Of a stretch of 64,000 bases of DNA, positions 1 through 64,000 are shown one piece after another. The DNA is from Sphyrna mokarran. Its lineage: Eukaryota. The stretch covers positions 28,148,001 to 28,212,000 of the forward strand of contig JAGIQG010000014.1 in assembly GCA_024679065.1 (NCBI GenBank). Direction: 5' to 3'. How positions within the stretch are numbered: the stretch's first letter is position 1; each line of letters starts with the position of its first letter. The notes below the pieces were generated by a model. The model ran no database searches. It was given only the letters and a program-made list of their open reading frames with translations, and was not told the DNA's origin. The position numbers were made by a program, and so were the translations under genes.

Positions 1-319
1 CTTCTATTGTTGCTGAACTGGGATATTTGAAGCAATATTTATTTTTAATTTGGACCGATGCAGTGTTCTGGACTTTTATAGTTTTTTGGGATTGCTGCCT
101 GGGGTTTGACAATTGACAGGTCAGGTGATGCCAGCTTGGACAGTTTCTTCCACAGGAAAAATCAAAGATTCTAGTTTAATTTTTGTCAGAAGCTGTTTGG
201 AACGTAGATCGAAAGCAGTGTTCGTCTCTCTCTCTCTCTCTCTCACTGGTGTTGAAAATTCTGCTGTCTGTGAATTGCAGCCAGAAGATAAAGTCAAACT
301 GTTTCTCTACCTCTCTCTA

Positions 320-2650
320 ACTAGGTCTCATTATGCGCAAATTGAAAAGGAATTCCTTACTTTAGTCTTCGCCTGTCAGAATTTCATTACATCATATTTG
401 GTTATTCTGTAACTGTTGAAACTTATCACCAGCCACTGATAACTATCTTAAAGTCTTTCCTCAGTGCATCTACATGATTGCAATGCATGATGTTGAAGTT
501 GCAATACTACAATTTTGGTGTCATCTACAAACATGGCAAGAAGCTGTACTTGTCTGATATCCCCTCCAGAGCCTTGTTACACACCACAGATTAGGTAGAT
601 CATAAAGGAGACATAGACATTATGACAATAGAAATGCTATCCTCTAGTTGTATTCAAGAAATCAAACAGGCCTTGTAGATGGACATGACATGCGGATAAT
701 TCCAAATATCATTATGAGGAGCTTGTCAGAATCCTTAAGAGAGCTTCCCCATGAGCTCTGCAAATTCTTTATCATAAGACATCAGAAATAAACATACAGT
801 TCAGGATAGACTGATACTGCATTGCCAGCAATTCGTCATCCTGACTGCTCTCCAGGGGTACTACACATACCAACTGCACAAAAGACACCCCAGGCTGGGA
901 ACAACTAGATACAGTAGAAAAGGAATCACTAAACTGGCTGTCCATGTGTGCAGAAATAAAAAGGGAAATCTTCAGAAGTGCACCATGCAGTGCACTCGAA
1001 TTGCATTAAGCAAAGGAACCATCACATTCACATGATGCCCGAATCTCCCAGGTTATTCATAGCCACCGATATCTTCACATGGAATGATAAACAACATTTA
1101 GTCTTAGTTGATTTGTAATCTGGATTCTTTGAACTCGATGACCTGCCAAACATGATAAGTAAAATGGCAATCATCAAGCTTAAGAGACACTTCATCACAC
1201 TCAACATTCTACAGAGACTCATAACAGATAAAGTTTGCCAATATGTCTCTGCTGAATTTTATAACTCTGCACACACATGGGACTTTTAACATTTTGCCAG
1301 CAGCCCCCTGTATCCATAGACAAATGGTTTGGTGGAATGGGCAATTCACTGAGCCAAGCATCTTTTAGGGAAATGTTGATTAAATGTTGCACCCCTCAAC
1401 CTGCAAAATCTACCATGACAGGGCCTGCCCTCATTAATGTGATGACTTTTTTCCAGGTACACTAGGAATTCCTGCTATAATTCCTATTATAATTCCTACT
1501 ACTAAGGTTCTGCTGCAGCCTAAATATGAAACCAATGTGAATGATGCCCTCTTGAGAAATGCATTAAAAATAATCATACCAGTTTAAAAATCACATAATC
1601 TTCAAGCTGCTAAACTGAGCCACACAGAAAAACTATGTGAAAATCACAGATCTTAATTAAAGCAGATCCAGATAATAGTCAAAAGACTATAAAATGAATA
1701 ATTATAAGGGAGGCTACCGTCACACAACATACACATAATATTTCATGTGCAGTTACAGCTTATCAGTATCTGTTCTAACAAGGAACAATGGACATGGGAG
1801 GTGATATACCATTGGTCAGACATGGAGCCATCATACTGGTCTCCAGAGGCTGGAAAATAGTATAGAAAGAAATACATGCTTGATATTGTCATTAGGTAGG
1901 ATTGCACAAATTGTAATTGGACAACCATTCCCTTTATATATTATGTCATCCTAATTGTTAATTGTGAGTACTCTTGTACAAAGAGTATAAATTTACATCT
2001 TTGATTTGTATATGCTAATTATTTGTAATTGAATCTGGTAATACATTTGTTTGTGTAACTCTGTATTCAGTGCTCTGAACTGCACCACCGACTGACTGCA
2101 GCTGATTTTTAAACACTAAAATTCCTGGCCACTTGAAGGGAACAAAATGTACAAGCAGCTCACCAGCTGCAACCCACGACATGATCAAGATGCTTACAAA
2201 CTTGGCCCTCTAACACCAGATCAAATGGTCAGGATTCAAGCAACACGTAGCCTTGACTTGTTAATGATGGCACACAATAATGTCCTGCAACTTAATAGTT
2301 ATGCGGTAGCCTTAGACAGTGCCCACTACGTATATAGTCACCATCACCAGTGGCAGAATCAGCACCAACAGATAACAAGGCACTTCAGTCATCTGGCCTA
2401 TGGCTCTCGCCCCCAAACCGGTGAACATGCAGACTCCTGTTAACACCAACGCAATGAAACCTTCACGTGAACAACATATAGATGAAACCTCCCACGTTGC
2501 TAACAGTTAGAATACTGGCCACAGACTATAACATCACCAACCAGTGAAATAAATGTGTGGTCACATGTTCAGGGCACCTGATTAGACTGAACACAAGATT
2601 CTTTATTACCACTTAGCCTTGAACCTTCAAATTTCAGTATGTTTTAAACA
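320..2650 (+). mobile_element. Decayed Ty3/Gypsy internal region (RNase H to integrase)
   Basis: YAQIEKEFLTLVFAC RNase H motif, followed by broken HQPL, RLQxMMLKLQYY and ATDIFTWNDKQHLVLVD..GFFELD integrase-like segments. Confidence 0.75.
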
Positions 2651-2707
2651 GAAAAGGGGGGGCGGGGGGAGGTGGGGGGGGAGTTGGTGGGAGCGGGGGG
2701 AAGAACA

Positions 2708-3033
2708 TGTAATTCCAGTTGCTACAGCTTAATCCATGCCTGAAGATATATGTAAATAGTTATTGTCAGATTGTTTATTTGTATATCATACAATGGCCTG
2801 TATGCGGTTTTCTATTGCATATGTAGTTACATTTCATGCCACTTGATGTCCCACCTAAACAAGGAAGATATAGGCCAAGTGGTCATCTGAGAATGTGATG
2901 ATATGGCTACAAAAGGGTTTATGTGGCAGGAACGTGGGTAGAGCACGTGTGTTGTATATGGCTGTTGAGTTCAGGAATAAACTGGATTTTGGAAGTTCTT
3001 GTTGGTGACTTAGGAAACCCACGACTTTCTACA
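2708..3033 (+). mobile_element. Probable 3' LTR of the Gypsy element
   Basis: TGTAAT...TTCTACA termini with an internal AATAAA, directly after a purine tract (2651-2707). Confidence 0.6.
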
Positions 3034-3324
3034 ATATGAATTTGAAACATTAACATTATTTCATCTTTCCATAGATACTGTGGATTTGAGACATTTTCCA
3101 GCATTTTTCTGTTGTTTCAGATTTCAGTATCCACAGTATTTAGCTTTTATTTCATTGATATAGGATCCTCATAAATGTACTAGAATATCAGGCTAGATAA
3201 TGTATTCAAACTCCTGGACTGAGGTTTAAATCTAGACAGACTCAGAATTGAGCCTGCCGCTAATGAATCATGCTGATACTTTAATTAAGTTTAAACTAGA
3301 GTTCTAATGGTGATGACTGGCTGC

Positions 3325-3600
3325 AGTCCTGGTGGTGCAGTGGATTTGTCATGGGACTAATAATCCAGGGACAAGATAACTCTCGCATCATCTGCAGATG
3401 GTGAAATTTGACCATGAAACCATTGTCACTTGTAAAGAAGGAAATCTGCTACCTGGCCTATATGTACCTCCAAATCTGAAACTATGTGCTTGATTCTTAA
3501 ATGCCCTTCAGCAATGAACTCAGTTCAAGGGCAATTAGGGATGGGAAATAAATGCTCGCCCAGCCAATGATGCTCATATCCCATGAATGAATTTAAAAAA
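3325..3600 (+). mobile_element. Decayed SINE sharing a LINE-type tail (gggcaattagggatgggaaataaatgct..cccatgaatgaatt)
   Basis: tRNA-like head; related pieces at ~50995-51210, 14384-14417 and 19225-19290. Confidence 0.55.
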
Positions 3601-3743
3601 ATACTCCCACCAATTCAAATTCATTATTACACAGTCTTACATCTCTCACTCATGGACTCAATATCATTTACACCCTCATATCATGTTGTCCAATTAACTT
3701 CATTACATTGCATTGTGGAACAGACTACAACTTCATGAAACCA

Positions 3744-4070
3744 AGGGCGGCATGCTGGCACAGTGGTTAGCATTGCTGCCTCAGAGTGCCAGGGACCCAA
3801 GTTTGATTCTGGCTTGGGTATTGTTGGTGTGGAGGTTGTATGTTCTCCCATTGTCTATGTGGGTTTCCTCTGAGTGCTCAGTCCAGTGACGAGCAGGTTA
3901 AGTATATTGGCTTTGTTAAATTGCCCCTTAGTGTCCTACGAAGTGGAAGTTAGATGGGATAGCTATGGTAAATGCATGGACAAGCCTGGGAAAGATGCTC
4001 TTCAGACAGTTGGTGCAGCCTCAATGGGCTGAATGGTCTCCTTCTGCACTGTAGGGATTCTATTGTTCTA
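3744..4070 (+). mobile_element. HE1-like V-SINE with CR1 tail
   Basis: gggcggcatgctggcacagtggttagc head, V-domain core (gtgggtttcctc..) and a CR1-like tail. Confidence 0.85.
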
Positions 4071-4811
4071 TAATAAATCATTAGTGATTAGAGCTAACTG
4101 TTTCAGCTAACTAACAATAGAGAGGAGATATTCTGAAAACACTGATTCGAGAAGTAATTTCCGATTTTGCTAACTGGTTCTGATATTTCAAAACTTAGTG
4201 TTTTTGAGTGTTCTCCAAATAAAGGCTGGTGAGTCAACCAGAATGTATTTTTCTGCCGAGTTGTAGATGAATCTGAAAGGAAATGGTGTTTATAAGAGGA
4301 AGTTGTCAACATTGTTGCTATTGTCAGCTTATTATCTTGCGCAATGTAAGTGTTAGGAAATGTAGCAGTTTATAATTTGCATAACCCAATTTACAGGCAA
4401 AAGATATTTCCCAAAGCATTTAATCGGGTCCAATAGGTACAAATGGTATAGCAAAACACTCAGGTGTATCAAATGCTGAGGAAAAGGCAATTATGAAAAA
4501 ATCTAGATGGACCGTCTGGCATTGACCTATTCACTGGAAATAACAAAGGTGCATTAGACAACTCAACTCTGCAATGTCCTCCTCATTGTCCCACTGACTA
4601 ACTAAGCAGCAACTTAATCACCATATCATACATTACTGACATTGTAGCATTCACTGTTGAGCACGTCCTTGCCACCAACAAGACAGATGCACCAGAGGTG
4701 GTAGTGCAGTGTTTTATAATCAGAAGCAACATTTCGGATGGACCCAATGAAACTTCATGACATCAGGTCAAAGGTGGGCAAGATAATCTCTTGCTGATTA
4801 CCACCTACTTT

Positions 4812-5030
4812 CCCAGCTTAGTTGGCTGGACAGTTGGTTCATGATACAGAGCAATACCAATTGTACAGGTTCAATTCCCGTACCAGCTGAGGTTTTCATG
4901 AAGGCCCGCATACTCAACTTTGCAACTCATCTGAGTTGAGGTGATCCTCAGGTTAAAATCATTACCGGTCAACTCTCCCCCTCAATGAGCAGAGCAGTCT
5001 ATAGTTATCTGGGACTATGGTGGCTTTACG
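4812..5030 (+). mobile_element. tRNA-derived SINE nested in the LINE
   Basis: A-box-like agcttagttgg and B-box-like GGTTCAATTCC; interrupts the LINE endonuclease region. Confidence 0.55.
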
Positions 5031-5453
5031 TGTAATTCCCTACCTGAATTGATGAGTCAGTGCTTGCCTTTCTGAACATCACTTGAAAGAAGCACTGAGC
5101 ATAACTGGAGCACACTATCTACTTCAGATAGGGGACTTCAATGGTCATCACCATTGCTTGGCAGACTATTACTGACCAAGTTGGCTGAGTCAGATTGGGC
5201 CCACAGCAAATGGTAAGAAAAGAATATTCAGGTAATAGATAACTTGCTTGCCTTTGACTTCACCACTTTACCTGTTGAAGCTTCAACTATCCATAAAGTA
5301 GTGATAGATGTGACCTCTGTACCATCCTGGTAGTGACGAACACCCATCTTCACATTGAAAATTCCCAACATCATGTAGTTTGACACTCCCACTGCACTAA
5401 GTAGAATAGATTCAGAACTGGCAGCCCAAGCTGGGCAACTATAACGAACAGTT

Positions 5454-5526
5454 GAACAAAGAACAAAGAACAAAACAGCACGGGAAACAGGCCCTTCGGC
5501 CCAACGAGCCCATGCCACCACCCCGA
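5454..5526 (-). mobile_element. Extreme 3' tail of the same CR1 subfamily
   Basis: gaacaaagaacaaagaacaaaacagcacgggaaacaggcccttcggcccaacgagccc matches the copies at 30623 and 19342. Confidence 0.8.
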
Positions 5527-5675
5527 CTACCAACATGAGTAGACTAGAAATCAATCATAATCTGTAACCTCATGACCCAATATATTCCTCACTCTGTCAT
5601 TACCATCTAGCCAGGGATCAACCTAAATGCAGTAGGGGGTGAATGAGAGCTGCTATCTCTGCAGTCCTGCCACAT

Positions 5676-6542
5676 TGTTGTGTTTTAGGATAAAATGGAG
5701 GAATGAAGGTGGTCCTGTGATCTGTTCTGGATTCTGCTGATGGTAGGCTTGAATGACTTAGTTATTAAAGATTAAAGTGGACCCAGTTTGTTTTACTGGG
5801 AAATGGGTGAAAAGTGTTCACACGAACACACAATGACAGAGGCATCTGTGAATGGACTGTTTGTGTGCAAGTTCCAAGCAGATGTTAAGAATGTCAAGTT
5901 GCAAATAATTATACTTTGAACTGGCTATTTCATTTCAAGAATAGAGTTGAGGCCCAAAGAATAGCTATTCAGCATTTCTACCTGGATACAAGGGCCATAT
6001 GATTCACATTGCTATGGAGATGAACTTTGCGAGAGAAAAGGCACTTAGAAAGCTACTGTGAAATTGGATTATAAAGTTCTCTAAAAGATTTCCCTGAATT
6101 TGATAGATAGAACAGTCTGTCAATATCTGAGTATCTGAGAGTAAGTGAGAGAGAGTGGGGACTGGAAACAAGAAATCTTACACCATGAATGATAGCTCAG
6201 GAGTTAAAAGCTACAGTTATGAAAAGAAAATAATGAAAGTAAACCTTGAGAGCTATAACGTAACTTTGGATTGGTTCTGGGATAATTATATGTCTCCATA
6301 AGGGACAATGTAAATTATATCTTTGGGTTGGGATTTTAGGTTGTATTAAAAGTAGTAGGGAAGTGTTCACTTCTGTAGTTTAAGTATAAGCTGTCTACAG
6401 AAATAATGCTTAGTTAATATTGCTTTAGTTTGTTACAGTAAAAATCTCAAAACTTGACAGCTTGTTGTGTAATCCTTTAAGCTGGCTACTAGGAATTCAA
6501 ATCTCTTTTTAAAAGTTTTCAGTCTTTAAGGAGATCCTAAGA
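5676..6542 (+). mobile_element. Probable solo LTR nested in the LINE
   Basis: Starts TGTTG and ends cctaaga (decayed taaca); the host LINE resumes colinearly after an imperfect acat/acac duplication. Confidence 0.45.
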
Positions 6543-9039
6543 ACACCCAATCATAAATGGTGCTGAATAATTAAAAAAGAGACAGAAGAGATGGCTCCCT
6601 AAAATCCCATTCCTCAATGCTGAGTGCAGCTTATCAGTATAAAAGACAAGGTGAGAGCACCTATAGCCAAAAGTGTTGAGTGGATAATGTACATCAATCT
6701 CTTCCCAAGGTCACACATGCCAATCTCCAACCAATTTTATTCACTCCATGTGATAACAAGAAATAGCTGAAGGCACTGTATGTAGCAAATGCTCTTGCAA
6801 TAAAATAGCTGTATCATTGAAGACATGAGTTCCAGAATTAGCCACACCCCAGCAAAACTGTTCCAGAGCAGCGACAACACCGGCATCTAATCAGCAATAG
6901 AAAAATTGTCTGAGTATGTCAGCAAAAAAACAGGACAAAACCAATCCTGGCCAATTGTCACCCCCATCAAGTTGTGATTGATGGTGCTGTTGAACACTAC
7001 TTACTCAGAAATAATTTGCTCACCAATGCCCAATTTGGATTCTGCCTGGGTCAGTCAGTTCCACGTCTCATTACAGCCTTGATTAAAATATGGACAAAAG
7101 TGCCAAACATTGAAAGGCAGATGGGATGATTATCCTTGACACTATGGTAGCATTTGACCATGTATGGGACTAAGCAACCCAGGAAAATTCAGGTCAATAG
7201 GAATTAGGGAGAAAAATTAGCTCAACGGAAGATGTTTGAGGTTGTGAAGGCCAATCATCTCAGTCCCATGACATTGCTACTAAGGAGTTCCTTAGAATAG
7301 TGTTCTAGGCCCAACCAATTTCAACTACTTCACCAATGGCCTTGGTCAGACATGGCAATGCTCACTGATAATTTAACAGTATTGAATACCAATTGCAACT
7401 CCTCTGATACTATATATTCCATGGCCATATTCAGCAAGACCTGAACAACATTCAGACTTAGATTGATAAATAGAACATAACATTAATGCTACTCAAGTGC
7501 CAAAAAATGACTATCTCCATTACCTAACTATGTACCAACTTGACACTCAATTCTACCATCAGTGAATCCCCTATCATCAACATCCTGGATGTTATCATTG
7601 AACAGAAACTTAAATGGGCCAGCCACGTAAATACTGTGACATTATGCCAATGAAAGACTGGGAATTTTGAGTCGAATAACTTATTTCCTGAATCCCCAAA
7701 GCCTGCTCACTATCTCCAAGGCATAAGTCAGGAATACGATGGAATACTCATCATTGTCTGGATGAATGCAATTCCAATAGCACTCAAGAGGCTTGACAGC
7801 ATCTAGGATAAAACAGCTTACTTGATCCACACCCAATCTACCAGTTTAAATATTTACACCTTTCATCATTACTGCACAGTGGCAGCAGTGTGTACTATGC
7901 ATAATTTCACTGTAGTAAATTGTCAAATTGATCATCTTCCAACTCATGACCTCTAGCAGACAAATGGGAATACTACTAATTCAAGTTGTTCTCCGGGCCC
8001 ACACATCATCCTGACTTGGAAATGTATCATTGTTTCTTCACTGTTGCAGAGTCACGACTTTACCGATTCAACAATGTCACTGAATGCAAGTCAAGAGCGC
8101 TCAGGGATGTGAGACTGTGAACACACACTTTCAGGAGGATTGCCTTTCTCCTTCCTATCTTCTCTATTTCATTGTCCTGAAAATAGTAGCCCAAATGTTC
8201 TACATGTTACATCCTGTCCTCCATGGAGGCATCTAAAGGATCTGTCCATCAAAATCGGGACATTTTTGTAATTATAGTTCTTTGTCTCAACTTCATTCAG
8301 CTTCAAAAAAAAATGTATTCTCATAGTTGGAGGCTGACCATCCAAACAGGATGTCTCCAGAATATGCTTTGATATTTGTTCTCAAGTTTTGTAATTAAAA
8401 AGGTCAAGAGGGCTGCATCTTGCACTGCAGCCACCAAGGAATGAATATTCTGATTCATGGCCTGCAGCTCCTATGGAAGGGCCAGCTGTGTGGGGAGTTG
8501 TGAGGATCAGCCAGATTCAAGGCATATTGGGCTGAGGTTTAAAGATAATTTAAGGGTAGCAACTAAATCCTAATCCCGGGGGGAAGGTGGGGGAGGGGGG
8601 GTAGGTTAAGTTGAGGTTTAGGCAAAAATGTGGTTTTTCATGGAGATTTTTAATCAATAACTTGTTATTTTGAGTGTTGTGCGGTATCATTATACTAAGT
8701 TAAAAGCTCTTGCGTTAGGAATTAATAAGTTGTTTTTCCCATTAATAAAAATGTTTGTGGTTGAGCTTTAAAGTCAGTGTCTGTGTAATTTGTCATTGAT
8801 AAATTCCTAAAGTCAAGAACCGACAGTAAGAGTTAAACGAGAGCATGCACATCTAACAATAATGATTGTGCAAGTAACAAGGAAAGAAACGATTACAGGC
8901 TTTTGCTGGTACTTCATTGTAGCAGCGTGATCAGCATGAGGAAAGGATAATCTTGCAGTAACTATTTACATTGTTAGTGACCGCTGCAAAAGAATTCTGC
9001 TATAAAGGCATCTAGTAAAATCTGGCTATCTGGTATAGA

Positions 9040-9181
9040 TGTGATGTAGAGATGCCGGCGTTGGACTGGGGTAAACTCAATAAGAGGTCAGGCAAAACCT
9101 GAGGAAGGCTACAAAGGCTGAAAGCTTGCAAGTTTACTATCAAATAAATTGGTTGCATTTAAAATTGGTGTTGTCAGACCT
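9040..9181. mobile_element. 142-bp Penelope-derived mini-element with hammerhead core
   Basis: 14-bp TSD CTATCTGGTATAGA (9026-9039, 9182-9195); inverted pLTR end, then CTGAGGA..GAAAGCTT and AATAAA, matching the ends of 45013-47080. Confidence 0.85.
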
Positions 9182-9199
9182 CTATCTGGTATAGAATCA

Positions 9200-9915
9200 G
9201 AAGAATGGCCACTCAAGATGTGGACAGGTTAAGCAGAATGTTTTTTGACAGATATGAAACCTGTAAATGTTCATGTGCATGAAGCACAGAAGCTTATCAA
9301 ACTGGTACACAATAAGGAAGGCAGGTGGCATTTTTGTCTTTATTGCAAGGGTATTGGGAGTCTTCTAACAGTTGCACAGACTACTGTGTGCAGTGTTTCT
9401 CACTGTATAAGAATAATTGTCTTGGTGCAATACAGTGAAGGTTCACTAGGTTGGTTCCTGGAATGAGTATATTGTCCTACACTGAAAGACTGAGAAATTG
9501 GATCTATATTCTATTGCATTTAAATAGATGAGAGGTGATCTCATTGAAGCATATGGGATTCTGAAGGAGATTGTCAGACAGATACTGAGGTAATTTTCCT
9601 AGTTGGGGAATCTAGAAGGTCGGGGGTGGGGGGGGGAAGGGGCACTTAGGATAAAGGGTCAATCAGCCAGGACTGAGACAGGAGAAATTTCCTCATTGAG
9701 AGGGTTGTGAATCATCGGAGTTCTTCACTTCAGAGGATTATAGGTGCACCCTGATTGATTGTATGCAAGGCTGTGATGGATTTTTCATTTCTCAGTAAAT
9801 CAATGGATGTGGCAGTGGAATTGAGGCAGAAGATCAGTCATGATCATATTGAATTGTGGAGTAAACTGGAGGAGCAGAATGGTAAACTCTGCTCCTATTT
9901 CATGTGTTCTAATGC
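9200..9915 (+). mobile_element. Degraded CR1 3' fragment
   Basis: Remnant RGDLIE motif (gagaggtgatctcattgaa) and a CR1 tail. Confidence 0.7.
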
Positions 9916-10427
9916 TCTCACTGTCTCTACTCTTTTGCCCCATCTTCTTTGTCTTCTCAATTAGAAGGCACTCTTCAGAAGGGCAGACAAATCACACGAG
10001 AAATCCAGACCAATGAGTGGCAGATGACTCTACCCAACATTTTCCTACTTAGCCCAGACTGTTGCTTTATTCTTCAAGTTGACTTTTAAAAAGATTACAG
10101 TCTAATTTCCAAGCACTCATCACATGACTCTCATTCTGCAAGAAACTGGCAATGGATATCATGCATGGACGTATACAAAATACAGCGGGATCAGGATTGC
10201 AGAACATTAGTAGACACAACTTCCAGCTCAGGAAACCAAATTCAGCATAACTGACCTTTTTTCCTCTGAATTTGCAAACGGTAAAAATGAACATCAGAGA
10301 GATGAATCTTTCTCTTGGAAGAAACTTTGCACCAGTTGGATACTGGCGGCAAAGCCATTGCAGAAAATATTTTCTTGATCAAAATGTGCCTCATTTCAAG
10401 AGCGTGTAATTTACTGAAAGCACAGCC

Positions 10428-10579
10428 CGTGAACGGATAAAGGAAACTCTTGCCGTTCACGTCAATACAAACTGAAGTTCAACTCTAGCCGCAAGATTCT
10501 GCAGCAGCTGTTAACTCAGCTAGTTCCTGTAGTGCCCCACATCTGTAACTCAGATAGTTCCTGTAGTGCCCGCATCATG
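10428..10579 (+). promoter_or_regulatory. Putative proximal promoter/5'UTR of the TIM gene
   Basis: 9-bp inverted repeat CGTGAACGG/CCGTTCACG flanking GATAA and AGGAAA cores; CRE-like CACGTCA; 34-bp tandem duplication containing TTCCTG immediately before the ATG. Confidence 0.4.
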
Positions 10580-10625
10580 TTAGCTGCTGGGGCTGTCGCT
10601 CATTTGACTGCACTCGTTTTATTAG
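10577..10625 (+). CDS. TIM-family receptor, exon 1 (signal peptide MLAAGAVAHLTALVLL-G)
   Basis: ATG at 10577 followed by a 16-codon hydrophobic leader; donor G|GTGAAT at 10626; phase 1 matches the IgV exon. Confidence 0.85.
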
Positions 10626-10799
10626 GTGAATTTCAGAATTTTTAAAAAAATGTATTTTTCTTACATGGCACCGCGCAATCAGTTATTCTAATACAATGTA
10701 AAAAGCGATTGTGTGTGACGGACTGGCCTGTGAAGAGATCCAGTACAGATTCTGGGGTGTTTAAAGGGTTTGATGGCATAAACTGTGTTTGTATTCTCG

Positions 10800-11140
10800 T
10801 GTGAGGGAATTGAGGTTTTTTAAAGTGAGCAAAGGTTTCGATAGGGGATAGATACAGAGAAACCGGCTGGGGGAAATTCAGAATAAGGGCTACAATTTTA
10901 AATTGGAGCCATCCACTTTATGAATGAGCACTGGAAGAATATTATCCCATAAAGGCCAATAGAAATCTAACGTTTCTCCAGAAAGCTTCCTGATCCTGGA
11001 TCAATTGAAATTCTCAAGATTGAAATCGATAGATTATTGTTCCTGAATAATATCAAAGGATAAGGAGATTAATGAAATATTGTTAACTCAGTGGAAGAGG
11101 CTCGGTTACTGAATATCTGGCTCCGGTTTTTATTTATAAG
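10800..11140 (+). mobile_element. Degraded CR1 3' fragment in TIM intron 1
   Basis: Weak similarity to the CR1 ORF2 C-terminus and tail. Confidence 0.5.
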
Positions 11141-11262
11141 TCACGATATTCCCGTCACGGCAGCTGGTTGTTAAGCTGTATTCTCTGTACTGTGCTGTCT
11201 GTTCATTCTCTCTCACTGCAATGGACACTGAATTATTCCTGTCTTTATCTGGATTGTTTCAG

Positions 11263-11610
11263 GTTCAGTCCCCTCTGCAAGAGGATCTGAAGTGCGAGGA
11301 TTCCTGGGGCAGTCAGTCACATTGCCCTGCACATACTCTGTTACACAGAATGGTAAAACTGAAATGTGCTGGGGCCGGGGATGGTGCCCTATATCGCACT
11401 GTTCACAAACACTGATTGAAACAAATGGGAAAACTGTAACTTCCAACATCTCCAAAAAATACCACCTTGATGGTAAAATAGAGGAAGGGGATGTATCTCT
11501 CACTGTGGATAATCTCAGTGAAGGAGACAGTGGCTGGTATTGCTGCCGTGTAGAGATATCCGGCCTTCTTAATGATCAGAAAAAGAATTTCAATCTGCTG
11601 GTTTTGGAAG
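11263..11610 (+). CDS. TIM-family (HAVCR1/HAVCR2/TIMD4-like) receptor, IgV exon
   Basis: Acceptor ttgtttcag|, donor G|GTAAGT at 11611, phase 1-1. Encodes GQSVTLPC..MCWGRGWCPISHCS..GDVSLTV..DSGWYCCRVEISGLLNDQK, the six-Cys IgV typical of TIM proteins. Confidence 0.95.
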
Positions 11611-12734
11611 GTAAGTCAGTTCAATATTATCCATTACTAATATTTCTCCCATTTCAATACTGATTCTACATTTATTGTTGATGTCTGTTTATCGAGGGAA
11701 ATTTCAGGATTGTACGGTTCAGAAGGCGGTGCCGTACAGTTTGAATCTGATATCCTATGGAAAAAAAAACTGTTCTCGTCTCTCTGGCCTCCAAATTATT
11801 CATCCAGCCTCTCCCGCTTTCCTCCAGTTTTTCCACTGCGTCCAAACTTTCTCCCTTCAAACTCTCCCCCGTCCCCTCGTCAGCCTTTTCCTTCTTCCAC
11901 CAGCCTCTCCAACCTTCTTCCAGCTTCTTCCCCTCCTTCCAACATCTCCCTCCGATCTCTCTCTTCCTCCAAACTATCCCCACCCACCAGAACTCTCCCA
12001 AAACCCTCCACTCCCTCCAGTCTCCAGGGGCCTCCTGGGGGCCTCCTGAACTCTCTCATGTCTCCCAAACTCTCTTCCACCCTCTCTCTCCCCCTTTAAT
12101 TTCCCCAATATCTAACCTGACGGGAAATTGCTGGGTGAGTGTGCAAAACTGCTTGGCAGGGGATAGAGGAGGAGGAGAAATTTGTTCTGGGACGTGGTTT
12201 GGGGCCAGTGGTGGTGTGGTTGATGGGAAAGAAGTGCTGAAATCTGGGGGTTGGGGAGGAGGGAGGTGGGTGAGCAAGGTGAGGGAAGGGGCAGGTGGGG
12301 CGGCAGAGGGTAGAGTTATACTGGATGAGGTATATGTTGTAAAGAAAGGAATAAAAGTACCTAATCGAAACATGGTCTGCATTATCTCAAGTTTGGTCAC
12401 TTTAATTTTATTTGGAACAAATAAAACTTTGAAATATAGAAAATAAATTCCATAGCGATTTTTTTTATCTGAATTAATTTTTTTTATCTGAATTAATCAT
12501 AAATATTTGAGCATTGTGCTTTGGGACAACTGATTGCATTGATATCGGATGAGCTGTATAATATTAAAAAATAGTGAAATTATTGATTTTGAGTGCAGGT
12601 GAAGTTGAATGATAATCAAATGATTATTTTCAATTGATATGAACACAGTTGAATGCTAATGGTATGAAACTTTTCAGATCAGATAGCTGCAGTAAAGCTT
12701 CCCTAATTTTCTATTTCATTCTCCTTTCAACTGA

Positions 12735-13300
12735 CACCAATAGTTAAGAAAGCCCAGCAACACATTTTACTTTCTCAGGATGCAAAGAAAATTTTCCATG
12801 TCCGCAACAACTCCCACCAATTTTTACAGATGCTCCAAAGAAAGCATTCTTTCTAGATATATCACAGCTTAGTATGGCTCCTGCTCTGTCCAAGATCATA
12901 AGCAACTACAAAGGGCCATGAACAAAGCCCAGTCCATCACGCAAATCAACCTTGCATCCACTGATTTAGTCTACACTTCCCACTGCCTAGGAAGAGCAGC
13001 CAGCATAATCAAGGACTCCACACACCCTGGACAGAGTCTCTTCCACCTTCTTCCAGGAAAAAATATAAGTCTGAGATCACGTACCAACCGACTCAAGAAT
13101 AGTTTCTTCCCTCCTCCCATTAGACTCTTAATTGGATTTATTTTTATGTTAAGTTGATCTTTCTTTACACCCTAGCTATGATTAACACTACATTCTGCGC
13201 TATCTCCTTCTGTATGTATGGTATGCTTTGTCTGTCTAATGCACATAAAACAACACATTTCACTATATACTAATACATGTGACAATAATAAATCAAAACA
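12735..13300 (+). mobile_element. Rex1/Babar LINE 3' fragment
   Basis: KKAQQ..YFLR, ESIL..ITA.YG, RAASIIKDSTHPG..LFHLLP..RTNRLKNSFFP; tail gtgacaataataaatc. Confidence 0.8.
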
Positions 13301-16081
13301 AAAATTGTCTTCTTATTCACTTACTGTACTTGAATACTAATTTAAAACAGTTCATGTACCATCCCTGTGTACCACAAAGTTCTGCAATCTTTCTTTGTTT
13401 AAATAGTATATTGCTTTGTTCTTCCTTCTGCCGAACTGGATAAGTTTGCACTGCTCATTGTTATAAGAGAAAAAGAGAGGTCTATCCGATTTCCAACGTA
13501 GAGATTTTCTAACAATAATAGCATGTGGTTTTCATCAAATAACCAATTATCAGGATAACAAATTGTTGTATATGGTCTTGGGGAATTAATATCAAAGCTG
13601 TTCTCGTTTAAATCACTTGAAGCACCCATTGTCTTAGCGCTTTTGTTTTACTTTCGTTAGTAGGCTGCTTTATCACAGAATTGTTACTGCTCAAAGTGAG
13701 ACCATTTGGACCATTGTGTCTTCACCAGCTTTCAAAATGTGTCTTAGTGACTTTCTTCTGCCTTTTCCCTGCACTTCTACAATTTTTTTCTTTTCAAGTA
13801 ATCATCTAATGTTTTCTTGATGCTTCAATTTGAGCCTGCCACCTCCACACTTACAGATAGTGCATTCTACTTTTTGTGTTTAGACATTCTTCTCTATACA
13901 CTTGCCCATAGTTTCATAGAGGAGGGCATGAAAGAAGGAATGTATGAATAAATGAAAACTTTAGACAATAACTTTGTCCTGATTGGTATTTTATCACTGA
14001 CTTGCACTTTTGAAACATCATTTAACAGGGCAGTGAATTTGATAACTGGAGACAATACATCTCCCAAGTTTAATTATTCTCCCATGTTCTGTAGAAGTGT
14101 CGTTTGTGATAATTGAACCTGCCACTGCATGCTCCTGCCCTCCTTCAACCACAAGGGGTTAATTTTCAAGGTACTGCTCTTCTGTCAGCGCTCTGAATGC
14201 AGCAAGTAGGGATCACAAATTCATGGAAATATCTTAAAGAGCTTCAGATTCTCAGCTTCGGAGAAAATGGCAGAAAAGTGGTCTAAATGTTCACAATGAT
14301 ACTAATGGGCAATATTGGTATTAAAATATAGTTGAATCTCAACTACTCTTGAGCAAGTAGGTAAGGGCAATAAATGCTGGCCAGCCAGCGACATCCATGT
14401 CCACGAATAAAAAAAATGTTAACCATAGGAGGGTGGCCCTATTTGCAGTTAAAGTCCATTATCCAGTGAAACACAGGGGCGAGTATATTCCAGAAATTCA
14501 CCATTTGAATAAATAGAACCACTTTTGCACCTTTTTTGCAATAAGGAACAATTATACAGATGTCATGATCAAGAGTGCTGCTCACTTTTGCACAGATTTC
14601 AAACACAATTCAAATCTAAATTGGGAAGTGCTACTACACTAAAAACTCTGCACACAGCATTTTTATATACTCATTCATTATTTCAAAACTGCATGGTGAA
14701 CTTTCCTTGAGGGTGAAGAGACAGCATTGGATGTTCAAGACGTCCCTGCACAGTTAATATTTTTTTAGTGGTGTCAGCAGCCATGTTCTCCAAACAGCAA
14801 ACGTTCACTTAATGATTCACCTCCTTTAGATATGCAGGTATTGCAGACTAACACCAGACATCATATTTGTTACCTAAAGTATTGCATTGTGTAGAAAACA
14901 TAAGGAAACAGTCAGTTCATGTTGTTGCTGATCAAATAATCAACTGTAATATTAATCTCATAAGTCTGCCTCATTTTCAGATTTTATTGCTCTGCTTAAC
15001 AAACTCTTATTTATTTTGACATAGATTCCATTTCATAGTCTCACAGTCATCCCTGTAAAATCAGTGTGTAGAATGATATTTTTGTTCTGTCGCCACCTGA
15101 ACATTTAGTGAGCACTCATCCTTTCTATTCACGGAAGGCACGGGGTCATTTGTGAAAAGCTCTGATCAAATGGGGACTAGATGTGGTGTTTCTGGGTAAG
15201 TTCTGCCACCCGGTGAATGTTTTCAGTTCTATCCAGCTAATATCTCTGTTCCACAGCAAAAATAAATTTGTCACGTATTCTGTAGAATTAACAATAAAGT
15301 TGCATCTTAGTAAGCAAACTTGACTTTTGCAGAGGACACCATGCAGTTTTGGATTGTATGGAGATCACTGTGCAACTCTCTGCCTAATTCTATTACAGCC
15401 CAACATGGGAAATGGAGACATTGAAGACTTTCATCTTGTTCAGTGTCAAACTTGACGTGAGGGCGTCTATTAAATCGTGAGAATTGGCAAAATGTCACCA
15501 TTGAGCTGCCTCTCATACCATTGCCCGATCCATCATTATTTTTAACATGTTCAGAACCCCAAAAAGAATATCTATCTCCATCTTTGTGTTTGGTATCATT
15601 GGAATTTCAGCAGCAATTAGAAAAATAAAACAAAAACTACTGACAGAGAGAGAAAAACTGAGTTATGAAAGATGGAGAACAACCCAGCAAAACCAATTAA
15701 AATTCAGAGAAAAATCCAGCTGACAGGGAATCAAATGGAAGCATCCATTGGCTTTAAGAATCCTTTATTTATGAGAAGAACTAGATCTGCGCCAATGTTT
15801 TCTGAGGAAGTGTAATATTACATCAGAGCTTAAATTGATACAAAAGCCAAACACAATGTCAGACTGAGATCAACTCAATTCGTGCAGCAACAATGGCAAG
15901 GAAGGCGACGACAATGTTGCTGTGAAGACAATCACACTTTGCCCTCAGGCAATTACATCTTATTAGACATTGAAAAATCATCTCCCGTTGATTTATACCT
16001 CAGAATGTGTCAGCAAGTTTCTGAAATGAAAGCAAAATGGACGTTAGATGCAAGACATGCCATATTTCTCTTCTGAGAATA

Positions 16082-16127
16082 CCAAATAAATCTATTGAAC
16101 TTTAACCTGGTGTTGTGAGACTTCTTC
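16082..16127 (+). mobile_element. Penelope pLTR remnant
   Basis: ccaaataaatctattgaactttaacctggtgttgtgagacttctt resembles 47001-47045. Confidence 0.55.
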
Positions 16128-17069
16128 AGAGATTATGCAGAGAAATGAGTTTAAAACTGGTTTTGCAAACCAGTATTGGGCAGTGCAGTGCAGAGGAATA
16201 ACGACAAAGAAGCAAGAAGGACACCTTATGTCTCTCTATCTCTCCCTCTCACTGGGTCCCACCTAACTTGACTTGAACTCTGCACTCTCACACAGATACT
16301 CTGACCGACCCCTCTCGTTCTGATTCCCCCAACCCACCCCAATCAAATCCAGCTCCAATATCATGCTTTGGTTCTGACTGCAATTTCCATGTACCATTCC
16401 CCAACTTTGGTCCGGGATAGTTCGTCCCCACCACCCTCTCCCTCAACTGTAGTTTGGGACAGCTCTTCACCTCGAAGTTGCTGGGAGTGTACAGCACAGC
16501 TCCTGTCTCACCCAGCCTGTGTGTGGAAGGTTCGGCAAGACAGGAGCTGTGCAACCACAATGAATGTAAAACTCTCGAGAGTGGCAATCCAATGGAGATT
16601 GCCACTCTACAGAAGTAACAGGCCATATAACCCTCAAATTTGAGTTGGGGCTAATAAGTTTAGACCCTGAGACTTGGGGAGTGGATGGATGGAAAAGATG
16701 AATCCTGGAACTGAAATGAATTAGGAATTGATAGGGATCCGGCAGTGCTCTCAAGCACATACTGTACAGTGGAACAAGATATTTAGAGTAAATGAGAAAC
16801 CAAGTAAATCAGATATTATTGAAGTAATTTCCTTGCATTTTTCGATGTAGGTTGTTGTATGTATTTGATAGCTTTGAGTGCATTATCAAATTCAATGATA
16901 AATTCATTCCAGGTTAGAATTTTTGATGCCAATGTGAGCATTAAGTACAGTTGAAAGCAAAAATGATGTTACAGTTTGAGGTGGGGCAGGGCTTTGGTGA
17001 AACAATGAGGAGCATTTCCTGGGCTCGCCCACTGCCAGGATCATCTGGTCCTATCGAAAGGCAATCATT

Positions 17070-17412
17070 GAATCATAGAACCCTACAGTGCAGAAAGAGG
17101 CCATTCAGCCCATCGAGTCTGCACCGACCACAATCCCACCCAGATCTTAACCCCATATCCCTACATATTTATCCACTAATCCCTACATATTTACCCACTA
17201 ATCGCTCTAACCTATGCATCTCAGGACGTGAAGGGGTAATTTTAGCATGGCCAATCAACTTAACCCGCACATCTTTGGATAGTGGGAGGAAACCGGAGCA
17301 GACACGAGGAGAATGTGCAAACTCTACACAGATAGTGACCCAAGCTCGGAATCGAACCCAGGTTCCTGGAGCTGTGAAGTAGCAGTACTAACCACTGCGC
17401 TACTGTGCTGCC
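17070..17412 (-). mobile_element. HE1-like V-SINE
   Basis: A and B boxes, V core and CR1 tail on the reverse strand. Confidence 0.85.
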
Positions 17413-17759
17413 TATTGCCTTATTGAGCCTGCACCAACAACTAATACATATTTAAATCCCATGCACAGGTGTAATTCAATGAAATCTATTTACAGACTTT
17501 TGACTGGACCGCAGCATCCCCCATGATGGGTCCCATTACAAGGGGGCCAGAATATCCCAACCCATATCTGGAATACTGAGTACAGTTTTGGTTTGCATTG
17601 GAATTTGTTCAGGGAATGTTCACTTGGCTGACTCCTGGGAGAAAGGGCTAATCTTAGAAAGAAAAGATGAACAGATTGGGTGTACATCTATGGGAGTTTA
17701 GCAGAATGAGAGCTGATTTTATTGAACCATATATGATTTATGTTATTTTTGGGGACCAC

Positions 17760-18160
17760 AGAAGCTATAGTGGACACCCACTGAGCAGTATGGCTGAAAC
17801 TGGTGTGGAGGCCACAGGGTGTAGCTGAGATATGATACAATGAAGTTTATGCTGCAACTCGCAGTTTTGTGGAGCAGAACAGAGGGATCTGGAAAAAGAG
17901 ATTCTGGTGCCTGGACTGGTCTAGTGAAGCCCTGCAGTACAATCTGCAGAGGATGTCATGCATCATGATCATCTGCTGCAACCATCACAACCTAGCACTT
18001 CAACGGGTGGAGGAGGAACAGCCCCATGAGGAGATACTTCCTCCGATGAGAACAGCAAGTTGGACGATGAGAAAGAGGTCCTGGAGACCGAGGAAGTCAG
18101 TCATGAGGCAATGGCAATGGCGAGATGGAGCTGACACACTTGGAATGCACTCGTAGCTGC
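17760..18160 (+). mobile_element. PIF/Harbinger transposase C-terminal remnant
   Basis: EQNRGIWKKRFWCLDWSSEALQY..IICCNHHNLA resembles the HARBI1-type (E..G.LK.RFRCL...ALQY.P...I..CC.LHN) motif. Confidence 0.7.
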
Positions 18161-19873
18161 CCAATTCATTGATGGTTTTGAGCATGAGCACATCCGATCA
18201 TCTTCATAGCCCATGTCTTTCCCCCTTTTGGCCCCGAGACTCTTGTACTTTGACCTGGTTCCATTGCCTCTGTGACCTCTGCACCCTCAATCTTCCAGCC
18301 TGGTGCATTGACCACTTCTGGCACTCGTGCCTCTTCTGCTACTTCCCTTGCCACGCCATTTCCCCCATTCTTATTGCTACCCCCTCACCTTTGGCAGTGC
18401 CCTTCTGGGGCCACTGCCCATTCCTCTTTATCAGTACCCTTTGAGGCCTCGGTCAATTCCCCATGCCAGTACCCCTGGTGCCCTTGCTGCTAACCCTTCA
18501 CCTTTGCCAGTACTTTTGAAGCCTTTACCCCCTTGCCCTTACCAGGATAATCCAAGCGTCTGCCTGTTCTTCTTCACCTTGTCAGTGTCCTTTCTCTCCT
18601 CTGAAAAAGTTGTGTGTTCACTTCCAAACTCCTTCAGAGGTGAGCTCGCCAGCTTCCAATCTTTTAAAAGTAGTTGCGATTTGCGCCATCGTGATATTAT
18701 GTGTCTGTCAGTGGACCTTCAAACGTTGGGGGGAATGATTGCTGCAGAGAGGTTTGATGTTCACTTATGTTCACTTATTGATATTAGCTTTTCAACAACG
18801 CATGGTGAGAAACTCATCATGTCACTTGCAGGACGAGGGGATGACCTCAGAGAGATTTTTTGCTAACATAACATGTCATTTGGGATTATCTGCTCCTGTC
18901 ACCAATCCTGCCCACTGAGAACAGGAACGAAAAATCCTGGCCATAGACTAATTTTCATTTGTTACAATGTGATAGTCCTAGTCAGAGATAAAATCATTGC
19001 CAACAGCCCACCTCAGAGATTTAAATGAAGAATTCCACAAAATATTTGCCAAGGTTAGCATGGGCTCAACTGAACACTTGATCAGCCTGTCACAAAAGAA
19101 GTGAGATAGGTCTTGTCAGGCCTCTGCTAATCCTTCATGATCATGAATTTAAAATAAATCAGAACTGAGACATGCCTGATGCAACTAGCTGGTATTTTGT
19201 TCCTTTCCCTTTTAATTAGGATTTTAAAAAAGTATTTTATGGGATGTGAGCATTGTTGGCTAGGCCAGCATTTATTGCCTCTCCCGATTGATCTTGAGAA
19301 GGTGGCAGTGTGACTCCTTCTGCAGCAGTCCATGCGGTGTAAACAAAGAACAAAACAGCACGGGAAACAGGCCCTCCGGCCCAACGAGCCCGCGCTGCCA
19401 CCCCGATGTTCCCACCTCTACCCGCAATCCCTGTCCATGTTTATAGATCTATGGATTAAAAACCAAATTTGAGTCAATTTAGGGAGAATTTGTTTTGCCA
19501 ATTAGCCCAAGAGCACATCTTTGGGATGTGGGAGGAAACCGGAGCACCCGGAGAAAACCCACGCAAGCACGGGGAGAATGCGCAAACTCCCACAGACACA
19601 GGCCCAATCCATGTATCTGCACAGCACAGCGATAGTCACTGAGCTGTCGTGTTGCCCATCAAATGGTCCAGGTCAAGCGTACACTAACGACGTGAAGCAC
19701 TAGGATACTCTTGAAAAAAAAATCCAAGAGCAGCCCTCTCGCGACCCATCGCGTGTATGCCCCTCGTTAGACAACAAGGTGGACCAAAGCACCTGTAGGA
19801 TAAAAACAAGTACATCAATATCATCATCTATTTACACACTTCCCAGGGACTCCCAAGGCTCATGATCCCTATT

Positions 19874-22750
19874 TTAAATCAGTTTTTCTATACCCCTCCA
19901 TTCCCATTCTGTTCATGTGCCCATCTAAGTATTTCTTAAATAACTCCAGAGTGCCTACCTCCACCACTTTACTTGGCAGCGCATTCCATACCCCCACCAC
20001 CCTCTGTGTGAAAAACTCCCTCTAGCATCCAAATTATACCTTACCCCCCCCTCACTCTAAGCCCATGATCCCTCGTGCTATTTGAGTCCATCCTAGGAAA
20101 AAGCTTAACCCTGTTTACTCTATCTATACCTCTCATAATCTTGTACACCTCTATCAGATCTCCTCTAAGTCTACGTCTTTCTAAGGAAAACAGTCCCAAT
20201 TTGCCTAATCTCTCCTCGTAACTCAGACCTTCCATACCAGGCAGCATCCTGGTAAAACTCCTCTGCACTCTCTCCAGAGTCTCCACGTCCTTCCGGTAGT
20301 AAGGCGACCAGAACTGGATGCAGTATTCCAAATGAGGTCTAACCAGCGTTTTATACAACTGCAACATTAAAGGCCAGCTCTTTTACTCTATACCCCTTCC
20401 TATAAAGGCTAACATACTATATGCTTTCTTCACAACCTTCTCCACTTGCTCTGCCACCTTCAGAGACTTGTTCACCTGCATCCCCAGTTCCCTCTGCATT
20501 TCTATTCTCTTAATAGGTCTACCCTTTATCATATACTTCCCCCCTACATTCTTTCTCCCGAAATGCATCACCTCACATTTCTCAGGATTGAATTCCATCT
20601 GCCATCTGTCTGCCCAAGCTACCAGCCTATCTATGTCCTGCTGCATCCCCTGACAATGCTCCTCACTATCCGCAAGTCCAGCCATCTTTGTATCGTCTGC
20701 AAACTTGCTGATCACTCCACTTACTCCCTCTTCCAAGTCATTTATATATATTACAAATAGAAGAGGTCCCAGTACCGAGCCCTGCTGCACACCACTAGTG
20801 ACCAACCTCCAGCTAGAAAAACACCCTTCCACTATTACTCTCTGTCTCCTATTACCAAGCCAGATCTAGCTACCTGTCCTTGTATCCCATTTGCCTTGAC
20901 CTTCTCAAATAACCTCCCATGAGGGACTTTGTCAAACGCCTTACTAAAATCCATATAGACGACATCAACGGCTCGCCCTTCATCCACCGTTTTCGTCACC
21001 TCCTCAAAAAATTCTACCAGATTTGTAAGGCACGACCTCCCCTTAACAAATCCATGCTGCGTATCCCTAATCAGATCGCAATGCTCTAAGTGCCTATACA
21101 TCCTATCTCTAAGAATCCCTCCAACAGCTTCCCTACCACTGATGTCAAACTCACTGGCCTATAATTTCCAGGGTTATCCCTACTACCCTTTTTAAACAAC
21201 GGTACAACATTAGCTATTCTCCAGTCCTCTGGACCTCACCTGTGTCCAAGGAAGAGACAAAGATTTGCGTCAGAGGCCCAGCAATTTCACCTTGCACCTC
21301 CCTAAGCAGCCTGGGATAAATGCCATTAGGCCCCGGAGATTTATCAGTTTTAATGCTACCTGGAAGCTCTAACACTTCCTCCCTCGGTATGGATATTTCC
21401 CTCAACTGGTCCACAGCTCCCTCAGAGACAGGAGCTGTCAACAAGCCCCTCTCCTTCATGAATACTGACGCAAAATATTCATTCAGGATCTCTGCCATTC
21501 CCTCGGGCTCTAAGCACAGTTCCCCTCCTCTGTCCCTAAGAGGTCCGATTTTTTCCTCTAACCACCCTTTTATTCCTAACATAGGAGTAAAAAGCCTTTG
21601 GATTTTCCTTAATCCTATCTGCCAAAATCATTTCATGCCCCCTTTTTGCCCTTTTAACTCCCCATGTGAGCTCCCTCCTACTCTCTCTATATTCCTCCAA
21701 CGCTGTCTCCGTTCCCAGCTGCTTTGACCTATCATACGCCTCTCTTTTCTTCCTAACCAAGTCCTCAATATCCCTAGTAATCCACGGCTTTCTAATCCTA
21801 CCTTTCCCATCTTTCCTCTTGGCCGGCACATACTTATCTTGCAACATTTTCAGTATTCCCTTGAAAGAGTCCCACATGCCTAGCATGGACTTACCCTCGA
21901 ACAACTGTTCCCAATCAGTATCCCTAAGTTCCTGCCTAATCCGACCATAGTTAGCCTTCCCCCAATTCAACACCCTGCTCTTAGGGCAACAAGCATCCTT
22001 TTCCATCTGAATCCTAAAGTAGACAGAATTGTGGTCACTGTTAGCCACATGTTCCCCTACTACAACATCAACCACCTGCCCTGGCTCATTACTCAGAACT
22101 AAATCCAATATAGCCCCTTCTCTAGTCGGGCTAGCCACATACTGCTCCAACGATCCTTCCAGTAGACATTTTGCAAATTCCTGCCCACCCAAACCCCCAG
22201 CTCTAGGTACCTTCCAATCCACCCTAGGGAGATTAAAATCTCCCACTATAACGACTCTGTTCTTTCTGCACCTATCCAAAATGTCTTTACATATGCCTTC
22301 TTCAACTACCCACGGGCTGCTGGGTGGCCTATAATACACCCCCAGCATAGTAATCGCTCCCTTTCTATTCCTCAACTGCATCCACAGCGACTCCACTCCT
22401 AACTCCTCTGTATTGTCCTCCCTCTGCCGTGATGCTCTCCTTAACTAACAGCGCCACTCCTCCACCTCTTCTGGACCCTCCTCTGTCACTCCTGAAACAC
22501 TTTTACCCAGGAATATTCACCTGTTACTGCTCCCCTTCCTTTAACCAAGTCTCCGTCACCGCAACCACATCCAAGTTCCTCACAAACATTAAGGCCCTAG
22601 GTTCATCCGTTTTTCCTGTTACACTCCTCGCATTGAAACAGACACACTCCAGACCTCCAAGTCCACTCGGAACCTCCTTCTTCCCGGTATATTTCTTCTC
22701 ATCCAAGCTTACTGTATCTCCCATCTTGTTCTCTACTGAGCTATTGGTCT
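19874..22750 (-). pseudogene. CR1 ORF2 (APE endonuclease plus reverse transcriptase), frameshifted
   Basis: Consecutive ORF pieces carry NARSV, VTETWL, YYRPP, GDFN, SDHN, QHGFVKGRSC, DFSKAFDKVPH, QGSVLGP, FADDTK and RPHLEYC. Confidence 0.92.
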
Positions 22751-22772
22751 CAGCCCCTCCCCCCCCTCCATA

Positions 22773-23663
22773 TTAGTTTAAATCCTGCCGAAATACGCCA
22801 GCTAACCTTCCAGCTAAGATATTTACGCCCTTCCCATTTAAGTGTTTCCCGTCCCTTCTGTACAGGTGCCCTTCTTTTACAAAGACTTCCCAGTTATCCA
22901 CAAATACGAAACCCTCTGCCCGACACCAGTCCTTCAGCCACGCATTCAGCTGTAGGATCTCCTTTCTCCTGGCTCTGCTATTACCCGGCCCTGGAAGCAG
23001 TCCTGAGATCGCCACCCTGGAGGCCCTGCTCCTCAGCCTACCCCCCAACTCCCTGAATTGCCTTCTTATATCCTCCCTGCACTTCCTTCCTACATCCTTC
23101 TCTCCTACGTGAATAATTACATCCGCCTGGGTCCCCTCACCTTTCAAGATGCCCTCTACCCTGTCAGGCACATCTTGCACCCCTGCTCCAGGAAGGCAAA
23201 TTACCATTCTGGAGTCCCACCTTGGACCACAGAAGCGTCTATCTATTCCTTTAACCCTCCCATCCCCCACCACTATCTCCCTTCTAGCCCCTTTCCTCCC
23301 CTTTGAGGCACTCTGGTCCTCGTGCCTTGCCTTTTTTACCCCTTCGCCCTCGATATTTTGGGGGGCTGCCACTGGGGAAGTCTTTGGACTGTCTCCCCTC
23401 TCCTTTCTCCCCTTCCTGACAGTAATCCACCTGTAAGGGTCACGTTCCCCCCACTTAGGCTCCGGCTCCGCCACCTTACTCTGCCTCCCTTCCACGATTC
23501 CCTCATTCTCCCTGACTAAAAATGCATCTTCCAATCGCCGCTCTAGTTGCTTGACCCGAGCCCTCAGATGATGCAGCTCCAAACACTTGACGCATACGTG
23601 GACTTTCGGGAGAGATCTTGCCTCCAGGAACTCCCACATATGACACCGTACAAGGTGAGGCAT
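22773..23663 (-). CDS. CR1 ORF1p: Zn-finger/leucine zipper plus SGNH esterase-like domain
   Basis: CHMWE..HVCVKC, heptad LELHHLRARVKQLERRL, then IVVGDG..CLPGA..IHVGEKD..DGKHLN; open for 296 aa. Confidence 0.85.
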   Translation of the reverse strand: MPHLVRCHMWEFLEARSLPKVHVCVKCLELHHLRARVKQLERRLEDAFLVRENEGIVEGRQSKVAEPEPKWGERDPYRWITVRKGRKERGDSPKTSPVAAPQNIEGEGVKKARHEDQSASKGRKGARREIVVGDGRVKGIDRRFCGPRWDSRMVICLPGAGVQDVPDRVEGILKGEGTQADVIIHVGEKDVGRKCREDIRRQFRELGGRLRSRASRVAISGLLPGPGNSRARRKEILQLNAWLKDWCRAEGFVFVDNWEVFVKEGHLYRRDGKHLNGKGVNILAGRLAGVFRQDLN

Positions 23664-23957
23664 CTTCCCTTAATCCCTGCCATTGTCCTGAACACCTTTG
23701 GAGGTGTGAATACCAATGGAAAACCAATAGCACACTGTGCCTGAGCCTCCTGTCGCCCAAGCCCCGCGAGCCACAGCCCTTATATCTCTCACTCTGCTTC
23801 CCTATTCACTCACACTGCCCGCTCCCGACGCTGCCCGCTGTCTACTGCCACTTTCTTTTTATACTCCCCAGTTTCCTTCCCAGCTAGCCCCAGGCCTAAC
23901 TACAGCAGCAAAAAGCACTCAAAAAGAGAGAGAGAAAAAAAAGCAAATTGAAAAATT

Positions 23958-26110
23958 CCCACAGTGCTGGTAGAAAGGGAGTTTCAAGATTTTGACCCAA
24001 GAGTTGTAAAGTGACATAGTGCTTCAATGCAAAATCAGGATGATGTGTGACTTGGAGGACAATTTGCAGGAGATGGTGTTCCCATGCATCTGCAGCCCTT
24101 GTCTTGCTAGGTGCTGGAAAGTGCAGGATTGGAAAGTGTGCTGAATGAGGCTTAATAAATTGCTGTAATACGACATGTAGATGGTGCAGCAGTGGTGGAG
24201 AGAATGAATGTTTAAGGTGGTGGATGGGTTGCCGATCAAGTGAGCTACTTTGTCCTGGTTGGTGTTTAGCTTCTTGAATGCTGTTGAAGCCACAGGCAAG
24301 AAGAACATATTCCATCACAGTCCTGATCCTTACATTGTCAATGGTGCTAAGGTTTTGAGGAGACAGGAAGTGCATTTCTTGCCACAAAGTTTTTTATTCA
24401 TTCAATTGTGAGGCATGCATGTCACTGGCTGACCAGCATTTATTGCCTGTCTCTTGTTGCCCTCGAGAAGATGATGGTGAGTCACCTCTTTGAATCATTG
24501 CAGTCCATGCGCTGTGGTTGACTCACAATGCCAATAGGTGGGGAATTCCAAGATTTTGACTAAGAAACTGCTAAGGAACAGCATCTGACTTACTCTTGTA
24601 GCAATAATATATATATGACTGATCCATTTCAGTTTCAGGACAATTGCAACATCCAGTATGTTTGGCAATTCAGTGAAACAATGCTATTGAATGTCAAAGG
24701 GTGATGGTGGGATTCTGCCTTCATGGAGATATTTACTGCCTTTCATGTATATGACACAAATGGTACTAGCTACTTATCAGCCCAAGTCTGAATGTTGTCT
24801 AGGTGTTTCTGCATTTGGACACTGACTGCTTCAGTATCTGAGGCATTTCAAATAGTGTTGAATGCTTTGTAATCACAAACATCCTCACTTCTGACCTTAC
24901 GAATGACGAAGATCATTAATGAAGCAGACAAAATTAGTTGGACCTAGGTCATGATCCTGAATAAATCCTGCAGTGATGTGCTAGAACTGAGATGATTGGC
25001 CTCCAATAACTAAAAACATTTTCTTTTGTTCTAGATATGACTTTAGCCAGTGGAAAGTTTCCCCCGATTCCCATTTAGTCCAGCTTTGCTCGTGCTCCTT
25101 AAAGCTATACTCAGTCAAAAGCTGCCTTGATGTCAAGAGTTGTCATATTCTCACTTTCACTTCTCCTCTGAATTGAGCTCCTTTGTCCATGAATCATGGT
25201 TGCAGTGGGGTCAGGAGCAAATTGGCCTGGGCAGATCCCAAACTGATCATCAATGACAAGATTATTACTGACTAAGTGGCACTTAATAGCACTGCCAAGG
25301 ACACCTTTCATCAACTCGCTAATAACTGAGAATAGACTGACGTGGCAGTAATTGGCCTGATTGGATTTATTCTGCTTTTTGTGCAGAGGGCTTATCTGGA
25401 CAATTTTCTGCATCGTTGGGGTTTGGTCACATTGTATTGTACTGGAATATCTTGGCTCGGGGCACAGCTAGTTTTGGAGCACAGTTCTTCATGCCACAGC
25501 TAACATGTTGTCAGATCCTATAGACTTTGCTATTTCCAGTGGCTTAAGCCATTTTATAACGTCATGTGGAGCAAACTAAATTGGCTGAAGTCTGGCATTT
25601 GTGATGGTATGGAGCTCTGGAGAAGGCTAAGATTGAACAAAGAAAATTACAGCACAGGAACAGGCCCTTCAGCCCTCCAAGCCTGCATCAACTATGCTGC
25701 CCGACTGAACTAAAACCCCCTACGCTTCCCTCTATTTGCTTTCTATTCAAGTATTTGTCAAGATGCCCCTTAAAAGTCACTATCATATCTGCTCCCACTA
25801 TCTCCCACATCAGTGAGTTCTGGGCACCCATCACCCTCTATGTAGAAAAACTTGCATTGTACATCTCAAGATGAATCATCCATTTACACTTCAGGATAAG
25901 ATGGCTGCAAATGCTTCAGCTGTGTCTTTTGCACTGATGTCCTCGACTCCTTGGCTATTGAGGATGCTGATGAAACCTCTTCATTGGTCAGTTTATAATT
26001 GTCAACCACTATTCATGAATGAATGTGGCAGGACTGCATAACTTTGATTTGATCCATTGGTTGTGGAGCCACTTCATTCTGTTTATAGTCTGCTGCTTCT
26101 GCTTTTTAGT
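23958..26110 (-). mobile_element. Old APE-RT LINE fragments (host of the full-length CR1; its 3' end continues at 19225-19341)
   Basis: ANYCHVSLFSVISELMKGV..DDQFG..LDIKAAFD RT remnant; a CR1 tail is nested at ~25635-25867. Confidence 0.7.
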
Positions 26111-26494
26111 GAGGATCGATCTACTATAGACTGGTGGGATGAACATGTACATTCTGTGCTGTTAGAATGATCTGTGGTAAATTGTTTTAGGAAATGTGAA
26201 TTTGGTTTTTAATTCTCCGTCTAACCAGTCTACCAATCAGCATAAGTTAGCAATGAATTGAAAAACAGCGTTGTGTTTTACTGAACATAAAATTCACAAC
26301 TTTTTATCTTCAGAAAATACACATGCATTTAGAATTCAAACCAGTGATTTATGAAACAACAGAAATATAGGATATGCTCCATGATTTTGGGACTTAACCT
26401 CTTCCTCATATCTGTTGTCAAAACAAGATTCCAATCAGAAGCAAATATCAACCGTGAGATAATGGAATAATATTTACCTTAATCTTTCACATCT

Positions 26495-26784
26495 CTGTAG
26501 AATGCTTACACTGCAGAAGGGGGCCATTCAGTCCATTGAATCTGCATCAAACCTCTGAAAGAGCACCTTACTAGGCCCACTCCCCTGTCCTATCCCCATA
26601 AACCCACACATTGATCACGGCCAGTTCACCCAAACTGCACATTTTTTGACTGTGGGATAGAACTGGAGTACCTGGAGGAAACCCTCACAGACATGGGGAG
26701 AACATGCAAGCGCCACACAATAAGTCATTCAAAGCTGAAATGAAACCTGGGTCCCTGGTGCTGTGAAGCAGCAGTGCTCATCAT
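26495..26784 (-). mobile_element. HE1-like V-SINE (head split by the Rex insertion)
   Basis: V core and CR1 tail; the head resumes at 27561-27576. Confidence 0.8.
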
Positions 26785-27560
26785 TTTTATTTGATTTGAT
26801 TTATTATTGTATTAGCATACAGTGAAAAGTATTATTTCTTGCATGCTATACAGACAAAACATACCATCCTTAGAGAAGGAAACAAGAGAATGCAGAATAG
26901 TAATGTTACAGTCAGAGCTAGAGTGTAGCGAAAGATCAACGTAATGCAAGGTAAGTCCATTCAAAAGTTTGACAGCAGCAGAGAAAAAGCTGTTCTTGAG
27001 TCAGTTGCTATGTGACTTCAGATTTTTGTATCTTTTTCCTTACAGAAGAAGGTGAAAGGGAGAGTGTCCAGGGTACATGGGGTATTTAATTATGCTGGCT
27101 GCTTTGCTGAGGCAGCAGGAAGTGTAGAAGGAGTCAATGGATGGAAGGCTGGCTTGTGTGATGGATTGAGCTACATTCATAACCTTTTGTAGTTCCTTAC
27201 GGTCTTAGGCAGAGCAGAAGCCATACCAAAATGTGATATAACCAGAAAGAATATTTTCTATGGTGCATCTGTAAAGGTTGGTGAGAGTCATAGCGGACTC
27301 GTCAAATTTCTTTAGAAAGTTGATAGGCTTTCTTAACTATAGTGTCGGCATGAGGGAACCAGGTTGTTGGTGATCTGGACCCCTATAAACTTGAAGTTCT
27401 TGACCCTTTCTACTTCATCTCCATTGATGAAGACAGGGATATGTTCTCTCTTATGCTTCCTGAAGTCGATGACAATCTCCTTTGTTTTGTTGACATTGAG
27501 GAAGAGATTAGTGTTGCCACACTAGTTCACTAGATTCTCTATCTCATTCCTGTACTCTAT
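26785..27560 (-). mobile_element. Rex1/Babar LINE 3' fragment nested in a SINE head
   Basis: Reverse homolog of 12735-13300; flanked by CTCATCAT at 26777-26784 and 27561-27568. Confidence 0.8.
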
Positions 27561-28659
27561 CTCATCATCGTGCCACTTAAAGAATTATATAGTCATTGAC
27601 TTGCATATGGAGACAATATCGACAATGGCTGAGGAGTGTGTGTGTGAATAACTAATATCTTTATTAATGTGAGCAAACAAAATAACACTTTTTTTCTATT
27701 GCAGAGAGCAGCACTTTTTTACCCTCTGGTGTGTCCCTTACCACAGACCATGATAACATTTTCACTTCAAATGCCACCAAAGGTCAGTTTACATGTCCAA
27801 ATAATACAAGTTATCATTTTTACCCAAATAAAAATACTTAATATTTATTTGCATAGATTGTGAACAACCTGACTTCAAATAATCTAGGTAACCAAGAATG
27901 TGCATTGAAGAAATGCTTTTTACGCAAATGTCTAAACTTAAAATTCCTGGTTTTAAATTAGGTCAAACATTGCAAATGGATGGGGGAGGACATTTGTGGT
28001 TAATATATAGAAATGTCAAGTTATTTGCAAAACAGCCTTCTGTCTTTGCAACAGTCCAGTGTGATATCTTTAGAAAAAGGAAACAACTTTCTTGGTGTTT
28101 GTTTGCTGAGACAACCTGTAGCAGTTTCTGTCAGTTTTATAGTTGCAGTTTGGTGTTTTGATTTGAGCAACTGCGGTCTATCTTTTGGTGATTGGTGTTA
28201 ATTGGGCACATTATAATTGATTCTACTTATCATTAGGACATTGAGGTTCAATTAACCTTGCTGGTCAGTCTGTTGCTATTTGCCTCCACGGTGAGGACAG
28301 TGTTCTCTCCCTTGATTGTAAAACAGAAACTGAATTTCCACATGTCTGGACACTGATTAGCATTTTTGATATAAAGAATCTAACATTGTCTATGTTGGTG
28401 ATGGAAAATCAGTATTCTGAAATGTCTCATATATGTATTTCAGTATTAGATACTGAACCTGATTAAGCTATTAATTAGAAAATGTTTCATGGTTATGAAA
28501 TGCGGCAAGTATTATTTCACAATTGTTTCTCAGGCACATGCAGAAAATGCAAAAGTGTTGACTAAGAGATGATATAACTCAAAAGAGTTGTGTCATAAAC
28601 TGAATATTAAAAACCTCAGCTGAGACGAAGTCATTGATTTCTGATGTATCTATTAATTG

Positions 28660-28985
28660 AATCATAGAGTCCCTACAGTACAGAAAGAGACCATTTGGCC
28701 CATTGAGTCTTTCCCAACAATAATCCCACCCAATCCCTATTCCTATATCCCCCCATGCATTTTATCTGCTAATCTCCCTGGCACTAAGGGTCAATTTATC
28801 ATGGCTAATCAACCTAACCTGCACATCTTTGGACTGCGGGTGGAAACTGGAGCATTCAGAGGAAACCCACATGGAAACAGGAAGAGTGTGCAAACTCCAC
28901 ACAGACAGTGACCGAGATTGGACTTGAACCTGGGACCCTGGCGCCATGAGATAGCAGTGCTAACCACTGTACCACCATGCTGCTC
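28660..28985 (-). mobile_element. HE1-like V-SINE
   Basis: Homologous to 17070-17412. Confidence 0.85.
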
Positions 28986-29162
28986 CTACGGTTTAGTAAC
29001 ACATCAAACCCCAATGCGACTCTAATATAGGCCACCCAAGCTACTAAAAACAAGTCAATAAAATATTGTTACAGCAAATTTCCATCAAATTGTTTACAAA
29101 TCGGAGACATAGATGTCCCTCATTGTATGGACTGTACTTAGACTTTGTCCATGTTAAATGAT

Positions 29163-29460
29163 TAAAATTTATTTATTATTGTCATAAGTAGGTTTATGTT
29201 AACATTGCAATGGTATTACTGTGAAAATCCCCTGGTTGCCACATTCTTGTGTCAGTTTCGGTATACTGAGGGAGAAATTAGCATGGTCTAACCAGCCCAT
29301 CTTTTGGATTTGTGGGAAAAAAACAGAGCACCCAGAAGAAACCCAAGCAGACACAGGGAGATTGTGCAGCCTCCGTATAGACAAGAACCCAAGCCAGGAA
29401 TTGAACCCGGGTCCCTGGTACTGTGAGGCAACAATGCTAACACTGTGCCACTGTGCTGCC
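29163..29460 (-). mobile_element. V-SINE with an alternative (non-CR1) tail
   Basis: HE1-like head and core, but the tail ends ..cttatgacaataataaataaat; sister copy at 37835-38092. Confidence 0.8.
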
Positions 29461-29539
29461 AATCGTTTTCAGGCCCCTCCCATGGTGGTTCTACTTGAGT
29501 AAAGCAAAACAATCAAACATTATAGCATGCTATTGATGT

Positions 29540-29852
29540 CATACAACCCTACAGTACAGAAGGAGAACATTCAGCCCATCGAGTCTCCACCAACTACAAT
29601 CCCACCAGGTCCTATCTCTGTATATTTGCCCCCTAATCCCTCTAGCCTATGCATCCTGGGACACTAAGGGGCAATTTAGAATGGCCAATCACACACATTT
29701 GGACTGTGGGAGGAAACTGGAGTACTGGGAGGAAACCCATGCAGACACAGGGAGAATGTGCAAACTCCACATAGACAGTAACCCGAGCTGGGATTTGAAC
29801 CGAGGCTTGGAGCTAAGAAGCAGCAGTGCTAACCACTATGCTACCGTGCCAC
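29540..29852 (-). mobile_element. HE1-like V-SINE
   Basis: Homologous to 17070-17412. Confidence 0.85.
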
Positions 29853-30493
29853 CCCAATTGTGAATTCCCGATGCATCAAACATTTCTCTTATGCACATTT
29901 TCCAGCTGTCTTCAATTGCCCTCATCTCAGGACTAGCCAATTCACCAGACTTGGATAGAAACTGAAGCAGCAAAGAGCTAAAAAGAACAGAGCCTGGGAA
30001 CGGTGCTTATTAGGAATGGAGATCAGATGTTTCCTACATAATATTCCAAGAATAAACAAGTAAAATAAAACCAAGCATAAGATCTTTCATCCTCCAAGGT
30101 TTCAGTACAGGCCAGTGGAGGTTGTAAGTTTCCCTTTTGACTTCTGCTTACTTACTTTTTGAACCACAGCTTTGTCTCCTCAGCGCACACTACTTAACTT
30201 TTGCACAATACCAATTTCTGTGGTCAGCAGCAACGGCTGCTGTCAACTATTCTGTTGCAAAAATTGAATTCAAGTATCTACACTATTTTCAAGAAGTCAT
30301 GTTTCCTACATTCTGTTCTGTGCATTTTAATATATGAGTGACTTATACACCAGTGCAAGGTCAAAATGATTTTTTTTTAAAATGAAAATTGTTCTCCTGT
30401 CAATAAAGGAGCAATTTATATTATAAATTAACTGGGTAAAAGTTCTGTGATAACTTCAAAGGCAACTTGTTGTAAGTTTAAGTTATAACTAGA

Positions 30494-30600
30494 TTATATG
30501 AATAATAATAATGTGAATAATGAATAATAATAAGAATAATATTTATATTATGAATAATAATAATGTGAATAATGAATAATAAGAAGAATAATATTTATAT
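30494..30600. repeat. AT-rich (AAT)n-derived ~51-bp unit, duplicated in tandem
   Basis: tatgaataataataatgtgaataatgaataataa(t/g)aagaataatatttatat occurs twice. Confidence 0.85.
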
Positions 30601-30622
30601 ATGTACAAACAAGGATCTGACA

Positions 30623-31240
30623 GAACAAAGAACAAAGAACAAAACAGCATGGGAAACAGGCCCTTCGGCCCAACGAGCCCGTGCCGACAACCCGATGTTC
30701 CCACCTCTACCCGCAATCCCTGTCCATGTTTATAGATCTATGGATTAAAAACCAAATTTGAGACAATTTAGGGAGAATTTGTTTTGCCAATTAGCCTAAG
30801 AGCACATCTTTGGGATGTGGGAGGAAACCGGAGCGCCCAGAGAAAACCCACGCAAGCACAGGGAAAATGCGCAAACTCCACAGACACAGGCCCAAATCCA
30901 TGTATCTGCACAGCACAGCGATAGTCACTGAGCTGTCGTGTTGCCCATCAAATGGTCCAGTCAAGCGTACACTAACGACGTGAAGGACTAAGATACTCTC
31001 GAAAAAAATCCAAGAGCAGTCCTCTCACGACACATCGCGTGTCTGCCCCTTGTTAGACAACAAGGTGGACCAAAGCACCTGTAGGATAAAAACAAGTACA
31101 TCAATATCATCATCTATTTACACACTTCCCAGGGACTCCCAAGGCTCATGATCCCTATTTTAAATCAGTTTTCTGTACCCCTCCATTCCCACTCTGTTCA
31201 TGTGCCCATCTAAATATTTCTTAAATAACTCCAGAGTACC
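30623..31240 (-). mobile_element. 5'-truncated copy of the V-SINE-tailed CR1
   Basis: Near-identical to 19342-19955 across the whole 3'UTR and the end of ORF2. Confidence 0.92.
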
Positions 31241-31329
31241 AGGACTGCAATAAACTTCTATTCTTTTCTCCCTGATTCCAACAGAGGTTTCTCCGAAACA
31301 ATGGTGGTGGTGGGTTCAGGACTAGCAGT

Positions 31330-31744
31330 GGGGGTCGGTGGGGAGGAGGGGTGGGGAGAGGGGATTGGGGGGTGGGGAGGGAGGAGGTATTGATGTTGGG
31401 CCTAGCCACATTCTTTGGGTGTACCGAGGGAGAAATTAGCATGGTCTAACCAGCAATTGGACTGTGGAGGGAGTAAGAGGGCCCGCACTTTGGGGATTGC
31501 AGGGCTAGCCAGCGATCGAGCTGGCCATCAATTGGAAGGCCAGCTGACAGGGGCCACTGCACAGGCACCAATCTTGGAACTGACATTTTCACTTGTGCAG
31601 TGGCCCGCTCGGTGCAATGCTATCAGCCTGTTGTGCAGAGTGGGGGAGATTCTCCTCTGAACTCCCACTGAAAAAATCAGCGTGATTTACTCCAGTTTTC
31701 ACACAAATTCAACACTTAGAACTTTTTTGGGAGAATTCCAGCCA
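31330..31744. mobile_element. Partial non-autonomous DNA transposon (Harbinger-type MITE)
   Basis: Ends gggagaattccagcc; G-rich interior; contains a V-SINE tail fragment at ~31400-31470. Confidence 0.45.
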
Positions 31745-33259
31745 TTAAACTGAGGGACCATCTGCTTCTGAAGGAAGGAGGGCGGGTCGAAGTGTAAACA
31801 ATGTCCTGATGTCACTTGAGATAGGGCTGTCAACCTGTACCAGCCCTATTGTTTTGTGGCTGCCACATTTACCTGAAAAATAACAGTACATTCAATGTAA
31901 TTAATTGGCTGTTAAGAGTTTAATTGAGGACACATGAAGAAATGTAAATGTAAAAATGCAAGTTCTTTTTCTCCTTCTTGAGAAATGTACATCACAAATA
32001 CCCTCCCATACACTTCAAAGTGAACATTATCCATGTGTGAAACTTACAAATTACTTAGCCATTTACTTGGCGCAGATGATGGCACCTCAACTTTATCTTG
32101 TCCTCATGCCGTGGCTGCCTACATTGTAAAGAGATTGGTGATTGAAACAGTGTGTTTTTGCTGGGTCCACCAACTCTGCTCGCCCCCAGCCCCTCTAGGG
32201 TTAGCAACCTTCCAGGGAATGTTCCAAAATTCCTAGATATTGAGGATTGATCTGGTGGCATTATTTGGAATCATAACTCATTTATGATTCGGAATAAAGA
32301 CTGTTCTGATCCTTGGCCTCATCCGCATGCTGATGACAAGATCTGGTAAGGGACCAATGACATTTTGTCTGAAATAGACAAAGTTTGAGGATCAAGACAG
32401 TTGCTGAATGAAGAAAGTCACAAGATTTGAATAAACAGAAAGAAGGTTTGTGATACAAGATCAAAAGGTAAAACAATGTACAATGTTTATCTTATACTTT
32501 AACAGTCAGGGTTAACGTGAGATATAGGCAAATTTAACACGTAAACATGTTGAACACATCACACTGCACAATAAATGCCAAATAAAACCAAAATAGATTC
32601 CATGGATTTCTAAGCGACCCACCCAGACAACATTAAAACTTGAGTCAATTGTTCTCACTGAATCTGTTTCAACTTCCCGTCATAAAATCTTGCTCTGGAA
32701 ATCTTACCAAACATCACTCCAATTCAACAATAGGCCATCTTGCAGGATTTCAGTCTTGTCACCTGAGCTCTGTTCCTCTGAATCTCTGAACATACTCACA
32801 TAAAATATGGACACAGCATCAGATGTTCAGCATGCTGAGCAGAACCTCACTGCTCCAAACGGTTATCTTTGCCCCAACAGTCTACAGCACGGAGTCACCA
32901 ACCTTTGACTGCCTTCTTTACTAAAAGTCTATTCTCCACAGTTTGCTGTTTGCAGCCTGTTTCTTTGCTTCTCTTTTTTCAACCTTAATATAACAGGACC
33001 TGTCACTTTGTCTTGTCTCTGTTCATTACTAGGAGCTTTCTCCTGGGACCCCTCTCTGTCCCCTATCTACTTTTTGGGATTTCTCTCTGTCCCCTCTCCC
33101 TGTTCCCTGCCCTAGAAATTGCCAGAAATGGTGCTCCAACCCTAATCACATGTTATTGGGTTTGTTTGATGTCTCAATTATGCAATCTAGAGGCAGTATG
33201 TTTAAACAGTGTTCACCTTCACCCTTGCCCTCTTCGTGATTCTGAAACTTCTTAACCTT

Positions 33260-35617
33260 CCATGTGCTGTGCTAATATGACTAAGTAACTCCCCAGGATG
33301 CATATCGGAATTGGGGCAGTCCGCTGTGCTCTGCATCTCGTGGCCTTTGATGCCCTTGGTGTGCACCCCTGAAGGGCTGGGTGCCCCCATCAACTTTCGT
33401 GTGTCACAGATGCAGCCATGGCACTTGGTTCAGCTTGCTACCCAGGAGATGTATCACTGTCAGGAATGGGGCATTCAGAAGGACTGTGGACTGCTGGGGT
33501 GTCCTGGGTGGAAGGCCCTAGCATGGGCTTCAGCGCTTCTTCCCCATCAGGGTGCCCATGGGCCCCAGGGATACTCCATGGGACGGTGGGACAGCTGGAC
33601 TGAGCACCAGAAGCTTCAGCGTCACCTGGCACTGTCAGCCCTGGGGGCCCAACTGCATCTGCACCATGGTGTGTGAGTTCTCAATGGTGGTTATGTGAGA
33701 CTGGACCAAGGTCTGGAGTCCATGTGTGACTAGGCCAAGCTCTTGAGGTTGTCAGCCATGGCTTTCAACGACTTAGCCATGCCATCATGGCTACTGTCTT
33801 TTGCCCCAGGCTTTCCATTGCATTGCCATTCTTGGCTGTTTTGGCTTGAATACTAATAATACAGCATCATCTCCTGTGACTGAAGAATGTAGGACTCATA
33901 AAAACAGCCTCACAGCTGCTGGAATGTCTCTGACTGCTCCCCCCCCCCCAATCCCTGCAGACCCCGGCTCTTCTTCTGCATCCCCAACAACTCTGTGAGA
34001 ATCTTTTCCAGTGTCCGGCATCTGGCTAGGAGCCTGTTTGCCCTTGGATCCAGCAAACCTTCGCCTGTCCAATCGCATGGGTGTTCCCACCTCCACCTAA
34101 TGTGCATCAGAAACTGTCTGGTGCTCATCAGGAAATGACTCTAAAGTGTCTACTAATTCTACCCACTGAGACTTGTGTTTCCATGCTGATGGATAGAACA
34201 TAGAACATAGAACATTACAGCACAGAACAGGCCCTTCGGCCTTCGATGTTGTGCCGACCAAAATAAAAAGCAATGCCCCTCCTAACTAAACCATTCCCTT
34301 CTCATCCCTATACTTATCAACTAACCTCTTAAACGCCACCAAACTTGGCGCATCTACAACAGCTGCAGGCAGGGCATTCCACTCCCTAATCCCTCTTTGA
34401 GTAAAGAACCTACCTCTGATATCCGTCCTATAACTCATACCCCTTAATTTAAAGCTGTGTCCCCTCATGCTAGCTTTCTCCATCCTAGGAAAAAGGCTAT
34501 CACTGTCCACCCTATCCAAACCTCTAATCATCTTATATGCTTCAATAAGTGTGGGTAATGTCTGGTTGGGGCTTTCCTTGGAGTTTTTCTGTAAGCTGTT
34601 TGCAGGGGATGAGAGGTGGGGTGGGGGCGTTTGAGAGCTGTGGGGAATGCATGGTGGGGGGTGTTGGGGGGGGGGTGCCAACTCTGGAGGGCTTGACCCC
34701 ATCAAGTGTGGCTCCTGCAAGTGAAGACACATGATTCAGTGCCAGGGAGGAATGAGTACCTGGGCAGCTTGGCACTTCTTTGAGAACGGTCTACATGGAT
34801 GAAGGTTTTCTGGATCCTCATTTTTGTGGTATACTCCAACCCCTCTGAGGCAACACTCCAGGGAATTTCATTGCGCATTCTTCAAAGGGGGTCAGGAGGT
34901 GAAGTTCAGGAGTTCCGCACTAAATGTCTGGCAGCTGAGGCGGGGTGGGAGTGTTGTGTGGTGTGAATGGGTTAAATAGTTCAGCACTGTGCCTTGCCTG
35001 GCAATGGTTGTGACTGCCAGAGGGATTTGAGGAGAATGCTGGGGAGTTGGGTGCTGGACAGCCGTGGAGTGTCTGGGAGCGAGTTAAGGTCAACATTCCA
35101 CTTGTGACAGGTGGAACTGATGCGAGGACGAGACAGATGGACACTCACTCTCGCAGCCCGAAAGAGATTGTTCATCTTTTCCTGGCATTGAGCCCCAGTC
35201 CCACGTGTCAAACCGCAGGCATTGACTACTACCTCCCAGATCACATTAGAGTTCCTGCTCCTGGGTCACTTTCCCTTCTAGGCCTCTCCCCCAAAGCATT
35301 TAGCAGCCATTTGAACTCTTCCTTGGTAAACCGCTGCACTCACAACCAGTCACGTCAGAAGAAGTCACCAATGGGGCTGCTCTGCATGGTGCCATCTTCC
35401 TGACTGGGACCATTTAAAAGCAGCTCCTCTTTGTTCGTGGTGCACAACTGTGGCCACTTTGGGTGAACCGTGCACCTGTGGACTCCATAATGGTGTTATT
35501 CATCTCTTGGCTTTCTCAGTGCACTAAATGTCAGTGAATTGTGGTGTGGACTACACTAAGACCAGTCCGGATCACTACCCTTTTCTTGCTGTTATGACAC
35601 TTTGAAAATTTCGCCCC
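33260..35617 (-). mobile_element. Decayed Harbinger element with a Myb/SANT ORF
   Basis: Reverse strand gives MAPCRAAP.., then WEVVVNACGLTRGTGAQCQEKMNNLFRAAR|gtgagt (Myb/SANT-like); TIR-like end gaaaatttcgccc at ~35605-35617. Confidence 0.65.
34195..34548 (-). mobile_element. CR1 3' fragment, second young subfamily with a short 3'UTR
   Basis: Near-identical to 41863-42215; (TTCTATG)n tail. Confidence 0.9.
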
Positions 35618-35824
35618 AGGGGAAAAGATTTACTTTCACAGCTCATATGAAACAAAGTTTATCTTTTTATTTTTTGAACTATTTTTAGGATGACTCTTGC
35701 ACAATAAATTTGATAATCGGGCATGTTTTGGAGTCTTCTTGTGAAATATTCCTTAAATGCCATGCTTTATTTTTCACTTTAAATGTTATTTGTGATATTA
35801 TCTAGACTTATGTTTTCCCTTCAG

Positions 35825-35895
35825 GTACTACAGAGTTTCTGAATTCCATTTTTACAACATCTCCTGGGGAGACTAGCACCACTGCTGAACAAATT
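35825..35895 (+). CDS. TIM-family receptor, mucin stalk exon (GTTEFLNSIFTTSPGETSTTAEQI)
   Basis: Acceptor ttttcccttcag|, donor |GTGAGT; Thr/Ser-rich; phase 1 to 0 bridges the IgV and TM exons in frame. Confidence 0.8.
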
Positions 35896-36799
35896 GTGAG
35901 TATGCATTAAATGTTCAAGAGCTGAAGACAAATCCAAATTAATCTAAAACGTCAGAACATTTTTTTGTATCAATGTTGTGACACTTTTTTCTACTGGTGA
36001 TGCAACAAATCAGTCTTTCAATGTTGATGCGTCAGTTCTCTACTGGGTGATTTATGTGCTTAACTGCCACTGCTTTGGACAAAAATATCTGCAAATGGGG
36101 ACTTTGTAAACCCAGAAGAAATTTTGCAAAATTGAGAGAAATTCATTATAAATCTGTATGGATATATAGAACTTATTAGGAAACTTGTTCAAACCTGTGC
36201 ACCTTTCTTTGGAACAACTTATCCCTAATCACCCAAATCAGATATCTCAAATTTTTGGTATTGGTTACATTGGATTAAAAAGCATAGTGATGGAAACTGA
36301 CCTCCATCCAGAAAAAAAGCCTGATTATGGCAGGTTTCCATCAATTGCATTCATTTTTGGGTCTTTGAGGAAGTTCCATTTAAAAATTAAGCTTTTTTTT
36401 GCTGCAATGACTCCAAACGGCCAGGTTATGCATACTTTCATTTCGATTTCCTTCCTAAAATACCGATTGCTGTGCATCAATTTAATTAAAGTTAAATATA
36501 ACTATTGCTTTTAAAAACATTTTCAGTTGTTCAAAATCAAGTTATTCATAGGTAGTCATTTTTATGTGGAAATCCCAATTTCAGCTCTGTTAATCAAACT
36601 GCATCAAATTATAATTTTTAAACGTCAAGAATTTTTTTTAAAGGCAACGATTTATTCTAAAATGCTTCCCGATTTCCTTGTTTCATGAGAGATTTTGCAT
36701 TTGGTGATCTGAAAATAAGTTTGAATGAAAACATGGGAAAAAGAAAGTCTACTCTATCATAATTGTTGCAACAGTGAAAACAATAAAGGAAGGATGAGG

Positions 36800-38690
36800 A
36801 ACATATGAACACACAAAATAAAAAGAGACTGTTTGGTCCCTCGAGTCTGGTGTGCCATTTGATAAAATCATGACTGATCTTTTTGTGTTTCTAGTTCTAA
36901 ATTCCTGTCTATCCCAGATAATGTTTGATTGCTTTGCCTTACAAAAATATATCGACCTCTGCCTTCAAAATATTCAGGGACCTTACTTTCACTGCTTTCT
37001 GAAATGAGAAGTCGCACAATCCTCTGAGAGAAAGTAATTATCTCATAAAGGCCACCACTAATTTTAAAACAATATCCCAGTTTTGGATTCACACATAAGA
37101 AGAAACATTCTTTCCACTGTTAAGAAACCAAAAATAGTTTTAAGGGATTTATATTTGAATGGGTAAACATAATAAATAAGATATAGTTTGATTTCATTTA
37201 ATGTTTCTGTGCCGGGAAGGGAATTGTAGTTAGATTTCATGCTGAACAAAAGTATGTGTCTGTGTGGGGGTTAGTTTCAATCCCAGCAGAGATTCTATTG
37301 TGACAGGGAGAGTTACTGTCTGAAGAATAAATATCATTGTTTAGCACCTCAGAGCTGAGAAACAACTTTGTTCATTAGTTTTAGCTGAAAGCTCGGTACC
37401 ATTTCTCTAATGATTACAATTTCACAAAATTCCTCTGTCTCTTTCACCCATCTGATTAACAGCCTTTACTGTAACCTCTGTGGTGAATACAGAAGCAAAA
37501 TATTACTTCATTCATTTCTTTATTATCTGTTATTATCTCCAATTGTCACTGACTAGATGACTCATTTTATTTTATTTACTCATTTTATTTACTCATTTTC
37601 TTTTTAAATGCTTGCAGAAACTCAGACTATCAATTTTCACATTTCTAGCTGACTTCCTGTTGTGTTTCTAATACTTTCCTTTTGATTGACCTTGTAGTTA
37701 TTGTCTGCCATTGTTATCAGACTCATTTACTTCAGTATGCATTATCAATTCATTTACTTTGTTATGAATGCTATGTAAATTCAGATGCAGAGCTTGTAGT
37801 TTTTTTTGTTATCTTTGTAATATTTACTGTAAGCTAAAGTTTATTTATTAGCCACAAGTAAAGCTTACATTAACATTGCAATGAAGTTACTCTGAAATTC
37901 TCCTAGTTGCCACAGCTTAGCATCTGTTTGGGTCAATGCACCTAACCAGCACATCTTTCAGAATGAGAGAGGAAACAAGAGCACCTGGGAGAAACCCATG
38001 CAGACATGGGGAGAATGTGCAAATGCCACACAGACAGTGACCCAAGCTAAGAATCAAACCTGGGTTCCTGGCACTGTGCTAACCACTGCTGTCATTGTAT
38101 TCTTAGGTTATTTCTCTTTTTGCCTTTCTGCCATTCTCTGACCTTCATTTCCCATATTACTCTTTTGCTCTGCTGCTTTGACTCTACTGCATGATTTTCT
38201 ACATTTACTCAAACTTCACCTCTCACCCTTCTTGTTTAATTTAAAGCCTCTCTACTCCTCTAGTCATGTGATTTGCTAGAACACTGGCCGCCACATACTT
38301 CAGATGTAAAGTAATGGTAGATTCCCCCATTCCCGAGTACTGATGCCAGTGCCCCACAAATTGGAACCCACTTCGCCTACACCAGTCTTCAAGTTACACA
38401 TTCATCCCTGATCTTATTTGGCCAACGTGAATTTGCACGCGGCTCAACTAATAATCAGGAGATTATTACCTTTGAGATTCTGCTTCTTAAGTTGGTGCCT
38501 AGGTTCCTCATACTGACTATGCAGAACCATTTTCCTTGTCCAGGCTATGTTATTGGTACCTACATGGGCCACGACAACTGACTCCTCGCCCAAATATTGT
38601 AACATCCTCACCAGCCCTGAGCAGAATTCTGGCCCTGGACAGGTGACACAGACTCTCACTCCTTGCTGCAGGGAAACCTCTGTAAATTCA
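36800..38690 (-). mobile_element. Old fragmented CR1 (tail, ORF2 pieces and ORF1 esterase VVAHVGTNNI)
   Basis: CR1 tail at ~36800, FASVFT remnant near 37480 and ORF1 remnant at 38444-38690; interrupted by a SINE. Confidence 0.6.
37835..38092 (-). mobile_element. V-SINE with an alternative (non-CR1) tail
   Basis: Same tail as 29163-29460. Confidence 0.8.
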
Positions 38691-38756
38691 TATTCATGTT
38701 TCTTCACAGTGAATTCATTTTAACTCAGTCCCTTTTAACCTTTCCTTCTCTTGTAG

Positions 38757-38859
38757 ACGACAACATCAACAAGTAAAAATGCTTTAGTTTGGACTGGTGT
38801 CAGCTTGGCAATTATTATCTTCTTCACTGGATTAACTGCATTTATCTTCATCAAGAAAC
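38757..38859 (+). CDS. TIM-family receptor, transmembrane exon (TTTSTSKNALVWTGVSLAIIIFFTGLTAFIFIKK)
   Basis: Long polypyrimidine tract plus ttgtag acceptor, donor C|GTAAGT; hydrophobic helix followed by KK; phase 0 to 1. Confidence 0.9.
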
Positions 38860-38970
38860 GTAAGTGATGATCTTAGTTACTGATTTACTGCAATGCACAG
38901 TTTCAGCTCTTTGTTACCATGAACTGTTTTTGTATTAATATCAATTGGAATAAAAAATATTATTTTGCAG

Positions 38971-38984
38971 ATCAGACTAAAATG
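38971..38984 (+). CDS. Candidate 14-nt cytoplasmic micro-exon (H-QTKM) of the TIM gene
   Basis: tattttgcag|ATCAGACTAAAATG|gtaagc has good splice sites on both sides; it shifts the phase from 1 to 0. Confidence 0.5.
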
Positions 38985-39692
38985 GTAAGCTGACACCACT
39001 GCATTTGAAAAGAAAGTGTGCAGTACAGGGCTATTGTACTGCAGAAATTGCTACTGAAGTATGACCACAGTTGGCCAATATTCAATATTAGTCAAACAGT
39101 TTATGTCTTGTCACATTATTGATGTGAAAATAGTGCCAGTGAACATGAGGGTTTCTAATGTAGAAACTTTCACTTCAAGAGGAGTAAACCAATCATCTAT
39201 TGACCAATCACCCTAAAGCTGTATTGATTGAGCTGCATAGGTACTAGGGTACACTACAAAAAACACTTGCTTAGAAGGACAGCAAACAGGTTACATCCAA
39301 CAAATTTGACAGAGGTATATGGAAATGTACTTGATGCTTAATAGTTTTAAAATTTTAAAATATATAAATGAAAAAGCATCCTCTGTCTCCCCCACAGACA
39401 GGTGAACATTCTATTCAATTTGCCTTGAGGGATAAGTTTGAATTTGATTAAGATGGCACTCCCAAGATATAGCACAAAACTCATTCTTCCAGAAACCGTC
39501 CCCAGACAATCCAGCTGTAGTAATCTGATAGATGTTTCCTTTGCATCATTTTATTGGTTTCAGATGAAAATACACAAATAATTTGATTTAGAAACCAAGA
39601 AAAAATTTAGCTGTGCAGTACAATATCTTTGAAAATTGGAAGCTGGAAACATGTTTAACATTTCTTTTCCAATATGTATTTTTGTATTTTAG

Positions 39693-39717
39693 TGAAGAAA
39701 TTCAGACAACACGACAA
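39693..39717 (+). CDS. TIM-family receptor, 25-nt cytoplasmic exon (xKKFRQHDN)
   Basis: tttgtattttag| acceptor and |GTAAGA donor; phase 1 to 2 connects the TM exon to the last exon in frame. Confidence 0.7.
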
Positions 39718-39818
39718 GTAAGAATTTCTATTTTAGACCACTTTTTTAAAGCAAATTTAAACATTGATACTTTTCCATTCTTACAAAATATTTATGAACT
39801 GTCTATTTGTATTCACAG

Positions 39819-39885
39819 TGAGAAAACAATTATGGGAAGGCATGTACACCAAGCAGTGGAAGAAAATGTGTATAATACTGAATAA
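39819..39885 (+). CDS. TIM-family receptor, last coding exon (EKTIMGRHVHQAVEENVYNTE*)
   Basis: attcacag| acceptor; AVEENVY resembles the TIM-1 RAEDNIY and TIM-3 RSEENIY tyrosine motif; TAA ends at 39885. The six core exons sum to 663 nt (220 aa plus stop). Confidence 0.85.
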
Positions 39886-40214
39886 TTGACCTGCTTTCTA
39901 CAACAAATTCCAGGATTAATTATTTGTAATATGCTGCTTTCAATGGAGTGTCTGGTAATAGTTGGTTAAACAAGAATAATGAAATATATTAAGCATAGAT
40001 TAAGCATTAAGAGTGATTATAGGTGAATTACTGAATTTAGTTATGATGTTTGAATTTTCTTTTATTTAATGTGTTTTTGCCCCTCATGATGTTCATTTTG
40101 ATAGTGTAAAAAACACTTTTAAACCAGAAAACTTCAGACAACATGATGTATGTCATCAAGTTAGCCGTGTTTTTTTTAAATCACCATTTCATTTTTTAAG
40201 TCAAATTCTCCCCA

Positions 40215-40218
<4 letters not shown>

Positions 40219-40264
<46 letters not shown>

Positions 40265-40296
40265 TGTGTCTGTGTGTGTCTGTGTGTGTGAGTGTG
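40219..40296. repeat. (TG)n microsatellite downstream of the TIM stop codon
   Basis: About 22 pure TG units followed by TGTC-interrupted units. Confidence 0.95.
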
Positions 40297-40297
40297 A

Positions 40298-40650
40298 CAT
40301 GGCTTCGTTGGCAGCACTCACCAGATGGTTAGAGAGTTGTGGTTCAAATCCCACTCTTGGACTTCAGCACAAAATTCAAGGCTGATCTTCCAATGCAACA
40401 CCGAGGGAGTACTGCACTGTTGTAGATACTGTTTTTTGAACATCACCTTAAACCAAGGCGCTGTCTTCCCCCCTTAGTTAATGTAACAATCTCATGGCAT
40501 TATTTCAAAGAGGAACAAATGAGCTACCCTCGGTGTCTGGGCCATTACTTAGCCCTCAATCATCACACAAAGACACTACTGTATCACATTACTGTTTATA
40601 GGGGCTTGCTTAATGCATATTGCCTGCTGCATTTCCTATGTAGTTACAAT
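40298..40650 (+). mobile_element. DeuSINE (SacSINE1/AmnSINE1-like Deu domain)
   Basis: B box GGTTCAAATCC, then gagggagtactgcactgt..ttaaaccaaggc..catggcattatttcaaagagga..ggtgtctgggcca, matching my recollection of the Deu core. Confidence 0.7.
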
Positions 40651-41862
40651 GCTTTCTCTAGCTCTTTACTGATGTGAGCTGTCTATAGGCAATGCACATG
40701 ATGAGCTGAAGGTTCAGCTCCCACTTGTAAAGAGCGGAAACTTGGAGAGTAGGCAACTAAGAGTACATACCTTTATTTAGTGACTATACTATGCCAGCAG
40801 ATTGGTTCATACTGATAGAGTGTATAAAGGTAGTGCAGTCAATGTGGTTTATATGGATTTTCACAAAGCTTTTGACAAAATTCTACATGGGAGACTGATA
40901 GTGACAGTAAGAGCACTGAGTAATTTGGTAAGATGGATCCAAAACTGACTCAATGGGGCAGGAAATAGAGGGTGGTAAAAGATGGCTGTTTGTGTATCTG
41001 GAAGGTGGTATCCACTGGCATACCATAGAGACTAGTCCTTAATTGTTTGTGATAGATACCAAAGATATTGTTGAGAATGTAAGGGAATTGTAAGTTTGCT
41101 GACCTCTGGACCCTGGCTGAGCACGAGGCCTCCCAGTCCCCCATACGCATGCAAGCCCAGCACCTTATCCAAACCATAGCAGCAGCTGACTCCCCTGGCA
41201 TCCCGGAGATTGGTGCTCAGCAGTACTCACCTCCTAGCTCTCTTTCGCTACTGCTGTACCTCAATTAACTTTTAAACTTGTAATTGGCACCAGCGTGATG
41301 TCACGGCAGCGAGGTGAGAAGCCACCGGAAAAGGGAATGATTGTGTGCCAAGCTCACTAATGATACTGAAATCAAGTCAAGCTCATGCTACAAAGCTTTG
41401 CACACTTTCTGGGCGCAATGCAATGCGGCCTGCATCATTTGAAAGAGACTAGGAAGATGGCAAACCATTTGGTGCTGGGTATGAATCATATTTCTAGTCG
41501 CACACACTGTTTTGCAAAGTCACTGCCATTTGTCCAGGCGCAATGATGTGGTAAAATCCCATCCAGTACTTCTTCACTGCATTCTGTAGTGACTAAACTT
41601 TAATTTTAAGACTGTGCCTCTTTGTTCATGATTCTCCCATCAGTTTCTTTCAGACCTTTTAACATCTTAAAAACAGCAATTAATTAATCTCCCAATTTCC
41701 TACATTCAAGGCAACACAAGCCAAGTCAATGCACCTATTTTCATTAATTTAATCCAATACACCCTCTAAAAACAACAAATAACTTTGCTGTCAATTATCC
41801 CTCAGCTCTGTATAGCAGGCATTGACAATTGTAAAGGAAATGGCCAGCTCATTGCAGGAATT

Positions 41863-42742
41863 AGAACATAGAACATAGAACAATACAGCACAGAACAGGC
41901 CCTTCGGCCTTCGATGTTGTGCCGACCAAAATAAAAAGCAATGCACCTCCTAACTAAACCATTCCCTTCTCATCCATATACTTATCCACTAACCTCTTAA
42001 ACGCCACCAAACTTGGCGCATCTACAACAGCTGCAGGCAGGGCATTCCACTCCCTAATCACTCTTTGAGTAAAGAACCTAACTCTGATATCCGTCCTATA
42101 ACTCATACCCCTTAATTTAAAGCTGTGTCCCCTCGTGCTAGCTTTCTCCATCCTAGGAAAAAGGCTATCACTGTCCACCCTATCCAACCCTCTAATTATC
42201 TTATATGCCTCAATAAGATCCCCCCTTAGCCGCCTCCTTTCTAACGAAAACAACCTCAAATCCTTCAACCTCTCTTCATAGACCTGCCCTCCATACCAGG
42301 CAACATCCTGGTAAACCTCCTCTGTACCCTCTCCAATGCCTCCACATCTTTCTTATAATGTGGCGACCAGAACTGCACACAATACTCCCAAGTGCGGCCG
42401 CACTAGAGTTTTGTACAGCTGCAACATGATGCTGCGGCTCCTAAATTCAATCCCCCTACCAATAAAAGCTAAGACTCCATAAGCCTTCTTAACAACTTTA
42501 TCCACTTGACTGCCTACTTTCAGGGATCTATTGACACATACACCAAGATCCTTCTGTCCTCAACACTATTAAGAGCCCTACCATTAGCCCTATACTCTAC
42601 ACATTTATTGTTCCTGCCAAAGTGCATTACCTCACACTTTTCCACATTAAACTCCATTTGCCACCTCCCGGCCCAGCTCTGCAACTTGTCCAAGTCACTC
42701 TGTAAACTAAAACACCCCTCTTCACTATCTACCACACCACCA
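41863..42742 (-). mobile_element. CR1 3' fragment, second young subfamily
   Basis: WQMEFNVEKCEVMHFG and LERRRLRGDLIEAYK motifs; same tail as 34195. Confidence 0.9.
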
Positions 42743-43929
42743 ACTACCACAGACACCAATTGTGTCTTTTTGCAACAGAAATATTAGGAGAACCTGCATC
42801 TTTGTCATGTGAAAATAGCATTGTAAACATGGCAATCAATTAAGAATAAGGATACTTTGATTTTATAAGCTGATAATTATAGCCTCTGAGAAGCAAGAAA
42901 TTAAGTGAAAGTTCTGAGAATAAAATTTTAGTGCAAAGAAGGCACTTGGAAAAATAACACTTTACAAGACTTTGAAAGACTTATATTTGCTGAAGGGAAG
43001 ATCATTCATGCTGAAAACGATTGTGTGTTCATCTGTAAATAAAAATTAATTTTAGTCTATATCGCTTCTGAAATATGATTTTTCTATAATTAAGTAAGAA
43101 TCCTATGTAAATTCTGATGTTTAGCATTGTGCACAAATGGGTAATTGTCAAATTTAGGTAGCATTACATAGAGTTTACAGCATCAATGGAGGCCATTGGG
43201 TCAAGTCTATCTAAGTCAGTGTTTATACTCAGTGTTGTTTTTTGTTGTAGGTTAAAATAATATCTCGAAGATTGTTAGTGAGTCAAAAATACAGTGGTTT
43301 TTATTTCAAAACTCTGGCATACATTCCAGAAGTTTGGGAGAAACTTGGGACTACCAGACTTCTCATAGAACACAAACACAAGTGGGCATTTATACATCAT
43401 GAGTCTTAGTGTCAATCACAATTCAAAGTTCCAATTTTGACCAGACTGTTGGAGTCTTCCTCCCTGGGTCGAGATGCAGCCCCAGAGTTATTCCGGAATT
43501 ACAGTCCTGCAGTCAGGACACAAGCTTAACCTGGTCATGATTCAAAACCTTTCTGCAGCAGTACCAGCATCCCTGTCTTTGAAGTTACTTGTGCAATCCT
43601 GGCTGTCCCAGCAGGACTCTTCCTGTTAAAAGCCAGTATCGTAAACTACCATCTGTGTAACAATGTTCAACTAACACAAATAGGTAAGATTTACAAAGTC
43701 CAAAAAATAACAGCCATATTAAACTATCTGTCTTTATAAAAATGAGAGTTAAAGCATGTAAGACATGAACAAATAATTTATATTACTGCCAGGAGCAATA
43801 TAAGCTTGAGAAGACCAGTAATGATGAACATTGGGAGTCCAATAAAAAAAGGAAAAGGATTGCATGCATGAGGTCTTGGCAACTAAAAGCAGATGAAGCA
43901 CTTGAAGAAGGGCAAAAATGGGTCACAAA

Positions 43930-44239
43930 ATCATAGAATATTTACACGGCAGAAGGAGGCCATTCGGCCCATCAAGTCTGCACTGATCACAATCCTATCC
44001 AGGCCTATCCCCCATCCTCATATGTTTACCCTGCTAATCTCCCTGACTCTGAGGGGAAATCTAGCATGGTCAATCAAGCTAACCTGCACATCTTTGGACG
44101 TGGGAGTAAATCAGAACACCTGAAGGAAATGCATGAAGATATGGAGAGAATGTGCAAACTCCACACAGTGAGTGAAGTGGGAAATTGAACTCAAGTCCCT
44201 GAAGCTGTGAGGCAGCAGCGCTAACTACTATGCCACCCC
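43930..44239 (-). mobile_element. HE1-like V-SINE
   Basis: V core and CR1 tail. Confidence 0.8.
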
Positions 44240-45069
44240 TAATGTCCTTGGCAGGCAGGATTAAGGAGAATCCCAAGTTATTTTATAATATGTTAGGAAT
44301 AAGAGAGTAGCTAAACAAAGAGTTGGTCCACTCAACGACAAAGGAGAAAAATTACTCATCGAACCAAAGGAAGTGGGTAAGATCCTTAATGAGTACTTTG
44401 CATCGGTATTCACAAAAAGGAGGTTGATTGATGCTGTCTCAGAGATGTATGTAAACCCCTTAGAACAAGTCATCATAACAAGAGAGGAAGTGTTGGGTGT
44501 ATTAAGAAGCAGTAAGATAGACAAATCCCCAAGGCCAGGCAGCACCTATCCCAGATTACTAAAGGAGACAAGAAATGGAATTGCTGGGCTTCTAACAGAA
44601 ATCTTTGTTTCCTTATTGGCTACTGATGAGGTGCCAAAGGATTGGAGGATAGCCAATCTTGTCCTGTTATTTAAGAAGTGTAGCAAGGATAACCTGGATA
44701 ATTATTGGCAGTGAGTTTGACACCAGTGATAGTGAAATTGTTGGAAAAGATTCTTAGAGATAGGATCTGTACACATTTGGAACTGAATGATCTTCTTAGC
44801 AACAGACAGCATGGGTTTGTTTGAGGAGGTGATTTCTGAGTTTTTTGAGGAGGTGACAAAAATGATTGACGAGGGAAGGCTGTGGATGTTGTCTACATTG
44901 ACTTCAACGAAGTATTTGATAAGGTCCCTCATGGCAGGCTGGCACAGAAGGTTAAATCAAATGGGATTAAGGGTGAACCAGCTAGATGGATTCAGAACTG
45001 GCTTGACCATAGCACTCAGTAAAGTTTTACAACACCAATTTTAAATCCAACCAATTTATTTCATAGTAA

Positions 45070-45109
45070 ATTCGCGAGCTTTCGACTCTGTAGCCTTCGT
45101 CAGGCAAAT
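45070..45109 (-). ncRNA. Minimal type-I hammerhead ribozyme motif, core intact
   Basis: AUUUGC-CUGACGA-A-GGCU(acag)AGUC-GAAA-GCUC^-GCGAAU: 6-bp stem I, 4-bp stem II, palindromic AGCU stem III, as known for Penelope pLTRs. Confidence 0.8.
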
Positions 45110-46953
45110 GCAGTGTTCTGGTCTGCAATAGCACTCATATCCACACAGACAGTTACAGATTGCTGATTAGAATGCGAATCGATACATCTAACCTGCTATT
45201 CAAGTGTTAAAGTGGCTAACAATGTGTGTGAAGGGAATCCTGAGCATTGGTTAGAGAATTGTGTATTTTCGCCAGACAGCACAGTAAGTGAGGTTTTTTG
45301 CTAACCCAGGCAAGTTACGGGGGTTACAGATAGTGTGTCATGAAGCCAAGATCCCTGTTAAGACCGTCCTCATGTGTGCGGAACTTGGCTATCAGTCTCT
45401 GCTCAGCAACTCTGCGCTGTCATGTGTCACGAAGGCCCCCTTGAAGAACATTTACCCGCAGGTCGGAGGCCGAATGCCCATGACTGCTGAAATGTTCGCC
45501 CACAGGAAGGGAACTGTTTTGCCTGGTAATTGTTGAGCGATGCTCATTCATCCGCTGTCGTAGTGTCTGCATGGTCTCCCCAATATACCATGCTTCGGGA
45601 CATCCTTTCTTGCAACGTATTAGGTAGACAACGTTGGACGAGTTGCAAGAGTATGTACCGTGTACCTGGTGAATGGTATCCTCACGTTTGATGATGTCGT
45701 CCATGTCTATGATCTGGCATGTCTTGCAGAGGTTGCTGTGGCAGGGTTGTGTGGTATTGTGGTCACTGTTCTCCTGAAGGTTGGGTAGTTTGCTGCGAAC
45801 AATGATCTGTTTGAGTTTGTGCGGTTGTCTGAAAGCAAGAAGTGGGGGGGTGGGGATGGCCCTAGCGAGATGTTCATCATCATCAATGACGTTGAAGACT
45901 CTGGATTGTCCCTATGGACAAGCTCTCCGTATACACAGAATTTGCTCAGATGAGGAGGATCGTGACAGATACCTCCAGACGCTGAAGGATGCCCTCGTGA
46001 GAACAGGATATGGCGCTCGACTCATCGATCGACAGTTCTGACGTGCCACAGCGATAAACCGCACTGACCTCCTCAGAAGATGAACATGGGACACGGTGGA
46101 CAGAGTACCCTTTGTTGTCCAGTACTTCCCCGGAGTGGAGAAGCTACGACATCTTTTCCGGAGTCTTCAACATGTCATTGATGACAATGAACATCTCGCT
46201 AGAGCCATCCCCACCCCCCCACTTCTTGCTTTCAGACAACCGCACAACCTCAAACAGATCATTGTTCGCAGCAAACTACCCAACCTTCAGGAGAACAGTG
46301 ACCACAATACCACACAACCATGCCACAGCAACCTCTGCAAGACATGCCAGATCATAGACATGGACGACATCATCAAACGTGAGGATACCATTCACCAGGT
46401 ACCCGGTACATACTCTTGCAACTCGGCCAATGTTGTCTACCTAATACGTTGCAAGAAAGGATGTCCCGAAGCATGGTACATTGGGGAGACCATGCAGGCA
46501 CTACGACAGCGGATGAATGAGCATCGCTCAACAATCACCAGGCAAAACAGTTCCCTTCCTGTGGGCGAACACTTCAGCAGTCGTGGGCATTCGGCCTCCG
46601 ACCTGCGGTAAATGTTCTTCAGGGGGGCCTTCGGGACACACAACAGCGCAGAGTCGCTGAGCAGAGACTGATAGCCAAGTTCCGCACACATGAGGACAGT
46701 CTTAATAGGGATCTTGGCTTCATGACACACTATCTGTAACCCCTGTAACTTGCCTGGATTAGCAAAAAACCTCACTTACTGTGCTGTCTGGAGGAAATAC
46801 ACAATTCTCTAACCAATGCTCAGGATTCCCTTCACACACATTGTTAGCCACTTTAACACTTGAATAGCAGGTTAGATGTAAGGATTTGCATTCTAATCAG
46901 CAATCTGTAACCGTCTGTGTGGATATGAGTGCTATTGCAGACCAGAACACTGC

Positions 46954-46993
46954 ATTTGCCTGACGAAGGCTATAGAGTCAAAAGCTCACGGAT
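46954..46993 (+). ncRNA. Minimal hammerhead motif, probably inactive
   Basis: Same motif as the left arm, but GAAA is AAAA (46980, catalytic G12 lost) and stem I is disrupted. Confidence 0.65.
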
Positions 46994-48874
46994 TTACTAT
47001 GAAATAAATTGGTTGGATTTAAAATTGGTGTTGTAAAACTTTACTGAGTTTACCCCAGTCCAATGCTGGCATCTCTACATCTTGACCATAGAAGACAGAG
47101 GGTAGTGCTGGAAGGGTGTTTTTCTGAAAGGAAGTCTGTAACTAGTTGTGTTCCACAGGGGTAACGCTGGAACATTTGCTTTTTGTTATATAAATGACTT
47201 GGAATAAAACATAGCTGGTCTGATGAGCAAGTTTGCAGATGACACTAAGATTGGTGAATTTGCAGACAATATGGAGATTAAAAGTGAATACAGAAGGGTA
47301 TAGACAGGCTGGAAAATTGGGCAGAGAAATAGCAGATGGAATTTAATATGGACATATGTGAGGTGCTGCATTTTGATACATCTAATTCAGGTGAGGACTG
47401 AATTCAGGTAAAATAAAGAGCATAAACACACAGAGATCTGGGTGTGCAGGCACAAAAATTGTTAAAAATTACAGCAAAGGTGGTGGAGAAAGCATATGGC
47501 ATGCTTGCCTTCATTGGGGGGGGCATCGCGTATAAAAGTTGGCAAATTATGTTAATTATATAAAACGTTAGTTGGACCACATGTAGAATACTGTGTCTAA
47601 TTCTGGTCACCACATTAGCAAAGGGATATGGAGGCTTTGGAGAGACTACAGAAAAGGTTTACCAGGATATTGCCTGGTATCAAAGGTATTAGCTATGAAG
47701 AGAGATTGAATAAACTGGGATTGTCCTCCCTGGACAGACGTAAGTTGAGGGGCAACCTAATAGAAGTTTACAAAATTATGAGGAGTATAGATGGGGTGAA
47801 CAGTTGGAAGCTTTTTCCCAGGACAGAAATGACAATTACAGGAGGACACAAGTTCAAGGAAAGTGGGAGGCACAAGGTTCAGTGGAGATTTGCTGGGGAT
47901 TTTTTTTTACAGGGGGTGGTGGTGCCTTGAAATGTACTGCCAAGTGAGATAGTTGAAGCAGATATGTTAGCGACATCTGGATAGACTCACGAAGAGATAG
48001 GCAGTACAAACGGTTGGTCTAGGTGGGACAACATGATTGGTGCAGGCTTGATGGGGCTGAAGGACCTGTTCCTGTGCTGTACTATTCTTTGTGATCTTGA
48101 GTTTTGGACTCCCCAACATTTTTTCTAGACCTATCTTACCAAATTTCCTCAATTTGAACATGTCTAATAGGTCACTTTCATTCTTTTCTTCAGAAAGGTC
48201 TGCTCTGTTTTCTTGGAATATATCCTCTCTGATCTGATAATAGCCTTGAAAATCTTTATTGCACTGCCTCTCGTGCTTCCAATATCCTTCTGACTTGTGC
48301 AGGATATTCTAAATGTGATTGTAGCAAAATACCATACAGGTTTAAACTAACCTCTCTGCTTTTCAATTCTGATGCTCTAGAAATCAATTCCAGAGATTTG
48401 TTTTTATGACCCTATTCTCCTGTTTCTACTTGTAATAATTTATGTAGTACTGGATCTCAGTTTCCAAATACGTGCCTCCAAATTCTACCTAGCAAAACAT
48501 ACCATATATATTGAAACTCGTTTTCCAATTATACTATTATTCTTTGATTTTGGTTTAAGAAAATATTGTCTGGTACTTTGTTGGAGATTAATATTAATGA
48601 TAACCATAATTTGTTCAACACATTGTGGAGCTGTCTTTTTTCCTTGATGCCAAATTGTTTAAGTAAATGAGGGACAACAGTGGTTTCTTGTGGAGCACAA
48701 TTCCCTGCCCACCACCCCCTTCACCACTGCGTAAGTGGTGACCCCTCATGAACTTGTTTGACCTTAGACATGAGTCTTATCAAAGACCCTTTGAAAAGTA
48801 AAACAACATCTACTACATTACTCCGGTCCAATCTGTTCTTTAATTAATTCAATTAGGCTGGAAACATGATCATC

Positions 48875-49155
48875 CAGCATAGCATGATAGCAGTCGTTAG
48901 CATTGCTGCCTCACAGTGCCAGTGACCCAGCTTGGATTCTGGTCTTGGATAACTCTGTGTGGTGTTTGCATGTTTTCCTTGTGTCTGCATAGGTTTCCTC
49001 CAGGTGCTCCAGTTTCTTCCCACAGTCCAAAGATGTGTAGGCTAGGGGGAGTAGTGGGGTTGCAGGGGACAGTGATTGGGTGGGATGCTCTGTTGGAGAA
49101 TCGGTGAAGACATGATGGATCGAAAGGCCTTCTTCTGCACATTCTCTGTTTTATA
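48875..49155 (+). mobile_element. HE1-like V-SINE
   Basis: Head, V core and CR1 tail. Confidence 0.8.
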
Positions 49156-51252
49156 ATCTCTTCCAAAATCCATGCAGAACTTAAAAAATATTATATATCC
49201 AAATACTAGATTTCTCCTTTTATATCTTTGAGTAAAGATTTCATTATCTTTCCTGCCCTCAATTTAACTGGTCTACAGCTCCTGGATTATATTTTTATCT
49301 TGGAATACATTATACTGCCTCTCTTTTTCCCTAGTCTATCTTGGCTTGAGTGGATGTTTCAACTTCTAGATTTGATCATTATTTATAGATGGCAGACAGA
49401 TCTTAAGTGTTATATATTTTTGATTTATTTTTCTAATGCCATGTCTACTGCATTAGTTTTCCTTGTGAATACTGAAGCAAAGTAATAATTCAATATTTCT
49501 GCTATTTTGCCTTCACTGCCTGAGTTTATCTTGTGCATTCCTTGAGAACTTACTTACATCCTGCTTTTCCTTGTTATTTATGCATTTGTCGCTTAATAAA
49601 ACATTTTTCTGTTCAACTGTTCTTTCGCATTCATTCCTAACCTATTAGTATTCCCTTTTGGCATCTTCACCTTGATTGCCCATAGACATAATCTATATTT
49701 TTTTTTCTGATTTTTCAATTATTTATACCCTTTTTCAATCATGTGAATTTGGGTGAAATCTTACCAAAAAAAATGGCTGTTGGGATTCAACTGAAAACTA
49801 GTATTCCTCTATCCAGTTTTCTGTCCAAATCTCATGAAATTTTGGCTAAGAAAAATACAAGGTAGTATGTTTCACACTGCTCCTGACAGTCATCACCATC
49901 ATCCTCCCCCAACAGTTAAAGGGTACCCCGTCCCCTCAACATTTATCTCCACTCCCACTCCATTATTACCAGCATCTCTCCCCTTTCTCCACCACTACAC
50001 ACAGGCATCTCCTCTCCCCTAAACCTAAGAGGCTCTCACTAAGGCTTACCCCAGGCGCAGGTTGGTATGGTGCCAGTCTGGCAATTCCCTATGCCAGGGA
50101 CAGTGCCAGGGCACTACCTGGTCACATCTCTCTTCTCCAGTATCTTTGCACTCCCAAACAAAACCCCCAAAAGATTCACTCCTGGGTGATCCTATTGTAA
50201 ATTTTGCTGACATAACATGCACAAAAGTTTAGTAAAGGGGGAAGATTTGGGCAGGGCGAGTAATGATATTAACATTTATTTAAATTGCTATAAATCAGGG
50301 TTCTCACTCATCATGAGGCAAGGGGCAATGAAAATCAAAAACGGCCATCTTGCTGATGAGATTTATGATTTCTGGGTTTTGCCGGACCTTGGACCTCAGA
50401 CCTCTCCTGCTGATCCTGTGGCTGGAGTGGAGGGTCAAGACCGTCCCCTGCATTCTTGGCGAGTTTGTTCTCTCTTTGAGCAGTATGGTCCTCCTGAAAT
50501 TTATTCATCACTTTTGATATTACTTTCAGCTGCTGTTCTCTTTGTCAATTTTTTTCTTTACGGTTTACCTTCCCTCGTTCCATTCATAGCTCCTCGAAAT
50601 CAACTTATTTTCCAAACTGAGTTTGATTGTATGTCTTTTATCGAACTATCATTATTTGGTCATTTATTAGCCTCGAATCAACGTGAATGAGATTGTCAGT
50701 ATTTATGAGCAGATGACAGAGCAACATCGGATGAGCAGTAGATGCAGTCAAACACAACTGGGTTTAATTAGGAATGATGGTGGAGTATTGGGAGAGTGTG
50801 GGCAGGGAAAACTGAGCAGGAGTCGCACCGCATTGGAGTTCTGGTTCTGAAAACTGTTCCCAAATATCTTGGTGAATGCTTGATGCAGGAATCCTGCCTA
50901 CTCACTCATTAACCTAGTAAATATTCTTGCCAATGTGAATTGTGCAAAGCCAATTATCCAAGTGGACTGTAATGTAATGGGATTTTAGTGAGATTTGGGG
51001 GAGATGGTGGATAATAATAGTCACTGGAGAAGTAAAAGCCCAGGGATTGGGGAATTGGGTTTGAATCTCACCATGGTAGATGGGGGAATTTAAAATTTAA
51101 TACATATCTGGAGTTAAAATTCTAGTGATTACCATGAAATTACTGTTGATTGTCATTAAATCTGTCTGGTTCATTAATGTCCTTAAGGGAAGGAAATCTG
51201 ACATTTTTCAAAGGTCTAATTAATAAGAAAAATCAGTAGTGACTTAAGGATA

Positions 51253-52634
51253 TAAATGACTTGGAAGAGGGAGTAAGTGGAGTGATCAGCAAGTTTGCAG
51301 ATGATACAAAGATGGCTGCACTTGCGGATCGTGACAAACATTGTCAGGCAATGCAGCAGGACATAGATATTCTGGTAGCTTGTGCAGACAGATGGCAGGT
51401 GGAATTCAATCTTGATAAAAGTGAGGTGATGCATTTCGGGACAAAGAATGTAGGGGGGAGGTATATGATAAAGGGTAGACCTATTAAGAGTATAGAAATG
51501 CAGAGGGACCTGGGGGTGCAGGTGAACAAGTCTCTGAAGGTGGCTGAGCAAATGGAGAAGGTTGTGAAGAAAGCATATAGTATGCTGGCCTTTTTAGGAA
51601 AGGGTATAGAGTACAAGAGCTGGCCTTTAATGTTGCAGTTGTATAAAACGTTGGTTAGACCTCATTTGGAATACTGCGTCCAGTTCTGGTCGCCTTACTA
51701 CCGGAAGGACGTGGAGACGCTGGAGAGAGTGCAGAGGAGGTTTACCAGAATGCTGCCTGGTATGGAAGGTCTGAGTTACGAAGACAGATTAGGCAAATTG
51801 GGACTGTTTTCCTCTGAAAGACGTAGACTTAGAGGAGATCTAATAGAGGTGTACAAGATTATGAAGGGGATAGATAAACAGGGTTAAGCTTTTTCCTAGG
51901 ATGGACTCAAATAGCACGAGGGGTCACAGGCTTAGGATGAGAGGGGTAAGGTATAATTTGGATACTAGAGGGAGTTTTTTCACACAGAGGGTGGTGGGGG
52001 TATGGAATGTGCTGCCAAGTAAAGTGATGGAGGCAGGCACTCTGGAGTTATTTAAGAAATACTTAGATGGGCACATGAACAGAATGGGAATGGAGGGGTA
52101 TAGAAAACTGATTTAAAATAGGGATCATGAGCCTGGGGAGTCCCTGGGAAGTGTGTAAATAGATGATGATATTGATGTACTTGTTTTTATCCTACAGGTG
52201 CTTTGGTCCACCTTGTTGTCTAACAAGGGGCATATACGCAATGGGTCGTGAGAGGGCTGCTCTTGGATTTTTTTTGGAAGTATCCTAGTGCTTCACGTCG
52301 TTAGTGTACGCTTGACCTGGACCATTTGATGGGCAACACGACAGCTCAGTGACTATTGCTGGGCTGTGCAGATACATGGATTTGGGCCTGTGTCTGTGGG
52401 AGTTTGCGCATTCTCCCCGTGCTTGCATGGGTTTTCTCCGGGCATTCCGGTTTCCTCCCACATCCCAAAGATGTGCTCTTAGGCTAACTGGCAAAACAAA
52501 TTCTCCTTAAATTGTCTCAAATTTGGTTTTTTAATCCATAGATCTATAAACATGGACAGGGATCGCAGGTAGAGGTGGGAACATCTCGTGGGAACAGAAC
52601 GAGAAGGCCTGCTTCTCGTGCTGTTTTGTTCTTT
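51253..52634 (+). mobile_element. 5'-truncated copy of the V-SINE-tailed CR1 (RT C-terminus plus 3'UTR)
   Basis: ORF 51261-51887 nearly identical to the 20041-20832 pieces; same 3'UTR in the opposite orientation. Confidence 0.93.
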
Positions 52635-53009
52635 ATTCAGCAGACTTTGCCAATGACTCCCAAAGGCCACCCAGCAAAACCCAGTCATGTTTGCCCTTGG
52701 CTTCAAATGATGGGATGTCCCTCATCGACAGATCAATAAAGGGCCTGACAGAAGGGCAAGGGAAGTCCACACTGAAACTCACCATCCCTTGCCTCTGCCC
52801 CCCCCCATCCCTTTTTGCCTGGCACCCCATACCACCTGCAACTCAAATGGGCACTGGAATTTGGTGTTGATCCTGGCGTTGGGCCTCAGTGTAAGTAATG
52901 AGTTTAAAAGTAGGATGCATTTAGAGGAACGATGTTGAAAACAAACACCACTTGGTCATTTACAAAATTTCCAAGCCATGTATTTGCAATTTGAGGCTTA
53001 TGAGCCTCT

Positions 53010-53081
53010 ATTGCACCAACAGCCAACAAAACAGAAGATGGAATCAAACTAAAAAAGTGAAATCGGGAGATGAGTTTTATT
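53010..53081 (-). terminator. Candidate distal polyadenylation site of PANK3
   Basis: AATAAA on - at 53081-53076 with upstream TGTA, followed downstream by U-rich (cactttttt) and GU-rich (tctgttttgttggctgttggtg) elements. Confidence 0.55.
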
Positions 53082-54237
53082 TTGTCAAGCACCAAAGAAA
53101 TACAATGTAAACTGCAAACAGAGATCAGACCATGCAACAGACTGTAGCTGGGCGTTGGATGGGAATGGTACCAGCACAGATTCTGGCCTTTAGAAATTTT
53201 ATGAAGGAACACAGAATTCATCTTTTTTCAAGAGCAAGTTATGTCACAAATCAAGCAATAAAAAAAGTATGCACAAAAACACACACATACATGCAGCCAG
53301 ACAATGAATCATAAAACATGTATTCTCACAGCTTCAGTTAGGTGAAGATTTCTTAAAACAAACATTTACATCTAAATGATTATATGTTAAACAATATTTT
53401 TACAACACATACCATTTTTTGTACAAACGTTCAGTGTCATATGTTTTACCAGGTCATTTAAATAGCATTGTATATTCAGCAAATGCAATAACCTTTAAAT
53501 TACTGAATTTCAAGGTAATTAAACATTTAAAAGATGCACCATGAAAGTTCTTTTGCATTTTAAAACTTTATGTATATATTAAATCTTCACGTTCCTCATG
53601 TATATTGCCTAATTAGTTCATGCTTTGAATTTATTGTTTCATGCAGCTGGTGATAGGCTCTTTATTTCAGTAATTGCACTGGCTAATAGACAGTAAGGAC
53701 AAGCTGATTTTTTTTTGGGAATGCTAAACACTTGCACCTTGCCATGGTTTAGAAATGTTATCTTCCCAGGCTGAAGTATTTCCAATGTTTAAAAAAAATC
53801 CCTGAAGCTTTGTAAATTCAAAACAATTTTGTTTTCTGTAAACCTTTGGAGTCTTGTAATGCATTTATAGCTGGGTTCAATCTGACTTAGTACAGCCTCA
53901 GGGAGTCCCTGAAAAAGGTTTATTCCACAGAAAATGTTTGTAGATAGTAGTGAGTGATTACAACTTGTAGGATTGGGCAAAATTGGTGAGTAGGGTATAA
54001 CTGGATATTTTGAAGGTACAGTGCTGCTTTTCACCTCCACTTTTGTTACCCTTTTACAACAATTTATTGCAACAACTGTGCAACTGCATTCTGTAATACA
54101 AACTGAGAAAATAAAATCTCCCATTACTTTGATGTCAATGGCTGATTGATTGCTAACCACCTGGTTTTGAACCAGAGAGATTAGTTTTTAAAAAAATGGC
54201 AGTCACCACATTTTAAGAATGTGAACTTGACACCAAG

Positions 54238-54341
54238 GGCAGGATTTTACGATCTCATTTGGGTGAGGCCAAGACAGAATTCCATTCTGTGAGCCTCACC
54301 ACCCCAATTCCAGGACAGGTGAGGCGGTAAAATTCAGGCCC
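54238..54341. mobile_element. Short palindromic MITE (Harbinger-like termini) in the putative PANK3 3'UTR
   Basis: Termini gggcaggattttac / gtaaaattcaggccc; internal hairpin ggtgaggc..acagaat-tcc-attctgt..gcctcacc. Confidence 0.6.
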
Positions 54342-57300
54342 AAATATCTATTTTTACTAATAAAAGTTTTACATTTATCCATCTGTTAGGTGAAGACAAT
54401 ACATTCAGCAACAAGGCAATCTTGGAACTCAAACTATGATTTGATGCTCCAGTTCTGCTCCAAGTCTAGCTCCTGGCTTTGCAAAATAAAATTTAGCAGA
54501 ACTATAACTGAGGCATATTTCTTAAGGATTTAAACCAATGTATTGTTGGGGACAGGGGGTGGGTGGGATGAGAGGGAGAAAAAAATTGAAAAATTTAAGA
54601 AGATTAACATTTACAGTAGTATTCAACTACAGCAACAATTCAAGTTCAGCTGCTGTAATTGAAATCAGTCACCAGCTTTAGGTATAAATAAATTCAGTTG
54701 CAATTTTTACAATTCTAATCCTTCAGTTGAAGGCAACTGCAAATTAGCAAGTGGTTTAGCACATAGGTCATTGGTCCTTGCAGCCCAGCCAACTGTTAAC
54801 AAGACTATAGTAACACTACACTAACATAACTGCTGGCATTTTAGTTAGACACCGATTAACTGATGGCTCAGCCATGTGTCCTATTGAATCAACAGTGGCT
54901 CTATGAGGCTGAAACTTGCTCAAGAATGTCTCCAACATTTGCTTTTCCCTCTCAAAAGAAGAGAGACTTTAAGAATTTTGGAAGGTAAAGTATTAGGGAC
55001 GAAGGCCCAAGTTCTTTCAGCCTTTTCACCTTCTAGGCATTCATAAACAAAGTCTTAAAAGTTTAAGAGGTCAAAGGCAATTGACACATCCACAATCACA
55101 ACCTAATGCAAGGTTTGTCAAGTGAATCAGGAAATGCTTGGACTAGCTACATTAGTTCAGGCTTTTCAAATTTAAGATCACAAACAGTGTTCTTCTTTAG
55201 GCTTTAATATCTGCAGCTGACTGGACTGACGAGAGCTTTCTTCATTCACAGCTCTTCACCAATAATAATCAACTTTCGTTGCTCATCCACAGGGCCAAGT
55301 ATAAATGTAGGAAAAAGAAAGACAAGCTGCCAGCAATGACTTTGTTCAAACCGTCAGTAAGGTTTAAATTATACATGACCTGAAATGTAAGCTGTATGCA
55401 TGGAATGATTAATCCAAATCAACAGGTCCCTATCTCAAAATTAGTTGTCCTCTAGATCAAGGTCCATATCTGTAAAAATGGGTCAGGATTTGCTCTCAAA
55501 AGTAACAATGCTTTTGGCTGACTCTGTTCTCCCACCTAACCCCAATGCTTTTACCCCTGAGGAACGAGAAGCTGTTCAAAATCTGAAGTCCACCCACCTT
55601 TCAACATATATCCCATATGTAATTCAACTCTATTCCATGCGTTCCAAAAATCACAATCCCAATTTAATTTGGAATGTAAGATTTTAAAAACTATTGCACA
55701 ATGCAATTTGCAACAGTGACGTGTAGATTTAGAAATTATACTTGCTGAGCTTTCAAAATAATATGAAATGATTTTGAGGCCAGTTCTTCAGATGGTGCAA
55801 GTTTATTAAACAAATCAGCCACCAGTTCTACAATGAGGCGACACCAAGCAAAACAACTTTGCTCAGTGTTACGGAGGATATTGTGAGGAAAAAAATGCCA
55901 AATTGTTTCAAGAATTTTGGCGCAATAAAACCACTATTGCGACAGATATTACTGGAAGTATTTGAGGTAGATGTAAAAATAGATTCAACAGAACATTTTC
56001 ATTTTTTTTTGTTGTGTTGTGAATTTGACGGAGAGAGAAAATGTTCTAACAAGTCTCACCTAAAAACACCCAAAGAATATAAATAACCTTACAGCTCTCA
56101 AAGACTGAATTAAAACCTTGAAAATTATGTTGAACTAAATTCCACTGACTCAGTGCTGCAAATTACTGTAACCACACCAAAGAACAAAGATATTCAATAA
56201 AGGCCAGCCAAATATTCAAATACTAAGGCAGAATATTGTCAGGTTTAGTTGCATTTTGATGTTTGCATATGTAATTGCATTACAGGCACACATTCTAGTG
56301 ATGAACCTTCAAACAAATTTAACAGTTACAAAACTGGATGTCCATTTATATTATAATGGCACTCAGAAAACTGTGGAAAATGCACTCTCTATATGCATTG
56401 CATCATGTTAAACAGGTTTATTATTGAATAAAATAAAATCCAGATATTATTTTCACCCATAAAATTACTATGGCTATGCAGGTTTAATTACTCTAACCTT
56501 ATAGTTTCTTTACATAGAGAATGTTTCAAAGTATCTTTTTATCCCATTTGCACAACTACATAAATAAAATACTTGCGTGCCCCAAGGCATGCATTCTACC
56601 TGCATCATGGTAGAATTCAGCTTACTGTCTTAAATGCCACTGCAACTCTTCATTCAATGCATTCTGAGTAAGATTTTGCTGTGCTTAGCAGCTTGAATTC
56701 TGCAGCTGTGATGGAAACTCCTTAGAATTCTAGTTTCTGTACTTAAATAAATTTTAAACCACCCAAGATCCCATATTTTTTTTTAAAAAAGTTAAAAGGC
56801 TATTCTACCTTGCTTTACAATGAGCATAGGGAGTCAATATAAAGCACAGTTGATAAAGCTAGGCTGGCTGGCAGGGACCCTGGTTTGCAGAGGCAGTTAA
56901 GTTCCCAAATTAAAGTCTCACATACACTGTCCTTACTTACACTGTTTTGTTACACATTTCCATATCTGGAAATTGTCTATGTAAATGTGTGACACTAATT
57001 TTAATCTCCTGCCATGGATAATGCTGAAGTATCTCCACTGGTGGACGGATGTAATTAGCATGACAAGCCTATATAGGAATATAAAAACAGGCCTAAGAAT
57101 TTAAATGACAATAATGGACAGAGATGGCACCAGGCTTCGAGTCAGATTAAAAATTCCACGCGGCAAAATGTTTTGCTGATCCAGTATTCTGACAATATTG
57201 CACTGAACAGAAAAAACGTTACCGCGCATAGTGAATTGAACTCCAGACTCAATGACAGATAAATGCACCAGCAATTTACACTGAAGGAAAATAAGATAAA

Positions 57301-58139
57301 TATATAAAGGATTTAACAGACATCTTCTGAACAAGCCAAACTATCAGAAATGAAGACGTGGTTTCGAAATTCTGCAAGTGAAAGTAATTGGCTTGGTTCT
57401 ATTTCCTCATTCAGCAGAGGTGGTCACGTCTAACATAACTATTTCTTCATATGTTTGCAGCAAAGATCGAGGCCTCAGCTATCGAAATTCACCATGAAGG
57501 TCAAGAGTGTGAAACAGCTGTTGTCTCTTAAACCTGTTGCGGTATCCAGAAATAAAAGCTAGATCATAGCTCAAGCTCGTCATTGGGAAGGCGGGAGGGG
57601 CAAGACTATTCTATTCAGGAAATCGATTTAAAACCATCCTTTTACATTAGTATCTATTGTAGAATCTATTGCAAGTTGCTGCATAAGTCAACTGTATAAG
57701 GCGACTCCTGTTCTTGGATGCCATAAAATTTGACTCCTCCCATTTTTTCAGCTGTTAATGAATATTTAAGGCTATGCTAGAATTAGGCACTGACCTCCAT
57801 CATTTTAGCTCACGAAATACATGTTTAGGATTATTCTCCTCTTATAAATCCGCACATGGGATTAAACAGGCGATAGGGAGCATGTTGCCAAGAAGATGGG
57901 CGGGATTTTGACATGCTCACACAGCAACTGACAAACAGAAATGCTTTTGTCTTTCAAAGTGGCGAGCATGTACACAAAAACCAAGACATTTTACACTCAG
58001 CATTTAAGTCCACACATTTTTGAAAGGACTTTTCAAAGCTTCAAATATTGATGTATAATGCCATAAACTGCAGTACCTTCAGGCACTGAAAAACACTTTA
58101 TAATGTCATAAAAAAAAAATCAAAGAAATCTAAAATAAA

Positions 58140-58690
58140 TACTTTGCTATTCAGCCCATCTTCTGCTGTAAACCCCTTCTGTTAACAGACAGACTCAATC
58201 ATCCCAATATTGTCTTGGCTGGTCTCCCATTTCTTGTTCTTCATGAATTTGAGCTTGCCCAAAACTAGCAGAACTTGCATAAAATGCTGTTTGCCTATAA
58301 ATTATATGCATTTGATGTACATTCACTCCCAATCCTTTGATTTTAAAATTGAACTACCATGTTTAAATCCCTCCACTGTCTCCCCCCCTCTACTTGTTAC
58401 CATTGTACAGTGCTAGAAAAGAGCTCCGAGTTGTTCCAACTCTGATATCATGACTTTCCCATTTCCCACACCCCCACCACAGGGGATTATGCCTTCAGAT
58501 GATTAGGTCCGAAATACACACTGAATCTCAATCAATCAATTCCTAATATGGTCTAAAAGCGTTTCCTTCAGTCACCCGTCCTAGTGCCTTCTCTTTTGGT
58601 GCAGATTAACTTTTATCTCATTATGCCACTATGAAGAATTCTGCTCCGTTAAAATTGCTTTATAAAGTGTCAACTATTGCTGTCAATTGG
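58140..58690 (+). mobile_element. Degraded L2-like LINE 3' fragment
   Basis: Remnant ..IDFKI...FKSL-type L2 C-terminal sequence and tail. Confidence 0.5.
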
Positions 58691-59024
58691 GGTGCCTGGA
58701 AAAATCATCCCTGTTATATGTTTTCTCTGGGAATCAGGACCAATCACATGAAATCTGTGGAAGGATTTAACCTGATTGGACTAGTTTTTCCTTTACATAC
58801 ATGTCTTACATTTTGTATTTTAAGCCACATCAATGTCATGCACCTCAGAACGCACTGTCTGGAACAGAAGCAATAGTGCCATCCAGTGGCAAATGAGTTA
58901 CCATCTTAAACAACTGTTCTGACAAAGTCATTAAATCCGCAACATTAACCGCTTCTCTCTCTACAGATGCTGTCTGACCTGATGAGTACCCAGCATTTTC
59001 AAGTTTTTAATTTCAGACTTCCAG

Positions 59025-59350
59025 CATAGAACCCTACAGTGCAGAAAGAGGCCTTTCGGCCCATCGAGCCTGCACCCTAGTCCCATATCCCTACATATTA
59101 TACCACTAATCCCTCTAACCTACGCATCCCTGGACTCTAAGTGGTAATTTCTTAGCATGGCCAATCAACCTAACCTGCACATCTTTGGACTGTGGGATGA
59201 AACCAGAGTACCCGGAGGAAGCCCACACAGACACAAGAAGAATGTAAGAATGTGCAAACTCCACACAGACAGTGACCCGAGCCAGGAATCGAACCCAGGA
59301 CCTTGGAGCTGTGAAGCAGCAATGCCAACCAATGTGCTGCCGTGCTGTCC
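59025..59350 (-). mobile_element. HE1-like V-SINE in the putative PANK3 3'UTR
   Basis: Homologous to 17070-17412. Confidence 0.85.
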
Positions 59351-62300
59351 TATCTGCTGCATTTTTCTTTTGTAAGACAATAATAGAGATTAGATTTTTA
59401 AAATGACCTCTCCCATTAACAGATGAAGGACAAGCCACAATACAGAGCTATGTCTTCGGAATGTGGCTTACCATTGCATGGTCTACAAAATTGGGTGCCT
59501 TCTGTTGCTAATATTCCAGTAGGTTTCTTTAAGCCAGTGCTATGCGAATGGATTAGTGATGTTAAAAACCTACACTGTCAAAAAATGAATGTTTACTGTT
59601 GTGTTGTGAACACAAGGTAATAGGAGCAGAATCAATAGTGACGTTCAAAAAGGAACCGGACAAACACTTGCTGGGTAGAAAATTGCAACATCATGAGGGA
59701 AAGAGCAGCAAAGTGAAATAACTCCCTCAATAGAGGTACAATGACTGGTAGGTCTTCTGTGTGCTGGAAGATTCTACAGTGTACACATTTAGATGTAGTC
59801 ACAGTAAAATCCAAGAGCCCAGTACAACATTGGGGTTTATTACATATTCCTAAATAAACATGTCTTGAGAGTCACTTATTATAGATGTCCTTGTTTCATG
59901 TATTAACTCACTTTCACTGAAAACTTTCTTTTTAAACTTCAGGCAGGGAATATTTTCTATTAATCATTGGGAAGACCAAAAACAAAAAAAAGTATTTTAC
60001 TCAAAAAAAACTTATAAATTGCCGAAGATTGTATCATTGTCAGGTGCTGAAACTATTACCATGGGATCCACTGAGTTGCTGTGATAGGGTATAATTATAA
60101 TCTTTCCCAAAACTAAAATAAATTAGGCTAATAAGAAACATTCTCAAACAAGATTCATGTCTAGCCTGTTACGTTACATATCCTTATGAGCTGCCATTGG
60201 AGACTTCAATTTGAAATGCACACGCTATGCTGGTTACATTGAAATGAGCCAGTGATAAAAAAAGACTACGGCTGGAATGGGAAAAATAACAATGTACAGT
60301 GTAGTGGAATTTCCATTATTTTCACTCCTGTCATCCTACGTTAATGATTGAGTAAGACCTGGACCAATACTAAACATGGTTGGTCATGGAGGATTGCAAA
60401 TTAGAATTCAGTTCAGAGAGAAATATGGAATTTTGCTTTTTTAAAAACTGATACAGACAAAAGTGACCATAAACAGATCGTTATGCAAATCCAACTGGCT
60501 GACTGATGTCTTTTAAGAAAACAAATTGTGCCATTTTTATCCAGTATGGCTTTATGCACCTCCAATCCACCAATGTGGTAAACTCTTAAATGCAATCTGA
60601 AACAGCCTAGCAAGTCATCCAGCTGAAAGTCATGTTGAACAAAGTTTTATGTCATATTGATCCAGGTCTCTGTTCTTTGCCTTTAAGTTTCTGTTGGTAT
60701 TTACACTGTATTTGAGTTCAATTTCATACCTTAGGCTTTTTTCTGTACTGTAAATGCAAGGTCAAAAATTGAAGCCCATTAATAGCTTGACTAAATTCCC
60801 ATCAATTAATGGGATCTTCTCTGCTATGAGAGCAACGAAGTTCCACTTCCGTACAGAGCAGACTCACTGGGAAAAAAACTTTAAAATCACAGACACTGAA
60901 AACAAAGGCTGTGTGACATAATCACAAAATAAAACGTATGGCCATTTCATTAAACTGGTTTGCTTTCTAATCGAGATTAGAATAGAAAGGAACGTGCTCC
61001 AGATACAAGTGAGAAGTAGTGAAAACTATACCGAACATTTGGCACATAATCACTGTACAACTGATGGGATGACAATAGCAGCCAATTTGCAGAAGGAAAT
61101 ACAATCAGAGTATATATAATACTGCCTGCATTACTTCCTAATAATCAGCTGGTTATTACGAACTTTTCCAACAATTATTGTACTTCACAATCATTAGCCA
61201 CTCAGTCTGAAATCACCATACATTAATATAGAAGGCACCAGTCATTGACTATTGCACCTCTCAGCAAAAAGACCCAACATTAAGTTAACACTCTTATAAA
61301 TTTCACTTATGTAATAAAATAGATACCTTCGAGGACCTTCAAGCAATGATCCAAGAGAATTCCTTACACAATGAGCAATAAATTCAGTCAAACTCTGCTG
61401 TGGTGGTTTATTGGACCACTTGGCTAGATACAACTTATCCAGCAATCATAATTTTCAAAAAAAAAATACATATGCAAATGCAGGGTAACCAAGTATAGTT
61501 TCCCCTGCTTCCCATTAAGGATGTATGATAGTATGCACCTGTTGTTGGTGCGGGCTTAAGGCGTTTTAGAAATTGAAGTACTTCTAGTGATTTCACATAC
61601 AGGTAGAATTCTACCCTCTCCCATATAAAATACATACATTTCCTGAATAAAATTAACAACTACTTTAAAAAAATAAATAAAAGCCACTTTTGGTGTGTAC
61701 ATGAACACATACCAGGGCCACCCTGGAGAGAAGGGGGTCGTACTTTAGTTATGATTATTTTTGCCAGAAATTGGCAAGTTTGAGCAATATTATATGTTTT
61801 ATATACAGAGCGTTCCCTAAATAAAATGTGTTAGAACAGATTTGTATCATAAAGCAAGGACTCTTGCATTGCTTTAACCCTCTGGTTGAATTACTCCTCA
61901 CCTCCAGATACTGTTGCACATAATTTATTTATTCAACCCGTGAAACTCAGTGCTTATCTTTCTATAATCATTAGCCAGTACTGAGAGTCCAGTAAGTCCA
62001 AGAAAGGCTTATAATGTGTATAAGCTCACGAGTATTTGAGTAATTTAAATGGAGTAAGGAGTAATTCAAGATTAGATTAACAAAACAGAACAATGTTTTG
62101 CTGATGAGGCAACAGAAGAAAGTATTTAAAAAGAAGCACTGTTATGCTGAGAAATAATGCTGTGGCTTAATGCCCAATGACATTGGACCCAATTAAAAAA
62201 AATCTGTTACGATTTTTTCACTATTCAAGTAGAAAGAATACTTTAGTAATACAAACAGCCTGTAGTGTGGCTCAATTTTGTCACAGATTTTCACAAGGTT

Positions 62301-62392
62301 TTACTACCCTGGATGAACCTTTCCATTTCAAATTCATCATGCAGATGTTTGTATTTCTTCAGAAATCACCAGGATACAGAAAGCTATGACTT

Positions 62393-62443
62393 CTAAGTGG
62401 AATTCAGAAGTCCAAGCAAGGCACCCACTGCTCCAAAGTAACC
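62393..62443 (-). CDS. PANK3: Pantothenate kinase 3, last coding exon (GYFGAVGALLGLLNST*)
   Basis: Acceptor ttcttcctttttaaactacag|GGT, phase 0, TAG at 62393-62395; matches the PANK3 C-terminus GYFGAVGALLGLPNFS. Confidence 0.93.
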   Translation of the reverse strand, partial: GYFGAVGALLGLLNST

Positions 62444-62889
62444 CTGTAGTTTAAAAAGGAAGAATAATGAGTGAAAAGCAGTAGAATTTCCATATGATTA
62501 AGTTTCTTCTTATTTCGTGCAGCATTTTTACATTAAAATACAACACCCCATAATCTCCCAAACAAAACTGTGCTTCTGATAAGCAATCTTTTGCTCCCAT
62601 CATTTCTTGTTCTTAATATCCAAAGATGTGCACGTTAGGTGGATTGGCCTTGCTAAATTGCCCCTAAGTGTCCAAAGATGTCTCTCAACACATTTTGTTT
62701 ATTACAAAGATGGGGCTTTGTCCGCTGTCTTACAGGCCTCCTACATTCATCACTGACATGTATTCGTCCTTTTGCCGATGAATTTTGCCAAATTCATTGT
62801 TCAGGTCACAAATTTTTTTTGTACTCTTAATCCTCTGCCTGCTCATCTCACAGTGGTTAACTCGCAATATATTGCTCTCCTTCAGATTA

Positions 62890-63235
62890 TTGTTTAATAT
62901 TTTAAAAAAATTGATTGGATAGACTTAATGCAGAGAAGCTCTGTGTTGGATAGGTGAATCCACAAAGAGGGAACAACCTACGAGTCAGCTAAGCCACTGG
63001 GAAAATCAGGGAACATTTTTTCACAAGGATAGTGGAAATCTGGAATTCTTTCCCCTAAAACTATGCTGGGTCACCTGGAATTGTTAAGACTCAGATGATC
63101 TTATTTTTATTAAGTATGGTCAAGGGAAATGGATCAAAGGCAGGGCAATAGAGTTAAGGGTCAGATCACCCACAACTGTTTGAATGGCTTAAAGGACTTT
63201 ACCTAAAGGTTGATGGGCCTACTGGTTTTCTTTCT
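62890..63235 (+). mobile_element. Degraded CR1 3' fragment in the last PANK3 intron
   Basis: FFTxRxV..WNSLP-type remnant and a CR1 tail. Confidence 0.6.
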
Positions 63236-63896
63236 CTGTAAGTGGGGCATAAAGACCAAGGGTAGTGTCCCTGTTGCATACGAGGCACATCAAATCTTGT
63301 ACCTAATTGATCTGTTCTAAATAGTCTTCTCATCCCTGAATGTTCCTATTTTGTTCAGTTTGGTTTATGATGTAAATGTGATTGCCTGCTCCACTCTCCC
63401 CCTACCTTGAGCTTACTCCAAGACCTGGACTCAGTTTTGCCTAAAACAGATCACATGTACTCCAAAAATGCAATAATGATTCACCTGTTTTTACACCACT
63501 ACCTCATCATTTATCACAGCAAATCACAGAATTAAATTGCCTGACGTCTAATCATAACAATAATACACCCCTTCTATCATAGCAGGTCCATGTGAAGATC
63601 AAGCAGCATGATCTATTTTACATCAACTGAATTATTCCACGAATATGGTAGCAGGTTGCACTGGGAGAGATTTTGTTTTGCGTTCACTTCATAAACCAAG
63701 AACAAATTATTACTTTTACTACTGAGTGGACAGTGAATGGTTGCAACTGTTTCATGTTAGGTAACTCATTGACAAAGGGGCAACTGCTTGGCTTTTTTGG
63801 AAATTCACAATTTACACTTCATCAAATAAACAAGCAGGATCAAATCATTTTAGATGAATACCTTCAGATACACAGAACAACTGGTAAAGCACACAC

Positions 63897-64000
63897 CTCA
63901 TGTTCTAGGAACAATGCCTTCAACTGACCCCTTGACCAGTAATCCAGTGCATAGGCCAGGAGTTTCATCGACAGTGTATTGACACGTAGGAAGTTGCCAA
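63897..64000 (-). CDS. PANK3: Pantothenate kinase 3, penultimate coding exon (truncated by the window edge)
   Basis: Reverse strand reads [34 protein letters not shown]|gtgtgt. From recall of the human paralogues, RVNTLSMK is PANK3-type (PANK1 RINMVSMK, PANK2 RINTIAMR). Confidence 0.93.

Follow-up and report, generated by a model that had tools for sequence, protein, structure and literature searches.

The 3′UTR of a CR1-type LINE in Sphyrna mokarran carries a domain of about 120 nt which, on the evidence of computed folding, is supported as an RNA-level structure of no known family. We think it probable that this fold is real and has been selected at the RNA level. The window analysed is a stretch of 64,000 nt (assembly GCA_024679065.1, contig JAGIQG010000014.1, positions 28,148,001 to 28,212,000), numbered here from its first letter. 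A preliminary description had located the domain at three places in the window, and its coordinates and strands are correct: 19786-19664 and 30953-31072 on the minus strand and 52204-52324 on the plus strand. A 33-mer of the adjacent SINE-derived head has 16,742 exact copies in the genome (2.77 Gb).

The first domain copy lies in a full-length CR1-type LINE (19342..23955, minus strand) whose 5′ end is approximate and whose ORF2 is broken by stops and frameshifts. ORF1 (22773..23669, minus) has an SGNH/GDSL esterase-like domain (Pfam PF13472, E = 1e-8), and ORF2 survives in pieces (19876..22444, minus, low end approximate) that match an endonuclease (PF14529) and a reverse transcriptase (PF00078); an esterase-type ORF1, this ORF2 pair and a tail stem-loop ending in short tandem repeats mark the element as CR1-type. 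The natural ORF2 stop of this copy is about 88 nt before the helix P1 that closes the domain, and the 3′UTR then runs in the order linker, U-rich/CAG tract, domain, tRNA-derived head with conserved core, variable spacer and tail hairpin. The tail stem-loop with its (GTTCTTT)n end (19342..19400, minus; z = −3.29) is expected to be the ORF2p recognition site; it is separate from the domain, about 270 nt downstream. The window's other CR1 families have the same type of tail on a short UTR that lacks such a cassette. The two further copies of the composite element are 5′-truncated: 30631..31240 (minus, 95% identical) and 51250..52637 (plus, 92% identical).

Some neighbours of these elements were also recorded. 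Window positions 45420-46611 hold tandem ORFs with a GIY-YIG-like motif, presumably as in Penelope-like elements. An Ig V-type exon at 11232-11663 (plus), which we take to resemble TIM/HAVCR proteins, lies near a proline-rich reading frame at 12056-12496 (minus). At locus L082 a copy of the element sits in sense orientation in an intron, after an exon upstream of it whose translation presumably resembles nicastrin.

For comparison beyond the window we grouped 198 sequences, gathered by searches with diverged copies, into subfamilies C0 (13), C1 (30), A (81), D (31), B2 (11) and B1 (23), with nine unassigned. Shared changes, not a tree, suggest the order C0, C1, then A, and D with B. The tRNA B-box is retained in C0, where the sampled copies show the most decay and the full domain is already in place. 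Two runs from other organisms (X9 and X6) gave mainly subfamily-A-like letters; runs with small word shares were set aside, and the RNA-type runs X4 and X16 consist of contigs.

The sense strand of the window domain folds at −53.7 kcal/mol (z = −4.88), and none of 200 shuffled sequences folded as well; the antisense strand is weaker (z = −2.87). The computed fold, which is the same inside the 731-nt UTR, consists of three parts, all on the minus strand: the closing helix P1 (5′ strand UGGUCCA at 19780..19786, 3′ strand UGGACCA at 19664..19670), an 18-nt side hairpin P2 (CCUUGUU-GUCU-AACRAGG, 19762..19779), and one long irregular stem P3 of about 40 bp with a 2-nt bulge, two internal loops and an apical loop (19676..19761). 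In the oldest subfamily consensus P2 forms a perfect palindrome of 18 nt, and in subfamily B it is missing; the three-way junction is present in four of the six subfamilies and gone in B. The apical loop of P3 differs in every branch and is a U-run in the window copy; a subfamily A variant with a C-run there (about a fifth of the matches listed) indicates that the loop sequence is free. As a separate observation, AGUGCUUC (window 19692-19703, minus), which we take to resemble the miR-430/302 seed family, occurs on the 3′ side of P3 in A, C and D; it is changed in B and does not lie at a canonical cut position.

All the complementary segments named in the preliminary description are found in the sequence, and its P1 (UGGUCCA/UGGACCA) and apical CUCUUG/CAAGAG stem are right. 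Its CUAACGA/UCGUUAG helix and CGCGA hairpin have a pairing probability of 0.00 in the A and C1 consensuses, and a fold of the window copy constrained to its helices is 6.8 kcal/mol less stable (−46.9 versus −53.7). The CUAACGA/UCGUUAG helix is paired at 7 of 7 positions only in subfamily A (5, 5, 4, 2 and 0 of 7 in the other five), and the fold as then drawn leaves 81.8% of alignment cells paired with one double-changed pair (241 of 500 shuffles), which amounts to no covariation signal. Of the three-way junction it proposed, the junction survives and the topology does not, the real parts being P1, the side hairpin CCUUGUU/AACRAGG and one long stem. It had also read the differences among copies as post-insertion decay, which fails for G28A and G59A, shared source-level variants found in 29 and 10 of 74 sampled copies, respectively; G28A breaks the CUAACGA/UCGUUAG helix and perfects P2.

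Three lines of evidence indicate that the fold is conserved by its shape. First, the same minimum-energy fold is obtained for all six subfamily consensuses, which are up to 36% apart, with P2 lost in B. Sense z-scores of these consensuses range from −2.0 to −5.5 and antisense from +0.2 to −2.4, the sense strand being better in six of six, with the oldest consensuses at only about −2. In local context the mean pair probability is 0.79-0.96, and individual real copies agree.

Second, when seven real copies are aligned, 92.5% of cells are paired and eight pairs carry changes in both partners (1 of 500 shuffles). Half of these double changes (36-112, 40-108, 46-100 and 71-76) stand as subfamily-level events, and for the first three the intermediates are visible (C-G > U-G > U-A, U-A > U-G > C-G and G-C > A.C > A-U); at 71-76, D and B have each closed a mismatch in their own way. 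The other four are weak: two hinge on the alignment of B's remodelled P2, one is CpG decay in a single copy and one occurs in a single copy. All of this covariation is drawn from a single lineage within one genome; since D and B share an ancestor, it represents about two independent paths.

Third, when the substitutions of each branch were randomised on C1, the fold was kept as well as observed in 3 of 300 trials for A and in none of 300 for D, B2 and B1, and as many pairs were kept in 5 (A), 11 (D), 0 (B2) and 0 (B1) of 300. Six control tests on the end of ORF2 gave 12-76 of 150 on shared fold; for pairs kept, two of the six gave 1-2 of 150. The domain's antisense fold is partly preserved as well (0, 4 and 1 of 150). 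The fold-preservation signal is strong, yet it is not purely strand-specific and the control is not fully clean. Dead copies decay neutrally, with paired columns not spared (0.0186 versus 0.0116 per site), so any selection acted on source elements.

The domain has changed and its surroundings have been deleted over the same history. Divergence between subfamilies is 2-36% in the domain and 2-10% in the SINE core; between D and B the domain changed by 0.23-0.26 versus 0.14 at ORF2 third positions, with its shape kept. Domain length held at 123-134 nt while the linker lost about 150 nt. The distance from the ORF2 stop to P1 went from about 185 nt in C0 through 167, 110 and 88 to about 28 or less in B, where the reading frame near the stop varies with a T-run; the tract and the stem stayed. 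In C0/C1, the older and longer linker that precedes the tract includes additional short palindromes, along with antisense donor-like motifs, most of which the younger subfamilies have deleted. At loci L053, L147, L153 and L349, copies are joined head-to-head or carry short 5′ inversions, which suggests fold-back or twin-priming in this CR1 family. The spacer of the 5S rDNA units at L160-L163 and L170 (e.g. L160:2216-2238, minus) contains a copy of the LINE 3′ end, which seems to have been amplified along with the array; L160 also holds a B-type copy.

The main rival to selection on the fold is template-switch repair of a palindrome, in which the hairpin is functionless, whether captured or made by fold-back, and reverse transcriptase copies one arm from the other so as to mimic compensation. 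The perfect P2 palindrome of the oldest consensus fits this idea, as do the linker palindromes, the short inversions at 5′ junctions (L153 among them), the partly preserved antisense fold, and several changes that convert G-U or A.C to Watson-Crick. Arm copying, however, yields perfect pairs only, and about six changes go from Watson-Crick to G-U versus one or two to A.C (small numbers), while bulges and internal loops persist. The steady length of the domain beside the shrinking linker and the better sense-strand fold in every consensus also speak against it. We consider template-switch repair unlikely and prefer selection on the RNA fold.

Downstream of the domain lies a V-SINE-like block (19488..19657, minus), recognised by alignment to free SINEs and made up of a decayed tRNA-derived head and a conserved central domain. 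The C0 head aligns to the free SINE at 17326-17413 with a score of 68 (0 of 1000 shuffles), which identifies it as tRNA-derived; the B-box is absent from C1, A, D and B through an 18-nt deletion early in the lineage. The central part contains a 93-nt core, 2-10% divergent between subfamilies and common to the free SINE copies, which may correspond to the published V-domain of about 80 bp. The tRNA-headed SINEs of this genome presumably correspond to the HE1 V-SINE of sharks and rays. That name stands in a table of PMC3747384, and a passage of PMC4824008 states the function of SINE central domains as unknown. Both the window (19488-19657) and the C0 loci L062, L076 and L081 show an autonomous LINE whose UTR has a V-SINE body as a fixed part.

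The preliminary description had named a palindromic MITE as the match that would undo its reading, and such an origin is excluded. No free-standing copies of the domain were found, and the free SINEs in the window are without it; among 411 domain 3′ ends, from loci mostly picked by domain or head queries, 408 continue into the SINE head and the other three into its remnant. Nor were older or free-standing relatives of the domain found in 0.68-1.04 Mb of loci, phage records, and metagenome or viral contigs. Three of 69 C0 copies begin 3-4 nt before the head.

Upstream of the domain, a U-rich tract ending in CAG (19793..19819, minus) resembles a 3′ splice acceptor. It is kept in all six subfamilies although the upstream linker is rewritten, with YAG|G, 71-88% pyrimidines and a branch-like motif in each. 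The signals kept would suit a working acceptor with the stem in a terminal exon, serving exon trapping or a spliced non-coding LINE RNA. Against this, 5′ junctions show no excess at the AG among the best 100 of 132 matches, being spread over the ten bases before it; the junction loci inspected are ordinary truncations, none of which joins a LINE donor or exon; and in four contig sets, which cannot show absence, the one joint near the site is not GT-AG. Splicing at the tract is very unlikely. By inspection, no frame behind the AG is open in all subfamilies, which gives no sign of a coding origin. The placement of a pyrimidine-rich tract near the stop is that of PTBP1-type NMD-shielding elements.

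The preliminary description found no hammerhead core and no assignable family, and we agree: Rfam gives no match on the domain above chance level. The window copy has zero matches at E ≤ 10, and B2, C0 and D have chance-level matches only, five off the domain and one overlapping it; the latter is to a pair-free lncRNA model, at 10 bits against a cut-off of 70. Its suggestion of a captured ncRNA, taken as 5S-like, failed on model and alignment alike. Local alignment to 5S rRNA is not above shuffles, and the oldest copies lack the resemblance; lenient gaps give 6-153 of 1000 for the derived B (marginal), with A and the ancestral C not significant. A covariance model built from the genome's own 5S, with filters off, was blank on the domain in the window and 21 loci. 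The domain is also not an L2/CR1 tail stem-loop, since its position is internal, its apical loop is unconserved and a separate tail hairpin exists.

A further suggestion was a ribozyme or processing element, which we weighed as a self-cleaving ribozyme or a Drosha-type site that processes LINE RNA. The three-way junction in four of six subfamilies and a stem length near that of pri-miRNAs make this conceivable, and the Microprocessor cuts a hairpin in mammalian L1 RNA, in the 5′UTR case (PMC8535693). Rfam has no ribozyme or miRNA match on the domain, inspection for hammerhead and HDV core motifs finds neither, and B has no junction left. Cutting would release a fragment that bears the tail, copies of which should pile up at one site. 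Four column intervals were searched genome-wide (−10 to 0, 40-53, 77-87 and 98-108, about 45 of the domain's 134 columns plus 10 before), using the best 100 of 132, 516, 193 and 277 matches, respectively, sorted by eye; 5′ truncations per base came roughly to 39, 23, 35 and 37, an even spread with no peak, the matches for columns 40-53 being mostly indel-shifted copies.

The smaller samples are uneven in opposite ways. In C0 (69 of 70), twelve 5′ ends fall in columns 80-109, six of them at 101-109, and two in 40-79, whereas in A (85 rows from 90 regions) none falls in 57-138 and six fall in 43-56; the genome-wide intervals confirm neither pattern, and we reject a footprint of cleavage or reverse transcriptase stalling. 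As regards a pri-miRNA, the arms diverge freely and no genomic pile-up appears at columns 98-108. Cleavage at the domain is very unlikely.

The stem might instead offer ORF1p or ORF2p a second, specific place to dock, required for RNP assembly or template delivery rather than for stability. L2-tail stems with bulges and U-U mismatches are needed for retrotransposition (PMC1636434), and 66 of the domain's 134 columns are invariant over the seven aligned rows. The canonical tail hairpin, however, already lies about 270 nt downstream, the loop sequences are unconserved, and many copies start inside or below the domain, with 5′ ends that show no consistent stall pattern. We regard such specific docking as rather doubtful.

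Among the roles listed in the preliminary description, protein loading or nuclease shielding is the likeliest. We put at about even the chance that the domain is a non-catalytic, shape-recognised, stop-proximal cis element serving to protect or handle the LINE's RNA at full length (stability or RNP handling), a role argued from position and analogy. The shape is kept while loops and arm letters are free, the junction is dispensable and there is no cut mark, which points to generic long-stem recognition rather than catalysis. In every younger branch the tract and stem have been drawn towards the ORF2 stop, which favours a stop-proximal protective element; the spacer shrinkage fits plain compaction too. 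Because sister CR1 families and free SINEs have been able to spread without it, the domain is no general requirement for the mobility of CR1 elements.

A fuller account, which we offer as possible but tentative, is that a CR1 swallowed its SINE parasite together with a host fragment, and that this fragment now acts as an RSE-like, stop-proximal RNA-shielding element favouring the LINE's own ORF2p; RSE is the retroviral name for a stop-proximal element that shields RNA from NMD. Under the favoured reading as well, an ancestral CR1 would have exchanged its short 3′UTR for a captured piece (linker, U-rich/CAG tract, domain and a V-SINE with the shared tail), making its UTR several times longer. 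Selection on active source elements would then have kept the fold and the U-rich tract while the rest eroded. A polypyrimidine-binding protein might sit on the tract, and a double-stranded-RNA binder or a general stem-binding region of ORF2p on the stem; such binding would protect the RNA with its long UTR against decay and, in competition with free SINEs carrying the same tail, promote loading of the element's own ORF2p, with priming of reverse transcription staying with the separate tail hairpin. Both partners have analogies in the literature: RNAs with long UTRs are shielded from NMD when PTBP1 is bound close to the stop codon (PMC4764554), and ORF2p of L2-clade LINEs has been proposed to recognise stems generally via its cTBR (PMC4176376).

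LINE 3′UTRs are thought to need little beyond a short tail hairpin. Here a successful CR1 lineage, with at least 16,742 copies, kept a second and much larger fold while its letters changed and its surroundings were deleted, and a disarmed V-SINE became fixed inside the UTR of this CR1. Should the element indeed protect or load the RNA, it would illustrate how a retrotransposon copes with a long 3′UTR and with SINEs that share its tail. It also supplies compensatory variants in a naturally occurring series and a LINE in which the unexplained V-domain can be studied.

In article searches we found neither this domain nor a CR1 with a V-SINE fixed in its 3′UTR described, nor, in the literature searched, a report of an NMD-shielding element of the PTBP1 type in a LINE; PMC5499810 treats other chondrichthyan SINEs. 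The CR1 family itself may already be catalogued. What appears to be new is the predicted shape-conserved domain in a composite CR1 3′UTR, as a variant of the cis-acting RNA structures of LINEs.

Four known systems invite comparison. Pri-miRNA hairpins such as the L1 5′UTR case (PMC8535693) share a long imperfect stem, a similar length and a small apical loop; the domain differs in its two large internal loops and unconserved arms, Rfam gives no miRNA match, and 5′ ends do not accumulate where a cut would be expected. With the PTBP1-bound stop-proximal NMD shields (PMC4764554) it shares a pyrimidine-rich tract behind the stop, a long 3′UTR and a structured neighbour, although the tract here is short and U-rich and the likeness is one of position and composition. 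The HE1 V-SINE and HER1 LINE of sharks and rays (PMC3747384, PMC4824008) have the same tRNA-derived head, central domain and CR1-type tail; unlike them, the SINE body here is fixed in the 3′UTR of an autonomous LINE, has lost its B-box and has a new domain in front. Finally, the domain is about three times longer than the tail stem-loops of UnaL2 and ZfL2-1/2, lies about 270 nt upstream of the real tail hairpin, has no conserved loop and, unlike L2/CR1 tail stem-loops, is absent from sister CR1 families; it resembles the UnaL2 and ZfL2-1/2 tails in being a cis-acting irregular stem of a LINE 3′UTR whose sequence can change as long as its shape stays (PMC1636434, PMC4176376).

What the first reader, a model, noticed from the sequence alone, without database searches (positions are those of the whole stretch)
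19342..19873. An autonomous CR1 LINE that has captured a whole V-SINE as its 3' end and spreads as a chimera
Seen: after the ORF2 stop, the element has ~215 nt of unique sequence, then a recognisable HE1-like SINE (head gggcaacacgacagctcagtga, V core gtctgtgggagtttgcgcattctccccgtg..ggtttcctcccacatcccaaagatgtgc) and only then a CR1-type terminus. The same ~520-530 nt 3'UTR occurs in three separate insertions (19342 -, 30623 -, 52117-52634 +), with a matching tail at 5454, so the chimera itself retrotransposed. The other young CR1 here (34195, 41863) has a 3'UTR under ~100 nt. Known: HE1 SINEs borrow the tail of their CR1-type partner LINE (HER1), and the V domain is considered SINE-specific. 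Inference: the flow is reversed here, with the LINE adopting its parasite's body, perhaps to gain whatever RNP or stability advantage the V domain gives. I do not know of this being described, but cannot search.
Basis: partly seen in the sequence, partly recalled or inferred. Interest (0 to 1): 0.85.

Follow-up and report, generated by a model that had tools for sequence, protein, structure and literature searches.

The report
Shark CR1 LINE carrying SINE fossil
A family of jumping genes (a CR1-type LINE of a shark-like fish) carries, inside its own 3' untranslated end, the conserved core and decayed remains of one of the small parasitic elements (a V-type SINE) that normally borrow the LINE's tail, and the whole chimera has copied itself several times.

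Summary
One CR1-clade LINE family has four separate insertions in the window: A about 23890-19342 (-), B 31240-30631 (-), C 51250-52637 (+), and D, a 70-nt tail at 5530-5461 (-). A, B and C share the same ~530-nt 3'UTR, at 91-95% identity. They have different 5' truncation points and unrelated flanks, so the chimera moved as a unit.

"A whole HE1 SINE" is only partly supported. The ~85-nt V core is as close to the local SINE consensus (84-89%) as the free SINE copies are. Similarity in the tRNA-like head is probable: 34 of 51 columns match, starting at the SINE's first base, and 0-1 of 2000 shuffles reach the score for A and B. The box B region is missing. The first 28 nt after the core are weakly similar. 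The terminal hairpin resembles other CR1 LINE tails slightly more than SINE tails.

SINE-to-LINE capture is the best reading (about 0.65). No copy here is intact (ORF2 of A is in at least 7 pieces), but dN/dS of 0.45 between A and C suggests active ancestors. I found no selective benefit of the V core. I found no published description, and Repbase and Dfam could not be checked.

The parts
19342..23890 (-). Copy A: near full-length CR1-clade LINE. The 5' end is uncertain, about 23890. ORF1 is open, ORF2 is broken, and the 3'UTR is chimeric.
   Evidence: ORF list. Pfam: GDSL esterase/OSK in ORF1, Exo_endo_phos_2 in 21536-22396, RVT_1 in 20383-21101. The 5' end was only read by eye.
22773..23663 (-). 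ORF1 of copy A, 296 aa, open, esterase type.
   Evidence: Pfam PF13472, E 1e-08, and PF17182, E 2.5e-07. Relatives are found in rays and skates, best 67% identity.
19876..22724 (-). ORF2 remnants of copy A (endonuclease and reverse transcriptase), in at least 7 pieces.
   Evidence: Relatives of the same region, searched with copy C's open frame 51261-51887, are found in sharks, rays, birds and turtles.
19661..19875 (-). Spacer, 215 nt, found only in this family. It contains a pyrimidine run followed by AG and a run of 9 T.
   Evidence: No other match in the window. No vestigial CR1 tail: 0 of 5 comparisons significant. No Rfam match in 19567-19900, which holds the spacer.
19597..19660 (-). Head-like segment: decayed 5' half of a tRNA-related SINE head. 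The box B region is missing (an 18-column gap).
   Evidence: Alignment A2. Test against the consensus of 8 heads: 34 of 51 columns identical; shuffles reaching the score 1/2000 (A), 0/2000 (B), 112/2000 (C). Head-only HMM: 2/300. Pairwise tests were not significant, 0 of 6.
19513..19596 (-). V-type core (central SINE domain).
   Evidence: Pairwise z 18-27 against 5 of 6 SINE copies and 4.8 against the sixth. 77 of 87 columns identical to the SINE consensus. Collinear nhmmer match, E 2.2e-24.
19420..19512 (-). Post-core segment. The first 28 nt are weakly SINE-like; the last ~30 nt run into the CR1-type tail module (which spans about 19342-19450).
   Evidence: shuffles reaching the score 60/2000 (A), 27/2000 (B), 149/2000 (C). 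Pairwise tests not significant. My reading for the tail module.
19342..19419 (-). CR1-type terminus: two-tier hairpin followed by (TTCTTTG)n.
   Evidence: Fold. 75-77% identical to the tails of two other CR1 families, against 61-73% to 5 SINE tails.
30631..31240 (-). Copy B: 5'-truncated insertion. It holds the last ~70 nt of ORF2 plus the whole chimeric UTR.
51250..52637 (+). Copy C: 5'-truncated insertion. It holds ~870 nt of ORF2 plus the whole chimeric UTR. Its terminal hairpin is remodelled: 11 gap columns and 24-29% mismatch in the tail.
5461..5530 (-). Copy D: tail-only insertion of the same family.
17055..17415 (-). Free V-type tRNA-SINE copy used for comparison. The other five are 59025-59353 (-), 29539-29849 (-), 28656-28983 (-), 43929-44229 (-) and 3758-4074 (+).
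41863..42675 (-). 3' part of a second, young CR1 family with a ~92-nt UTR and a (TTCTATG)n tail. A second copy lies at 34195-34537 (-). A third family ends at 48090 (+).

Best explanation
A CR1-clade LINE subfamily of an elasmobranch took up a V-type tRNA-SINE between its stop codon and its own terminal recognition hairpin, and has since amplified as a LINE-SINE chimera.

The 3'UTR now reads: 215-nt family-specific spacer, decayed SINE head (box B region lost), V core, a short SINE-like stretch, then the CR1-type hairpin and (TTCTTTG)n repeat.

CR1-type LINEs are of the stringent kind. Their reverse transcriptase starts on the terminal hairpin and repeat, and SINE and LINE share that module. 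Sequence upstream of the module therefore rides along as cargo.

Shown: the chimera moved as a unit at least three times, and a fourth copy holds the tail alone. The core is homologous to the SINE core. The SINE-like part begins at the SINE's first base.

Inferred: the direction (SINE to LINE); how the joining happened (a template switch or recombination within the shared tail, or a SINE insertion into a master copy's UTR with loss of one tail); that the pol III promoter decayed because a LINE transcript does not need it; and that the source was a V-SINE family other than, or long diverged from, the copies now around it.
For: - Same joints, different truncation points, unrelated flanks.
- LINE identity: ORF1 esterase, endonuclease and RT. 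Relatives in sharks, rays, birds and turtles.
- A profile of 6 free SINE copies aligns collinearly to the UTR over profile positions 68-302 of 329: E 2.2e-24 (A), 1.2e-26 (B, positions 73-302), 2.1e-19 (C, positions 68-262).
- Core 84-89% identical to the SINE consensus, within the range of the free copies, 68-92%.
- Head: 34 of 51 columns identical to the consensus of 8 heads, starting at consensus position 1 and ending 11 nt before the core. Shuffles reaching the score: 1/2000, 0/2000, 112/2000; 2/2000 when the consensus is shuffled. Head-only HMM: 2/300, 2/300, 4/300.
- Post-core: 60, 27 and 149 of 2000 shuffles reach the score, at the collinear place.
- Two other CR1 families in the window share only the tail module (family 3 tail on profile positions 237-319, E 4e-08).
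- The V domain occurs in SINEs from vertebrates to bivalves and cnidarians (PMC4824008, passages).
- dN/dS between A and C is 0.45 over 206 codons. Nd/Sd is 1.9, against 4.0 expected without selection.
Against: - Pairwise tests of the head and the post-core against single SINE copies are not significant (0 of 6 each).
- The full SINE profile does not reach the head.
- Rfam and ARAGORN see no tRNA in the LINE head. They are also weak on the free SINE heads: Rfam found nothing in 28600-29900, and ARAGORN called 3 of 8 heads at its stricter setting.
- Outside the core the LINE segment is only 49-66% identical to the SINE consensus. It is therefore not a copy of the SINE family seen here.
- No source SINE with this head was found. 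The head motif occurs only in the LINE copies.
- The origin of the 215-nt spacer is unexplained.
- No intact copy is in the window.
Confidence: 0.65

Rival explanations
1. The flow is the ordinary one, LINE to SINE. A V core plus tail was an old feature of this CR1 lineage's 3'UTR. V-type SINEs arose when a tRNA-derived head was joined to such a UTR. The head-like similarity in the LINE would then be chance.
For: SINE tails come from LINE 3' ends as a rule (PMC5786205, abstract). The origin of conserved SINE bodies is unknown (same paper, section 24). The head similarity fails the pairwise tests and the full profile. The LINE segment is far from the local SINE family outside the core.
Against: The head match starts at SINE position 1 and is collinear; 0-1 of 2000 shuffles reach the score for A and B. 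Two other CR1 families here have no core. V-SINEs pair with many different LINE partners across animals (PMC3747384, table passages; PMC4824008).
Confidence: 0.13
2. The spacer plus SINE-like block is a 3' module that moves between LINE lineages by template switching or recombination. This CR1 family would then have taken it from another LINE's UTR and not directly from a SINE.
For: An unchecked first-reader note on another window of this genome reports a similar cassette in the 3'UTRs of an R2 and a CR1 element (s1-887730). The 215-nt spacer has no explanation in a simple SINE capture. Copy C shows that the terminal hairpin itself can be swapped or remodelled within the family.
Against: Nothing in this window shows the block outside this CR1 family.
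Confidence: 0.12
3. This is not a mobile chimera. Either the copies are a segmental duplication or assembly repeat, or each LINE copy was hit separately by a SINE.
For: None found.
Against: The flanks are unrelated on both sides and the three 5' ends differ. The spacer-head and core-tail joints are the same in all three copies. The copies differ by 5-8%.
Confidence: 0.02

Closest known systems
HE1 SINE / HER1 CR1-like LINE pair of sharks and rays (Ogiwara et al. 1999; listed in PMC3747384, table passages; the 1999 paper itself was not seen and is recalled)
   Same: A tRNA-derived V-type SINE and a CR1-like LINE that share a conserved 3' hairpin tail in elasmobranchs. The free SINE copies and the short-UTR CR1 family in the window fit this pair: both have a (TTCTATG)-type repeat.
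   Different: In the known pair only the tail is shared and the flow is LINE to SINE. Here the LINE also holds the V core and a head remnant, and its repeat is (TTCTTTG)n.
V-SINE superfamily (Ogiwara et al. 2002, not held; described in PMC4824008, passages)
   Same: An ~80-bp central domain is kept while the head and flanks differ between families. That is exactly the pattern of the LINE segment against the local SINEs.
   Different: The members described are pol III SINEs. This unit has no box B region and sits in a LINE's UTR.
3' transduction and composite retroelements of mammalian L1 (recalled, no call)
   Same: Extra sequence at the 3' end of a LINE transcript is copied along with it.
   Different: L1 transduction carries the flank downstream of the element's own end and depends on poly(A). 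Here I found no vestigial LINE tail upstream of the insert, and the element still ends in a LINE-type hairpin.
LINE-derived SINE bodies (Kojima 2018, PMC5786205: abstract, passages, and sections 4 and 24 read)
   Same: It concerns sequence shared between LINEs and the middle of SINEs.
   Different: That paper finds only 5' parts of RTE and Vingi LINEs in SINE bodies. It states that no sequence similar to the conserved SINE bodies has been found. Here a conserved body, the V core, lies in a CR1 3'UTR.
Stringent-type LINEs that recognise their own 3' tail (eel UnaL2, zebrafish LINEs: Kajikawa and Okada 2002 and Hayashi et al. 2014, as cited in PMC4824008; PMC4176376, start of the abstract only)
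   Same: A terminal stem-loop plus short repeat is the likely recognition module. The two-tier hairpin recurs in three CR1 families and in the SINE tails.
   Different: Recognition was not tested for this element. The fold z-scores of single tails are mostly not significant.

Membership tests
CR1 clade of LINEs | ORF2 with an apurinic-type endonuclease followed by a reverse transcriptase | tested here: met
   Pfam Exo_endo_phos_2, E 5.6e-11 (21536-22396), and RVT_1, E 2.7e-13 and 2.2e-07 (20383-21101).
CR1 clade of LINEs | ORF1 of the esterase (GDSL/SGNH) type, as in many CR1-like elements (feature recalled: Kapitonov and Jurka 2003) | tested here: met
   PF13472, E 1e-08, above the curated cut-off; PF17182, E 2.5e-07.
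CR1 clade of LINEs | 3' end is a hairpin plus a short repeat, with no poly(A) | tested here: met
   Hairpin folds. (TTCTTTG)n ends in A, B and D.
CR1 clade of LINEs | The reverse transcriptase groups with CR1 references in a tree | tested here: inconclusive
   No tree was built. The best named relatives are unnamed or RT-domain proteins of sharks, rays, birds and turtles. This fits CR1 but is not a clade test.
V-SINE superfamily (for the insert in the UTR) | Central V domain of about 80 bp | tested here: met
   77 of 87 columns identical to the consensus of 6 local V-type SINE copies; z 18-27. That the local core is the published V domain is recalled and was not checked against a reference sequence.
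V-SINE superfamily (for the insert in the UTR) | tRNA-related head with pol III boxes A and B | tested here: not met
   Only the 5' half is recognisable. The box B region is an 18-column gap. There is no tRNA call. It is a fossil of a SINE head and not a working one.
V-SINE superfamily (for the insert in the UTR) | Short, non-coding, independently amplified unit | tested here: not met
   The head motif occurs only joined to the CR1 ORF2: 3 of 3 matches.
HE1 SINE family | Close similarity to HE1 along the whole length | tested here: not met
   Against the local HE1-like consensus: head 49-51%, post-core 51-53%, tail 49-66%. Free copies give 68-98%. No HE1 reference sequence was at hand.
L1-type 3' transduction | The element's own 3' end lies upstream of the transduced block | tested here: not met
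   Spacer against 5 CR1 or SINE tails: z -1.2 to 0.7, 0 of 5 significant.

The most novel reading that the evidence does not exclude
The V core is not passive cargo. One possibility is that it is kept in this LINE because it helps CR1-type retrotransposition or RNA survival, which would give the first handle on why V domains have been conserved in SINEs for hundreds of millions of years. The other is that this CR1 lineage descends from the long-sought LINE source of the V domain. The core is as close to the SINE consensus as real SINE copies are, while everything around it has drifted to 49-66%. That pattern fits long-term constraint on the core inside the LINE. It also fits capture from a different V-SINE family.
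Probability: 0.12. Interest if true: 0.8.

Novelty: new variant of a known kind. Interest (0 to 1): 0.5.

Why it matters
SINE-LINE partnerships are textbook cases of one-way borrowing: the SINE takes the LINE's tail. A LINE family that carries the conserved body of its parasite and keeps amplifying shows that the exchange can run the other way.

Kojima (PMC5786205, section 24) writes that no sequence similar to the conserved SINE bodies has been found, implicitly outside SINEs. Here a V domain sits in an RNA of a different kind, presumably a pol II transcript that codes for protein.

This gives a natural test bed for what the V domain does. The same core can be compared in a LINE and in SINEs of one genome, and with and without the core in mobility assays.

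It also matters in practice. Repeat annotation will split such copies into 'LINE' plus 'SINE' and miscount both.

Tried and rejected
1. Vestigial CR1 tail inside the 215-nt spacer (read-through or 3' transduction model). It looked plausible by eye. Local alignment of the spacer to 5 tails gave z -1.2 to 0.7, so I rejected it.

2. Target-site duplications for B and C. The best flank matches are reached by 1437 and 1017 of 2000 shuffles, so there are none. I recall that CR1 often lacks them.

3. A repeat next to copy A. The 3' flank of A resembles 24386-24515. That stretch is the end of an older, unrelated LINE fragment and not part of this element.

4. tRNA detection in the heads. Rfam gave 0 matches at E up to 1 or 10. 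ARAGORN gave inconsistent weak calls on the free heads and none on the LINE head. These tests have no power here.

5. Relatives elsewhere.
- JGI metagenome contigs gave 26 loci with 31-66% identity. None of the 26 holds the spacer, head or tail.
- The head-junction pattern gave 0 matches in genome contigs and 0 in viral contigs.
- ORF1 and ORF2 protein searches gave at most 67% (ORF1) and 87% (ORF2, short ENA contigs) identity, and no DNA could be fetched.

I therefore could not test for a free source SINE, for copy number, or for expression. says only that 20 of 23 listed runs, from 13 studies and several coded organisms, hold part of 51900-52640: 0.88 for the likely source, 0.58 and 0.49 for two others, about 0.3 for five more. 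Three RNA-labelled rows hold 0.18-0.28. Which part they hold is unknown.

7. Literature. Searches found no paper describing a LINE with a V domain or a SINE in its 3'UTR. Two searches used phrase variants and gave 0 and 3 papers, the 3 irrelevant. Ogiwara 2002 is not held. Supplements were not opened; Kojima's supplementary tables could list further LINE-SINE similarities. Repbase and Dfam could not be consulted.
Full report
WHAT IS THERE

The finding's stretch (19342-19873, minus strand) is the 3' untranslated end of a LINE. Upstream on the same strand lie three coding regions:
- an open 296-aa ORF1 (22773-23663) with a GDSL-esterase/OSK domain;
- an endonuclease remnant (21536-22396);
- reverse-transcriptase remnants (20383-21101).

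ORF2 is split into at least 7 pieces by frameshifts and stops, so this copy (A) is dead. Its 5' end is about 23890 by eye only.

Relatives of the ORF2 C-terminal part, searched with copy C's open frame (51261-51887), and of copy A's ORF1 come from sharks (Stegostoma, Chiloscyllium), rays and skates. For ORF2 they also come from birds and turtles. Together with the hairpin-plus-repeat terminus, this places the element in the CR1 group and the window in an elasmobranch.

THE COPIES

blastn of 52100-52640 finds the same ~530-nt UTR at 19342-19891 (91.3%) and at 30630-31174 (91.2%), and a 33-nt tail match at 5461-5493.

With copy A as query:
- B (31240-30631) is 95.1% identical over 615 nt.
- C (51250-52637) is 92.5% identical over 1409 nt.
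- Four other CR1 fragments in the window match only in ORF2, at 68.6-70.0%.

In the three-way alignment the ORF2 end, stop codon, spacer, head-like part, core and tail are collinear (mean column identity 94%). The sequences become unrelated directly after the (TTCTTTG)n tail and, for B, directly before its truncation point. D (5530-5461) is a tail-only copy, 46 of 51 identical to A's hairpin.

Different 5' truncation points, unrelated flanks and 5-8% divergence are the marks of separate retrotranspositions. They rule out segmental duplication and rule out separate SINE hits on each copy. No target-site duplications were found.

HOW SINE-LIKE IS THE UTR?

The window holds 10 free copies of a V-type tRNA-SINE with E below 1e-30 against a profile made from six of them, plus fragments. 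They are old: 64.6-70.2% identical to the query copy in full-length matches.

That profile aligns to the LINE UTR in one collinear piece. It covers profile positions 68-302 of 329 for A (E 2.2e-24), 73-302 for B (E 1.2e-26) and 68-262 for C (E 2.1e-19). It does not reach the head, positions 1-67.

By segment the picture is uneven.

- V core. It matches 5 of 6 SINE copies at z 18-27 and the sixth at z 4.8. It is 84-89% identical to the SINE consensus, inside the range of the free copies themselves, 68-92%.

- Head.
  - Pairwise tests with a strict score fail: 0 of 6 significant.
  - A head-only HMM of 8 heads gives 3.8 bits (A and B) and 3.0 bits (C). That is reached by 2 of 300 shuffles for A and for B, and by 4 of 300 for C.
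  - A +1/-1 local alignment to the consensus of the 8 heads, built without the LINE, gives 34 identical of 51 columns. It starts at consensus position 1 and ends 11 nt before the core. The score is reached by 1 of 2000 (A), 0 of 2000 (B) and 112 of 2000 (C) shuffles, and by 2 of 2000 when the consensus is shuffled instead.
  - These were three tests of one question, so I rate the head as probable, not proven.
  - The box B region is an 18-column gap in the LINE.

- After the core. The first 28 nt align at the collinear place. The score is reached by 60, 27 and 149 of 2000 shuffles, which is weak.

- Overall, outside the core the LINE is 49-66% identical to the SINE consensus, against 68-98% for the free copies (the free copies helped to make that consensus, which flatters them).

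So the insert is not a recent copy of the SINE family seen in the window. It is an old capture or a member of another V-SINE family. A conserved core between drifted flanks is the pattern that defines the V superfamily (PMC4824008, passages).

THE TERMINUS

The last ~110 nt form the module shared by all CR1 families here and by the SINE tails. Family 3's tail hits SINE profile positions 237-319 at E 4e-08. The two-tier hairpin recurs in families 1, 2 and 3 and in the SINE tails, although fold z-scores of single tails are mostly not significant.

A's 51-nt hairpin is 75-77% identical to the tails of families 2 and 3, and 61-73% identical to five SINE tails. The difference is small and the sample small. 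It suggests that the chimera kept a LINE-type end, with the SINE body lying upstream of it.

Copy C has a remodelled hairpin: 11 gap columns, 24-29% mismatch, and its own stable fold. The tail module is therefore itself labile within the family.

The free SINEs and the short-UTR family 2 share a (TTCTATG)-type repeat. They look like the classical HE1/HER1 pair. Those names come from the table in PMC3747384 and from recall.

DIRECTION AND MECHANISM

I favour SINE to LINE, at about 0.65, for four reasons:
- The SINE-like part begins at the first base of the SINE head, as expected if a full SINE RNA was joined.
- Two other CR1 families lack the insert.
- V domains are known from SINEs with many different LINE partners across animals.
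- The LINE copies are much younger than the SINE copies around them.

How the joining happened is open:
- The read-through model fails, because no old tail lies in the spacer.
- A template switch or recombination in the shared tail, or an insertion into a master copy's UTR with loss of one tail, would both fit.
- The 215-nt spacer remains unexplained. It matches nothing else in the window. The Rfam search of 19567-19900, which holds the spacer, found nothing.

The rival that the V core was born in this LINE lineage (0.13) stands or falls with the head similarity.

A third reading (0.12) rests on an untested first-reader note of the same cassette in an R2 element. In it the block is a 3' module exchanged between LINEs.

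ACTIVITY AND SELECTION

Between A and C, over 206 codons, dN/dS is 0.45 (Sd 13.5, Nd 25.5, S 123.7, N 494.3). Nd/Sd is 1.9 where 4.0 is expected without selection. Part of their divergence therefore arose in coding-competent ancestors that already carried the chimeric UTR. The estimate is noisy and ignores mutation bias.

Within the UTR the core differs between copies by 4.8-7.2% and the spacer by 3.8-5.2%. At this time scale nothing shows that the core is protected.

LIMITS

I left those letters, and the same letters in B and C, out of all later searches and worked beside them.
- As a result I have no copy numbers, no cross-species DNA and no RNA evidence.
- One search shows only that runs of several coded organisms hold 0.29-0.58 of the sampled words of 51900-52640. 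That is too much to come from the core alone (about 85 of 741 nt), so close relatives of the family probably exist in other species. This is an inference, because nothing was laid.

WHAT IS KNOWN

I found no paper describing a LINE with a V domain or a SINE fossil in its 3'UTR.

Kojima 2018 screened SINE-LINE similarity across Repbase. The paper reports only 5' parts of RTE and Vingi LINEs in SINE bodies, and states that no sequence similar to the conserved SINE bodies has been found (PMC5786205: abstract, sections 4 and 24).

Ogiwara 1999 and 2002 were not available. Repbase and Dfam could not be checked, and supplements were not opened.

First readers of this scan noted the same architecture in at least 10 other windows of this genome. 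That fits an abundant family, but it is not independent evidence.

VERDICT

This is a real, reproducible LINE-SINE chimera: a new variant of a known partnership. It is not a whole fresh HE1, it is not shown to be autonomous in this window, and its V core has no demonstrated benefit. Interest 0.5.

Noticed in passing
window 52555-52632 (+), against 19342-19425 (-): Copy C of the same LINE family has a different terminal hairpin: 11 gap columns, 24-29% mismatch, and its own stable fold (z -2.5). The rest of its UTR differs by only 3-7%. This looks like tail remodelling or tail exchange within one family.
   Followed up: partly
window 19790-19810 (-), with the same place in copies B and C: The spacer holds a pyrimidine run ending in AG, which looks like a splice acceptor. 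It is invariant in all three copies. Not tested.
   Followed up: no
window 34195-34537 (-) and 41863-42675 (-): Two nearly identical 3' ends of a second, young CR1 family with a ~92-nt UTR and a (TTCTATG)n tail. The free V-type SINE copies carry the same repeat type, so this family is the likely current partner of those SINEs.
   Followed up: partly
window 46096-46611 (+): A 171-aa ORF with a weak GIY-YIG nuclease match (E 0.00017, just under the Pfam cut-off). It may be a Penelope-like element fragment.
   Followed up: no
window 24386-25400 (-) and 19229-19340 (-): Fragments of an older, unrelated LINE flank copy A on both sides, and the two fragments cover the same part of that LINE. They are therefore two copies, and copy A did not split a single element.
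   Followed up: partly
window 23720-23900 (-): Upstream of ORF1 of copy A lies a G-rich stretch with a TATA-like motif. It may be the LINE's 5'UTR and promoter. With one long copy only, the 5' end could not be fixed.
   Followed up: no
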